A stretch of DNA of 62,770 bases, counting the filler, from Octopus bimaculoides (lineage: Eukaryota), in assembly GCF_001194135.2 (NCBI RefSeq). It is 5 parts of 5 records of this genome, joined end to end, with 100 filler letters (N's around TTAATTAATTAA, not from the genome) between each part and the next. Parts side by side here need not be neighbours in the genome. Positions count along the whole stretch, not along the records: positions 1 to 27,546 come from NW_026297134.1; 4 more parts are not named here. One strand, 5' to 3'. A program made the position numbers and the translations under genes. Within the stretch, counting starts at the first letter, position 1, and each line of letters opens with the position of its first letter. Shown here piece by piece: positions 1-62,770 of this stretch. The notes under the pieces were generated by a model. That model saw nothing but the letters and a program-made list of their open reading frames with translations, was not told where the DNA came from and made no database searches.

Positions 1-537
1 CGTTTCCCACAATCCTTCAATCATATAACTATAGTGTACCTTTTATTGGCTTGAAATCATTGTGAAGTTAGTGGTGCATAGAAATATGGCATTTACAGCA
101 TTCAACTCATCAATTTTGAAAAGGGTTCTCAGGTTTTGTACATACATATCGTATATAATTCTCAGGGCATTGTTTTATTTTAGCACTGTGACGTGTTTCG
201 TTTCCTAGTTCACCCATACATGAAGTTAGAGCAATTGCGTCCTGTCTGTCCATCCATAAAATTCAAAACTGTATATCTAAGTATAGAGCACTTCTTAATC
301 AGATTAAATAGAAGAAAGTAATATATATATATATATATATATATGACAAAGGTTGCATATAGAAACACACTTGAGTACAAAGAGATATTTGTTGAGAAGA
401 AATGGAATCTATTCTAGAAGTGTAGTATGGTTTGAGAATATATTTAGTTCTCTTTGTGTCAACCAGTTTTTGTGATGTATCAGATTCAAGACATATATTT
501 ATTAATATCTGTGTGTATATATATGTATACATATATA

Positions 538-1876
538 TGAGGATGGGCTGAAAAGCTCATAGGCTGACTACGATGCAATGAGTGAACTTGACCAAATGTG
601 TTTTATTGTTTGGCATAGTCTCCCCTGCGGTCCATACACTTCTTACATCAGTATTGCAGCACTTGGATTTCCGTGGTATAGAAGCTCTCATCCTGACCCT
701 CAAAAAAGACCTCAACAGCAGATATGGCTTCATCATTGATCCGATACTGCTTCCCAACCAAGTGTTTCCTCATGTTGGGGAACAGAAAATAGTCAGATGG
801 TGCTAAATCAGGAGAATATGGAGGGTGATCAACCAGTTCAAAGCCACAGTCATGCACAGCAGCCATTGCAACCACAGACTTGCGTGCAGGAGCATTGTCC
901 CCGTGAAGCAGGACCCCCTTCATCAGTTTTCCAGGCTGTTTTCATTACATTTCGTAGCTTCCTCAGCAAGGTGGCATATAATATTCACCATTGGTAGTAT
1001 GGCCTTTCTGAATGGGGTCAATGAACACAATGCTGCTTGCATCCTAGAAGATGAAGGCCATCATCTTTGGCCTTCTTTGGTGGGGGGGCGAAGATGGGTG
1101 TTTCTACTGCATGGACTGCTGTTTGGTCTCTGGATCAAAGTCGTGAACTCAGCATTCATCTTGGATGAGGAAAACATACAAGAAAACCGACCGGATTTGC
1201 TTCAAAAAGTGCCAAGTTTGCCTGCGACATGACCAGCTTGGTGTGCTTTTGATCAGGCATCAAAAGTTGTGGCACCCACTGAGCTGAAACCTTCGACATG
1301 CTAGGTTCGNNNNNNNNNNGCATCAAAAGTTGTGGCACCCACTGAGCTGAAACCTTCGACATGCTAGGTTCGTTATGCAGAATGTTCTCAACTCATTCAC
1401 GGGAGATACCTACAGCATTAGTTATCTGATTAACATTTAAATGTCTGCCACTCATTACTGTGTGGTGAACATGGTCAACGTTTTCTTGGGTGGTGGCTGT
1501 AGCAGGACGTCCAAACCTTGGGTCATCTTCAAGACTTTCCCTACCTTTCTTGAATTCAGCTGCCCACATTTCCACAGTTGGTAAAACTGGAGCATCATCT
1601 CCTAATGTAGCAACTGTGTCAGCATGAATGTCTTTGGGGGCTAACCCCTTTTTCTGCAGATATCTGATAACACCACGGTGCCAAATTTTATCCATTTTCA
1701 CAAAATGTCTCTAGTACCACTTTTACAAGTCCTCAATTCTGATTCCAATGTGGGTTTATCTGGAAAGAAAAAAATGGAGTTAGCATCAGTAAAGGTTGAA
1801 TTTAATGCATTCCAAGTTTAATTACTGTATGATAACTCCTTCTTAGTCAGCCTATGATACTTTCAGCCCAGCCTTG
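538..1876 (-). mobile_element. Full-length decayed mariner (Tc1/mariner, D,D34D) DNA transposon, about 1.34 kb
   Basis: TIRs of about 31 bp: 538-568 (tgaggatgggctgaaaagctcataggctgac) versus the reverse complement of 1846-1876. TA dinucleotides flank both ends (536-537, 1877-1878). An interrupted transposase lies inside. Confidence 0.93.
603..1701 (-). pseudogene. Mariner transposase pseudogene (frameshifts and stops)
   Basis: ORF fragments give the N-terminal HTH (..RESLEDDPRFGRPAT), a WVP motif (KVSAQWVPQ), LLHGDNAP and HPPYSPDLAPSDYFLFP, ending ..KCMDRRGDYAKQ*. Confidence 0.92.
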
Positions 1877-2070
1877 TATGTCTATGTTAATGTGACACTT
1901 GTATACACACAAACCTGCTTGTATGTAATTGTTTACAGAAGAATTTACGATGTACTCTTGCTGGTCACTGTAGTGCCCCTTAATATTCTGTACTCTAAAC
2001 ATGTCCATAATGAAATATTTTATTATAACTGAATGTCATTGATGGGATGTGTTAATATTTTGTTCCACAG

Positions 2071-2213
2071 GTGTCGGTGGTGTCAAGAGAAAAAGGCTAC
2101 TGTCACACTCCAGCCATGTCAACATACTGTTATTTGTCAGAATTGCTGTTCTCAAATGACATTTAAGCAATGCCCCATATGTCAACAATACGTACTCAGC
2201 AAAAGTGGATTTG
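2071..2213 (+). CDS. Internal exon encoding a RING-HC (C3HC4, MIB/IAP-type) finger of an E3 ligase-death domain gene
   Basis: Acceptor ttgttccacAG at 2069-70 and donor GTaag at 2214. The 143 nt translate as CRWCQEKKATVTLQPCQHTVICQNCCSQMTFKQCPICQQYVLSKSGF, spacing C-x2-C-x11-C-x-H-x3-C-x2-C..C-x2-C. The exon ends in phase 1. Confidence 0.9.
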
Positions 2214-3177
2214 GTAAGAACATTCTTTAATGATCTGTCTGTTGTCTCATTAATTTTCTGGTATGGAATAACACACTTCATATTGTGGTAGAGACCCAGA
2301 TCTGCCATTATCTGGCATAAATGGGGTCTTTTCTTTGTAATAGTATATCTATCACTACATCCACTAAACATTGTCTTTATCTAATTAGAAGAGTGATCAC
2401 ACTTCAAAAGGATTGTGCTTTGCAACATATGACTAATGAATGATAATATAAGATAAATGGTAACTAAATGAAATATCACTAAATCTCCAATGTTCTATTT
2501 GTAAACATTTTACTTTCAATTGTGAGTGATTAGAGGTGATTAATGATTTATCAGTATCATGGAGAGCTGATAATTAAAGACAATGTTACTTACAAGAACA
2601 TCAGAGTCAGCTTTGGTAAAGTAGGAGATTCAAGGATAAAATCTGAACTGAGTGTTCAAGGAGCAAGTTTATAGAGTTTGACGGTTAAACCAATCAGCCT
2701 GGGTATCAGAAAAGAATGTTGTAATTGGGAAAGGATGTCAGGGATAGTTTCAACATATTTTACAAAGTTGAACTTCACAAATTCATCATGATTTATCATA
2801 CTGTGAAGATATCAAACAATTACAGTAGTCTAAGGTTTGATAGGAATTGTCATATTTTGTTGGTGGGTATATACACAGAATCTTTCAGTATAAGAATATT
2901 GAACAATAAATTACTTTCATTCAGTACTAAATCAGTATTGAACTGTGAACATGTGTTTAGATTTAAACAAAGTATTGGTGCTAGCATTCGATACAGAGAT
3001 AGAAACAAAACAGGAGTTCCCAGTGTGACTCAAATACACAAATCCCTGTTGATAAATATATACAACCTTGGCCAAATTATAGAGCAGGTATAATAAAATA
3101 GAGAATATGATTGAAACTCATTTACTTAATAATTGAAACCAGTCTAATAAACATTCTACAGTTGATCCCATCATTAA

Positions 3178-4318
3178 TTAGTATTTGATGTGTCCTCCTT
3201 TTGCTTTTATAACTGCTTTTATGCGTTTTTGCATACTTGAGACTAAGTTGGCACAAGTGGCTGGGTCAGTTTCCTGCCACTCTACATGAATTTTGGTTTC
3301 TAATTCGCTTTTTGAAGAACATTTTTGCACCCTCACTGTTCTACCTAAGGGTCACCACATGTTCAATAGGATTGAGGTCTGGAAACTAAGGAGGCCATTT
3401 CATCACCCTCATCCCTTTCTTTACACCAACCCATTGAAACTCTGGATGTGTGGCATGCAGAAATATTTTGTTGAATGATTATGCCATCTGGGGTGTTATC
3501 ATTGAAGATTTTTTGCTAAAGAAGGTTGATAAACTTGATCTAACATGTTGGTGTAAGTGTTGGCATCCATTCTGCCCTTACAAGTGAACAACATTCCAGA
3601 CCCTTAAGAAAACATGCAACCCCAAACAATTACACTTTCCAATCCAAATTTGACTGTTCAGACTGCACATCCAGGATGATAAACCTCCCCTACTCTATGG
3701 TGGACATAGACAGCTCCTGGGTTTTCAAAGATCTGAAGATAATCAAAAAAATTACTGATCATTTTTGGTGTCCAATACAAAATTTGTAAAAGTGTAAGAA
3801 TTTCAATTAATGCCTAGTAAAATGGTGGAAATGAATGTGGAGAACATATATCAAAGTTACTTTGATCAGACCAAACAACTTTAGCCCCATCATCAGTAGT
3901 TCAATCTTCATGCTCTTTTGCCCAACACAATTGCTTCTTCATGTTCCCCTCTGACAGTAACAGGATCTTTTTGGCCTTACGTCCTTTGAATCCAGCTTCT
4001 AATAACCTTCTTCTCAATGTGTGAATTGATATATCTTTGTTTGTTGCCATCCAAAACTCAGCAGCTACGTCAAAAGAGGTGTTTTTCCTATCCACCAGTG
4101 ATGTCCTCTTCAGCAACCTGTCTTCCCTTGTGGTTGTACATGTTTTGCAACCTCGTCCTTTACAATTTATGAAAGACTTTCTCTCATTGTACCTTTTGAT
4201 GGAAATCTTTTCTTGAGCATTTCAATTTTCTTGCAATTTCAACTTGAGAGAATCCTTCACTTGATAATGCAATGATTTGAGACATTTAAGCTTCAGGAAT
4301 CTATTTCTTTGGAGACAT
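3178..4318 (-). mobile_element. Decayed Tc1-like transposase
   Basis: Runs from an ATG at 4318 through an HTH segment (..ISIHTLRRRLLEAGFKGRKAKK..LCWAKEH) to the typical Tc1 C-terminus LVSSMQKRIKAVIKAKGGHIKY* (stop 3178-3180). Many stops; TIRs not resolved. Confidence 0.85.
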
Positions 4319-5354
4319 TTTTAACAAATATTAACGACTGATAAGTTATCAATAAGATATTCAATGAAAAAATAGGAAATAACATTAGTGTCACAAAATG
4401 AATGGCTGAAAATTGACCCAGCAATTTTCACCAACACTAATTAGATGTAATTTATAAAACATTGTAGAGGCATTTTCAATTAGTTGATCTCAATTATCAT
4501 TAGTGACAAAAGTGGTAGAGTAGTTGTGGTGGAGTTGGGGAGTGAGTACTGTTACATATATTCCTTGTAATGTTGTTTTTGTATTAATTACAACTTCAGA
4601 AAAACAGTTTGTGTCAGTCGAACCCTTGTACAGAGGTGTAAATTTTGTGTCCTCAAATTTGTTTGTAACTGGGTTTTCACCCCCATTGCAATGTAGCAGA
4701 TTCATAGAGGGGTCATTAAACGAGTGAGGAAACTTTGATTGATTTTCTAAAAGAAGATTGTGAGAGATATCCTAGATTCTTAAGAAGCAGTTCTTTTGTG
4801 CCTTTTCAGATATTTGCACTACAAATTATATGGATGAACAGTTAAATGTAGTTAATGTGTTTTTTTTATACAAGTGTAGAATGTTTGAGGACACCTGTTA
4901 TCATTTGTCTGTTCCACCTGTGTAGACATGTTGTTTCTTGTGCGGATATATACCCAGAATGTCTCTGGTTAGAATATATATTTTAGATATAAATTAAAAG
5001 TAATATAATATTAAATCTGTTTAAAGATATTGAAATTGAAATTACTTTTGTTAAATTGAGTATTGAACTCTGAACATGTTTACATTTAAACAAAGTATTG
5101 GTATTAACATAAAATATACAGATAGGAATAAAATGTGTTCTAGTGAGATTTGAACATGCAACTTCTTGTTCCTAACTATATGATTAACACTTGTTATAAT
5201 GTTTGCCATCCTTTTCGACCTTTTATACTCACACTTGTTAGTTTTTTAGATGAGATTAATGCTAAAAGAAGCATTGTTTTCTGATTCTTTCACCTTTTGA
5301 TTTTACTTTTGAGTTGATTAGTTTTAATTAGAACATGAATCCTGATCATTGCTC

Positions 5355-6100
5355 CAAGGTGGTATCAGAAAGTTCACGGACTAGTTCTGTAGCATGCCAA
5401 CAGATAGCAGCACATGGTTGCATGTACATTGAGAGTTAACAGTGACTTTCATGAGTCAGTGGGCTGGGTGACACCACTGCGTTTACTTTGCAAGTTGTGA
5501 AATTTGTGCTTTTGTGGTCATGTGTAGGCTGTAGTCTATGATTTTCTCATGGGCAAGACCAAAGAGCCAATGTGGAATTTTGGGTTAAACTTGAGAAGTC
5601 TGCGTCAGAAACATTGAGCATGCTTCAGCAAGATTATGGCAATGGCACAATGAGTTGTATACAATGTTTTGAGTGGCACGCACTTAAAAAAGAGAAGAAT
5701 GCCCCTGGAAGACCTGCCACATGCATCGTCCCCATANNNNNNNNNNGTGGAGCATGAAAAATTGGATTCTTCACCAAGCTCTCCTCATTCATGAAAGTCT
5801 CACAACAAACAACATGGTACCACTTCTGCATCTGCCCCATTTGCCATCTCTTCCCCAAGATGAAAACGTAGTTGAAATGTCACTGTTTTAACCATTGTCA
5901 AGTTCAACAGCAAATTGCTAAAGGTCCTCGCTTCACAGAAAATGGCTTTCAGGACACATTCCAAAAGTGGCATGAATGCTGGGATTGGTGTATTGCTACG
6001 AAAAGTGACCATTTTAAAGGAAATGATGCTAAAATTTGAATAAATAAATAATGTTTTTATTGAACATAATATTTCTGGAAACCTTTTGATAGCACTTTGT
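5355..6100 (+). mobile_element. Internally deleted mariner element
   Basis: Imperfect TIRs (caaggtggtatcagaaagttcacgga versus the reverse complement of the ~6072-6100 end). N-terminal HTH fragment (NVEFWVKLEKSASETLSML..APGRPAT) plus C-terminal remnants (..FQDTFQKWHECWDWCIATKSDHF). Contains a 10-N gap. Confidence 0.75.
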
Positions 6101-7139
6101 GTTTGACGAGAGTAAAGGATTTATTATTAGTATTTGGCAATGGATCTGGTAACATTTTTCTTTCATGGAACTACAGTAATATCAACTGTGCTGAAACACA
6201 ATTATATTCATTGTAACACAGGTCACATGCTTTATTAATTAGATTAATTAGAAGCTATATAGATATCTAGTATTGCAGTGTCAGGCAATGTGCTACTGTA
6301 CTTTCTATATAATCTATTAACATAATAATTAATCTGCTGTCATTCAGAAACACTATTACAGTTGTATGTCTGAAATTTGAACTTACTTTGTCATAGCATC
6401 ATCTTGTACCCTCACCTAACATTTTACACCTTGTTTCCCTGTATGTAAATATATTGTTTTGCTTGGGTGCTGGACCACATCCCTACAAACCGGAATTATT
6501 GTTCCCCATCGTCCAGTAATGTTCAGATGTTATTGTGTTTTGGCTTCATTCCATATGAAAAAGTATGAAGTGAAACATTTCTGTATATTTATATGACACT
6601 AATTTTATATATTATATAAAGTTGGTTAGTGATGTTTTAATTGGTTGGTCTCAATTATCATAAGTGACATGGTGTGATATGGCAATGGAGAGGGTTACGT
6701 GTTCCTTTGTTGCTCTTATAGTAACAATGTCATCAAAATGATAGTTTCTGTCAGCTCTGTAGAGATTTAATGATCATGTTTCCAAATTTTCTAGTAACTG
6801 GGTCTTTGTCCTATAGCTTCCTGTTTGACCCGTGTATACCTAATCATCACTCATCTGGAAAGGAACCTACTTTATTAAAGAGGATGAATGATGTTGAAAT
6901 ATCTTCAAATATTTCCTGAATCAGAAGACATTCTGGTGAACTGTGAAGTCGGCAGTTAGAATTAAAGATTACCAGCAACACCCTCTAACAAAAAGAGCAG
7001 GTGTATGTTTATCCTACTCAAAGTGGCCTGTCGTGTGTCTGAGGACCAACTTGGTTTAACATTGAATTGAGCAGAAAAGAGGTTGAAAGTTGGTTAGTGG
7101 CATCTAGAGGTGAGAGGACGTCATAGGTCATAGGTCGAG

Positions 7140-7835
7140 CACAGATATGAGAAAGAAAACACAAAACTAAGAGAAAAAGAGTGTCATCAAGTGATAATTA
7201 AATGAGATAATTGCAGAATTGTTAGATTATGTAGGAGATATAAATAGGGAGAAGAGATTTAGGAAGGTTAGTCTATTTTGTTGTGGCTCTAAATATTGAG
7301 CTATTAGATTGAGACATTTTAAAAAGTGTTGGCCAAAAGAATAGTGGTCACTAAATGACAATTGATGAGCAGAATGTCTGACAATAACAAAATATAGATC
7401 ATTAATAAAGATTATGAAATTTTACTATAAAATGTAAAACTTGGAAATATTCATTTTAGAGACTAAAGATTGAACAGGAAACTCAGAGGACATCACAGCA
7501 AGTTGGTGAGTATAAAATAACAATACCTAATAGATTTCTGTAAATTTTACCTTCAGCTGAGCTTTATTAGTTGAATGACTAAGAACAGGTTCCATTCCTA
7601 ATTTCCAATTGAAAGATTAGCTGTATAATAATTCTATTAAACATACTGATATTACTGAAGTTTCACAAAATATCCAACATGGTTAGCATGGTTTGTAAAA
7701 TGGATAATTCAGAAGACAAATAGAGTTGATATTGTAGATTGGAACAGAGAACTAAAATAGGCTTTTGTTGTTTAGTGTTAAAAAGTTGAGTTAATGACAA
7801 CGTTTTTGTTTGTTTATATTTGGTTGTTATTGTTG
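7140..7835 (+). repeat. Intron-exon-intron cassette copy 1 (about 700 bp)
   Basis: Clear homology to 12100-12803 and 8270-8750, e.g. tcaagtgataattaaatgagataattgca, atagtggtcac, aaaatataga, ccattcc..caattga, attctatt. Confidence 0.9.
7460..7505 (+). pseudogene. Duplicated exon copy 1 (frame-incompatible pseudo-exon or poison exon)
   Basis: Flanked by tttAG and GTgagt like the exons at 8421 and 12427, with homologous intron flanks. It is 46 nt (RLKIEQETQRTSQQV) and lacks the 2 nt needed for a phase-1 start. Confidence 0.55.
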
Positions 7836-8269
7836 TTGNNNNNNNNNNNNNNNNNNNNNNNNNNNNNNNNNNNNNNNNNNNNNNNNNNNNNNNNNNNNNN
7901 NNNNNNNNNNNNNNNNNNNNNNNNNNNNNNNNNNNNNNNNNNNNNNNNNNNNNNNNNNNNNNNNNNNNNNNNNNNNNNNNNNNNNNNNNNNNNNNNNNNN
8001 NNNNNNNNNNNNNNNNNNNNNNNNNNNNNNNNNNNNNNNNNNNNNNNNNNNNNNNNNNNNNNNNNNNNNNNNNNNNNNNNNNNNNNNNNNNNNNNNNNNN
8101 NNNNNNNNNNNNNNNNNNNNNNNNNNNNNNNNNNNNNNNNNNNNNNNNNNNNNNNNNNNNNNNNNNNNNNNNNNNNNNNNNNNNNNNNNNNNNNNNNNNN
8201 NNNNNNNNNNNNNNNNNNNNNNNNNNNNNNNNNNNNNNNNNNNNNNNNNNNNNNNNNNNNCTTTAACTG

Positions 8270-8750
8270 TAGAAAGTATAAAAATATTAGCCAAAACCAT
8301 AGTGGTCACCAGTTGACCATTGATAATAGGAATGTCTCACAATAATAAAATATAGACTATTAAGAAAGATAAAAAAAAGATTTAACTCTATATTGTAAAA
8401 CTTTTAAATATTTATTTCAGAGAGATTAAATTTGGAGGAAAACCGCTCCCATAGCACATCAAAGAAGTTGGCAGTTGAGCAACAGCAAGTTGGTGAGTAC
8501 AGAATAAGTCCCAAAGTGATTTCAAATTAGTTTTACTTGAGGAGCGTATTTTGTTTGTCTGAGAAGGACTGAGAACAAGTCCCATTCCTAATTTTCAATT
8601 GACAAATCAACTGTATAATAATTCTATTGGTCCACCAAGGTTAGAACAGACTATAGTTAATAATGTCTTTTGGAATAGAGAACTAAAATATGTTATTTGG
8701 TTAGGGGTGAACAAGTGCTTTAATGACAAGGTCTTTGTTTTACATATATA
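8270..8750 (+). repeat. Intron-exon-intron cassette copy 2 (5' part hidden in gap)
   Basis: Shares atagtggtcac, aataataaaatataga, gtaaaactt..aaatatttatttcag, ccattcctaattt.caattga and ctgtataataattctatt with copies 1 and 3. Confidence 0.88.
8421..8492 (+). CDS. 72-nt phase1-1 linker exon of the RING-death domain gene (duplicated cassette copy 2)
   Basis: tttatttcAG|...caagttg|GTgagt. Open frame RLNLEENRSHSTSKKLAVEQQQV is symmetric and in frame with both neighbours. Actual inclusion in the mRNA is unproven. Confidence 0.6.
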
Positions 8751-10439
8751 CTGAGTTTACTAATAAGTTGTTGTTTCAGCAGGAGTCTCTCATAATCTGG
8801 CAGACTTAAGATGAAATGCATTCCAAGTGTCAACATCCTGTCTTTTTGTCACTGATAGGAAATCTATCATTACATCCATTAAACACATTGTATTTTATCG
8901 AAGTAGAAGATACTGGCTTGCTACTGAGATAACCATTGTTTTTTTTTCTTTCTCTTTTTGATAGATACTAGCTGCAACATACAATAAATGACATCGTCCT
9001 CACCCTTTATCATCTGATTTCCATGCTCATGTGGAATGGATGGGTGGTCACTGTCCAAGTCAGTCCTTATTAACAGTTACTGCCCACCTTCATAGGTTGA
9101 GGAACACGTCCCACTAAAACATTCCAGCTTTTCTATGATGGTATGCTCTTCCTAACACCAACCACTTTATAAAGGATCCTTGGTGCATTCTATTGTGGCA
9201 CAAGTACAAGAAAGATTGTTACGTATTATTCAACAAAATTAAACGTTCCTCTCTAACTTATGCAAAGAAATATCAGACATGTTGAAAGAAGAAAGGAGAT
9301 AAATGAATTGGAGAGGAGCTCCTTAAGAGACCTTACGAGGTTACTAGGAAGCTGTTTGCAGATGCTAAGAGCGGCAGGATGAACTGTAATAAATGAAATC
9401 CAGCTTAAGTGTGGTTAGTGGTCAGTAGGGAGAGCTAGAAAAGCTTTTTTAACCATCCCTACTGACCACAATATATATATTTATTTAAAAAGATTATTTT
9501 TTATTTACTAATTAGAAATTTCACTAGTTACAATCTGCTGTATTTTTGGAGCTATTAATCCTGTTCATTCCTGCAGAGGCANNNNNNNNNNNNNNNNNNN
9601 NNNNNNNNNNNNNNNNNNNNNNNNNNNNNNNNNNNNNNNNNNNNNNNNNNNNNNNNNNNNNNNNNNNNNNNNNNNNNNNNNNNNNNNNNNNNNNNNNNNN
9701 NNNNNNNNNNNNNNNNNNNNNNNNNNNNNNNNNNNNNNNNNNNNNNNNNNNNNNNNNNNNNNNNNNNNNNNNNNNNNNNNNNNNNNNNNNNNNNNNNNNN
9801 NNNNNNNNNNNNNNNNNNNNNNNNNNNNNNNNNNNNNNNNNNNNNNNNNNNNNNNNNNNNNNNNNNNNNNNNNNNNNNNNNNNNNNNNNNNNNNNNNNNN
9901 NNNNNNNNNNNNNNNNNNNNNNNNNNNNNNNNNNNNNNNNNNNNNNNNNNNNNNNNNNNNNNNNNNNNNNNNNNNNNNNNNNNNNNNNNNNNNNNNNNNN
10001 NNNNNNNNNNNNNNNNNNNNNNNNNNNNNNNNNNNNNNNNNNNNNNNNNNNNNNNNNNNNNNNNNNNNNNNNNNNNNNNNNNNNNNNNNNNNNNNNNNNN
10101 NNNNNNNNNNNNNNNNNNNNNNNNNNNNNNNNNNNNNNNNNNNNNNNNNNNNNNNNNNNNNNNNNNNNNNNNNNNNNNNNNNNNNNNNNNNNNNNNNNNN
10201 NNNNNNNNNNNNNNNNNNNNNNNNNNNNNNNNNNNNNNNNNNNNNNNNNNNNNNNNNNNNTAATTGAAGAGTTCCTAATTAACATTCATTTTTAATCACT
10301 TTTCAAAACCCTCATTACTACACTATTTTGCTGTCCAATTGAATCATCTCTTCCAATCATATCAAGTAAAACCTTCAGCTTTTCTGTATATTTTAGTGAG
10401 ACTTCAGTTAGCTTTTAGTGATACTGATTGTTTGGTGTT

Positions 10440-10680
10440 TTAGAACATGACCTTTAAGCCAAGTATTGAGAAGAAGACTCATCAAGCCAAGTAAAATCGC
10501 AGTCATGGCAGATACTGGTGGCATGTAAAAACACCCATTGCACTCTGGGAATGGTTGGCATTAGGAAAGGCATCCAGCCATAGGAATCATGCGAAATCAG
10601 ACTGGAGTCTGGTGCATCCTTCCATTCAAACCGTCCAACCCATCCCAGTATGAACAACAGACGTTAAGTGATGATGATGA
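10440..10680 (+). mobile_element. RTE-LINE 3' tail or derived non-autonomous repeat
   Basis: tggttggcattaggaaaggcatccag..gtccaacccat..gacgttaagtgatgatgatga, the same tail as 17150-17310 and 33800-33962. Confidence 0.8.
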
Positions 10681-10829
10681 ACTGGAGGGGCATATACAAG
10701 AGATCTACACTGATCCTAAGTGAGATAATCCATTCCCACTCATGGACAGTCTGAAATGCCCAACAAAACTATGAATGAAATCTCAACTTGGTGGTTTCAA
10801 ACAGAAACAATTATATAACTGAGTGAAGA

Positions 10830-11880
10830 AGGCAAACGCAAAGAGGTGCCCCAGGAGGTGATGGTGTATCATAGAAAGTGTACAGGTATTAGTGTACACA
10901 ATTATGTTATGAAGCTGTACTTAAAGAGTTGTGGCATAAAGATGAAATGGTTGATGACTAGTAGAAGGCAGAAAAAAATTACTTCCCAAAGAAAGCTGAA
11001 ACAGAACTGATTGACCAGTTCAGACCATTTTCAATCTTGAATGTAGATGGCAAAATTTACAAGGGTGTAGTTGCCAAGAGATCAGCTACACATCTATAAA
11101 ATAATGACTATGAGACCGAGAGTGTCCAAGATGCTGGAATTTCCAGAACCACTGGATGCGTAGAACATGATCTTTCAATCTGCAAGACACAAAGAAGAAT
11201 AAAAGGGATTTGAATGTTGTATGACCTGATCTGGTTGATGCTTATGGTTCTGTACCACACAAATTAGTGATGGAACCAATGAACTTCTTTTATATATGAG
11301 AGCAGATTAAAGATCTGACTAGAAGCTGCTTTAATAATTTCAAAATGTGGTTCCTGACAGAAAATTTTACAACAGACTGACATCATTTTGAAATTGGAAT
11401 TGCTGTAGGTTGCACAATATCAATCATTTAGTTTGTGCTTGTTGTGGAGATGTTACTTAGATCAGCAGATTGATCAGAAGAAATGGCTCGAGTGAAATCA
11501 CCCAAGAAGGAATCCAAAGAATGATATAACAATACTAACAAGAGACGAAAAGGGTATGCAAATAGTTCTAGATGAACTGGATTAACTAATTCTTTCGTCA
11601 AGAATGGGGTTTAAACAAAATAATTAATGCAGTCATTTGTCAAAAGGTCAGCTGAAGCAAGTGGAGTTCAAAATAGCAAATGAAACGATGCCAAGGGTTA
11701 AAGAGAAACCTATAAAATGTTTTGGACGATGGTATGCTACCTCGTTGTGCAGTAAGGGTAGAGGCGTAGAGGTCATGGCACAAACTGAAGATGGGTTAAA
11801 GGCAATAGCTAAGCCAACATTTCCTGGCAAATAAAAGACTTGATGCTTCCAGTTTGATCTATATCCCTGCCTTGCTTATA
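10830..11880 (+). mobile_element. Decayed RT fragment of an R2-superclade (HERO-like) non-LTR retrotransposon
   Basis: Degenerate motifs FRPFSILNVDGKIY, VQDAGI..GCVEH, DLNVV..DL.DAYGSVPHKLV, LEIGIAVGCTIS, and the post-RT segment MPRVKEKPIKCFGRWY..TEDGLKAI..FPGK. Confidence 0.7.
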
Positions 11881-12099
11881 AAATTCTTGAGTATCGGTTT
11901 TTATGCAACATTTCAGATTTTTTTTTACTGCCATAATGTATGGATGAACAATTATATCTAGTTAATAAGATTTTGTGAAAGCATACTGTGTTTTTGGATA
12001 CCTGATATGTTTTGCTCCCCCTCTCTAGAATTAATCATTGCCCACCCGGAAAGAAATCTGCTTCATTAAGGAGCCTTCTAATATCTCAAACACATGTGG

Positions 12100-12803
12100 C
12101 ACATATATAAGAAACAAAAAGTACAAAACTAAAAGAAAAACAGTGTTATCAAGTGATAATTAAATGAGATAATTGCAACATCGTTAGATTATTTAAGGTG
12201 TCTTAATAGAGAAAGGAAATTTAGGAAAGTTAGTCTGTTTTGTTGCAGACCTAAGTATTGAGCTATTACCTGGTCCCACTGGATAAAGCATAAGAATATT
12301 GACCAAACACATAGTGGTCACCTGATGACCAGCAATGATGATAGGTATGTCCCACTATAATAAAATATAGATTCTTAATGAAGAATTTTTACTCTCAGGT
12401 ATAAAACTTGCAAATATTTATTTCAGAAACTCCAAAGTTAGAGAAGTTACTCCAAGCTGTCGCACAACTGTTAGGAAGCAAGTGGAAGCAAGTTGGTGAG
12501 TATAAAATAACAGTACTTAATTGATTTTAATAGGTGTCAGCTTTTGTTTGTCAGCATGACTGAGAGAAGATCCCATTCCAACTTTGCAATTGAAAGGCTA
12601 GCTGTAAAGTGATTCTATTAAATGTATTGGTATTACTGAAACTTCATAAAATAACCACCGAGATTAGCAGGGTTAGTAAAATGGATAAATTAGAGGACAC
12701 AATAGATTTAATATTGTCTTTTGAGAGAGCAAATTAAAATATGTCATTTTAACTAAAAATTGGTTAGTTAATGACCAATTTGTTTTGTTTGTTTTACATT
12801 TTT
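12100..12803 (+). repeat. Intron-exon-intron cassette copy 3
   Basis: Homologous along its length to 7140-7835. Confidence 0.9.
12427..12495 (+). CDS. 69-nt exon encoding the start of the death domain (cassette copy 3)
   Basis: tttatttcAG|...caagttg|GTgagt. Encodes TPKLEKLLQAVAQLLGSKWKQV, which joins the last exon to give the death-domain motif LGSKWKQVGRHLG. Confidence 0.88.
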
Positions 12804-13449
12804 NNNNNNNNNNNNNNNNNNNNNNNNNNNNNNNNNNNNNNNNNNNNNNNNNNNNNNNNNNNNNNNNNNNNNNNNNNNNNNNNNNNNNNNNNNNNNNNNN
12901 NNNNNNNNNNNNNNNNNNNNNNNNNNNNNNNNNNNNNNNNNNNNNNNNNNNNNNNNNNNNNNNNNNNNNNNNNNNNNNNNNNNNNNNNNNNNNNNNNNNN
13001 NNNNNNNNNNNNNNNNNNNNNNNNNNNNNNNNNNNNNNNNNNNNNNNNNNNNNNNNNNNNNNNNNNNNNNNNNNNNNNNNNNNNNNNNNNNNNNNNNNNN
13101 NNNNNNNNNNNNNNNNNNNNNNNNNNNNNNNNNNNNNNNNNNNNNNNNNNNNNNNNNNNNNNNNNNNNNNNNNNNNNNNNNNNNNNNNNNNNNNNNNNNN
13201 NNNNNNNNNNNNNNNNNNNNNNNNNNNNNNNNNNNNNNNNNNNNNNNNNNNNNNNNNNNNNNNNNNNNNNNNNNNNNNNNNNNNNNNNNNNNNNNNNNNN
13301 NNNNNNNNNNNNNNNNNNNNNNNNNNNNNNNNNNNNNNNNNNNNNNNNNNNNNNNNNNNNNNNNNNNNNNNNNNNNNNNNNNNNNNNNNNNNNNNNNNNN
13401 NNNNNNNNNNNNNNNNNNNNNNNNNNNNNNNNNNNNNNNNNNNNNNNNN

Positions 13450-13910
13450 CCACAGACACAGCAGAATGGGTCTGCCAGATGCTTACAACCTCTTGATGCC
13501 ATCTGTGATGAATGCTGTTCTTGGATAGTTAGAAACAAACTGAACTGTTGATCTTATGATCCCTTTATTTACACTGGCATCTATGTTGCCAAAACGTTCT
13601 AGAAATTCTTCGAAATTTTAGTAACTCCTTGATGATAGTTCTAGAAAACTCTGCTTCAGTAACCCAGCACTGAATCTGTCTGGAAATAGGTTTCAAAACA
13701 TTGATGTCCAGGTGACAAAAGCAACGTTTGAAGGGAACAGATGTCCTTTCCTTTGATTTCTTGATGGAATTGAATAAGAAATGACACTTACTGATCAAGG
13801 ACAACAAAATATTTAAAGTTTGTTATAAAGTCTTATTGATTTCTCTCTAAATCATGTCCTTGAACCATTGAAAGAGATCCTTATAATGATTCATGAACCC
13901 GTGTTGTCTA
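13450..13910 (-). mobile_element. 5' end of a Chapaev3-like (CMC superfamily) DNA transposon; remainder in the gap
   Basis: The minus strand from ATG 13502 reads MASRGCKHLADPFCCVCG, matching from memory the N-terminal zinc-binding start of Chapaev3 transposases (MASRGCKH.AD.FCYVCG). The upper boundary is approximate. Confidence 0.55.
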
Positions 13911-13932
13911 GCAAACTGTGTTATATTTTGTA

Positions 13933-15237
13933 TTGGGTCATCCCATAAATAATGCAGTTTTTTCAATTGTATGAACAGAAAGTCAGAGGGGGACGGGATA
14001 AACTACCTGCATCAACTTGCTATAAAGGCAGGTAGTAATTTTACAATTTACTTATTCTTAGTGCAAGTTCTGAAGTGTGCAGTTCAATTTTAATAGTTAC
14101 TTTTTCAAAGCTATAATGGAAGTTACAAAGGAGAATATTTTGCTTTATGAATTCAGTAAAGGCAACAATGCAACAGAAAGCATGAGGAATATTAATGCAG
14201 TGTCTTGGGATCAGAAACTAAGCGTAAGCCAGTGTCAATGGTGGTTTCATAAATTCCGAGCCAGAAACTACAGCCTAGAAGATGAGCCTCGTCCTGGAAG
14301 ATCTGTAGAGCTCAACGAGGACGTCCTGCAAACGCTGGTGGAACACAATCCCATTGTAACTAGCAGAGAAGCTTGGATTTGGTCATTCAACCATTCATTG
14401 ATACTTGCATGGTATTGGAAAAATCATCAAATTGGGTCAATGGATCACGCACAGAGTGAATGTGTGCTCTCCTCTGCTGTCATGTCTCATGAATGAACCT
14501 CTTTTGAACCGAATAGTGACTGGTGACAAGAAACGGGTTCTCTATAAATACGTCAAGCACCAAAGACAGTGGGTAGGGAGAGGGGAAACACTGGCACTCC
14601 AGCCTAAAGAAGGTCCTCAGACATGTAAGGTGTTGTTATCTGTTTGGTGGGATATGAAAGATTTAGTCCACTTTGAACTTTTAAACCCTAACNNNNNNNN
14701 NNTGTTTGGTGGGATATGAAAGATTTAGTCCACTTTGAACTTTTAAACCCTAACCAAACGATAACAAAGGAGATCTATTGGAAGCAGCTTGAGTGGCTTA
14801 AGTCAGTGCTAGAAGAGAAACGAACATATTTGGTTCCAAGATAATAAGTGCTTTTCCATCAGGATAATGCTCGGACACATACAGTAAGGATGACATTCCA
14901 AAGGCTGGAGCAGTTTGAATGGGAAACGATGCCCACCCACCATATTCACCAGCCATTGCCCCATCTAATTGTCATTTATTCTGCAGTCTTCAAACTCGTT
15001 CGGACAGAGAAAATATGTTATCAGTGGATGAGGTCAGAATAGAAGTGGAGGGGGTATTTTTCATCATGGACAAGTGAATTTTGGAAGAGAGGCCTTGCAA
15101 GTCTGCCGGATAGATGGAAGAGCATTGTAGAAAATGAATGAAGTATATTAAAGATTTAAAAAGAAGTTTGTTTCTCTTAAGTTTGTAAAATAAAAGAAGT
15201 GTAAACAAACTGCATTATTTATGGGATAATAACCCAA
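13933..15237 (+). mobile_element. Full-length decayed mariner element (about 1.3 kb)
   Basis: TIRs ttgggtcatcccataaataatgcagttt and aaactgcattatttatgggataataacccaa with TA on both sides (13931-32, 15238-39). Transposase remnants MEVTKE..YEFSKGNNATE, EPRPGR, IVTGDKKRVLY, FHQDNARTH, from about 14116 to 15140. Confidence 0.93.
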
Positions 15238-15489
15238 TACATTGTGTCTTTGAGATCATTCTGGTATCTCGTCTATTTGTATTTTGGTCCAGATATGCCT
15301 AATAGGACCAGTATTGTTTGATAGTTCAAACCATATCTTCTAGATATTTCTAACTCTTGATGTTTTAATTATCAATTAGTCAAAAGGGGAGAAACATCAC
15401 AGACAACTATTTCAGGCATTGACCATGGAATGTTATCAAACGGACAAAATGGGATTTCTTTAAAGGGTCTCTGGGGTAATGATACTAAA

Positions 15490-17310
15490 TAGGATGTATA
15501 GGGCTCTCCCGATCCCTTATCTGGTGATCAATGAGGAAACTAGGGATAGAAGAATGTTTAGTGAAAGCTGTGTGAGCCATGTACAGAGACGCTGTCAGTA
15601 AGGTGAGGGTCGGCAACGAGTNNNNNNNNNNGTACAGAGACGCTGTCAGTAAGGTGAGGGTCGGCAACGAGTACAGTGAAGAATTCCGGTTAGAGGTAGG
15701 GGTCCACCAAGGTTCAGTCCTCAGCCCTAACCCTATTTATCATAGTCTTCCAGGCTATAACAGAGGAATGCCCCTGGGAGCTCCTCTATGCTGATGACCT
15801 TGCACTAATCGCTGAGTCACTATCAGCACTAGAGGAGAAGCTTCAGGTGTGGAAGCAAGGACTAGAATCGAAGGGCTTTAGAGTCAACCTAGCAAAAATC
15901 AAAGTCCTAATAAGTAGGAAGTCAGACAAACTACAAATCCCTTCAGTTAGATGGGTCTGCTCAATCTGTAGAAAAGGCGTAGGTAGAAACTCTATAAGAT
16001 GTACCCAGTGTAAGCAATGGACACATAAGAGGTGCAGCAATACAAAAGGAAAGTTAACTAGGAAGTTAGTTTTTGTATGTGGCAGATGTTCAGGAGCAAT
16101 AAACACTGAAAATGTGCAGAAAACAACTTCTGCCACATTCCAGGGAGAAAAACTAGATGTAGTTGATAGCTTCCGCTATGTAGGTAACCAAGTTAGTAGT
16201 GGGGAGGGTATGATGAAATTGTAGCTGCTAGAATAAGAATAGCCTGGGCAAAATTCAGAGAGCTCTTACCTGTGTTGGTGACAAAGGGCCTCTCACTCAG
16301 AGTAAAAGGCAAACTGTACGACGCATGAGGACATGCGTGACTGCTGAGGACATGCGTAAGCTCACGAGGAATGATGCCAGTATGCTCCGATGGATGTGCA
16401 AACTCGACAGAGTGTAAGTACCTTGAGAGTAAAGTTGAACCTTAGAAGCATCAGTTGTAGTGTGCAAGAGAGACGATTGTGCTGGTATGGTCATGTGGCG
16501 AGAATGGATGAGGATAGCTGTGTGAAAAAGTGCCAAGCCCTAGCGGTTGAGGGAACCCGTGGAAGAGGTAGACCCAGTAAGACCTGGGATGAGGTGGTGA
16601 AGCACGACCTTCGAACATTAGGCCTCACTGAGGCAATGACTTGTGACCGAGACCTTTGGAAATATGCTGTGCGTGAGAAGACCCGGCAAGCCAAGTGAGA
16701 CCTTAATCCGAGGCCTCTGCCAGGAGTATAGCCAGCACACTTATGCGTACCTTTCCTTCATTGGACACTAAACTCTTCTTGCAAAGACCTGTTGAGGCAA
16801 GTGAAATCGAAATCGAACTAAATTTGATGACTGGCATTCATGCCAACGTCTCCTTCATTGGACACTAAACTCGTCTTGCGAAGACCTGTTGGGGCAAGTG
16901 AAAGCGAAGTCATGACGACACCTGTACCAGTGGAGCGCTAAGAGCACCATCTGAGCGTGATCGTTACCAGAACCGTCTTCCTGGCACTTGTGCCGGCACC
17001 ATGTGAAAAGACATTCGAGCGAGATCGTTGCCAGTGCCGCTGGACTGGCTTCTGTGCAGGTGACACGTAAGATATACCTTTTTGAGCGTGGTCGTTGCCA
17101 GTACCGCCTGACTGGCCTCCGTGCCGGTGGCCCGTAAAAGCATCCACTACAGTCTCAGAGTGGTTGGTATTAGGAAGGGCATCCAGCCGTAGAAACTCTT
17201 ACAAATCAGATTGGAGCCTGGTGTAGCCTTCTGGTTCACCAGTTCTCAATCAAATCGTCCAACCCATGCTAGCATGGAAAGCGGACATTAAGCGATAGTG
17301 ATGACGACAA
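15490..17310 (+). mobile_element. 5'-truncated RTE-clade LINE (RT C-terminal half, PHD finger, 3' UTR), in the last intron of the RING-DD gene
   Basis: VGVHQGSVLSP, LLYADDL, GFRVNLAKIKV, C4HC3 finger, ERRLCWYGHVARM..GTRGRGRPSKTW, stop at 16698, then a GC-rich 3' UTR ending in a degenerate (gat)n tail. Confidence 0.92.
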
Positions 17311-17339
17311 CGATTCCAGAGATCTGGGGAATCTCTCCA

Positions 17340-17700
17340 GCTTGAATCGGTTCCTCTCCACCTCTCTGGTACTATGGACATGTGTTGCAGGAACAAATTA
17401 CAAGACAAATTCTTCAAGCCTAATCAATGGAGCAGGGGTCCTAAGGGTAGATCAAAAGCTTAATGGTTGGGTGATAGCCATAATCTTAGTTGTTTCTGTT
17501 TGGGAATCCAACATAAAAGTCTAATGATGGCTGCTTCTGATAGGACCCTATGGAAGAGGTTCCTGAAGACTCTATCTTTACAATCCTCGCAAGAATATTG
17601 AGCAGAGACACTGTTGGTGGTCTATATTGATTCTTTAGGTTCTCATACACAAACACTTCTCCTAACATCTGTTTACCATGAATTTTCAATTGATTTTCTT
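17340..17700 (-). mobile_element. Highly decayed LINE RT fragment (possibly L1/Tx1-type)
   Basis: YRPPTVSLLNILARIVK resembles the YRPISLLN..KI motif of LINE RT domain 0/1. Confidence 0.4.
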
Positions 17701-17925
17701 TCAAATCTTCACCATCTTCATCCTGTATTTCCACCTCTTTGTTATTATTTAATTAACATTCTCAGAAACAGAGAACAATGCCTTTTATTTTTTATGTTTC
17801 TTCACTATTTCTCATTCCTTTATTGACTTAGTTTATTTGTTATATTTATGACAACCTACAGTACACATCCTTTATGTAATCGTTAATGATTTTGAAATTA
17901 TTTCTTATTGTTTTATGTTTTGCAG

Positions 17926-18131
17926 GTAGGCATTTAGGAATCAAAAATGTCCAACTGGAAACAATCAGGTTAGACAATCCTCTTAACACTAACGAACATA
18001 GCTTCCAGATGCTGTACAAATGGTACACAAGTTGTGATCAAGAGAAACGAACACTGAAAACACTGAGAGAAGCCCTCGAAGCAGCTGAGTGCTTTGAGGC
18101 ACTTCAATGTCTACCATCAGAAGAAAAGTGA
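17926..18131 (+). CDS. Terminal coding exon encoding the rest of the death domain
   Basis: Polypyrimidine tract and ttttgcAG at 17924-25. Encodes GRHLGIKNVQLETIRLDNPLNTNEHSFQMLYKWYTSCDQEKRTLKTLREALEAAECFEALQCLPSEEK*, with the death-domain pattern (..ML..W....T...L..AL). Confidence 0.9.
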
Positions 18132-18387
18132 ACTTGTGTGTAAATGTTGTAATTGTTTATACTCAAAAGTTAACCTTGATTAAACAGAGACTCATGATCA
18201 AATGCCTTCCAGCCAGGACCCTCCTGTCTTTATGTGGGGAACCCAGAATCACATTGTCCAATGTGTTCTTCTTTAAGGTGATAATTGAACTGAGGACGAT
18301 TTGGCTACTAATTCTAGCAAATCTATCAACCACATAAGAGATTCCCTTCCTGAATTGGTTCCTTACTTCTTAGAAATTAACTTTTGA

Positions 18388-18805
18388 AATAAAGATAATC
18401 TTTGAAATGTTCATTTGTTGTTGTTGTTTTTGCTGTGTATCTAAGCTCCTCCCCAAACGCCTTCCATTGTTGTAGAGACCGTTTTCATATCCTTTCATAT
18501 ATCGATAGTTATCTACCTTCATTTATAGCTGAAAGGGAAATGTCTGGTATATAAATATTGATATCTTTTCTCTTTATATATATCATATAGGGATAGTATT
18601 TCTATGTAATATATGATGTACCTATGGGCATTTCACTTTGTCCTGTTGTGGGTTTTTTAAGACAGCCCTTCCCCTAATGTGGGGGCGTTTGAATAAAACA
18701 CAGGGTTGGGAGTGCAATTAAGAGTTATCTCTATTTTATATTCTAGCTTTAGAATCATTGTTAATTACTAATTACTGCAGTTTAGTTTTTCCAGCAAAAA
18801 ATAAA
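18388..18805 (+). terminator. Candidate polyadenylation signals for the RING-death domain gene
   Basis: AATAAA at 18388, 18692 and 18800, downstream of the stop codon. The sequence is AT-rich, so chance occurrence is likely for some of these. Confidence 0.35.
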
Positions 18806-19184
18806 ACTTTATGATTGCATATATAAAAAATAAATCCATAAATTTCAAATTTATTAATAGAGGTGTTGATAAATCCTTTCCTAATAAAATGATGTCATAT
18901 TTGTGATTTTAATTTCAATGTGATTGTGGGAAAGACAGTGACTCTCACCTTCCAAATAATTTGTTATTAGATTCGTTCATGACAAGAGAGAACAAAACTG
19001 GTTGAGCTGAAATTAAATACAAAAGTATTTCAGTTACATCAAATTCATTTCAGAAATTGATCAACAATTACTATGAAAATTTATTAGAATTCAAACAAAT
19101 TATTTGGTATCAAAGTTTGTATAAAATTATTTTAAGTAAATTGCTAACACATCTTACTGATTTTTAGCTCCAAAATGTGGGAGT

Positions 19185-20020
19185 CAACAACTTCCGGCGG
19201 TGTATATTTCGCGTGTCACTGTTATTTATGACATATTACACTTTGGTCAGTGGAGGCACAATGACCTAGTGGTTAGGGCAGTGGCTTCGCGGTCATAGAA
19301 AAGCGGTTTCGATTCCCAAACCGGGCGTTGTGAGTGTTTATTGAGCGAAAACACCTGCAACTCCACGAGGCTCCGGCAGGGGATGGATGGCAACCCTGCT
19401 GTACTCTTTCACCACAACTTTCTCTCACTCTTACTTCCTGTTTCTGTTGTGCCTGTAATTCAAAGGGTCAGCCTTGTCACACTGTGTCACGTTGAATATC
19501 CCCCGAGAACTACGTTAAGGGTACACGTGTCTGTGGTGTGCTCAGCCACTTGCACGTTGATTTCACGAGCAGGCTGTACCGTTGATCGGATCAACTGGAA
19601 CCCTCGGCGGAGTGCTAACAATAACAAACCTTTGGCCGGCAGATTAAAAAAATAATTGTCACTGTTATTTATGACATATTTCATCTCAGTTACGTTTGTA
19701 TGAATAAACGATTGTACTTGAAGCATATTTACTTCATGTCACCACCACAATCGTTCGTGCATTTCTACTACTTTTAGTCTTTTTTTTCATGCTTTTCAGC
19801 TATTTTCGGAAAGACATTTTTGCCCCCCACTCCCCTTCTAATTTCTTCATTTTTTCACATTTTTCCGTAACTCTAACACGAAAATCCCAACCCTAACTCT
19901 AAAACCCTAACCCTGATCCTAGAACCCTAACCCTAAAACCTGAAAGCTAAAACCAGTACAAACGCACGAACGATGTCATAAATAACTGACAAACGAAATA
20001 TACACCGCAAGAAGTTGTTG
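19185..20020. mobile_element. Non-autonomous TIR (foldback/MITE-like) element with internal telomere-like repeats
   Basis: 19185-19233 (caacaacttccggcggtgtatatttcgcgtgtcactgttatttatgaca) is the near reverse complement of 19974-20020. Degenerate (ccctaa)n at about 19887-19936. Confidence 0.7.
19238..19656 (+). mobile_element. tRNA-derived SINE flanked by a 24-bp direct repeat
   Basis: Pol III A-box (tgacctagtgg) and B-box (ggtttcgattccc) near 19262-19317. Identical tgtcactgttatttatgacatatt at 19214-19237 and 19657-19680. Confidence 0.8.
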
Positions 20021-20339
20021 TTGACAAACCACGGCAGTAATTTTATTCAGCTGAATACACGTCATTGATTGGTTGAAATTACCGAAATACGACAACTTTA
20101 ACACGAAATAACTTTTAAAATATAAACTTTTCTCAACACCACTAAGAGTAAAATATGTTTTATATGACACATTCTACCAATGTCCGAAGTTTGAAAGTGT
20201 TTAGTTCCAAAAAATTAATTTCTCGATGTGCTGCCGTTGAAAGGGAATAGATGCAACAATCTTTTATTTTTCGTCTGTACAAGAGTTACATCTTGGGACA
20301 ATCAGTAACCAGGTCGCCTTGGTGTGNNNNNNNNNNCTA

Positions 20340-20645
20340 TGCATATATTATTTATTATGTAGATTCCGAATATACAAAAATTTTCGGTGAAAGTGTTTTG
20401 GAATGGGGGTGGGGGACAATTTTCGGAAATTCCAACAGAGTCTACTTAAATTCCAGGAAACTTCCAGGAAAATGAATATTTTTTCGTGAAATTTTCTACA
20501 AATATACCTTGATGTATGTACATTTCGAGCATGTAGGAATTTTGAAGGAAACAACTGCAGGTTATTTTTGAGAAGTGTTCCCCACTCGGTGGTGTTTCGG
20601 AGCAAGTCGTCCATAATTGTTTCATTTTTCTCTATTATGTGCATC
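20340..20645 (-). mobile_element. Partial copy of the MITE family found at 44064-44577
   Basis: Reverse-complement homology to 44200-44470, e.g. ccccactcgg..gtgtttcg, attccgaatatacaaaa, gaaattttctacaaatatacct. Confidence 0.7.
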
Positions 20646-21509
20646 CGTAGATTCCTAATGAAGTAAATCGCTGCTTCTGTTCTCTTCTACTTCTCTACTA
20701 GAAACGTTTACTTTGGAATTTACTTCTATTGAGAAAAACAAAATCGTGTGAATTGTTGTTTTTAACGAAAGTTTTCTTATGACGGCTTCTCTTTTCTGCG
20801 TATACACGTACACACAAACACACACACACACATACACAAAGACGCATACACACAACATACACTTACAAGCGCACACTCACACAACCACACACACACACAC
20901 ACATACACATACACCCACACACTTGCACTCATACACTTACACACAAGCAAACAAATCCCCTCAACTGAGAAGAGTCAACTGTTGTCTTTTGCGAGCGAGA
21001 AACCTCAAATCTTGTTCGCTGCGAGTCAAAGGAGTCAAAAGGCCTCGACTTTTTGCAGATTTTCTCTTCGCAGTTATTCCCCTTCGTATGTATTAACATT
21101 ACGAGTTTCTCAGTTCTCTCCCTTTATTATTTTTTTGGTTTCTTTTTTAAACAAAATGTCAGTTCCTTAATTTCTTCTGCAAATTTTAATGTCTTATAAC
21201 TTGAGTTCTGTAGAAGAAAACAATTTCGCTGTAAAAACCATCCTTTTTGCAAATCATTATACTTTTGAAATTTCTCTCTACTTAAATGTCATTTTTATAA
21301 TGTCTTTCTTATATTTAAGAACCACATTTCATGGTGTAATGATGAATATCTCGGAATCCCGTTCAGCTTATTTCTCCAGTTTTAGAATTTAATGATAAAG
21401 TCCCCATCAAAAATTCGTTTCGTGTATCTATCCTGATGAATATGTTAAGAATAAATCCCTGTAAAGGGAAGAATTTTTAAAAATCGTTCTATAAATTCGC
21501 CTCCAAAAT

Positions 21510-21960
21510 TCATTTTCAGCAATGGTAGTCATAGCTTCCCAACTCTGTGGTCTTGGTTTCAGTCCCACTGCATGGCACCCTGGACAAATGTCTTCTGATA
21601 TAGCCCCGGGCTGAGCAAAACCTTGTGAGTGGAAGAGAGTCAGCTTCGATGAGATGGAGTTTGGTTTCGTGACGGGGAGAAACACTAGTGAAGCTATTTA
21701 CCTGTTCAGGCCACGATTTCGTGGATACAGGCAACATTTCTTTGTGTGTTTTTGTCTGTGTTTATCCCCCAACCGTTTGAGAGCCTGTTTTGGTATATTT
21801 ATGTACCTGTAACTGAGCGGTTCAGCGAAATAGACGGATAGAATGAGTCCCAGGATGAACAAGAAAAGTAAATTATCAATGGTGTCGATTCTATCGACTA
21901 AAATTGTTCAAGATGCTGCCCCAGCATGGCCACAGCGAAATGACAGAATCAAGAAAAAGA
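21510..21960 (+). mobile_element. Abundant tRNA-derived SINE with a central (TG)n region
   Basis: Head cttcccaac..ggtttcagtcccactgcatggcacc.tgg.caa.tgtcttct and tail ..gtcgatt..tcgactaaa..ccagcatggcc.cag..aatgac. Homologous to 36820-37210, 31290-31510, 35170-35380 and 53950-54170. Confidence 0.75.
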
Positions 21961-22124
21961 TTTTAAAATTGAGTGTGTGTGTGCGTGTGTATGTGCGTGA
22001 ATGCGTGTGTGTGTGTGTGCTTGGAACATGTCCATGTTTATATTGTGTAAATTCAAACACGACTCTACAAGCCACAACATTAAAAATTAAAGACAGAGAC
22101 GGACAGAAAAGGGGAAAATGTCCC

Positions 22125-23806
22125 TTGCTCCAATCAGATTTGGCAGAGTTTCTCCAGCTGGATGCCCTTCCTAACGCCAACCACTCCAAGAGTGTAGTGG
22201 GTGATTTACGTGCCACCAGCACAAGAGCTAGTCAGGCAGTACTGGCAACAACCACACTCAAATGGAGTTTTTATGTGTTACCTGCTCAGGAGCCAGTCCA
22301 GCAGCACTGGCAACTCCCTCGCTCGAAAGTTGTTTTTTATGTACTACCGGCACAAGTGCCAGTAAGGTGACTCTGGTAACGATCACACTTGAATGCTGCT
22401 TCTATGTACCACCAGTGCACGGTCCAGCCAGCGGCCCTGGCAACGATCGTGCTCGGATGGTGCTCTTAGCGTTCCACTAGCACGGATGCCAGTCATGCGG
22501 TGCTGTCATCAAATTTGATTTCGGTTTCACTTGCTTCAACAGGTCTTCATAAGCAGAGTTTAGTATCCAATGAAAGAAAGGTACGCCTAAGTGGGCTGGT
22601 TACACCACTGGCATAGGCCACGGGTTATGGTCTCACTTGGCTGCCAGGTCTTCTCCAGCACAGCATATTTCCAACGGTCATTGCCTCGATGAGGCCTAAT
22701 GTTCGAAGGTCATGCTTCACTACCTCATCCCAGGTCTTCCTGGGTCTACCTCTTCCACAGTAGCTCTCAACTGCTTGGGTGTAACACTTTTCACACAGCT
22801 ATCCTCATCCATTCTTATCACATGACCATACCAGCGCAATCGTCTCTCTTGCACACTACATCTGATGCTTCTTAGGTCCAACTTTTCTCTCAAGGAACTT
22901 ACACTCTGTCGAGTATGCACACTGACATTACAGATCCATTGGAGCATACTGGCTTCGTTTCTTGCAAGCTTACACATGTCTTCTGCAGTCACGGCCGATG
23001 TTTCATAGCCATGTAGCATGGCTGATCGTACATATGCATCATACCGTCTACCTTTTACTCTGAGCGAGAGGCCCTTTGTCACCAGCAGAGGTAGGAGCTC
23101 TCTGAACTTTGCCCAGGCTATTCTTATTCTAGCAGCTACACTTTCAGAGCACCCACCCCCGCTACTAACTTGGTCATGTAAGTAAAGGACGCTATCAACT
23201 ACTTATAGGTTTTCTCCCTGGAATGTGGCAGAAGTTGTTCTCTGCAAATTTTCAGTGTTTATAGCTCCTGATCATCTGCTACATACAAAAACTCTCTTCC
23301 TAGTTAGCTTTCCTTTGATGTTGCTGTATCTCTTATGTGTCCATAGCTTACACTGGGTATATCTTATAGAGTTTCTACCCACGCCTTTTCTACAGATCAA
23401 GCAGGGCCATCTACCTGAAGATGTTTGAGGTTTGTCTACCTTCCTACTTATTAGGACTTTGGTTCTAGTACTTGCTTCCACACCTGAAACTTCTCCTCTA
23501 GTTCTGTTCGTGACTCAGCAATTATTGCAAGGTTATCAGCATAGAGGAGCTCCCAGGGGCAACCTGTCTTGAATTCCTGTGTTATTGGCTGGAAGACTAT
23601 GATAAATAGGAGGGAGCTGAGGACTGAACCTTCGTTGACCCCTACCTCTACTCAGAATTCTTCACTGTACTCTTTGCCAACCCTCACCTTACTGACAGCG
23701 TCCCTGTACATGGCTCGAACAGCTCTCACTAACCATTCATCTATCCCTAGTTTCCTCATTGACCACCAGATATGGGATCAGGGGACTTTCAGGGCTTTCT
23801 CCATAT
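22125..23806 (-). mobile_element. Second RTE-clade LINE copy, same family as 15490-17310, opposite orientation
   Basis: GRWPCLICRKGVGRNSIRYTQCKLWTHKR, RRYDAYVRSAMLHG, ERRLRWYGHVIRMDEDSCVK, and the same 3' UTR. The 5' end runs into a gap. Confidence 0.92.
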
Positions 23807-25094
23807 ANNNNNNNNNNNNNNNNNNNNNNNNNNNNNNNNNNNNNNNNNNNNNNNNNNNNNNNNNNNNNNNNNNNNNNNNNNNNNNNNNNNNNNNNNNNNN
23901 NNNNNNNNNNNNNNNNNNNNNNNNNNNNNNNNNNNNNNNNNNNNNNNNNNNNNNNNNNNNNNNNNNNNNNNNNNNNNNNNNNNNNNNNNNNNNNNNNNNN
24001 NNNNNNNNNNNNNNNNNNNNNNNNNNNNNNNNNNNNNNNNNNNNNNNNNNNNNNNNNNNNNNNNNNNNNNNNNNNNNNNNNNNNNNNNNNNNNNNNNNNN
24101 NNNNNNNNNNNNNNNNNNNNNNNNNNNNNNNNNNNNNNNNNNNNNNNNNNNNNNNNNNNNNNNNNNNNNNNNNNNNNNNNNNNNNNNNNNNNNNNNNNNN
24201 NNNNNNNNNNNNNNNNNNNNNNNNNNNNNNNNNNNNNNNNNNNNNNNNNNNNNNNNNNNNNNNNNNNNNNNNNNNNNNNNNNNNNNNNNNNNNNNNNNNN
24301 NNNNNNNNNNNNNNNNNNNNNNNNNNNNNNNNNNNNNNNNNNNNNNNNNNNNNNNNNNNNNNNNNNNNNNNTATATATACACATCAAAATACACAGATGC
24401 ATACATAGAGATAATCTATGTATATGGGTATATATTTGCAAGACAAAAATATGTACATGAATACAAATTTATACACATACACACGCAGTTAGCTCGTGCA
24501 CGGAAAAACTTATGCGCTGGTAACAAAAATTGATTCTTAACCTATGAAGTAGAGGGGGAAGGGTTACACGTCGATAATAACGTTAGCAATATAGAAAGAG
24601 AGAAAGTGTGGCTATCGTGAGGTAGGAAAGGAAGAAAGAAAAAAGAAAGAAAGGAAGAAAAGAGAGAAAGGAGGATGGGAAGAAAGAAATAGAGAAAGAA
24701 AGGGAGAAGGAAAACGAACTTACACAAAATTAGGCTGTGTATGTATGTGTATACACAGATTTATATTAGCATCCCGTATATAGATATATATGGGGATATA
24801 TACGGAAATACTCACACACATAACTGTATATATGTGTATGCACACATTCAAGTATTTGTGAGCGTGAACCTGAGCGCACATTTCCATATATAACATAGAG
24901 GCACACACGCGAATAAATGCATGTATGTGTAAATAAATATAAGCATACACTCTTACTCATGTATACACAAAAACGCACACACACGAAATCATAACTGTAT
25001 ATGCACAAGTCACAAGTGTAAACCTAGGCTCTGTACGTAAGCATAGACGCACACATACAAATACGTGAACGTTGTTACAATACAGACATCCACA

Positions 25095-25655
25095 TAAGAA
25101 AACATTTAGGTCTCAGCGTATACATGTAGACAACTCTTTAAGAAATTGGTGGGTGTATAAAATTTAAAATCGGGCGAAAATCCATGCATAATAGAATTCC
25201 ATATGACGAACCGTCCATAAAAACGGTAAAATCTGTATACAAAATGTTTTAAAATAAATACAAATAGAATAGAACAAAGTAAAACAAGGAAAAAGAAAAG
25301 AAAACTATGCATATAACAGTCGAAGGTTTTCTTAAAATGACGCAGGGGTCTATACAATATTCTTACATTAAATAAATAATTTATAATGCGGTACCAATCC
25401 CATAGTAAGATTGCACAATGGTTACAAGGAGTCAAACATTATCAAAAAAATATATCTACACTACTCATATGGTATGTTGTTTGCCGACATTTTAAATTTG
25501 GACGCATGTCTATGTGAATTTAAAAGTTCGCGTCTTTGGTTCAGAGCCTTCTTATCTTGGAATAAGATATGCAACTTTTCCAACAGACACAATTCACATT
25601 TCATTGGTCTTTTATGGACACCGTGCCTGTAAGGCGATGCCCTACCTAAAATCCT
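25095..25655 (-). repeat. Inverted partial terminal repeat (pLTR) of the adjacent Penelope-like element
   Basis: The reverse complement of 25541-25655 matches 27447-27546 (attttaggtagggcat..acaggcacggt..ttggaaaagttgcatatcttattccaagataagaa.gctctg) and continues as ..NQRRELLNSHRHASKFKM. The lower boundary is approximate. Confidence 0.85.
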
Positions 25656-25759
25656 GTGTATTTTGATGTATATATATATATGTTGTGGATAGTCTAGTAT
25701 GCGTATATACTATTGTAATTTTATTTTATTTTTAATGCAACGTATATTTTATTTTATTT

Positions 25760-27546
25760 CATAAAGACGTTTACAAGCGTCTAATTTCGAATTGCATCAC
25801 TGACACACAAAAAAGACAACACAAATTTATACAAAGAGGTGAATTTAGAGGCAAGAAAAATAGCTAACAATCTTAAGATTAGTGATAGAATAGAATACCT
25901 TTCCGTCCGTCCTGCTTTTATTACCCTAAAAGACCATAAAGCCAATTTTAATAGAAACCCCAGATGTAGATTGATTAATCCCGCAAAAACCGAAATAGGG
26001 ATCATTAGCAAATATATTTTAGATCGAATTTAACTAAGTTAGATAGTGATTTAAATTTACGGATTTGGAAGAATAATAAGTCAGTAATAGATTGACTTAA
26101 AGGGATTAGCAATAAGCATAGCTGCAAATTTACGCAGTTCGATATTGTTAATTTTTACCCATCAGTATCCAGACCTTTGCTCCTGAAAGCATTAGAATTC
26201 GCCAAGCAGTTTGTCAACATCGACAGCTCGGAAATAGATATTATCATGCATACAAGAAAATCACTTCTTTTTTATGAGGAATCCACCTGGATTAAAAAGA
26301 GTGAAGATTCTCTTTTCGATGTACCGATGGGGGCATACGACGAGGCTGAATTGTGTACGCTTATAGGAGCTTACATNNNNNNNNNNNNNNNNNNNNNNNN
26401 NNNNNNNNNNNNNNNNNNNNNNNNNNNNNNNNNNNNNNNNNNNNNNNNNNNNNNNNNNNNNNNNNNNNNNNNNNNNNNNNNNNNNNNNNNNNNNNNNNNN
26501 NNNNNNNNNNNNNNNNNNNNNNNNNNNNNNNNNNNNNNNNNNNNNNNNNNNNNNNNNNNNNTTAAACGGCCACGAAGTGGATAAGTTTAGGAAGGATCTT
26601 ATAGCTTTCTTCCAAAGGATAGGCTTGCGGATTACAATAGATACTAACCTCAGAAAAGTAAATTTCTTAGATGTAAATTTAGAATTGAATTCAGATATAT
26701 TTAAACCTTACCGTAAACCAAATGATAAATTATCCTATATTAGCAGAGAATCCAACCATCCACCTGTTATTCTTAGAAACTTAGTTAGCAACGTAGGTAG
26801 GCGAATATCGTCAATTTCTGCGGACGAGGCAACATTCTGTAACGCGGCACCGTATTATGATAGTGCTTTAAGGAATAGTGGATTCTCTGAGAGGATCCAG
26901 TACACCCAGTCTAATGCTGGCAGCAGCCCGGCACGTAGAACTAGGACTAGGAAAGTTTTGTGGTTCAGCCCAGCTTTCAATATGGCTGTAAGAACTAATA
27001 TAGGTAAAGAATTTTTAAAATTGGTCTCTAGGCACTTTCAACCTGATCATAAGTTTTACAGAATATTCAATAGAAGAACTCTTAAGATCAGCTATTATTG
27101 CTGCTAAAACTTCGCCTCTTTGATCGTCCAGCACAACAATAAGATAATTACCAAAACCCATAATGCCGACTCACTTACAAAGAGCTGTAATTGCAAAGCT
27201 CGAACCCCCTGTCCGTTGGAAGGGAGATGTCTAGAAAGGGGCATCGTGTATAGGGCCAAAGTTCACATAGAAGGCTCGCACGATTATAGAACTCATGCAG
27301 GGGCTACGAAAAATTATTTAAAACCAGGCTTTATTCACACAAAAAATTATTTTAGATACCCCGAAAATAGGACAAAGACTATCCTGGCAAAATACGTCTG
27401 GCAGTTAAAGGAGAACGAAGTCCAACCTTTCAACGTGACATGGAAGATTTTAGGTAGGGCATTCGCCTAACAGGCACGGTGCCCATAAAAGACAAATGTG
27501 TTTGTTGGAAAAGTTGCATATCTTATTCCAAGATAAGAAAGCTCTG
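25760..27546 (+). mobile_element. Penelope-like element (RT plus GIY-YIG endonuclease), 5'-truncated and decayed
   Basis: AFITLKDHK.NF..NPRCRLINPAKTEIG, FDIVNFYPS, FDVPMGAYDEAELC, VNFLDVNL, YRKPND, SNHPP, and the endonuclease region CNCKARTPCPLEGRC..IVYRAKV..AGAT..W.IL. The catalytic DD falls in a gap. Confidence 0.92.
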
Positions 27547-27646
27547 NNNNNNNNNNNNNNNNNNNNNNNNNNNNNNNNNNNNNNNNNNNNTTAATTAATT
27601 AANNNNNNNNNNNNNNNNNNNNNNNNNNNNNNNNNNNNNNNNNNNN
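27547..27646. other. 100-bp unsized scaffold gap containing a synthetic TTAATTAATTAA spacer; also at about 31725-31824, 46494-46593 and 58921-59020
   Basis: Exactly 44 N, 12 nt, 44 N here, with the same 12-mer inside three other N-runs. Confidence 0.9.
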
Positions 27647-30600
27647 CATACGGAAGACCATCAAGTCCCGGTGACCTACCCGCTTTACAGTCGGCCAAAG
27701 CCTCCTTCACCTTCCCAGGCGTGATTGGACCTTCGCAAGACTCCGCATCCGACCCCGAGAGACACGGCAGACCGGCAAGAAAGTCCTCGAGGGCTCTCCC
27801 ACCATCAGGACCGCCGTCACCCCCGAACAGCTGGGCGAAGTACTTCCGAAAGGCCTCACACATTTTCTCGGGTTCGTTTATCAAGACGCCATTATGTTTC
27901 GTCAAAGACCGTATAATGGAACTGTTTCGTTGCCGAGATTCCACCACTCGGGCCCATCCAGAGGTTTTGATTCCTTCACTTCCCATCGCACGTAACTTAG
28001 CTCTGGCAATACTTCCCATATGTTGGCCTTCAAGATGCTGGTTTAACTCCAGTCTTTTCACCTTCACTTAGTCCGCATTGCTAGTCCTCCAGGCTTCTTC
28101 TAGTTCCTTAACTATACCATCTCCTATTCTACGTCCCTTCTTAGCTAAACTTATGCTAAACCTAGTAGACTCATATTTGATGGCTCTTTGTTATTAATGA
28201 TGGTATCTGTCAATGCCCTCTGTATTAACATCTTGATCGGCTTTCTGTTTTCCTCAATCGTCAAAAGGGACGTATTGAATTTCCAGTAGCCAGATCCCTG
28301 ACTATGTAACTTATCTATTGTCAGTTTACAGGTAACCATCTTGTGGTCACTGTAGCTGACTAGAAAAAACTGTGGACACTTAGCTATAGACTTATCTGTT
28401 TCTCTAATTAAAATCCTATCTAGATATGTTCTGGAAGACCCGTCACTATNNNNNNNNNNNNNNNNNNNNNNNNNNNNNNNNNNNNNNNNNNNNNNNNNNN
28501 NNNNNNNNNNNNNNNNNNNNNNNNNNNNNNNNNNNNNNNNNNNNNNNNNNNNNNNNNNNNNNNNNNNNNNNNNNNNNNNNNNNNNNNNNNNNNNNNNNNN
28601 NNNNNNNNNNNNNNNNNNNNNNNNNNNNNNNNNNNNNNNNNNNNNNNNNNNNNNNNNNNNNNNNNNNNNNNNNNNNNNNNNNNNNNNNNNNNNNNNNNNN
28701 NNNNNNNNNNNNNNNNNNNNNNNNNNNNNNNNNNNNNNNNNNNNNNNNNNNNNNNNNNNNNNNNNNNNNNNNNNNNNNNNNNNNNNNNNNNNNNNNNNNN
28801 NNNCCCTTTACTCTGGTTTCCGTTGCAACAATCACATCCAATTTTCTTGACCTGATGTCATTTAGGAAGCGTCCTTGCTTCCAGCTAGACAACAGGCCAC
28901 GAACATTTAAACAACCAATGTGAACAGACACGTCTTACCTGTTAATCAGGGCTTGTCCGGTGGAGAGGGACTCTCCACTTTTTCTTGATACAGGGTCGGA
29001 GGTGGCAGGTCTTGGGAAATAGGTTTGTTAAAATCCAGTCACATTACAGAATTAACAGGTGGAGGTGGGGTCTCCACCTTTTCTTTTTCTCGCGTTATCG
29101 GGGCTGGTAGTCCATTAAATATAGACTTATTAAAGTCCAGTCTCATAGATGATACTGACTTACGGTGTTTGTTTTGTAAAATTCTATGTGTCTTATTTGA
29201 GACTTCATACACGTCATAATTGTTGTATTTCTCCGAAAGGTTATCTATTTTTTTGTAGTCTTAATTAATTGAATGTCTCTCATTAGTTCACTATCTTTAC
29301 TGTATACGGCTATTATGCCTTTCTCCTCTTTTTCTCTTCTTGCAGTCTTTTTTGGTCGTTGTTCTGTAGTAGTCGCCACTCTCGGTTGAGCTGCTGATTG
29401 TATTTTTCTTTTGTTTGTTGTTTTCTTCTCGTCTTTTTCTTCTTTTTCCTCTTTTTCTTCTTTCTCCTCTTCCTCGTCTTCCTCATTTTCCTTGCAGTTC
29501 CTTCGAATGTGGTCTAATTGACCGCACAAAAAACACCGGGGTTTTCGACCCTCAACAAACACTACTAGGTTCTTCTCCCCTATCTGAATTGACTCGGGAA
29601 TTGCTTCAATTATTTTTGGGTCAGCTTGGATAATGAGACTAACTGTTTGACCAGTCCAGTTAGCGTTTTCGATAACGGCAACCTGGAGGAGGGTAATTTT
29701 CTCTTCCTCTTTGACTAGGACTGCCTCCACCACCCACATAGGATTCACTTCCGGTGGGACCCTTGTTATATTAATTATGGACGTTCTCATCCCCATATAG
29801 GTGGGGATGAGCGCCACGTCTTCCGTTTTCAGGGTCTCTATGGAATGCTTTTGTGTCATTTCCTTGTTGGCAAACCTTACTTCCACTGTGCCAAACTTCT
29901 TGCCTCTTGTCACATACACTACGTCGCTCCATATTTTCTTCAAACACTTTTCAATCTTCTCTTCTGTAAATCATTCGATTTTTCTTTTTGTAAACAATAA
30001 GTTTTAAATATTATTGTTTTCTGTTTTTTGTCTAGCATAAATTGCTCCGGTGGTTGTATTTTAACCACGCTATCGTTCACTTCCATTATTTTTCTATATT
30101 TCATGTAGTCTGACTTGTTCGTCGAAAGCTGCCGGGTTCCACCCCCAGCTGCCAACGCAAAACTTTTTTTTCCTTTCTCGCCTGCTCAGTCTGGATGCTA
30201 GGCGCATCGATAATCCTTTTGGTCACAATACTTTCTGACAAAGTCGGGAAATCTTCTTGTGAAAGCTCTGACGAGCTTTCCGACACGTTTCCAAATATTT
30301 CATACATCCTGCTGTGCGCTTTGGTAACGGGGGAATTACAAATTCCTTTTTCGGGAGAATCCACTGGTTTTTCACTTGTAGTTGGCTCCTCGCCAAACAA
30401 CAAGAAATATTTCGTCTCACTAGACATTTCTGTGCCAACGTTAGGCCTCTCGCTAGACGACATTCTTCCCCCTAACGGGGGAATGAACAAGCGTGTGCTT
30501 TCTACAAGCACTTAGTGTTTTCAAATAAAAACTCCAACAGTTAGAAATTTAACAGAAACTGCAGTTAATAAAAGAGTAGTTATTATAAATAATATCACTA
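27647..30600 (-). mobile_element. Tx1/L1-clade LINE: ORF1 (CCHC knuckle), APE endonuclease, start of RT
   Basis: ORF1 pieces from about 30511 to 28950 include CFLCGQLDHIRRNC. ORF2 begins near 28931 with IGCLNVRGL..VATET, then SDHKMV, GSGYWKFNTSLL and GRSPGLDGLPY before a gap. Confidence 0.9.
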
Positions 30601-31289
30601 ATAAACAGCAATTTTCACCACGAACACATGTGCGACGCGTAACCAACAAACTCACGGAGACGTTATACCACGAAGCATTTCGCCCGGCGTGCTAACGTTT
30701 CTGCCAGCTCGCCGCCTTTTTCAGTTCAAATATTACAGCATAATTTCCAAAAATTCAAATTATAAACTACATCGCCGTTCTTATCCCAAAACTGTATATC
30801 AATATCAGATATATTAATTAATTCAGGAGAAAATAGTTTCCAGTAATTTAAATTCCAGAGGAGTACGTTTTTTTTTCAAAGGAAATATGCTTAAAAAAGA
30901 GAAAACTAAACTGTTTATCACTCTAATGTTATTCAATGAATACATAGTTTGATTCAGTCATGCAGGAGAAGATTAGCTACATGCATATACTACACGTCCT
31001 TCATCTAGTACATGTTAACTTTTAATTATTTCTCTTTTTGAAAAATAATCTATACTAACAAGTAAAGTTAATCACTATATCTAAGTCGCTGTTCCATGTT
31101 ACTACTAGTCTAACCCCAGGCAGATCTTCCACCAGCTGGTTATCGGTGCGGCGTTGCACCATTTATATATTGCTAGTCGGGTAAGTGAACCCTACGGTCC
31201 TCTGGGCTCGCGAGGCTGATTCAGTTTCGAGCTGCTAGAGGTTCATTCCCCTGCTAGCAATATATTGTGTATAATTAGCTGCTTATATA

Positions 31290-31510
31290 TATTCTTTTAT
31301 TCTTTTATTTGTTTCAGTCATTTGACTGCGGCCATGCAGGAGCGTCGACTGTAGTCGAACAAGTCGACCTCAGGACTTATTCTTTGTAAGCCTAGTACTT
31401 ATCCTATGGGTCTCTTTTGCCGAACCGCTGAGTTAGGGGGACGTGAACACACCAATGTCAGTTGTCAAGCGATGGTGGTGGTGGGGGACAAATACAGACA
31501 CACAAACATA
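31290..31510 (-). mobile_element. SINE 3' half
   Basis: tttcagtcatttgactgcggccatgc.ggagc..gtcgacctcaggacttattctttgtaagcctagtacttat, the reverse complement of the SINE tail seen elsewhere. Confidence 0.8.
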
Positions 31511-31859
31511 TACACACATATCGTATATATATATATATATATATTTCGTTTTTGGATTTGGTTTGCAAGTGAGTTCATGTGTTGAAGCATATTCTGATGT
31601 GCCTGGGGTGGGAGTCTTTTCCACTTATTTCTTATTTTTATTTTCCTAAAATTTTCCTTGCGTCTTGCAATCTTTTCAATAGTCAAGACTATTAAAAATA
31701 AGAAAAATAAAAAATAAGTGGAAANNNNNNNNNNNNNNNNNNNNNNNNNNNNNNNNNNNNNNNNNNNNTTAATTAATTAANNNNNNNNNNNNNNNNNNNN
31801 NNNNNNNNNNNNNNNNNNNNNNNNTATATATATATATATATATATATATCTTTGGCATT

Positions 31860-32210
31860 ATATTGTGCTTGAGAAGAAGACCTATCAAGCTGAGCAAAAT
31901 GACAATCATAGCAGATACTGGTATCATGCAAATTGGTACCTATGCTGGTGGCACGTAAATGTATCCCAGTGTCATGCAAATGGCACGTAAAATCACCCAT
32001 TACACTCTCAGAGTGGTTGCCATAGAAAACCATGCCAACCCAGTCAAATTGTCCAACCTGTGCCAGCATGGACAATGAATGTTAAATGATGATGACGTCC
32101 GTTTTCCATGCTAGCATGGGTTGGACGATTTGACTGAGGACTGGTGATCCAAATGGCTGCACCAGGCTCCAATCTGATTTGGCTGAGTTTCTACAGCTGG
32201 ATGCCCTCCC
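31860..32210. mobile_element. Two RTE 3'-tail copies joined tail-to-tail
   Basis: A + copy ends at ..gttaaatgatgatg (about 32095) and is immediately followed by a - copy (acgtccgttttccatgctagcatgggttggacg..). Confidence 0.8.
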
Positions 32211-32319
32211 TAATGGGAACTGAATCAAACTGTTTTAAATAATACATGTAATTTCTACTAAATGTGTTGAGTGCTTTTTTCTTTCATTTGTCCACTCACT
32301 TGTATACATACATACATGA

Positions 32320-32525
32320 TGGCCGTCCACTCGTGACCGAGGAAGACCATTGCTGACCTTCAGGAACATTGTGCGCTCTAGGACTAACTTATATTTTGCA
32401 TTTGTGGCTCCGTTGGTGGCTAATGAGCCCTGCTCTTGACAAGCATACACGACTGCAAACATTGCAGACCAAGCTTTCCCCATTCACTATACGAGCCGTG
32501 CGCTTTTGCGCAGCTCGCTTAAGTT
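32320..32525 (-). mobile_element. 3' end of an RTE-type LINE with a C-terminal C2H2 finger
   Basis: KRAAQKRTAR..LVCNVCSRVCLSRAGLISHQRSH*, followed by a short 3' UTR running into (atgt)n. Confidence 0.75.
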
Positions 32526-33400
32526 CATTCATACATACATACTTACATATGTATATGTATATATCTGTGTACACATATATATATGTTTGTGTATATGTAT
32601 GTATGTGTTATGTGCCACATTAAAAGCACTACTCACCTATGCTTGTGCCACATAAAAAGCACTATATCCACTCTGCTGAGTGGTTGGTGTTAGGAAGGGC
32701 ATTCAGCTGTAAAAATCCTACGATAACAGTCACAGAAGTCTGATGCAGGCTTTGACTTGGTTGGCTCTTCTGGTACCGTCCCACCCATGCTAGCATGGAA
32801 CGCAGACGTTAAATGATGACAATGATGATATATGTTTACACACACACACACATACACATAAACATACAGAAACACACATACACATACTCATGCACACATA
32901 TATAATGAGGTTTGCAGCAAAGAATGTCATGTCACATCTATTGATTATGACTATCCATGATAGCCTTTACTGGTCACTTACATATATCATTGTGCAGATC
33001 ATTTGCAATTGCTTTGTAGGTGTGCCATCTTGAATGCTTGATAATGATTAATACTGAGTCAGGTGTTGTTTTTTTTATTCGACCAGTTATACTAGTATAC
33101 TGTTTATATTTATTTTACTAATTAACAGAATGTATGTAATTTCAGCTTGATCTCAATAGTAATGAGACTCAAATGAATACATTATTGAAAAACTATCATT
33201 TAAACATTCGATCCCTTAGCTTAGTAGCTTAGTTTCTATCAAACCTCATATTTTGATAAATAATTCATAAAAGGTCAAAGTTAATTGCATTGTAACAGTT
33301 CTACATGAAGCAGTATGGTTTAGGAATTAGTCAATGTTGTACATAGCATTGTAAGAATATAATCTCAATCAAATCGAAATCAAATGGAAATTGTAGTTGT

Positions 33401-33962
33401 GGCCGATGCCAGTGCCACCTGACTGGTTTCCATGCTGGTGGCATGCAATAAGCACTATTCATGCATGGGTTGATGCCAGTGCTGCCTGACTGGCTTCCCA
33501 CGCTGTTGGCACGTAAAAAGTACCAGCCGAATGTGGTTGATGCCAGCAACCCCTGCCCTGACTGGCTCCCAGTGCTGATGGCACATAAAAAGCACTATCC
33601 AAACATGGCCGATGCCAGTGCCGCCTGACTGGCTCCCATGCCAGTGGCATATAAAAAGCACCATCCGAATGTGGTCGATGCCAGCTCCCTTCCCCTGCCC
33701 TGACTGGCTCCCAGTGCTGGTAGCACATAAAAAGCACTATCCGAACATGGCCGATGCCAGTGCCGCCTGACTGGCTCCCGTGCTAGTGGCATGTAAAAAG
33801 CACCCACTACACTCTCGGAGTGGTTGGCATTAGGAAGGGAATCCAGCTGTAGAAATCTTGCCAGATCAGATTGGAGCCTGGTGCAGCCTCCTGGATTGCC
33901 AGTCCCCACTCAAACCATCCAACCCATGCCAGCATGGAAAACGGACGTTAAATGATGATGAT
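33401..33962 (+). repeat. Six-unit 66-76 bp minisatellite fused to an RTE-LINE 3' tail
   Basis: gatgccag starts at 33405, 33472, 33539, 33611, 33677 and 33753. The same tail as 17150-17310 follows and ends in gatgatgat. Confidence 0.9.
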
Positions 33963-34215
33963 ATTTTAAAAGAAAATTTTGTTGTTGCATTACATGTGCT
34001 TGGATTGAATAGCATATTTGCTTCTATGAATATATCAAAGTAATATCATTATCTTAAAGCAGATTTAAGGACAATTGAACATTTACTTTGGTGTGCCTCT
34101 ATATTGTTAGTTGAGTTGAATTTATTATGAAAATCACGTTGATTGAGGCTTCAGGTTTCATCTATCAGCTTGCTTACACAACTAGTCTTTTGCATATATA
34201 CATACATACATACAT

Positions 34216-34254
<39 letters not shown>

Positions 34255-35114
34255 GATTGGCCTGCAAGAGCCCTGTTCTGATGCCATGTAAAAATGCTCT
34301 TGTGCTGGCACCATGTAAGAGCACTTGTGTTGGTGCCTTGTAAAAAAGACCCAAGATCAAAGATATACCTGATATGGCCATCCAGTCATAACAAATCAAG
34401 TTTTCTGTGTTTTTGATACAGTAACATGTGGTGTAGTAGCAATTTGGTTGCTATTGTTAGTGGACTGAGTGACAGCATAGAGACCCCTTTCATTGAATTG
34501 TAGTAAATACAGGGTTCTGGAGCTGTGACCTGCTTCCATATTAGTAATCCCTATGTTTACTGGGAAGGGCTGACTGGGTACTTAAAAACAACTATATCAT
34601 CTCTTGTACTCTTTGAAAACATTATCTGGATTTAGTCTTGACAAGCACTGACCTGTTTAGGCAGCTTTGATTAAGAACCCATGTCACATCTTGTAATGGA
34701 GTTCTGAATAATATAACTAAATTTATCAGTGCAAATAATATATATTTCAAATTTGTTGTAAATCTCTTACATCTGCTAATAAATCACTACCAAAGGCTTA
34801 ACCATACATGTATATAGGAAACTTATAAAGTAAGCACAGTTTGTGTTGTAACATTGATATAATCTCTGGCAAGATCAGAAAATGGGACTAAAATATTTGA
34901 GTGGTACCATTACTTTAAAAATAATGATTTTGTTTTAGATGGATACAAAACCAGTGCTTTGAAGAGCAGGGCTAGAACTGACTGAAATACATGCATAGCT
35001 AATATTTATTTGATAGACTCCAGGAGGGATGAAAATCAAAATTAGCTCTAGCATGGACAGCGGACGTTAAACGATGATGATGATGATGATATATGTATAA
35101 ATATATATATATAA

Positions 35115-35653
<539 letters not shown>

Positions 35654-36819
35654 TCACCATTTTATCACATGATGTTTTTGGCCATATCAGAGACAGCATC
35701 CCGTAAGTTACCTTTACTTATACAGAAGTAAAACTCTTTTTCACTTCTTCTGTCTTCAGTGACTACAGGTGAGCTGTATCATTTCACACTTTCTTGGTAG
35801 TTTTTATCTGGCAATTTGTTTGTTTTGAAAGAATAGGCCATCTTAAACTGAATAAAAATCATTTACCATTTGCTAAATCCCTACATGTTTATTATTTGAT
35901 TTTACTCATTACTAATGACCATTTATCTACTTGCATACATTTGATTCTACAAATAAGAAAATATGATCACTTATTTCTATGCTTTTCATTAAATTTGTAG
36001 AACACAAAAAATATGTACCTACATTCTCACAAACACATTTACGAAAGTTTATTTTGATTGATGTAAATTTTGATCTTTCATATTTTAAACATATAGTCGC
36101 CTATATTTATTACTGAACTACAAAGAAAATTGTAGGTAGGACAAGGACTGAGAGAAAGAGGAAGTGGAAGAAGGAGGAAGTGAAGGGAGGAGGAGGGAAT
36201 GTTTTTAGAGAAGAAAAAGAAAAAGGGGTTACAAGAAGAGAGAACACTGCTTCACTGCAAGATGATACTTGAAGGTGTTTTGTGGTTCAATTGCAGGGCT
36301 TTCAAGTCAGCAGGTATGTACATATCCATGTGAAGGCATCTTGCGAAGAGTTCAGTTTTTAGAGTTCAAGCTAACGTTAGCAACGAGATTTCTTTTGGAA
36401 TTCGTGCTCTCTTGCAGTCAAAAACAGCACTTTTTGGTTCCGTTTCACCCTTCATCTAACTAGAGTCTTCCCAATATTTGTTGACATATAACACACACAC
36501 ACGCGATGTTGTTCTGAGTACATAAAAGTATCACAACGAGCATTAAACATTGATCTCTGTACATTACTATGTGTATTGCATCTAGTCAAAAATCATACTC
36601 ATTTGGTCACCCACACCAATCTAGAATGATAGAATAATTGAATTAGTAACATTTATTTCACAGAAGGAATGATAATACCAATAGTAAGATGTATTTACAT
36701 TTAAAACGTTTTTGATTCATTTTATAGTCATTTGACGAAACATATCTTTAGGTTTTATAATCTGGAAGAACAAGTTCTTTTACGCGTGAATTGTTTTTCA
36801 AAAAGGTTGAATATAGGCG

Positions 36820-37210
36820 CAAACATGGTTGCAGCCACTTTGTCACAGGTTCAATCCCACGTGTGAAACATTGGGCAAGTGTCTTCTGCTGTAGTTCCGA
36901 ACGAACCGATCAATGAAATGTGAGTGAATTTGGCAGAGAAAAACTGTGGAAAGTTGAGCACACACACACACACACACACACATTTGTGTGAGTCTGTGTG
37001 TGTCTTTGTGTTTGAGTTTGTCCTCCTTCAACCAGTTGACAATCGGTATTGATTTGCTTAGGTACCCGTAACCTAGCAGTTCGGCAAAAGTAGCTGAGAG
37101 AATAAGTACCAAATTAAAAAAAAAAAAAATAGTGCAGGAGATGATTTGTTCGACTGAACATTTCAAGGCCCCGGCATGGCCGCATTCCAATGACTAAAAC
37201 AAGGGAAAAG
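36820..37210 (+). mobile_element. tRNA-derived SINE in an SRCR gene intron
   Basis: B-box ggttcaatccc, ttgggcaagtgtcttct, central (CA)n/(TG)n, and tail ..ccggcatggccgca.tc.aatgact.aaacaag. Confidence 0.75.
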
Positions 37211-37372
37211 AAAAAAAACGAGAAAGAAAGAAAAGAGACTGTATTAAAGAAGAGTCAGAGTCTTAGGTTTGCTATTGAGTGATGCTTCAAGCTAAATTTA
37301 CTATCCAATGCCAATAACAGAATTTTAAAAAAATCTTTAGAAAAGTTAAATAGTATCAGTAAATACACTTAC

Positions 37373-37566
37373 AAACTGTTAGTTGGTTGTCAATTGCGGA
37401 TGTACAGCTTATCATTACATCTTGTTTATGAGTGCAATCGTGGGTACCAAGGGGACTATATTGGCAATCGAAAATAGTCTTTTCGTTCCCAACACATCGG
37501 ACATCATCCATCCAGATCTTTCCTTTGGCGACTTCGTAACTTTCAGCAGGAAGAATTTTCCCAGAT
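37373..37566 (-). CDS. SRCR gene exon 3: second half of SRCR domain 1
   Basis: Polypyrimidine tract with gaaAG acceptor and GTaagt donor. The 194 nt (phase 2 to 1) encode [64 protein letters not shown]. Confidence 0.93.
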
Positions 37567-39129
37567 CTTTCAAAAAACAAAAAAAATTCTACTTACGCAT
37601 GTGTATTCATATATACGTACATCACACACGTATATCAATATAACGTATGTATGTATGTATGTATGTATGTATGTATGTATGTATGTATGTATGTATGTGA
37701 AAAAGAAGAACGAAAATGCTACTTTTTAAAAAATTAGGTACATTTGAATTTCTTTATATAAATACATTAAAAGAAAAACGTTTGGATCTTTTTGGTTTGA
37801 CGGGCAACATTTTTCATTTATGTTTTATGTAGTGTTTTTGGTACCGAAACACTTTCAAACTTCGTATACTTGTATATTTTGTGTTATAGAACAGATAAAA
37901 ATGTTTGTATTTCTTTTTGAATCTCTAGTGAGCATAGGTAGATTTTGTACAATAGTGTTGTATGCCTCACTGTTTCTAGGGTTGTGGGTTGATATATACA
38001 GTAGTGTTTTGAGATGAGGCGTGGTGTTACGTTTTGTTGCCCTGAGTGTTTTAATATCTCATTGTTTAGCACGCTTAATTCCATCTTCTATAAGTGAGGG
38101 TGGATATTGTCTTTCAGTTAGTGTTGTTTCTGCAGAATTTCGAAATATTGTCTTTAATTTCATTGTGGTTAGATCTTCGTGGGGTTCGAGTAAATTTTAA
38201 TCCTTTAGCTAGTATACTGATTTTTGCTGTAGAGAGAATTTTTTATTGAATCGGAGATCAAAGATATTAGAAATAAAAATATAAAAGAGGACCTTGTTTT
38301 AAAACTAAAATTAAAATTCTTTCTGTCTACATGCGTGTTCCTTTATTCTATATTAAATACGGCATAGTGTACATAAAATGATTTGACCTTTGTACTCTTT
38401 TGATATAAGATCTTGTGTAAGAAAAAATTTCAAGGATATCTGGCCACTAAAAGCCTTTAAAAGTTTTTCATTATTCTTTCAAAGCGTTAGAAAAAGTTGA
38501 TCTATTTTCTGAATGACAAAGAATATGAAAAGCACGCACTAGTAGAACACACACGCACGCAGATACCTACATGCTTGCATGTATGCATGCATGCATACAT
38601 ACATATTTAAAATAGTTAAGAAAAATTATATTAATGTATTTTTCTGTTGAAGTTCCATATTTTTACATCTGAAGATAGCGCAATATTTAAATTGATGTAA
38701 TGATTGCATTGTTCAATTAAACGGAGCCGCTTGAAATGGTCGTACTGTGTTACTACTTGAAATCTGTTACTTATTTTGATTTTATTCACCTTACTTCGAG
38801 CTGTGTGGATAACACCGGACTGACTTGGTGCTTCAATTTAGGTACCTAATTCAACTGAATCGTAATTTCTACATACATACATACATACAAATAATACTTT
38901 GGTACAAATACATGCGCATGAACACATACACATATGCGCGTGCACCTACATATACTGTATGACAAATTATTATTTACTTAATAAATCGTCTGAATGCAAC
39001 ATCAAGCGTTTTTAGAATTCTTTTTATATTTTTTGTTAATATTTTACTGGAATAACAGAAATTTACTGAAAGGAAATTCATTTGAGAAAGTCACACAAAG
39101 TAAAATTCTTATGAAACCGTCGCACTTAC

Positions 39130-39274
39130 TTGTAGTTGAGTGATTTGCATACAACATAAGCATTTGTGTTGTCAAAGCCGTCGTCGCATATTGAACCCCA
39201 AGAATTGTTGTGAAATATCTCCACTCGGCCTTTGATGGTGTTTAAACCATTTGTCTCAAATGGAACGATTTTAA
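39130..39274 (-). CDS. SRCR gene exon 2: first half of SRCR domain 1
   Basis: ttttattccAG acceptor and GTaagt donor. The 145 nt (phase 1 to 2) encode KIVPFETNGLNTIKGRVEIFHNNSWGSICDDGFDNTNAYVVCKSLNY. Confidence 0.93.
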
Positions 39275-40954
39275 CTGGAATAAAAGATGTGTGAAGATTG
39301 GAATTAATCAATAGCTATAACAATGTACTATGTACATAAGCTTATTATTGTAGTAGGTTGCGGACAGCAAGCCATCCTCACAATTATGAGTCTCATTAGA
39401 CTCTCATATAGCTTTATTTATCTTTAGCGTGATCTCTGGATTTAATCTAAGATTTTGCGTATGTTCTGTAACGTCCAGAAAACGTTGCTTTATGTCAAAC
39501 ATTAACAAAAATAATCATCCATTTTATTCCACAACACTAAGCCGCTTTGTTGAGTAGTTGTGTATTCACAGCACTTTTGTATGTTACAGATTATAAGGAG
39601 GGTTTGAACTTAATTAGAGAGCCCGTGTAATAAAACTACTCAAGAGATTAGAAATCGCGAAATTTACTTTGTGATAGATAATGTATTCACAATATGGATT
39701 ATAGCCCTCAAAGTTTTAGCATGAAGAATAGATATGTCTCTGTATGCATGATACATGATGTCATATGTTGGGAGGTGTAATGTCTTATTTCATGGTGATG
39801 CCAGTTTGAAACTTTCATACTAATAACTCAATCAACTATTATAAGAAGAAGTAGTTGCGTGAATGTGTACATAGCTAAAAGGAAGAATATTAGATCTAAT
39901 TGCTTCCTAACATTGTTGACATTGTTGACTTCTGAGAGGATGCGTGATGCAGCAATTGTAGTAATATGAACAATATGACAACGAAGTTCAAATGCTTAGT
40001 TTTCCAACCGAATCAACTACAATAAAATGTCAGTACCAAGGAAGAGTTTAAATTCAGAATGAAGAGGATATAACTAAATATAATACTTTTTGTTAGATCC
40101 TCTGTAGTCTCAACAATGTCTACAATCATTAATGATAATTGTAAGGATTTCTAACATTAGCATAGGACTACACATCTTTGAACGAGATGTAGTCGACTTA
40201 ATTAGCTCAGACAATGAAGCGCAAATATCAGCATCACCAGGTTTTGAGAGCAGACGTTAATGAAGGTAGCCACACGTTACAAAGTGTTTAATCCATTGTC
40301 TTATCGTTTCTTTCATTCCGTTCTCCCCACAATTTGCAACATGGGCAAACGACTACACATTTTGGGATGGGGGTCGAGTCGAGTAAGATGAAATGAGTAA
40401 GTGATTAATGCTTATGCCATTATGCTTATGCTTATGCTATTGGATGGAATTTAAGTTCAGAAATGAAAGACAACACTTGGGTATTTTTTGGTACTCTACT
40501 AAATCTACCACCACTACCTTTACCTATAAGTATGATAAAGGTAAAATAATTTCGAACGAGAATGAGATGCATGTTAATACTAACTAGAGCCTTTCAGATT
40601 ACAGTTAAATTTTGTTCCATGTTTTTCTTAACGATCTTTCACGAAGGTACAAGGCTGTAAATTTGTGGAAGAGTGAGAATGTGACTTATCCATACTTGTC
40701 TTTAATAGCATTGAAGCGTAATGGAAAATAGATTTGCATTAAAAAAGCAGCAAAATCTGCTCATATACTTTGTTCACCTGATGCGTATCCTTTTATCTAT
40801 GGCACATGTAATTACATTATTAAAAAAAAGATTATATATCAGAATTAGAGTAGATGTCAGTTTGGTTTTAGCATCACACAGTCGGATGCTCAATTCTAGT
40901 CAAAGTCAACTTTACCCTTCATTCATCGGAGATCGACGAAATAAAACTTGGTTA

Positions 40955-41001
<47 letters not shown>

Positions 41002-41400
41002 CTTGCCAGCTTAAGAGTTTGGGATGCTGCAGGTATTTTTCCAATTGAATATGTCGCTTATCAACATATGGTTTTGATTAAGTCACGGCATCGCCTTAAC
41101 ACTGTGATCTATTCATCTAGTATCCCCATTCTCACCGCACATTTACCTGTACGTTCTCACCGAACACACTTACAAGGGGATTCGGTTACTAATGAGTGAT
41201 GTGTCTTTGTACTAGACATAGCCCAGTGTTGGAGACAGCCCAGTATATCAAAAATAAGTTCACCAAGATAAGTAAGAATCATCTATTCATAACACTGAAC
41301 TAGTTTTTCTTTTTGTCTTCCTTTTTAAAAAATTACAATCACACTTTAAAGATGGGGGATTATTTTATTTTAATGTAGTAGAAACAAATTTGTTCCTTAC

Positions 41401-41476
41401 CGTTTGTGACTTGGCAGTTGTCACGTTTGAATAAGAATAACAGCAGCGTGCACAAGAGACAAATGTTTTTTTTCAT
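41401..41476 (-). CDS. SRCR gene first coding exon: signal peptide
   Basis: ATG at 41476 with A at -3 and an in-frame upstream TGA. Encodes MKKNICLLCTLLLFLFKRDNCQVTN (basic n-region, hydrophobic core). The GTaagg donor is phase 1 and joins exon 2 in frame. A possible 5'-UTR acceptor lies at 41559-60. Confidence 0.8.
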
Positions 41477-42071
41477 ATTGCACTGCTTCCAAGCAGAGTA
41501 ACAGGTAACCCTGCAGATGCTGTTCTTCCACTCTCTTCACTCGGACTTTATGTGAAATCTGCATTACATATGAACATATATTTTGATATGAATGTTTTAA
41601 AGACATGTTTTAGATATTTAAAGGTAAAGGATATTTAAAGGAAGAGAATTNNNNNNNNNNNNNNNNNNNNNNNNNNNNNNNNNNNNNNNNNNNNNNNNNN
41701 NNNNNNNNNNNNNNNNNNNNNNNNNNNNNNNNNNNNNNNNNNNNNNNNNNAAATACAAACTTTGCTAAATCTTGTGCTTACATGTTTTTACCATTGATAA
41801 GCAAAACACTATCAAAACTAATCTGGTGTTTGAATAAATCTATTACAAAATTTCAATTTAAAAGCCTTGCACGTTTTGAGCTTCAGGTGCATTTTCACCG
41901 AGGCTACTTGGCTTTATGAAATTTTCGCTCCTTCGGGACGGAATCTGTGTTTTATTTTGTAGCTTTGACTCACTTTTTTGGCAAAAAGTCAAAGGAGTGA
42001 GACCAGATGCTGGAAGAGCAGTTTCAACGCTGTCTTTCCATCTTTAAAATAATGCACCATCACCACCACCA

Positions 42072-42285
42072 CTGCGAGCTGGCAGAATCGTTAACACGCC
42101 GGACCAAATGCTTAGCGGTATTTCGCCCACCGCTACATTCTGTGTTCAAATTCCACCGGGGTCGACCTTGCCTTTCATCCTTTCGGGGTTGATAAATTAC
42201 GTACCAGTTACATACTAGGGTCGATATAATCGGCTAGCACCCTCCCCCTAAAATTTCAAGGCCTTGTGCCTAGAGTAGAAATAAT
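42072..42285 (+). mobile_element. Second SINE family, near full copy
   Basis: gcgagctggcagaatcgttaacacgccgg..aaatgcttagcggtat..gttcaaattcc..gtcgac.ttgcctttcatcc..aaattt.aggcctt. Partial copies at 45930-46080, 59620-59800, 30676-30720 and 43829-43870. Confidence 0.75.
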
Positions 42286-42319
42286 AATAATAATAATCAT
42301 TATTATTATTTCTCTCAAC

Positions 42320-43830
42320 ACTTTCGGGCCAACATAGCAGATATCAGAGTGGGTTGCATAAATGGGCGCGGCCTGAGATCACCCTTGAAGCAAGGCCACA
42401 TCCTTAATAGATGTGATAGCAACCAGTGAAACCAGAATCTTTGACACACGTGATTTAGCCCCCAATTTCGATGATTTTGAGATCTACGCATCTCTTAGTC
42501 AGCCTGGAATGAGAGGCAGGGTGACAGTGCTGTTTAGGAAAGGTGTGGATCTCGTGGTTCGGACAATCTTCCTGGGCCCGGAGGAGGTGGTCCTGGATGT
42601 GAGTAACAGCGAAAGTGGTGCCTTTAGACTAGTCGCTGTATACGCTCCGACAGGGGCGGGGTTGCCAGATTTCTTCAGACGATTGGAGGTTTTCCTTGGG
42701 ACGTCACGCTCTTTAATACTAGTGGGCGACTGGAACGCCATCTTGGACGCACGTCTGGATAGGGTGGGACTAGCTGATAGGAGAGGGGGAGTAAAAGCTC
42801 CACAAACCAACTCAGTCACTTCCAGTTGGCTGATAAGTACTGACTGGATTTCTCGGATGCGCCAATGTGGACCTGGGCAAACCGCATCGGATCTTACAGA
42901 TCATATCTAGAAATAGTACTTTGTAGGCTTGTAGATAGACATAGTGTAAGTTGTCTATAGTTCAAAGTCGTTGGCTACACGAACAACAAATTTGTGATTT
43001 GTACGGTCAACAGAGATAGGATCCATACACAGGGCCCCGGATACTGGAATCCTTCCCGGCGCGCCAATCTTTCAGAGACCGGGTTAGCAAGTTAACCTAT
43101 CGGAAGTTGTCGAAACAACCGATGGTTGATAGCTCTGAAAAGGGCTATTAGAGTAGAGGCGGTAGAGTTTAGTAAGGAAATAGCGTTAGAGGTATCTTGG
43201 ACGGCTGATGTGCTGGCGGCGATATTGTCTCTTGATTTCTTCAATGCCAAGAACGAAGGTTGCGTTATCAGAGCTTGTGCGCGTGCACTGAAACAGGAGG
43301 AGACGAAAGCCGTTCGATGAGCCCGGGTGACGGAGGCGTTACGTGGAAACAAAGCTACAATTCGGTCTTTGAGGAGCAGTGATGAGTACATGATATCCGA
43401 GTCCAAGTAGACGTGCGCAGGATTTCAGCGGCACTTTGCTGAACTGTACGGGGCGCACGGTGTGTCGGGGACAGTGATGGATGTCACCTTCTGTCACAGT
43501 GACAATTCCGCATCCCTTCAGCCAGGGATGCGGAATTGTACGAAATACCGAAAACAGCCGAAGATATACGGGACGTGATGACTAACTGCGTAAGAGAGAA
43601 GTCTCCAGGGTTGGATGGTTTGCCCTTCGAGCTTTATTTTCATACGCCAGATTTCTTCAGTGATCTCTTGGCAGATGTCTACAACTAGCAGCAGAACGGG
43701 AGAATTTCCAGTGCTGTGAGCCGTGGATCGGTGATGTTGTTGGGAAAGGACCCGAACAAGGGGAACCAAATTAAATTTTTTTTAGGCCTATAACTCTGTT
43801 GAATGCAGATTATAAGATTTTTGCTAAGCA
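42320..43830 (+). mobile_element. Decayed Tx1/L1-clade LINE fragment (APE to RT N-terminus)
   Basis: IRVGCINGRGL, IATSETR, FRLVAVYAP, LILVGDWNAILDARLD, GPGYW, KSPGLDGLP.ELY, FRPITLLNADYKIFAK. Confidence 0.88.
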
Positions 43831-43874
43831 TTTCACCCGGCGTGCTAACGTTCCTGCCAGCTCACCACCTTCCA

Positions 43875-44800
43875 CGAGACAATAAATTGACGCTGAGATA
43901 CTCTTCAATGCTATACGGAGAAAGAAGTGTTTTGATTGCTATACCAAAGGCCCACCACGGCCAAAAAGAATCCAAACCTTTAAAAATAAAGAATATTAAT
44001 GGAGCAATCCAATAAAAACAGCATCCAACCCGTTGTAAGCACAACAATCCAGATATAGCTGTAGGCATAACAACAGATTCCTGCCCCACCCTCCGACTTT
44101 GGATGATCATAACTTTCAGAAAAAGGGATATTTTTTAATGAAATGTTCTACAAATATACCTCGGACTATCTACAGATGCACAAACGCACAAAACGGAGAA
44201 AATGAAACAAATATGAACGACTTGTTTCGAAACACCCCCGAGTGGGGAACGGTCCTCAAAAGTATCCCAAATTGTTTACCCCGCCCAAGTTCCTATGTTC
44301 TCGGAATCTACATAGTCTGAGGTATATTTGTAGAAAATTTCATTAAAAAATATCCATTTTCTTGGAAGTTAAGACGAATTGAAGTGGACGCCGGTGAATT
44401 TTCCGAAATTCCTCACCTCATCCCCTCCAGAAACACTTTCCCCTCAAAAGTTTTGTATATTCGGAATCTGCATGATATAACACATATTTGTAGAAAATTT
44501 CATTCAAAAATATCCATTTTTCTGAAAGTTATGATCATCCAAAGTCGGCGTGGGGGACAGGAATCTGTAGTTATGCCATAGTTGTATGGGTCAAGGAACA
44601 AGAGCTGTGCACCATTATAGAGATCAGTTGTCCCGCTGATGAGAATGTCTCTTCAGAAGTTTGAAGAGTAGAACATCTAAAGAGAACTGATGACAAATCT
44701 ACAACTCTAATACCTAGGCAATAAATTTTTACTTGTTTCTGTTAAAATAGGTTCACTTGGCTAAGTAAGAAAAACAATTGCATAGAAGTCTAAAAATATT
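43875..44800 (+). mobile_element. C-terminal restriction-like endonuclease fragment of an R4/Dong-like non-LTR element, interrupted by a MITE
   Basis: ..EY*WSNPIKTA..CKHNNPD[MITE]IVVWVKEQELCTIIEISCPADENV..IGSLG, which contains the PD..E/D..K-type RLE motif. Confidence 0.7.
44064..44577. mobile_element. Mutator(MULE)-type MITE, 514 bp
   Basis: TIRs of about 95 bp beginning GGCATAAC. The 9-bp TSD is atagctgta (44055-63) versus atagttgta (44578-86), one mismatch. Confidence 0.88.
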
Positions 44801-45661
44801 TGTGTTCTCCCCAAAAGAACCAAACAAACTGATTCGCATTCTCCAGATATAATTGATCAGAGGAACAGTATAGATTTGTAAAACATTTCAGTGATTCTCC
44901 ATCTAGGGGTTCCTTGATGAACATATGCACATAATCCTTACACACACACACTATATAGTAACGAAACATACAAACTTGTTCTGTTGTGACGCGCTCACAA
45001 CACACAAAGGCGCGTGCACAATTTTAATATCCAGATATCAATCATTCCAGGTAACCACAAACCCCAGGCGCTGTCTTGATATAAACGAAAGAGCCTCGCC
45101 ACTGTGAAATACTGTATACTAGACGTGTTTGCAAAATAAGGGAAATAAAAATGAGCGAAAAAAAGCAACAAAAACAAGTAATCGAGTATTTTATGCTCTT
45201 GGTTAAACATAATACCTTTTCTGAAAGGTGATGGATGGCAGTAAAGTTAGAGCCCAGGACAAAATACCTTGTAGTTGTTAAGTACGTTAGTTATGTTCTT
45301 TTAAGCTAAGAGGTGCGTTAAGTACCTTTCCTTGTAGAAAAAAAATGATAACAATATAGCTTCTTGTAACTCGACCCAAATCTTGTAGTTTTTAAAGAAA
45401 GACGGTTTTTTGTGATATTCATACTTTGTCAATGGCGAAACGTCTATCCGAAATCAAAACTTTCTCTCTAGGAGTTTACCGTATTTTTTGGCAAAGGAGC
45501 AGAGGCATATTTGACGCACCTCATTTTCAACAGCACATATTTCAGAGAAAACAGATTTTAGTGCATTAAAGTATATAACATTTTAAGCAAACTAGCAGAG
45601 TAATACATTACAAAATATTAAGAGAACCTTAGCTAGAGCCAAAAATATTACTGCATGTTAA

Positions 45662-45885
45662 CCCTTTAGTATTTAAATCGGCCATATCCGGCCCAAATAT
45701 TCTTCTTGTTTTATGTTCAAACTGGCCAGATCCAGCCTCTCACACGTACCCTTTAATATCATTCTAAAAATAAACAATCACATCTTCGAAATCTCAAAGC
45801 TATGAGATAATACAGGGTTTATAAAATGTGAATATATAATTATTACATTTGTATTAATTATATTAATCTGAATGCTAAAAACTAA
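45662..45885. mobile_element. piggyBac-type MITE remnant
   Basis: Left end is ttaa|ccctttag. The right end is degraded (..aatctgaatgctaaa..). Confidence 0.45.
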
Positions 45886-46729
45886 ATATTATTATTATAA
45901 GCATAAAGAAACCAAGTTGGACAAAATATTTAGCGGCATTGCTTCCGGTTTTACGTTCTGGGTTCAAATCTCCGCGCAGTCGACTTTGCCTTTCATCATT
46001 TTGGGGTCAATAAAATAAAGTACCGGTCAAATCATACTCCCTTACCCCAAATTTTAGGCTTTATACCTATATTAGAAAGGATTATTACGGAGTTAGCTTA
46101 GTTAGAGGAGACCGTTCGGATCAAAGTCTGCCTGCTCATACCAGTGAGCATTAGGGACAAAATTAAGTTATGGGAGGCTCAACTTCGCATATAGGACCCG
46201 AAGTGATTTTTTTTTTTTTAGATAATTTCATGGGGGGAAAATGTGTCGTATATGCCATCAAATATAATAACTCTTGTTCTCCAGTATTCGCTGCTACTTT
46301 GAACTAAGTGTTATGTAATGCATCAGAAATTTAAAATAATGTCATCTACTTCTGAGATTTCTTAACTCTTAATACTGAATAATTCTGTTGGCCTTAGAAC
46401 AAGGTTTTTTTTTATCTGTTGTCGATGCACACGTGAGCGTTCTGATAGTGCATTACCTGTCTGGCCAACAGTTCTTCACAATTTGGGCATTTGNNNNNNN
46501 NNNNNNNNNNNNNNNNNNNNNNNNNNNNNNNNNNNNNTTAATTAATTAANNNNNNNNNNNNNNNNNNNNNNNNNNNNNNNNNNNNNNNNNNNNATACATG
46601 TTTTACCTGTGAATTTGCGTGTGTAAACTGGGAATACATACAACGAGTTTCTCTGCCCTAGGTGTACGGAAAACACTCGGCGAGAAATGGAAGAAAATTT
46701 GAAGAAAGAAGAAACAAAACAACAACAAC

Positions 46730-46730
<1 letters not shown>

Positions 46731-46797
<67 letters not shown>
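46731..46797. repeat. (AAT)n microsatellite
   Basis: Perfect trinucleotide run. Confidence 0.97.
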
Positions 46798-46798
<1 letters not shown>

Positions 46799-47952
46799 CT
46801 GGACAGACCATGGTCTGGTGCGCGCAAAGTGCCAGATGATGATTAGAGTGAAAGAGAGAAGAGAGCCACTTGGCACTGCTCGGCGTCTAAATGTACACAA
46901 GATATATGATGCTGTGTTCTGGAAAGATCTTCAGAATCGCTTGTCCAGCATTGAAAATATTGCAGCAAGGGCAGATTTTCGAGACCGGCTTCTTCAATGT
47001 GCTGCTGAAACACTAGGATATACTACTGCCAGACGCAGAGACTGGTCTGATGAAAACGATGCTGAAGTTCAGCAACTATTGGCTGTAAAGCACCATGCTC
47101 ACAATGTATTGCTGCACAGAGGACTTTCAGATGTGGAGCGAAATCTAGCACTTGCTCACTATAGCAATGTAAAATCATTATTACAGCGATCTCTCAAGAA
47201 GAAGCAGAACGTTTGGTGGGAGGATCTCGCTCGTGATGTTCAGGCTACTGCTAATGCAAATGTCAGCAAAAAGTTTTACCATCTTATGAAGCAAGTTTAT
47301 GGGCGTTAGAGCTGCACATCAGCTCCTTTGCTTTCCAAGGAGTATTCTACTCTATTTATTAAATCAACAGATATCACAGGTCGCTGGATTGAACATTTCT
47401 CTGAACTCCTAAACCATGAGTCAGTTGTGGATGAAACAGTGATTGGTACTATGCAACAAAGACCTATCATTGGCTCCTTAAATTCCACGACCGTCATAGA
47501 TGTAATGACATCAAAAAGTAAATTGAATCTTAGTAGGACACCAGGAAATGATGGAGTTTGTGCTGAGGTCTTGTGATTTGGTGGTGATTACATCATACAG
47601 TCCCTTCATGAACTTATTAGTGCAGTCTGGAGGGATGGTACAATGCCTAAGAATTGGAAGAACGTAATTATTCTTCCTCTGTATAAGGGGTAAGGAGCCA
47701 GAATAATGTGTGGTAACTACAGAGGTATTGATCTGCTATCAGCTGCTGGCAAGGTTCTGGCAAATATACGTCTTACCCGCCTGAATGGGTGTCTCGTAAA
47801 TGATGTCTTATCTGAATCCCAATTTGGCTTCCGATTTGGTAGACAAACAATGGATATGATTCTAACAGCAAGGCAGATGCAGGGGAAGTGCTATGAGCAA
47901 AATATAGATCTTGTCCAGGTATTCATTGATTTAACGAAGGCCTTTGATACTG
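46798..47952 (+). mobile_element. Decayed RTE-clade LINE fragment (APE end to RT domain 2)
   Basis: WTDH.LVRAK, RDWSDENDAEVQQLL, RWIEHFSELLN, PGNDG..AE, NYRGIDLLSAAGKV, ESQFGFR.GR.T.DMI..ARQMQ.KC.EQ, FIDLTKAFDT. Confidence 0.9.
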
Positions 47953-48119
47953 GGAATTTTCTTATAATTATCAAAGAATGTATATATGTATTTTAATACT
48001 TTTGTGACAACCAGTACTTAACACAACAAAGCTTATACAAAGCTTTACATTTTACTTTTGACAATATTTTCCTAAATAAGTGAAACCGGTCAAGTGAATA
48101 AACACCTTTAAAATTCCAT

Positions 48120-48131
48120 TTTCAAACCTTC

Positions 48132-48168
<37 letters not shown>

Positions 48169-48416
48169 TATNNNNNNNNNNNNNNNNNNNNNNNNNNNNN
48201 NNNNNNNNNNNNNNNNNNNNNNNNNNNNNNNNNNNNNATATATATATATATATATATATACAGATATATATATATATGTATATGGATATATATATGCACA
48301 CACACACACATACGTGTATGTGTATATCTATTTAATGTGAGTATGTATATGTACATATATATAACCATTACAGATACATATATATATATATAGAGAGAGA
48401 GAGATAGATAGATAGT

Positions 48417-48456
<40 letters not shown>

Positions 48457-62770: not shown

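Follow-up and report, generated by a model that had tools for sequence, protein, structure and literature searches.

In TNFR, Toll/IMD and PIDDosome signalling, ubiquitin ligases arrive via adaptors, an example being TRAF2 for cIAP. The cIAP1/2 ligases act on death-receptor complexes through RIPK1 ubiquitylation, and IAP-type RINGs dimerise through their C-terminal tail. According to PMC7815719, RIPK1 and cFLIP are ubiquitylated by human MIB2 during TNF signalling. For TRADD-N, an apoptosis/immunity adaptor domain, lineage-specific expansions are described as scarce in cephalopods (PMC8195603).

The window, the whole stretch of DNA analysed here (62,770 nucleotides, filler included), holds an unplaced Octopus bimaculoides scaffold with the 3′ part of a gene of an ankyrin-RING-linker-Death family. 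This gene is probably orthologous to the O. sinensis XP_036355658/XP_029656683 gene (“MIB2-like”), and its product is probably a member of that family acting, as proposed below, as a death-domain-docked ligase tuned by splicing.

Exons, domains and orthologue of the locus

Four exons make up the coding part of the locus, with splice contexts given as intron/exon boundaries:

2071-2213, plus strand: RING exon (ttccacag/GTGTCG ... GATTTG/gtaaga), acceptor phase 2, donor phase 1; encodes CRWCQEKKATVTLQPCQHTVICQNCCSQMTFKQCPICQQYVLSKSGF, with eight zinc ligands in C3HC4 order
8421-8492, plus strand: linker cassette exon (tatttcag/AGAGAT ... AAGTTG/gtgagt), 72 nt, phase 1/1; encodes (E)RLNLEENRSHSTSKKLAVEQQQV
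12427-12495, plus strand: first death-domain exon, helix 1 (tatttcag/AAACTC ... AAGTTG/gtgagt), 69 nt, phase 1/1; encodes (E)TPKLEKLLQAVAQLLGSKWKQV(G)
17926-18131, plus strand: last exon (ttttgcag/GTAGGC ...), remaining death domain and stop (TGA at 18129-18131)

Canonical AG/GT sites flank all four exons, the three junctions are each phase 1, and splicing yields a predicted 162-residue product whose reading frame has no interruption between the first RING cysteine and the stop. Splice sites, frame and Pfam matches bear out the preliminary description, which had proposed an in-frame splice of four exons (phases 1/1/1) giving a RING, a death domain and a stop. It had also placed the 5′ part of the gene outside the window, correctly: there are no ankyrin exons within the window, and the 5′ exons, with the start codon, fall beyond the end of the scaffold.

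The RING matches Pfam zf-C3HC4_3 (PF13920) at 2.7e-9, with 37.1-37.6 bits against a cut-off of 27. Its ligands in the exon product are C1, C4, C16, H18, C22, C25, C34 and C37, in the order C-x2-C ... C-x-H-x3-C-x2-C ... C-x2-C, and none of the eight varies among 17 paralogues. Most of these paralogues keep the CP.C proline, which the window also has, along with a hydrophobic residue between C1 and C2. By sequence, cIAP1/cIAP2 have the closest solved RINGs (about 4e-7). The RING is of the IAP/MIB C3HC4_3 type, in agreement with the original comparison with Mind-bomb/IAP-type E3s.

The second domain matches Pfam Death (PF00531) at 1e-10 (42 bits, cut-off 22.6), over profile positions 3-79 of 86. 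AlphaFold models it with a pLDDT of 84-96 (means of 10-residue blocks), and DSSP finds five helical stretches over residues 73-154 of the model. Death domains account for every one of the 35 best Foldseek matches, where target TM-scores reach 0.82; structures of the CARD and PYD classes first appear at E about 1.8 and higher. The best PDB fold match is ankyrin-G (rmsd 1.4 Å), followed by FADD, RAIDD and RIPK1, while the sequence matches among solved structures are RIPK1 (closest, 1.2e-10), PIDD (1.1e-8) and ankyrin-3 (7.9e-8). The confident model and its true death-domain matches confirm that the domain is complete, as first claimed. As modelled, it is a helical-bundle death fold of the DD subclass rather than a CARD, PYD or DED.

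A gap-free O. sinensis contig, L004, is orthologous to the window and runs collinear with it between the RING exon and the 3′ end; exon boundaries are the same in both. The RING exon is 95% identical at the nucleotide level to L004 12425-12567, and the linker exon is 93% identical to L004 14665-14736 (ESLNLEENRAHSTSKKVAVKQQQV). The first death-domain exon matches paralogue L001 14641-14709 at 95.7%, its L004 counterpart (18512-18583) being one codon longer. The last exon is 91% identical to L001 17668-17873 and 86% to L004 22047-22252. The only coding indel is 3 nt. Constraint on the coding exons is weak: overall dN/dS is 0.56, the death domain gives 0.47 against the orthologue and 0.40 against L001, the RING exon has six non-synonymous changes and one synonymous change, and coding exons are just slightly better conserved than the introns that flank them.

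Six assembly gaps lie between the exons; all are intronic and none touches an exon. The 10-N gaps at 14693, 15622 and 1310 (the last outside the exon span) have exactly duplicated ends of 52, 41 and 53 nt, so the sequence is continuous there and the gaps are artefactual. Gaps 9582-10260 and 12804-13449 are bridged collinearly by L004 (about 463 and 526 nt there), the latter also by L001; the gaps across which L004 is collinear measure 422-679 N. Four transposon-related features interrupt the introns:

2296-5153, minus strand: intron 1 insertion absent from the O. sinensis orthologue, with transposase-like frames (Tc1-like by eye)
5594-7133, plus strand: another intron 1 insertion specific to the window, by eye a mariner-like remnant, containing a 10-N gap (5737-5746)
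14077-15077, plus strand: Mos1/mariner remnant in intron 3 (Pfam HTH_48 6.8e-13, Transposase_1 8.6e-20)
15502-17314, plus strand: window-specific insertion in intron 3 with a reverse-transcriptase fragment and a PHD finger (Pfam RVT_1 1.5e-6, PHD 5.3e-6)

Collinearity breaks at window 2295/5154 against L004 12649/12648 for the insertion at 2296-5153, whose transposase-like ORFs lie at 3178-3336 and 3901-4116 on the minus strand. Window positions 5593 and 7134 both map to L004 13079, and a Pfam scan of the left-hand frame of the insertion between them gave no match. The Mos1/mariner remnant is common to the O. sinensis orthologue (aligned to L004 19415-21386) and encloses the artefactual gap 14693-14702. 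The insertion at 15502-17314 likewise breaks collinearity with L004 and contains the artefactual gap 15622-15631.

An ankyrin-RING-death family in Octopus

Two homologue searches returned ten proteins in which a RING is followed by a death domain, and 25 further clusters share this order; all come from three species, O. bimaculoides, O. sinensis and O. vulgaris. When 1.84 billion representatives were searched with a profile, every one of the 25 new RING-then-Death clusters among the best 150 was from Octopus, as were 66 of the 66 matches in the second search. The fusion is real and recurrent, and the gene is one of a multigene family that was seen here in Octopus alone. Across both large protein searches, the RING-then-death order was confined to these three species. 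O. bimaculoides has about ten such gene models, automatically annotated, and O. sinensis has more; RING-death gene models are present in databases but undescribed in the literature searched.

Family members have N-terminal ankyrin repeats, one IAP/MIB-type C3HC4 RING, a variable low-complexity linker and a C-terminal death domain. By Pfam, the long members contain nothing but ankyrin repeats (from 2 to 9 or more), a RING and Death; ankyrin repeats are present in the orthologue, P0160. The window product shares 62-79% identity with four close members, including P0004 and P0001. The family exon plan consists of a RING exon ending ...SGF in phase 1, optional phase-1/1 cassettes, a first death exon encoding about 25 residues, and a final exon with the remaining death domain. 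The same plan occurs in three chromosome-placed O. bimaculoides paralogues and is seen in L001-L004.

Pfam scans of ten family proteins (seven longer than 380 residues) found neither MIB/HERC2 nor ZZ domains, and BIR, ZU5 and UPA were not found in the family proteins scanned. A Mind bomb orthologue was rejected on the first of these results and because the single RING is followed by a linker and a death domain; membership of the IAP/BIRC group was rejected for want of a BIR match in the proteins scanned, and a canonical ankyrin (ANK1-3) because no ZU5-UPA precedes the death domain. The RefSeq names used in the family (MIB2-like, ankyrin-3-like, PSMD10-like) are misleading, “ankyrin-3-like” reflecting merely ankyrin repeats plus a death domain. 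The earlier suggestion of expanded MIB-like paralogues stands as regards expansion, but “MIB-like” holds only in the sense of ankyrin repeats plus a RING. Scanned for the domains that had been proposed for checking, full-length members showed ankyrin repeats but no MIB/HERC2 or ZZ.

Cassette exons and competing readings

The preliminary description overlooked a fifth splice-competent exon, which belongs to a set of tandem duplicates:

7134-7838, plus strand: cassette unit 1, exon 7460-7505 with intronic flanks, first of three tandem duplicates
7460-7505, plus strand: degenerate cassette exon, 46 nt (not a multiple of three), with good AG/GT sites and a TAG acceptor
8261-8800, plus strand: cassette unit 2, flanks plus exon 8421-8492, truncated on the 5′ side by gap 7839-8260
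12100-12803, plus strand: cassette unit 3, first death-domain exon with flanks

When aligned, the three units have common sequence boxes and splice contexts, with flanks 68-78% identical and exon bodies only 49-61%. The family linker is built of tandem-duplicated phase-1/phase-1 cassettes, which are copies of the first death-domain exon. The “short linker” first described, exon 8421-8492, is in frame, but is actually a tandem copy of the first death-domain exon. Opposite gap 7839-8260, the O. sinensis orthologue has a 166-bp × 5.9 tandem array of 51-nt cassette exons, and the gap may hide more in-frame linker exons. The orthologue of exon 8421-8492 is used in O. sinensis RefSeq isoforms P0004, P0005 and P0014. 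Sister-species gene models include 0 to 6 cassettes per isoform, with up to 22 isoforms per gene. RING-only isoforms end ...GEYKITVxN, a translated retained donor region; these models read through the cassette donor site and end without a death domain.

If exon 7460-7505 is spliced after the RING exon, the frame reads ...SGFETKD-stop, four codons past the RING, so that a fusion protein at this locus must, from the predicted frames, depend on skipping of the 46-nt cassette. It is possible, though unlikely, that the fusion is not made here, and that splicing in the cassette gives an ankyrin-RING protein that terminates close to its RING, as canonical IAP/MIB ligases do; the death exons would then be an untranslated 3′ tail, an NMD-triggering tail or a decaying remnant. 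This reading draws on the usable TAG acceptor and on the donor GTGAGTATAAAATAAC, identical to that of the sister cassettes; on the O. sinensis orthologue, an in-frame 51-nt cassette (VCPKSEEEAAQAVVEPV, about L004 13408-13458), relative to which the O. bimaculoides exon has a net 5-nt loss; and on the weak constraint, the loss of the RING linchpin arginine and the RING-only isoforms of the family. It is also consistent with the sole public model of the locus, NCBI P0002, which takes in the exon, translated as RLKIEQETQRTSQQV. In P0002, which is annotated Death-only, the RING exon is read in another frame; the model loses the RING because it includes the frame-breaking exon, and appears to misread the RING exon. 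Since its out-of-frame start was invented on a scaffold without the 5′ exons, P0002 is weak evidence for exon usage. Moreover, the three coding exons downstream remain intact across 115 codons, their splice sites are conserved, and the death-domain dN/dS values (0.40-0.47) also speak against loss of the fusion. Because cassette inclusion varies in sister-species models, skipping of the 46-nt cassette is expected.

Less probable still is a degenerate, non-catalytic RING across the family, whose proteins, an ankyrin scaffold joined to a death domain, would be death-domain adaptors or decoys that block or bridge assemblies without ubiquitin transfer. The linchpin, the residue after the last RING cysteine, is usually arginine in active RINGs; it is glutamine in the window (CPICQQ), arginine in the orthologue (CPICRQ), and R, Q, K, G, L, H or P among paralogues. 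The window RING is internal rather than C-terminal, its AlphaFold pLDDT is about 57-61 (in a zinc-free model from a shallow alignment), and two paralogue RINGs are damaged, P0001 lacking six residues between ligand pairs and P0011 being frameshifted. The glutamine linchpin, the internal position and the low pLDDT of the window RING also weigh against the preferred reading. Against a degenerate RING, the eight ligands are invariant in the 17 paralogues, with the CP.C proline mostly kept, and most members score above the Pfam RING cut-off; ligand invariance and Pfam scores together argue for selection on a folded, zinc-binding RING. Very improbable, and close to refuted, is the view that the RING and death exons come from different genes or were joined by a scaffolding error across gaps. 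While the six gaps and the Death-only annotation would be compatible with such a join, L004 is gap-free and collinear over every block, chromosome-placed paralogues show the same exon order, the ten homologue-search proteins and 25 further clusters hold both domains, and two of the three 10-N gaps between exons have overlapping flanks.

Proposed function and comparison with known systems

For the preferred reading, a fusion protein with an intact RING, we infer both ligase activity and recruitment via the death domain. The death domain would dock the protein on oligomeric death-domain platforms through homotypic contacts; the RING would then bring in E2~ubiquitin and modify platform components, and the ankyrin repeats would select or hold substrate. 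Such a protein would work much as cIAP1/2 or MIB2 do on RIPK1-containing complexes, except that the ligase would carry its own recruitment module. How far the RING stands from the death domain would depend on splicing, which could also leave the death domain out entirely. The action of human MIB2 on RIPK1 and cFLIP (PMC7815719) speaks for the plausibility of the mechanism.

The family may link ubiquitin tagging with death-domain signalling, and a ligase with its own death domain would shorten the adaptor-based recruitment step. With its roughly ten O. bimaculoides gene models and a larger number in O. sinensis, the family would qualify, as far as death domains are concerned, the picture drawn for TRADD-N in PMC8195603. 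The cassette linker is a clear example of exon duplication, giving a spacer length selectable by splicing and homology for recombination between paralogues. LOC106882527 is an LRR-bearing adhesion-GPCR receptor with a cytoplasmic death domain; the death domains of receptors of this type and of a kinase-less “RIPK1-like” adaptor are 46-48% identical to that of the window. A speculative extension, which we regard as doubtful, is that octopuses have a private death-domain network of such receptors, the adaptor and dozens of ankyrin-RING-death ligases, with linker length and death-domain presence tuned by cassettes. If true, the network would amount to a pathway of innate immunity or cell death specific to cephalopods, with an E3 recruited directly by death-domain polymerisation.

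Several known proteins share part of this architecture. ANKDD1A and ANKDD1B have ankyrin repeats and a C-terminal death domain, as does the octopus family, but lack a RING between these modules and were absent among the sequence matches examined. RIPK1, PIDD and ankyrin-1/2/3 provide the best sequence or fold matches to the window death domain, but their death domains are joined to kinase, LRR/ZU5 or ZU5-UPA modules and none to a RING. MIB1/MIB2, the source of the RefSeq naming, also have ankyrin repeats followed by a C3HC4_3 RING. They differ in having MIB/HERC2 and ZZ domains, two or three RINGs with one terminal, and no death domain, whereas the octopus family has one, non-terminal RING. 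cIAP1/cIAP2 (BIRC2/BIRC3) and the oyster BIR-DD-RING IAPs (“BIRC11” type, PMC8917759) resemble the octopus family in combining a death-fold domain and a C3HC4_3 RING in one polypeptide. The order is reversed, since these IAPs have the death-fold or CARD before a C-terminal RING and the octopus proteins have Death after the RING. IAPs are defined by the BIR, which the octopus family lacks, and their death-fold is a CARD or a generic death-fold assignment, whereas the octopus domain scores as Pfam Death proper.

Exons and continuity of the locus

Evidence that a RING finger and a death domain are joined at this locus came from four exons on an unplaced, GC-poor Octopus bimaculoides scaffold (37.6% GC, 11 runs of N).

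Exons of the RING and death-domain gene end
2071-2213, + strand: exon 1, canonical splice sites
8421-8492, + strand: exon 2, canonical splice sites
12427-12495, + strand: exon 3, canonical splice sites
17926-18131, + strand: exon 4, canonical splice sites, TGA stop at 18129-18131

Each of the three junctions has phase 1, and after splicing the frame runs without a stop as far as the TGA. The spliced product of 162 residues matches the Pfam families Death (1e-10) and zf-C3HC4_3 (2.7e-9), both exceeding the curated cut-offs. These data confirm the preliminary description, which had RING and death-domain exons splicing in frame to a stop. A three-exon variant without 8421-8492 is likewise in frame. 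L004 (VCDQ01005287.1), a gap-free O. sinensis contig carrying the orthologous locus, has the same exon boundaries and splice-site contexts. A candidate linker exon at 12249-12344 was rejected, its frames meeting stops or yielding the wrong phase. A tblastn comparison of window 1-2070 with the orthologue N-terminus gave no match to upstream exons; most of this interval is a Mos1-type transposon remnant.

None of the gaps touches an exon. Three 10-N gaps (1310-1319, 14693-14702 and 15622-15631) have exact duplicated flanks of 53, 52 and 41 nt, respectively, and are artefacts over continuous sequence: overlapping contig ends were left unmerged by the assembler, so that a spurious duplicate was added at each. 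Larger gaps were checked against L004. Eight collinear blocks, with 82-92% identity, run from the RING exon to past the stop codon, and on this collinearity a scaffolding error joining the RING and death exons was rejected. They bridge gaps 9582-10260 and 12804-13449, where L004 has ~463 and ~526 nt. Gap 5737-5746 lies inside a transposon insertion specific to the window. The L004 counterpart of gap 7839-8260 is a tandem array at 13394-14370 of 5.9 copies of 166 bp (94% matches), every copy combining a 51-nt phase-1/1 exon with a 115-nt intron, and further in-frame linker exons may be hidden within this gap.

Transposon remnants in the introns and 3' flank
648-1701, - strand
3178-4116, - strand
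5542-6040, + strand
14077-15077, + strand
15700-16700, + strand
22720-23481, - strand

Among them are pieces of Mos1/mariner elements, a piece that resembles a transposase (Tc1-like by eye) and part of a reverse transcriptase accompanied by a PHD finger, of which an inverted copy recurs further downstream. O. sinensis shares none of these remnants except the one at 14077-15077. At 26177-27470 on the + strand, open frames of 116-176 residues (MDKFRKDLIAFFQRIGLRITID... and MIVQHNNKIITKTHNADS...) matched no Pfam family and may belong to an unclassified retroelement. Six-frame translations of 20655-21000 contain alternating Cys/Val runs (- strand) and Thr/His runs (+ strand), the pattern expected of a long CA/TG-type microsatellite, judged on the translations.

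Cassette exons and their annotation

Exon 8421-8492 had been described as a short linker. It does encode an in-frame linker, but it is in fact a duplicate of the first death-domain exon, with which it shares flanks and a motif.

Tandem units around the cassette exons
about 7134-7838, + strand: unit 1, contains the 46-nt exon 7460-7505
about 8261-8800, + strand: unit 2, contains exon 8421-8492
about 12100-12803, + strand: unit 3, contains the first death-domain exon

The common splice contexts are AAATATT.ATTT.AG before the exon and GTGAGTA after it. Identity between the units is 68-78% in the intronic flanks and just 49-61% in the exon bodies, with the motif E.PK.E.K..Q still common to the linker cassettes and the first death-domain exon. 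Because the third unit holds that exon, the linker cassettes were read as its duplicates.

An alternative to the RING-death frame is offered by exon 7460-7505, which the preliminary description lacks. It measures 46 nt, whereas the orthologous O. sinensis exon has 51 nt and keeps the frame. Splicing in the 46-nt exon brings the frame to a stop after ...SGFETKD. The NCBI model of the locus (P0002, LOC106870258) uses this exon and translates the RING exon in a different frame (NAPYVNNTYSAKVDL). Since P0002 does so to keep its frame open, the window locus is annotated as Death-only. The MD with which P0002 begins is not encoded where the model aligns (2163-2213 and 7460-7505), suggesting that a mini-exon was invented upstream.

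In gene models of the sister species the number of cassettes used varies, and a gene can have as many as 22 isoforms. Those with the RING alone have the C-terminus ...GEYKITVxN, a translated unspliced cassette donor, and translation past the window cassette exons gives matching text, GEYRISPKVISN and GEYKITVLN, each followed by a stop. In O. sinensis isoform X1, the last death-domain helix is replaced by DQMPSSQDPP..., encoded immediately past the stop codon. This isoform may be an annotation artefact, because GT-AG ends for its implied intron are absent in both species (L004 22180-22400, window 18060-18290).

Family architecture and constraint

In the O. sinensis orthologue (P0014/P0160), the exon order is two ankyrin exons (L004 8972-9190 and 11254-11433), RING, five cassettes of the VCPKSE.KAVQAVVESV type, ESLNLEENRAHSTSKKVAVKQQQV, which is the counterpart of window 8421-8492, and two death-domain exons. 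This plan is shared by three O. bimaculoides paralogues that are placed on chromosomes. In long family members, 2 to 9 or more ankyrin repeats accompany a single RING and a single death domain. A Pfam scan found no MIB/HERC2, ZZ, BIR or ZU5 domain in these long members, so the RefSeq names (MIB2-like, MIB1-like, ankyrin-3-like, PSMD10-like) reflect protein parts rather than orthology. The proposal of MIB-like paralogues thus stands for the ankyrin repeats, the RING and the multi-copy family, but not for the MIB/HERC2 and ZZ domains; overall, the earlier interpretation was partly supported. The model of an O. sinensis paralogue (LOC115231989, P0011) reads CRWCQEK and then follows RING-exon frame +1 (RLLSHSIHVNI...); this is a pseudogene with a frameshift or an error in the assembly. 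The O. vulgaris model CAI9744465 (P0022), with the order RING-Death-LRR-Death, has the appearance of adjacent genes fused into one model and hints that ligase and LRR genes adjoin.

Against the orthologue, overall dN/dS is 0.56, with a single one-codon coding indel. With counts too small for per-exon significance, the death domain has a dN/dS of 0.47 against the orthologue and 0.40 against L001, the O. bimaculoides paralogue LOC106867311; the linker has about 1 against the orthologue, and for the RING, with seven changes from the orthologue, the ratio is undefined in practice. The family evolves rapidly, and selection on the window copy is only weakly demonstrable. In the death-domain half, window 11165-19187 and L001 13368-18897 are 88-94% identical. 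Identity around the RING exon (window 1961-2662, L001 9886-10565) is just 68%, set against 91-94% in the 3' half, and the two were therefore rejected as haplotypes of one locus. In L001 the RING is six residues short and resembles that of another subfamily. The comparison suggests that the paralogues have recombined or undergone gene conversion, with a putative breakpoint near window 11165.

Possible function and distribution

All eight zinc ligands are invariant across 17 paralogues. The solved RINGs closest by sequence are those of cIAP1/2, then CGRRF1, XIAP and MYLIP. Among solved death domains, those of RIPK1, PIDD and ankyrin-3/2 come nearest, and death domains were the only fold type among the best Foldseek matches. 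In an AlphaFold model from a shallow alignment, pLDDT is 84-96 for the death domain (10-residue block means), below 50 for the linker and about 57-61 for the RING, whose zinc is not in the model.

The death domain of a family protein would dock on death-domain oligomers, the RING would place ubiquitin onto components held by the ankyrin repeats, and splicing would set the spacer length or remove the death domain. Docking and ubiquitin transfer are proposed because the death domain is RIPK1-like, the RING is cIAP-like, and MIB2 and cIAPs are known to act on RIPK1 complexes (for MIB2, PMC7815719). Two caveats on the mechanism are that the linchpin after the last RING cysteine is Gln in the window and variable across the family, and that the RING of the window product is internal, not terminal.

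Two other O. bimaculoides proteins carry related death domains. LOC106882527 (P0184/P0052) is an adhesion-type GPCR with many LRRs, a GPS motif, 7tm_2 and, last, a cytoplasmic death domain 46% identical to that of the window (E 3e-21); it is a candidate receptor partner of the ankyrin-RING-death family. XP_052833014 (P0060), named 'RIPK1 isoform X2', has 300 residues and a death domain 48% identical to the window's as its sole Pfam domain, with no kinase domain found by Pfam.

Homologues of the spliced product were Octopus proteins throughout, and O. bimaculoides has about ten gene models of the family. When 1.84 billion representatives were searched with a profile of the region from the RING to the end, 1710 matches had E no higher than 0.001. 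The 150 best of these included 25 new RING-then-Death clusters, each belonging to one of three species (O. bimaculoides, O. sinensis, O. vulgaris); in the same 150, non-Octopus proteins had no RING-HC motif and were death-domain-only, e.g. a starfish multi-death-domain protein. A word-indexed search with the 17 paralogues as queries returned 66 matches, every one from Octopus. The suggested lineage specificity agrees with RING-then-Death having been seen in Octopus alone, but this does not extend to absence elsewhere: 'Octopus-only' is to be read as 'seen only there', since it was judged on the best 150 of 1710 matches and database coverage of other cephalopods is uncertain.

Octopus RING-death proteins are already in databases under misleading automatic names and are apparently undescribed in the literature searched, where neither an ankyrin-RING-death nor a RING-death architecture was found described. 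The nearest described architecture is an oyster IAP type, BIR-DD-RING, in which the domain order is opposite to the RING-then-Death order of Octopus.

What the first reader, a model, noticed from the sequence alone, without database searches (positions are those of the whole stretch)
7140..12803. Triplicated intron-exon-intron cassette whose exons diverged faster than the flanking introns
Seen: three copies of a ~700-bp cassette, each with a small exon ending caagttg|GTgagt. Hundreds of bases of intron flank align easily by eye, but the peptides are barely similar: RLKIEQETQRTSQQV, RLNLEENRSHSTSKKLAVEQQQV and TPKLEKLLQAVAQLLGSKWKQV (death-domain helices 1-2). Inference: duplicates of the first death-domain exon were repurposed as charged linker or cassette exons. 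Faster change in exon than intron suggests positive selection or exon-specific remodelling, and alternative inclusion could tune RING-to-DD spacing.
Basis: partly seen in the sequence, partly recalled or inferred. Interest (0 to 1): 0.75.

Follow-up and report, generated by a model that had tools for sequence, protein, structure and literature searches.

The report
Duplicated death-domain exon cassettes, octopus gene
An octopus ankyrin-RING-death-domain gene carries three tandem copies of the intron-exon-intron unit holding its first death-domain exon: one is still that exon, one is probably an optional 24-residue spacer exon, and one is frame-broken. This is an ordinary tandem exon duplication, except that the exons have diverged more than their introns.

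Summary
Three ~700-bp units lie at 7129-7838, 8261-~8790 and 12091-12803. Each has a small exon ending CAAGTTG|GTGAGT. Flanks are 66-79% identical. The exons are only 48-53% identical for c2-c3 and c1-c3 (Fisher p=4e-4 and 0.003); c1-c2 shows no significant difference.

The window is an Octopus bimaculoides scaffold carrying LOC106870258, a member of an Ank-RING-death-domain family that I found only in three Octopus species. A gapless O. vulgaris locus is collinear with it, so the array is not an assembly artefact.

- c3 (12427-12495, 69 nt, phase 1-1) encodes death-domain helix 1.
- c2 (8421-8492, 72 nt, phase 1-1) is open in both species. Its O. sinensis counterpart is present in some RefSeq isoforms and absent from others.
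- c1 (7460-7505) is 46 nt. In the RING frame it reads ...SKSGFETKD-stop. RefSeq includes it only by reading the RING exon out of frame.

Positive selection is not shown: c2 dN/dS is about 1 and c3 is 9N:1S on tiny counts. The exon excess is nevertheless real. It recurs in O. vulgaris 51-nt mini-exon arrays (pi 0.11 against 0.03) and in death-domain exon 2, and its cause is unresolved. No transcript data for this locus could be examined.

The parts
2071..2213 (+). RING (zf-C3HC4_3) exon. The acceptor ag is at 2069-2070 and the donor is G|GTAAGA. It leaves in phase 1, which sets the frame for every downstream cassette.
   Evidence: Sequence. Pfam zf-C3HC4_3 E=2.7e-9. The exon is 92-95% identical to the RING exons of O. 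vulgaris loci L001 and L004. The closest solved chains are the cIAP1/2 RINGs.
7129..7838 (+). Cassette unit 1 (c1) with its intron flanks. It ends at an assembly gap.
   Evidence: The flanks are 74-79% identical to units 2 and 3. It sits at the syntenic position of the first mini-exon unit of O. vulgaris L001 and L004, at 77-78% identity.
7460..7505 (+). c1 exon, 46 nt, with intact splice sites. It breaks the frame after the RING exon (…SKSGFETKD-stop), so it is a pseudo-exon or a premature-stop exon.
   Evidence: Relative to the 72-nt exons it lacks about 21-24 nt in the 3' half and 2 nt (one AG of AGAG) at the 5' end.
7839..8260 (.). Assembly gap in the intron between c1 and c2. It hides the head of unit 2 (about 175 nt) and possibly one or two further short units.
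   Evidence: O. vulgaris has four extra 165-bp mini-exon units at the homologous place.
8261..8790 (+). Cassette unit 2 (c2) with its intron flanks. Its 5' head is lost in the gap.
   Evidence: It is 87-88% identical (BLAST) to O. vulgaris L001 15289-15848.
8421..8492 (+). c2 exon, 72 nt, phase 1-1, open (ERLNLEENRSHSTSKKLAVEQQQV). It is the probable optional 24-residue spacer exon.
   Evidence: The O. vulgaris counterpart has the same length, the same splice sites and 67/72 identical bases. The O. sinensis counterpart is included in isoforms X2, X4/5, X8, X10, X16 and X17, and skipped in X6 and X13.
9582..10260 (.). Assembly gap inside the c2-c3 intron. No cassette copy is expected here.
   Evidence: The window is collinear with L001 on both sides of the gap. 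L001 has 480 bp there, with no match to any cassette query.
12091..12803 (+). Cassette unit 3 (c3) with its intron flanks. It ends at a gap at the same unit position as unit 1.
   Evidence: It is 90% identical to L001 18852-19562 and 92% identical to the O. bimaculoides paralogue L002.
12427..12495 (+). c3 exon, 69 nt, phase 1-1. This is the genuine first death-domain exon (ETPKLEKLLQAVAQLLGSKWKQV, helix 1).
   Evidence: The Pfam Death match starts inside it. In the AlphaFold model of the O. sinensis isoform, helix 264-284 starts in the counterpart of this exon, with pLDDT 77-93 across the domain. It is present in all ten O. sinensis isoforms examined.
17926..18131 (+). Second and last death-domain exon (helices 2-6), including the stop codon at 18129-18131.
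1705..1778 (+). First coding exon of RefSeq model XP_014771760.1. It lies next to, and partly overlaps, an antisense ORF that looks like a mariner transposase remnant, and it has no homologue in O. vulgaris. It is probably spurious. The model's second exon (2168-2213) uses an acceptor inside the RING exon and reads it out of frame.
   Evidence: The six exons 1705-1778, 2168-2213, 7460-7505, 8421-8492, 12427-12495 and 17926-18131 reproduce P0009 exactly. Homology with L001 starts only at 1842.

Best explanation
**What it is.** The region is a tandem exon-duplication array in the intron between the RING exon and the death-domain (DD) exons of an Octopus bimaculoides Ank-RING-DD gene. That gene is LOC106870258, one of a family that RefSeq labels 'MIB2-like'. 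An intron-exon-intron unit of about 0.7-1 kb containing the first DD exon was duplicated before O. bimaculoides and O. vulgaris split.

**How it works.** The RING exon ends in phase 1, and the cassette exons that are multiples of three are phase 1-1. They share almost identical splice sites (TATTTATTTCAG|...|GTGAGTATAAAATAAC). Any subset can therefore be spliced in without changing the frame.

**The three copies here.**
- c3 remains the first DD exon (helix 1). It was present in every isoform I examined, so it appears constitutive.
- c2 is an optional polar 24-residue spacer.
- c1 has lost 2 nt at its 5' end and about 24 nt internally. It now breaks the frame, so it is either dead or, if spliced, ends the protein just after the RING.

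**Shown.**
- The array, its phases and frames.
- Its conservation and collinearity in O. vulgaris.
- The excess divergence of the exons over their flanks.
- Annotation of the orthologous exons as alternatively included coding exons in O. sinensis, and of analogous modules in O. bimaculoides paralogues.

**Inferred.**
- That c2 is actually spliced in this locus.
- That linker length matters for function.
- The cause of the faster exon divergence. My best guess is early relaxation or remodelling of duplicated exons, together with mosaic exchange among paralogues, rather than proven adaptive change.
For: **Copies and flank identity.**

**Exon coordinates and frames.**. RING+c2+c3+DD and RING+c3+DD are open; RING+c1 reads ETKD-stop.

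**Domains.** One search gives Death E=1e-10 and zf-C3HC4_3 E=2.7e-9. One search shows the closest solved chains.

**Collinearity.** The gapless O. vulgaris locus L001 is collinear with every contig of the scaffold. It carries a c2 orthologue (72 nt, 67/72 identical, open), a c3 orthologue, and five 51-nt phase 1-1 open mini-exons.

**Isoforms.** O. sinensis LOC115225502 isoforms differ only in which of these exons they contain. A second O. sinensis gene keeps a c2-type exon (P0022).

**Family.** The Ank-RING-[0-6 modules]-DD architecture recurs in proteins from O. bimaculoides, O. sinensis and O. vulgaris. O. bimaculoides paralogues have isoforms differing by one module.

**Survival of c2.** A rough estimate puts the chance of c2 surviving neutral decay with its frame, open reading frame and splice sites intact at about 0.03-0.1. 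One search computed P(no frameshifting indel) ~0.45 and P(open) ~0.24. The splice-site factor of ~0.3 is my own rough addition.

**Birth and death of copies.** One copy in L002 has lost its donor GT. One L004 unit is 49 nt and is left out of the annotated protein.
Against: - No RNA evidence for this locus could be examined.
- RefSeq 'X' isoforms are computational models, and I could not see their transcript support.
- c2 shows no purifying selection between species (dN/dS ~0.96; exon identity 0.93, equal to its flanks). It could be a neutral relic here.
- The O. vulgaris annotation of L001 (P0003) skips all cassettes, including the c3 counterpart.
- The RefSeq model for this very locus includes c1, which is awkward if c1 is simply dead.
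- Orthology between the window and L001 is approximate. The family is mosaic: the RING exon is closer to L004, and the 3' half is closer to the O. bimaculoides paralogue L002.
Confidence: 0.72

Rival explanations
1. c1 and c2 are both unused, neutrally decaying pseudo-exons in O. bimaculoides. Only c3 is spliced, and the RefSeq model that strings all three together is a prediction artefact.
For: - c1 breaks the frame.
- c2 has dN/dS ~0.96 and diverges at the intron rate between species.
- Other copies in the family are visibly decaying: one has lost its donor in L002, and one is 49 nt in L004.
- The RefSeq model needs an out-of-frame RING exon and a transposon-derived first exon.
- Bulk intron shows no extra conservation near the cassette exons.
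Against: - c2 has kept its length, open frame and both splice sites in two species. The rough neutral expectation for that is 0.03-0.1 (plus my own splice-site factor).
- Its counterpart is annotated as alternatively included in O. sinensis, and a c2-type exon is kept in a second O. sinensis gene.
- Neutral decay cannot by itself make exons diverge faster than introns.
Confidence: 0.2
2. The exon-over-intron excess reflects diversifying (positive) selection on the linker and helix-1 peptides. On this view the array is a device for generating isoform diversity in an immune or cell-death-type adaptor family.
For: **Exons diverge more than flanks.**
- Among cassette types in the window: 0.48-0.53 against 0.66-0.79.
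- Among ten O. vulgaris mini-units: 14 of 51 exon columns vary against 8 of 95 intron columns (p=0.003), and pi is 0.11 against 0.029. Ten of the 14 variable exon columns are at codon positions 1 or 2.
- In DD exon 2: 0.85 against 0.91 for window-L001, and 0.913 against 0.93-0.96 for window-L002.

**Other support.**
- c3 shows 9N:1S between species.
- Combinatorial isoforms are annotated.
Against: - DD exon 2 has dN/dS of 0.3-0.5 and c2 about 1.
- Among the mini-exons, about one third of the roughly 12 third-position columns vary (4 columns, my estimate) against 8% of intron columns. That points to a process acting on the whole exon rather than on the protein.
- All counts are small, and the copies are not independent.
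Confidence: 0.15
3. The exon-flank discordance comes from mosaic history. Ectopic gene conversion or unequal crossing-over among cassettes and among paralogous genes would give exons and flanks different ages.
For: - The family is visibly mosaic. The window's RING exon is closest to L004 (95%), its middle is collinear with L001, and its 3' half is closest to L002 (93% against 89%).
- The L001 and L004 mini-exon units are 96-99% identical, although their DD exons are about 60-70% identical.
- Unit 1 is only 77% identical to its syntenic O. vulgaris counterpart, whereas neighbouring intron is 88-92% identical.
- The c1 exon interior resembles c2, but its downstream flank resembles the mini-exon type.
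Against: - Since the species split, flanks group by cassette type and not by species (c2-c2 0.88-0.93 against c2-c3 0.66-0.77). Recent conversion among c1, c2 and c3 is therefore excluded.
- No conversion tract boundaries were mapped.
Confidence: 0.3
4. c1 is a regulated premature-stop ('poison') exon. Its inclusion would give an Ank-RING protein without a death domain, or an NMD target, so that splicing switches the DD on or off.
For: - c1 keeps a pyrimidine-rich acceptor and the family's consensus donor.
- It introduces a stop four codons after the RING exon.
- RefSeq chains it into the transcript model.
Against: - The syntenic O. vulgaris exon is a 51-nt in-frame mini-exon, so the stop is not conserved.
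- The 46-nt length is explained simply by a 2-nt slippage plus a deletion.
- There are no expression data.
Confidence: 0.12
5. The triplication is an assembly artefact, for example mis-scaffolded paralogous or haplotype contigs joined across N gaps.
For: - Every unit touches a gap.
- Units 1 and 3 break at the same unit position.
- Three 10-N gaps elsewhere in the scaffold are flanked by exactly duplicated 41-53 nt, which shows imperfect contig joining.
Against: - The copies are only about 75-79% identical, far too divergent for haplotypes.
- A gapless O. vulgaris chromosome assembly has the same units in the same order and orientation.
- The paralogous loci L002 and L004 also carry multiple units.
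Confidence: 0.02

Closest known systems
Tandem exon duplication giving alternatively spliced homologous exons (surveyed for human genes in PMC8373072; origin of mutually exclusive exon arrays discussed in PMC6071210)
   Same: Adjacent exons of similar length and identical phase sit inside duplicated intron-exon-intron units, and they are used alternatively in annotated isoforms.
   Different: The classic outcome is mutually exclusive substitution of one homologous exon for another. Here the copies are additive. c2 and the mini-exons are added in front of c3, which is always kept. The duplicates have lost death-domain helix-1 character: the conserved Trp is gone in c2 and in the mini-exons.
Arrays of short, differentially spliced repeat exons that set linker or spring length, such as the titin PEVK exons (from my own knowledge; not checked here)
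   Same: Many small symmetric exons encode a low-complexity, charged segment, and variable inclusion changes the distance between folded domains.
   Different: This array is far smaller (1-7 exons). It arose from a domain-encoding exon, lies between a RING and a death domain, and has no functional data.
Vertebrate MIB2 / Mind bomb E3 ligases (the name RefSeq gives to family members)
   Same: Ankyrin repeats are followed by a C-terminal zf-C3HC4_3 RING of the IAP/MIB type.
   Different: In the 349-aa O. sinensis isoform, Pfam found only Ank, RING and Death. No MIB/HERC2, ZZ or Mib-repeat domain appeared, there is only one RING, and a C-terminal death domain is present that MIB2 lacks. The octopus proteins resemble MIB2 only in the Ank-RING part.
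Gene families in which exons evolve faster than introns, such as conotoxins and snake-venom PLA2 (from my own knowledge; not checked here)
   Same: Nucleotide divergence is higher in coding exons than in the adjacent introns.
   Different: In those families the excess is clearly nonsynonymous (omega well above 1). Here dN/dS is 0.3-1 for most segments, and synonymous positions also look fast, so selection is not established.

Membership tests
Tandem exon duplication | Neighbouring exons and their flanks are homologous. | tested here: met
   The three units have 66-79% identical flanks, and the exons can be aligned end to end.
Tandem exon duplication | The duplicated exons have the same splice phase and similar length. 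| tested here: met
   c2 is 72 nt and c3 is 69 nt, both phase 1-1 after a phase-1 RING exon. c1, at 46 nt, is the exception.
Mutually exclusive exons | Exactly one exon of the array appears in each mature mRNA. | tested here: not met
   O. sinensis isoforms contain c2 together with c3, or c3 alone, plus 1-4 mini-exons. This was tested only on annotation of the sister species.
Cassette (skippable) coding exon - c2 | The length is a multiple of 3, the frame is open, and the splice sites are intact. | tested here: met
   c2 is 72 nt and open. It has a TTTCAG acceptor and a GTGAGT donor in both O. bimaculoides and O. vulgaris.
Cassette (skippable) coding exon - c2 | Both inclusion and skipping are seen in transcripts of this locus. 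| not testable with these tools
   Only RefSeq models were available. The O. bimaculoides model includes c2. O. sinensis models include it in X2, X4/5, X8, X10, X16 and X17, and skip it in X6 and X13.
Cassette (skippable) coding exon - c1 | The length is a multiple of 3 and the exon is open in the gene's frame. | tested here: not met
   c1 is 46 nt, and the RING frame reads ETKD-stop. No alternative acceptor restores the frame (and my own reading of the sequence).
Death domain (PF00531) | The profile match passes the curated threshold and covers helix 1 through helix 6. | tested here: met
   The match scores 42 bits against a cut-off of 22.6 and covers profile positions 3-79 of 86, starting inside c3. 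The AlphaFold model of the O. sinensis isoform gives pLDDT 77-93 for the domain.
RING zf-C3HC4_3 (PF13920) | The profile match passes the curated threshold. | tested here: met
   The match scores 37.1 bits against a cut-off of 27. The closest solved chains are the cIAP1/2 RINGs.
MIB2 orthologue | MIB/HERC2, ZZ and Mib-repeat domains are present, with two C-terminal RINGs. | tested here: not met
   Pfam on the 349-aa O. sinensis isoform finds only Ank, one RING and Death. The 5' part of the gene is not on this scaffold, so the window itself cannot be tested.
Positively selected exon | dN/dS is significantly above 1. | tested here: inconclusive
   c3 gives 9N:1S (about 2.6), c2 gives 4N:1S (about 0.96), and DD exon 2 gives 0.3-0.5. 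The counts are too small for a test.
Poison (premature-stop) exon - c1 | Inclusion introduces a premature stop, and inclusion is regulated or coupled to NMD. | tested here: inconclusive
   The premature stop is shown. Inclusion and NMD coupling cannot be tested here.

The most novel reading that the evidence does not exclude
The RING-to-DD interval of this Octopus-restricted Ank-RING-DD family may be a fast-evolving, combinatorially spliced exon array. On this reading the helix-1-derived modules are kept diverse by selection: the exons are about four times as variable as their introns in the O. vulgaris mini-exon arrays. A single gene would then produce many adaptor isoforms, in the manner of a small-scale diversity generator for a cell-death or innate-immune E3 ligase. 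Frame-broken copies such as c1 would act as switches that remove the death domain.
Probability: 0.1. Interest if true: 0.7.

Novelty: new member of a known kind. Interest (0 to 1): 0.4.

Why it matters
- **Evolution of linkers.** This is a clean, datable example of how duplication of a domain-encoding exon yields new linker exons and isoform diversity. It occurs in a family that I found only in three Octopus species, in which a ubiquitin-ligase RING is joined to a death domain.
- **Annotation error.** It flags a concrete RefSeq problem. XP_014771760 reads the RING exon out of frame so as to accommodate a 46-nt exon, and therefore loses the RING that its relatives have.
- **An open evolutionary question.** The repeated finding that exons (cassettes, mini-exons and DD exon 2) diverge faster than neighbouring introns is unusual. 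It is worth a proper test for selection against gene conversion once more octopod genomes and transcriptomes can be used.

Tried and rejected
1. **RNA structure.** I tested whether exon-intron pairing or an editing-type duplex could explain the conserved flanks. Folding c3 +/-150 nt gave z=+1.9, and c2 +/-150 nt gave z=-1.95. There is no consistent structure.
2. **Intron constraint.** Substitution identity between O. bimaculoides and O. vulgaris is about 0.92 all along the introns, with no rise near the cassette exons. Constrained flanks therefore do not explain the pattern since the species split.
3. **Polarising c2-c3 differences with outgroups.** This gave mostly ambiguous columns (15 of 26 exon differences). 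The excess could not be assigned to one lineage.
4. **Assigning c1 to the c2, c3 or mini-exon type from its exon.** Short gapped alignments fit several types equally well. Only its synteny and downstream flank place it with the first mini-exon position.
5. **Fetching the O. sinensis locus.** This failed because only the longest isoform of a gene is indexed. I used the O. vulgaris locus instead.
6. **Pfam on the reverse-transcriptase-like stretch 10990-11760.** No hit was found.
7. **AlphaFold of isoform X5.** The linker has pLDDT 24-39. The Ank and RING parts are also low with this shallow alignment, so the result says little about disorder.
8. **Literature.** Searches found nothing on this octopus family.
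9. **A weak alternative phase-0 donor inside the RING exon (TAC|GTACTC at 2191/2192).** I considered it from the sequence as a way to rescue c1. I rejected it because the site is poor and absent from O. vulgaris.

Full report
**1. What the sequence shows**

The region holds three copies of one unit:

| Unit | Span | Exon | Exon length |
|---|---|---|---|
| 1 (c1) | 7129-7838 | 7460-7505 | 46 nt |
| 2 (c2) | 8261-~8790 | 8421-8492 | 72 nt |
| 3 (c3) | 12091-12803 | 12427-12495 | 69 nt |

Each unit has a (T)TTYAG acceptor, a short exon and the identical donor CAAGTTG|GTGAGTA.

The gaps flagged by the scan's program (7839-8260 and 9582-10260), and a third at 12804-13449, all lie in introns. No exon or reading frame crosses a gap.

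**2. What gene this is**

- An exon at 2071-2213 encodes a zf-C3HC4_3 RING (Pfam E=2.7e-9).
- c3 plus an exon at 17926-18131 encode a death domain. The Pfam Death match has E=1e-10 and starts inside c3.
- The closest solved chains are the cIAP1/2 RINGs and the ankyrin, RIPK1 and TNFR1 death domains.
- A protein search identifies the window as the 27,546-bp Octopus bimaculoides scaffold carrying LOC106870258 (P0001/P0009).
- The ankyrin exons seen in relatives are not on this scaffold.

**3. Phases and frames**

The RING exon ends in phase 1.

- c2 (72 nt) and c3 (69 nt) are phase 1-1 and open.
- RING+c3+DD and RING+c2+c3+DD both give uninterrupted RING-DD proteins.
- c1 (46 nt) gives ...SKSGFETKD-stop.

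The RefSeq protein XP_014771760.1 is reproduced exactly by exons 1705-1778, 2168-2213, 7460-7505, 8421-8492, 12427-12495 and 17926-18131. It accommodates c1 only by two devices. It starts in an exon next to a transposon remnant, and it enters the RING exon through an internal acceptor in the wrong frame. The model therefore has no RING, unlike every relative.

**4. Is the array real?**

The gapless O. vulgaris chromosome locus L001 is collinear with every contig of the scaffold, from the RING exon to DD exon 2. This validates the order and orientation across the N gaps.

L001 carries the following:
- a c3 counterpart (19184-19255, 72 nt);
- a c2 counterpart (15441-15512, 72 nt, 67/72 identical, open, same splice sites);
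- at the syntenic position of c1, five tandem 165-bp units. Each has a 51-nt phase 1-1 open mini-exon of the form VCPK[FC]EEKAV[QK]TV[AV]ES[VF].

L001 has no cassette at the places homologous to gaps 9582-10260 and 12804-13449. Gap 7839-8260 corresponds to where the extra mini-exon units sit, so one or two copies may be hidden there.

Other loci show different states:
- The O. bimaculoides paralogue L002 has c3 plus a decayed copy whose donor GT is lost.
- The distant paralogue L003 has one cassette only and serves as an outgroup.
- The O. vulgaris paralogue L004 has five mini-exons. One is 49 nt and is omitted from the annotated protein.

Cassette-like sequence was found only between the RING and DD exons in all five loci. 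It is therefore not a dispersed repeat.

**5. Exon against flank divergence**

Results from a multiple alignment of nine cassettes:

| Pair | Exon identity | Flank identity | Fisher p |
|---|---|---|---|
| c2-c3 (window) | 0.48 | 0.77 / 0.66 | 4e-4 |
| c1-c3 (window) | 0.53 | 0.77 / 0.74 | 0.003 |
| c1-c2 (window) | 0.70 | 0.75 / 0.73 | not significant |
| c2-c3 (O. vulgaris) | 0.53 | 0.79 / 0.69 | 2e-4 |

For c2-c3 and c1-c3, no 72-column flank window was as diverged as the exon. The O. vulgaris result reflects the same ancient divergence, so it is not an independent confirmation.

Since the species split the picture is different:
- the c2 exon is 0.93 identical, the same as its flanks;
- the c3 exon is 0.86 against 0.92-0.93 (p=0.07);
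- bulk intron is about 0.92 everywhere, with no extra conservation near the exons.

The pattern recurs elsewhere:
- Among ten O. vulgaris mini-units, 14 of 51 exon columns vary against 8 of 95 intron columns (p=0.003), and pi is 0.11 against 0.029.
- DD exon 2 is 0.850 identical between the window and L001, against 0.912 and 0.906 for its flanks. Against L002 it is 0.913, with flanks at 0.963 and 0.927.

**6. Is it positive selection?**

This is not shown.
- dN/dS is 0.3-0.5 for DD exon 2.
- It is about 0.96 for c2 (4N:1S).
- It is about 2.6 for c3, but from 9N:1S only.
- Among the mini-exons, third-position columns also vary more than intron columns. That suggests a process acting on the whole exon.

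The family is mosaic:
- The window's RING exon is closest to L004.
- Its 3' half is closest to L002.
- Unit 1 is only 77% identical to its syntenic O. vulgaris counterpart, although neighbouring intron is 88-92% identical.
- The L001 and L004 mini-units are 96-99% identical despite very different death domains.

Exchange among cassettes and paralogues is therefore a serious alternative. However, flanks group by cassette type rather than by species, which excludes recent conversion among c1, c2 and c3. RNA folding gave no consistent structure. I leave the cause open.

**7. Are the duplicates used?**

I had no direct transcript data for this locus. The indirect evidence is as follows.

- O. sinensis LOC115225502 is the counterpart of L001. 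Its RefSeq isoforms X2, X4/5, X6, X8, X10, X13, X16 and X17 differ only in which cassettes they contain. They carry 1-4 mini-exons. The c2 counterpart is present in X2, X4/5, X8, X10, X16 and X17, and absent in X6 and X13. c3 is always present.
- A second O. sinensis gene keeps a c2-type exon (P0022).
- An exhaustive profile search shows a family of Ank-RING-[0-6 modules of ~17-26 aa, motif xPKxE(E/D)KxVQTxAE]-DD proteins. Every member whose source I looked up is from O. bimaculoides, O. sinensis or O. vulgaris.
- O. bimaculoides paralogues have RefSeq isoforms that differ by exactly one module: 563, 545 and 528 aa in one gene, and 424 and 407 aa in another.
- The modules resemble the N-terminal half of the helix-1 exon, which fits an origin by duplication and truncation of that exon.
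- A rough estimate puts the chance that c2 stayed intact under pure decay at about 0.03-0.1. One search computed the indel and open-frame terms; the splice-site factor is my own.
- An AlphaFold model of isoform X5 gives a confident death domain whose first helix starts in the c3 counterpart. The linker has low confidence, but so do the Ank and RING parts, so that result is weak.

**8. Verdict**

The finding is a genuine tandem exon-duplication array.
- c3 is the working first death-domain exon.
- c2 is most likely an optional spacer exon.
- c1 is a frame-broken copy that the RefSeq model accommodates incorrectly.

The claim that exons diverged faster than introns is confirmed, but its attribution to positive selection is unproven. 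This is a new member of a known kind, namely tandem exon duplication feeding alternative splicing. It has one unusual and unexplained feature: exon-focused divergence.

Noticed in passing
window 1257-1372, 14641-14754, 15581-15672: Three of the five 10-N gaps (1310-1319, 14693-14702, 15622-15631) are flanked by exactly duplicated sequence of 53, 52 and 41 nt. These look like overlapping contig ends that were never merged, which makes them artificial duplications from the assembly.
   Followed up: yes
window 1705-1778 and 2168-2213: RefSeq XP_014771760 (.1 and .2) starts in an exon that sits beside an antisense transposon remnant. It then reads the RING exon out of frame from an internal acceptor. 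The annotated protein therefore lacks the RING that all its relatives have.
   Followed up: yes
window 15505-17217 and 22127-23785: Two copies of a retroelement lie in inverted orientation and bracket the last death-domain exon (17926-18131). The arms are 76-93% complementary over about 1.7 kb, and the longest is 308 nt at 87%. An ORF in the left copy has a sub-threshold RVT_1 match and a PHD finger.
   Followed up: partly
window 7838/7839 and 12803/12804: Units 1 and 3 both run into assembly gaps at the same position of the repeat unit, just after a T-rich stretch (tttgtttgttt...). O. vulgaris has ordinary sequence at that point, so the cause is probably a low-complexity or coverage problem in the Illumina assembly.
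   Followed up: partly
window 14074-15074 (+); also 651-941, 1396-1710, 3181-3351, 3904-4221 (-): These are mariner/Tc1-type transposase remnants. HTH_48 and Transposase_1 were confirmed for 14074-14716, and 651-941 gave only a weak, sub-threshold DDE_3 match. The rest were judged by eye. About 2.9 kb (2296-5153) and 1.5 kb (5594-7133) of the RING-to-c1 intron are absent from O. vulgaris L001.
   Followed up: partly
window 8940-9260: A stretch downstream of c2 recurs at 77% identity in the paralogue L002 (12752-13072), inserted in the head of its decayed cassette. Short matches also occur elsewhere in L001-L003. It is probably a dispersed SINE-like repeat.
   Followed up: no
L001 14307-15019 and L004 8014-8726: The O. 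vulgaris 165-bp mini-exon units contain CPxC in some copies (VCPRCREK, VCPKCEEK) but CPKF or CPKS in others. The variable second cysteine sits at one of the most variable exon columns.
   Followed up: no
window 2071-2213; L001 and L004 RING exons: The +1 frame of the RING exon is open across the whole exon, and gene predictors have used it twice independently. One case is the O. bimaculoides model. The other is an internal segment of the fused O. vulgaris model P0006 (...GVGGVKRKRLL...SNAPYVDNTYSGKVDL).
   Followed up: no
window 20790-20958, 21967-22024, 24929-25004: (CA)n/(TG)n-type microsatellite tracts.
   Followed up: no
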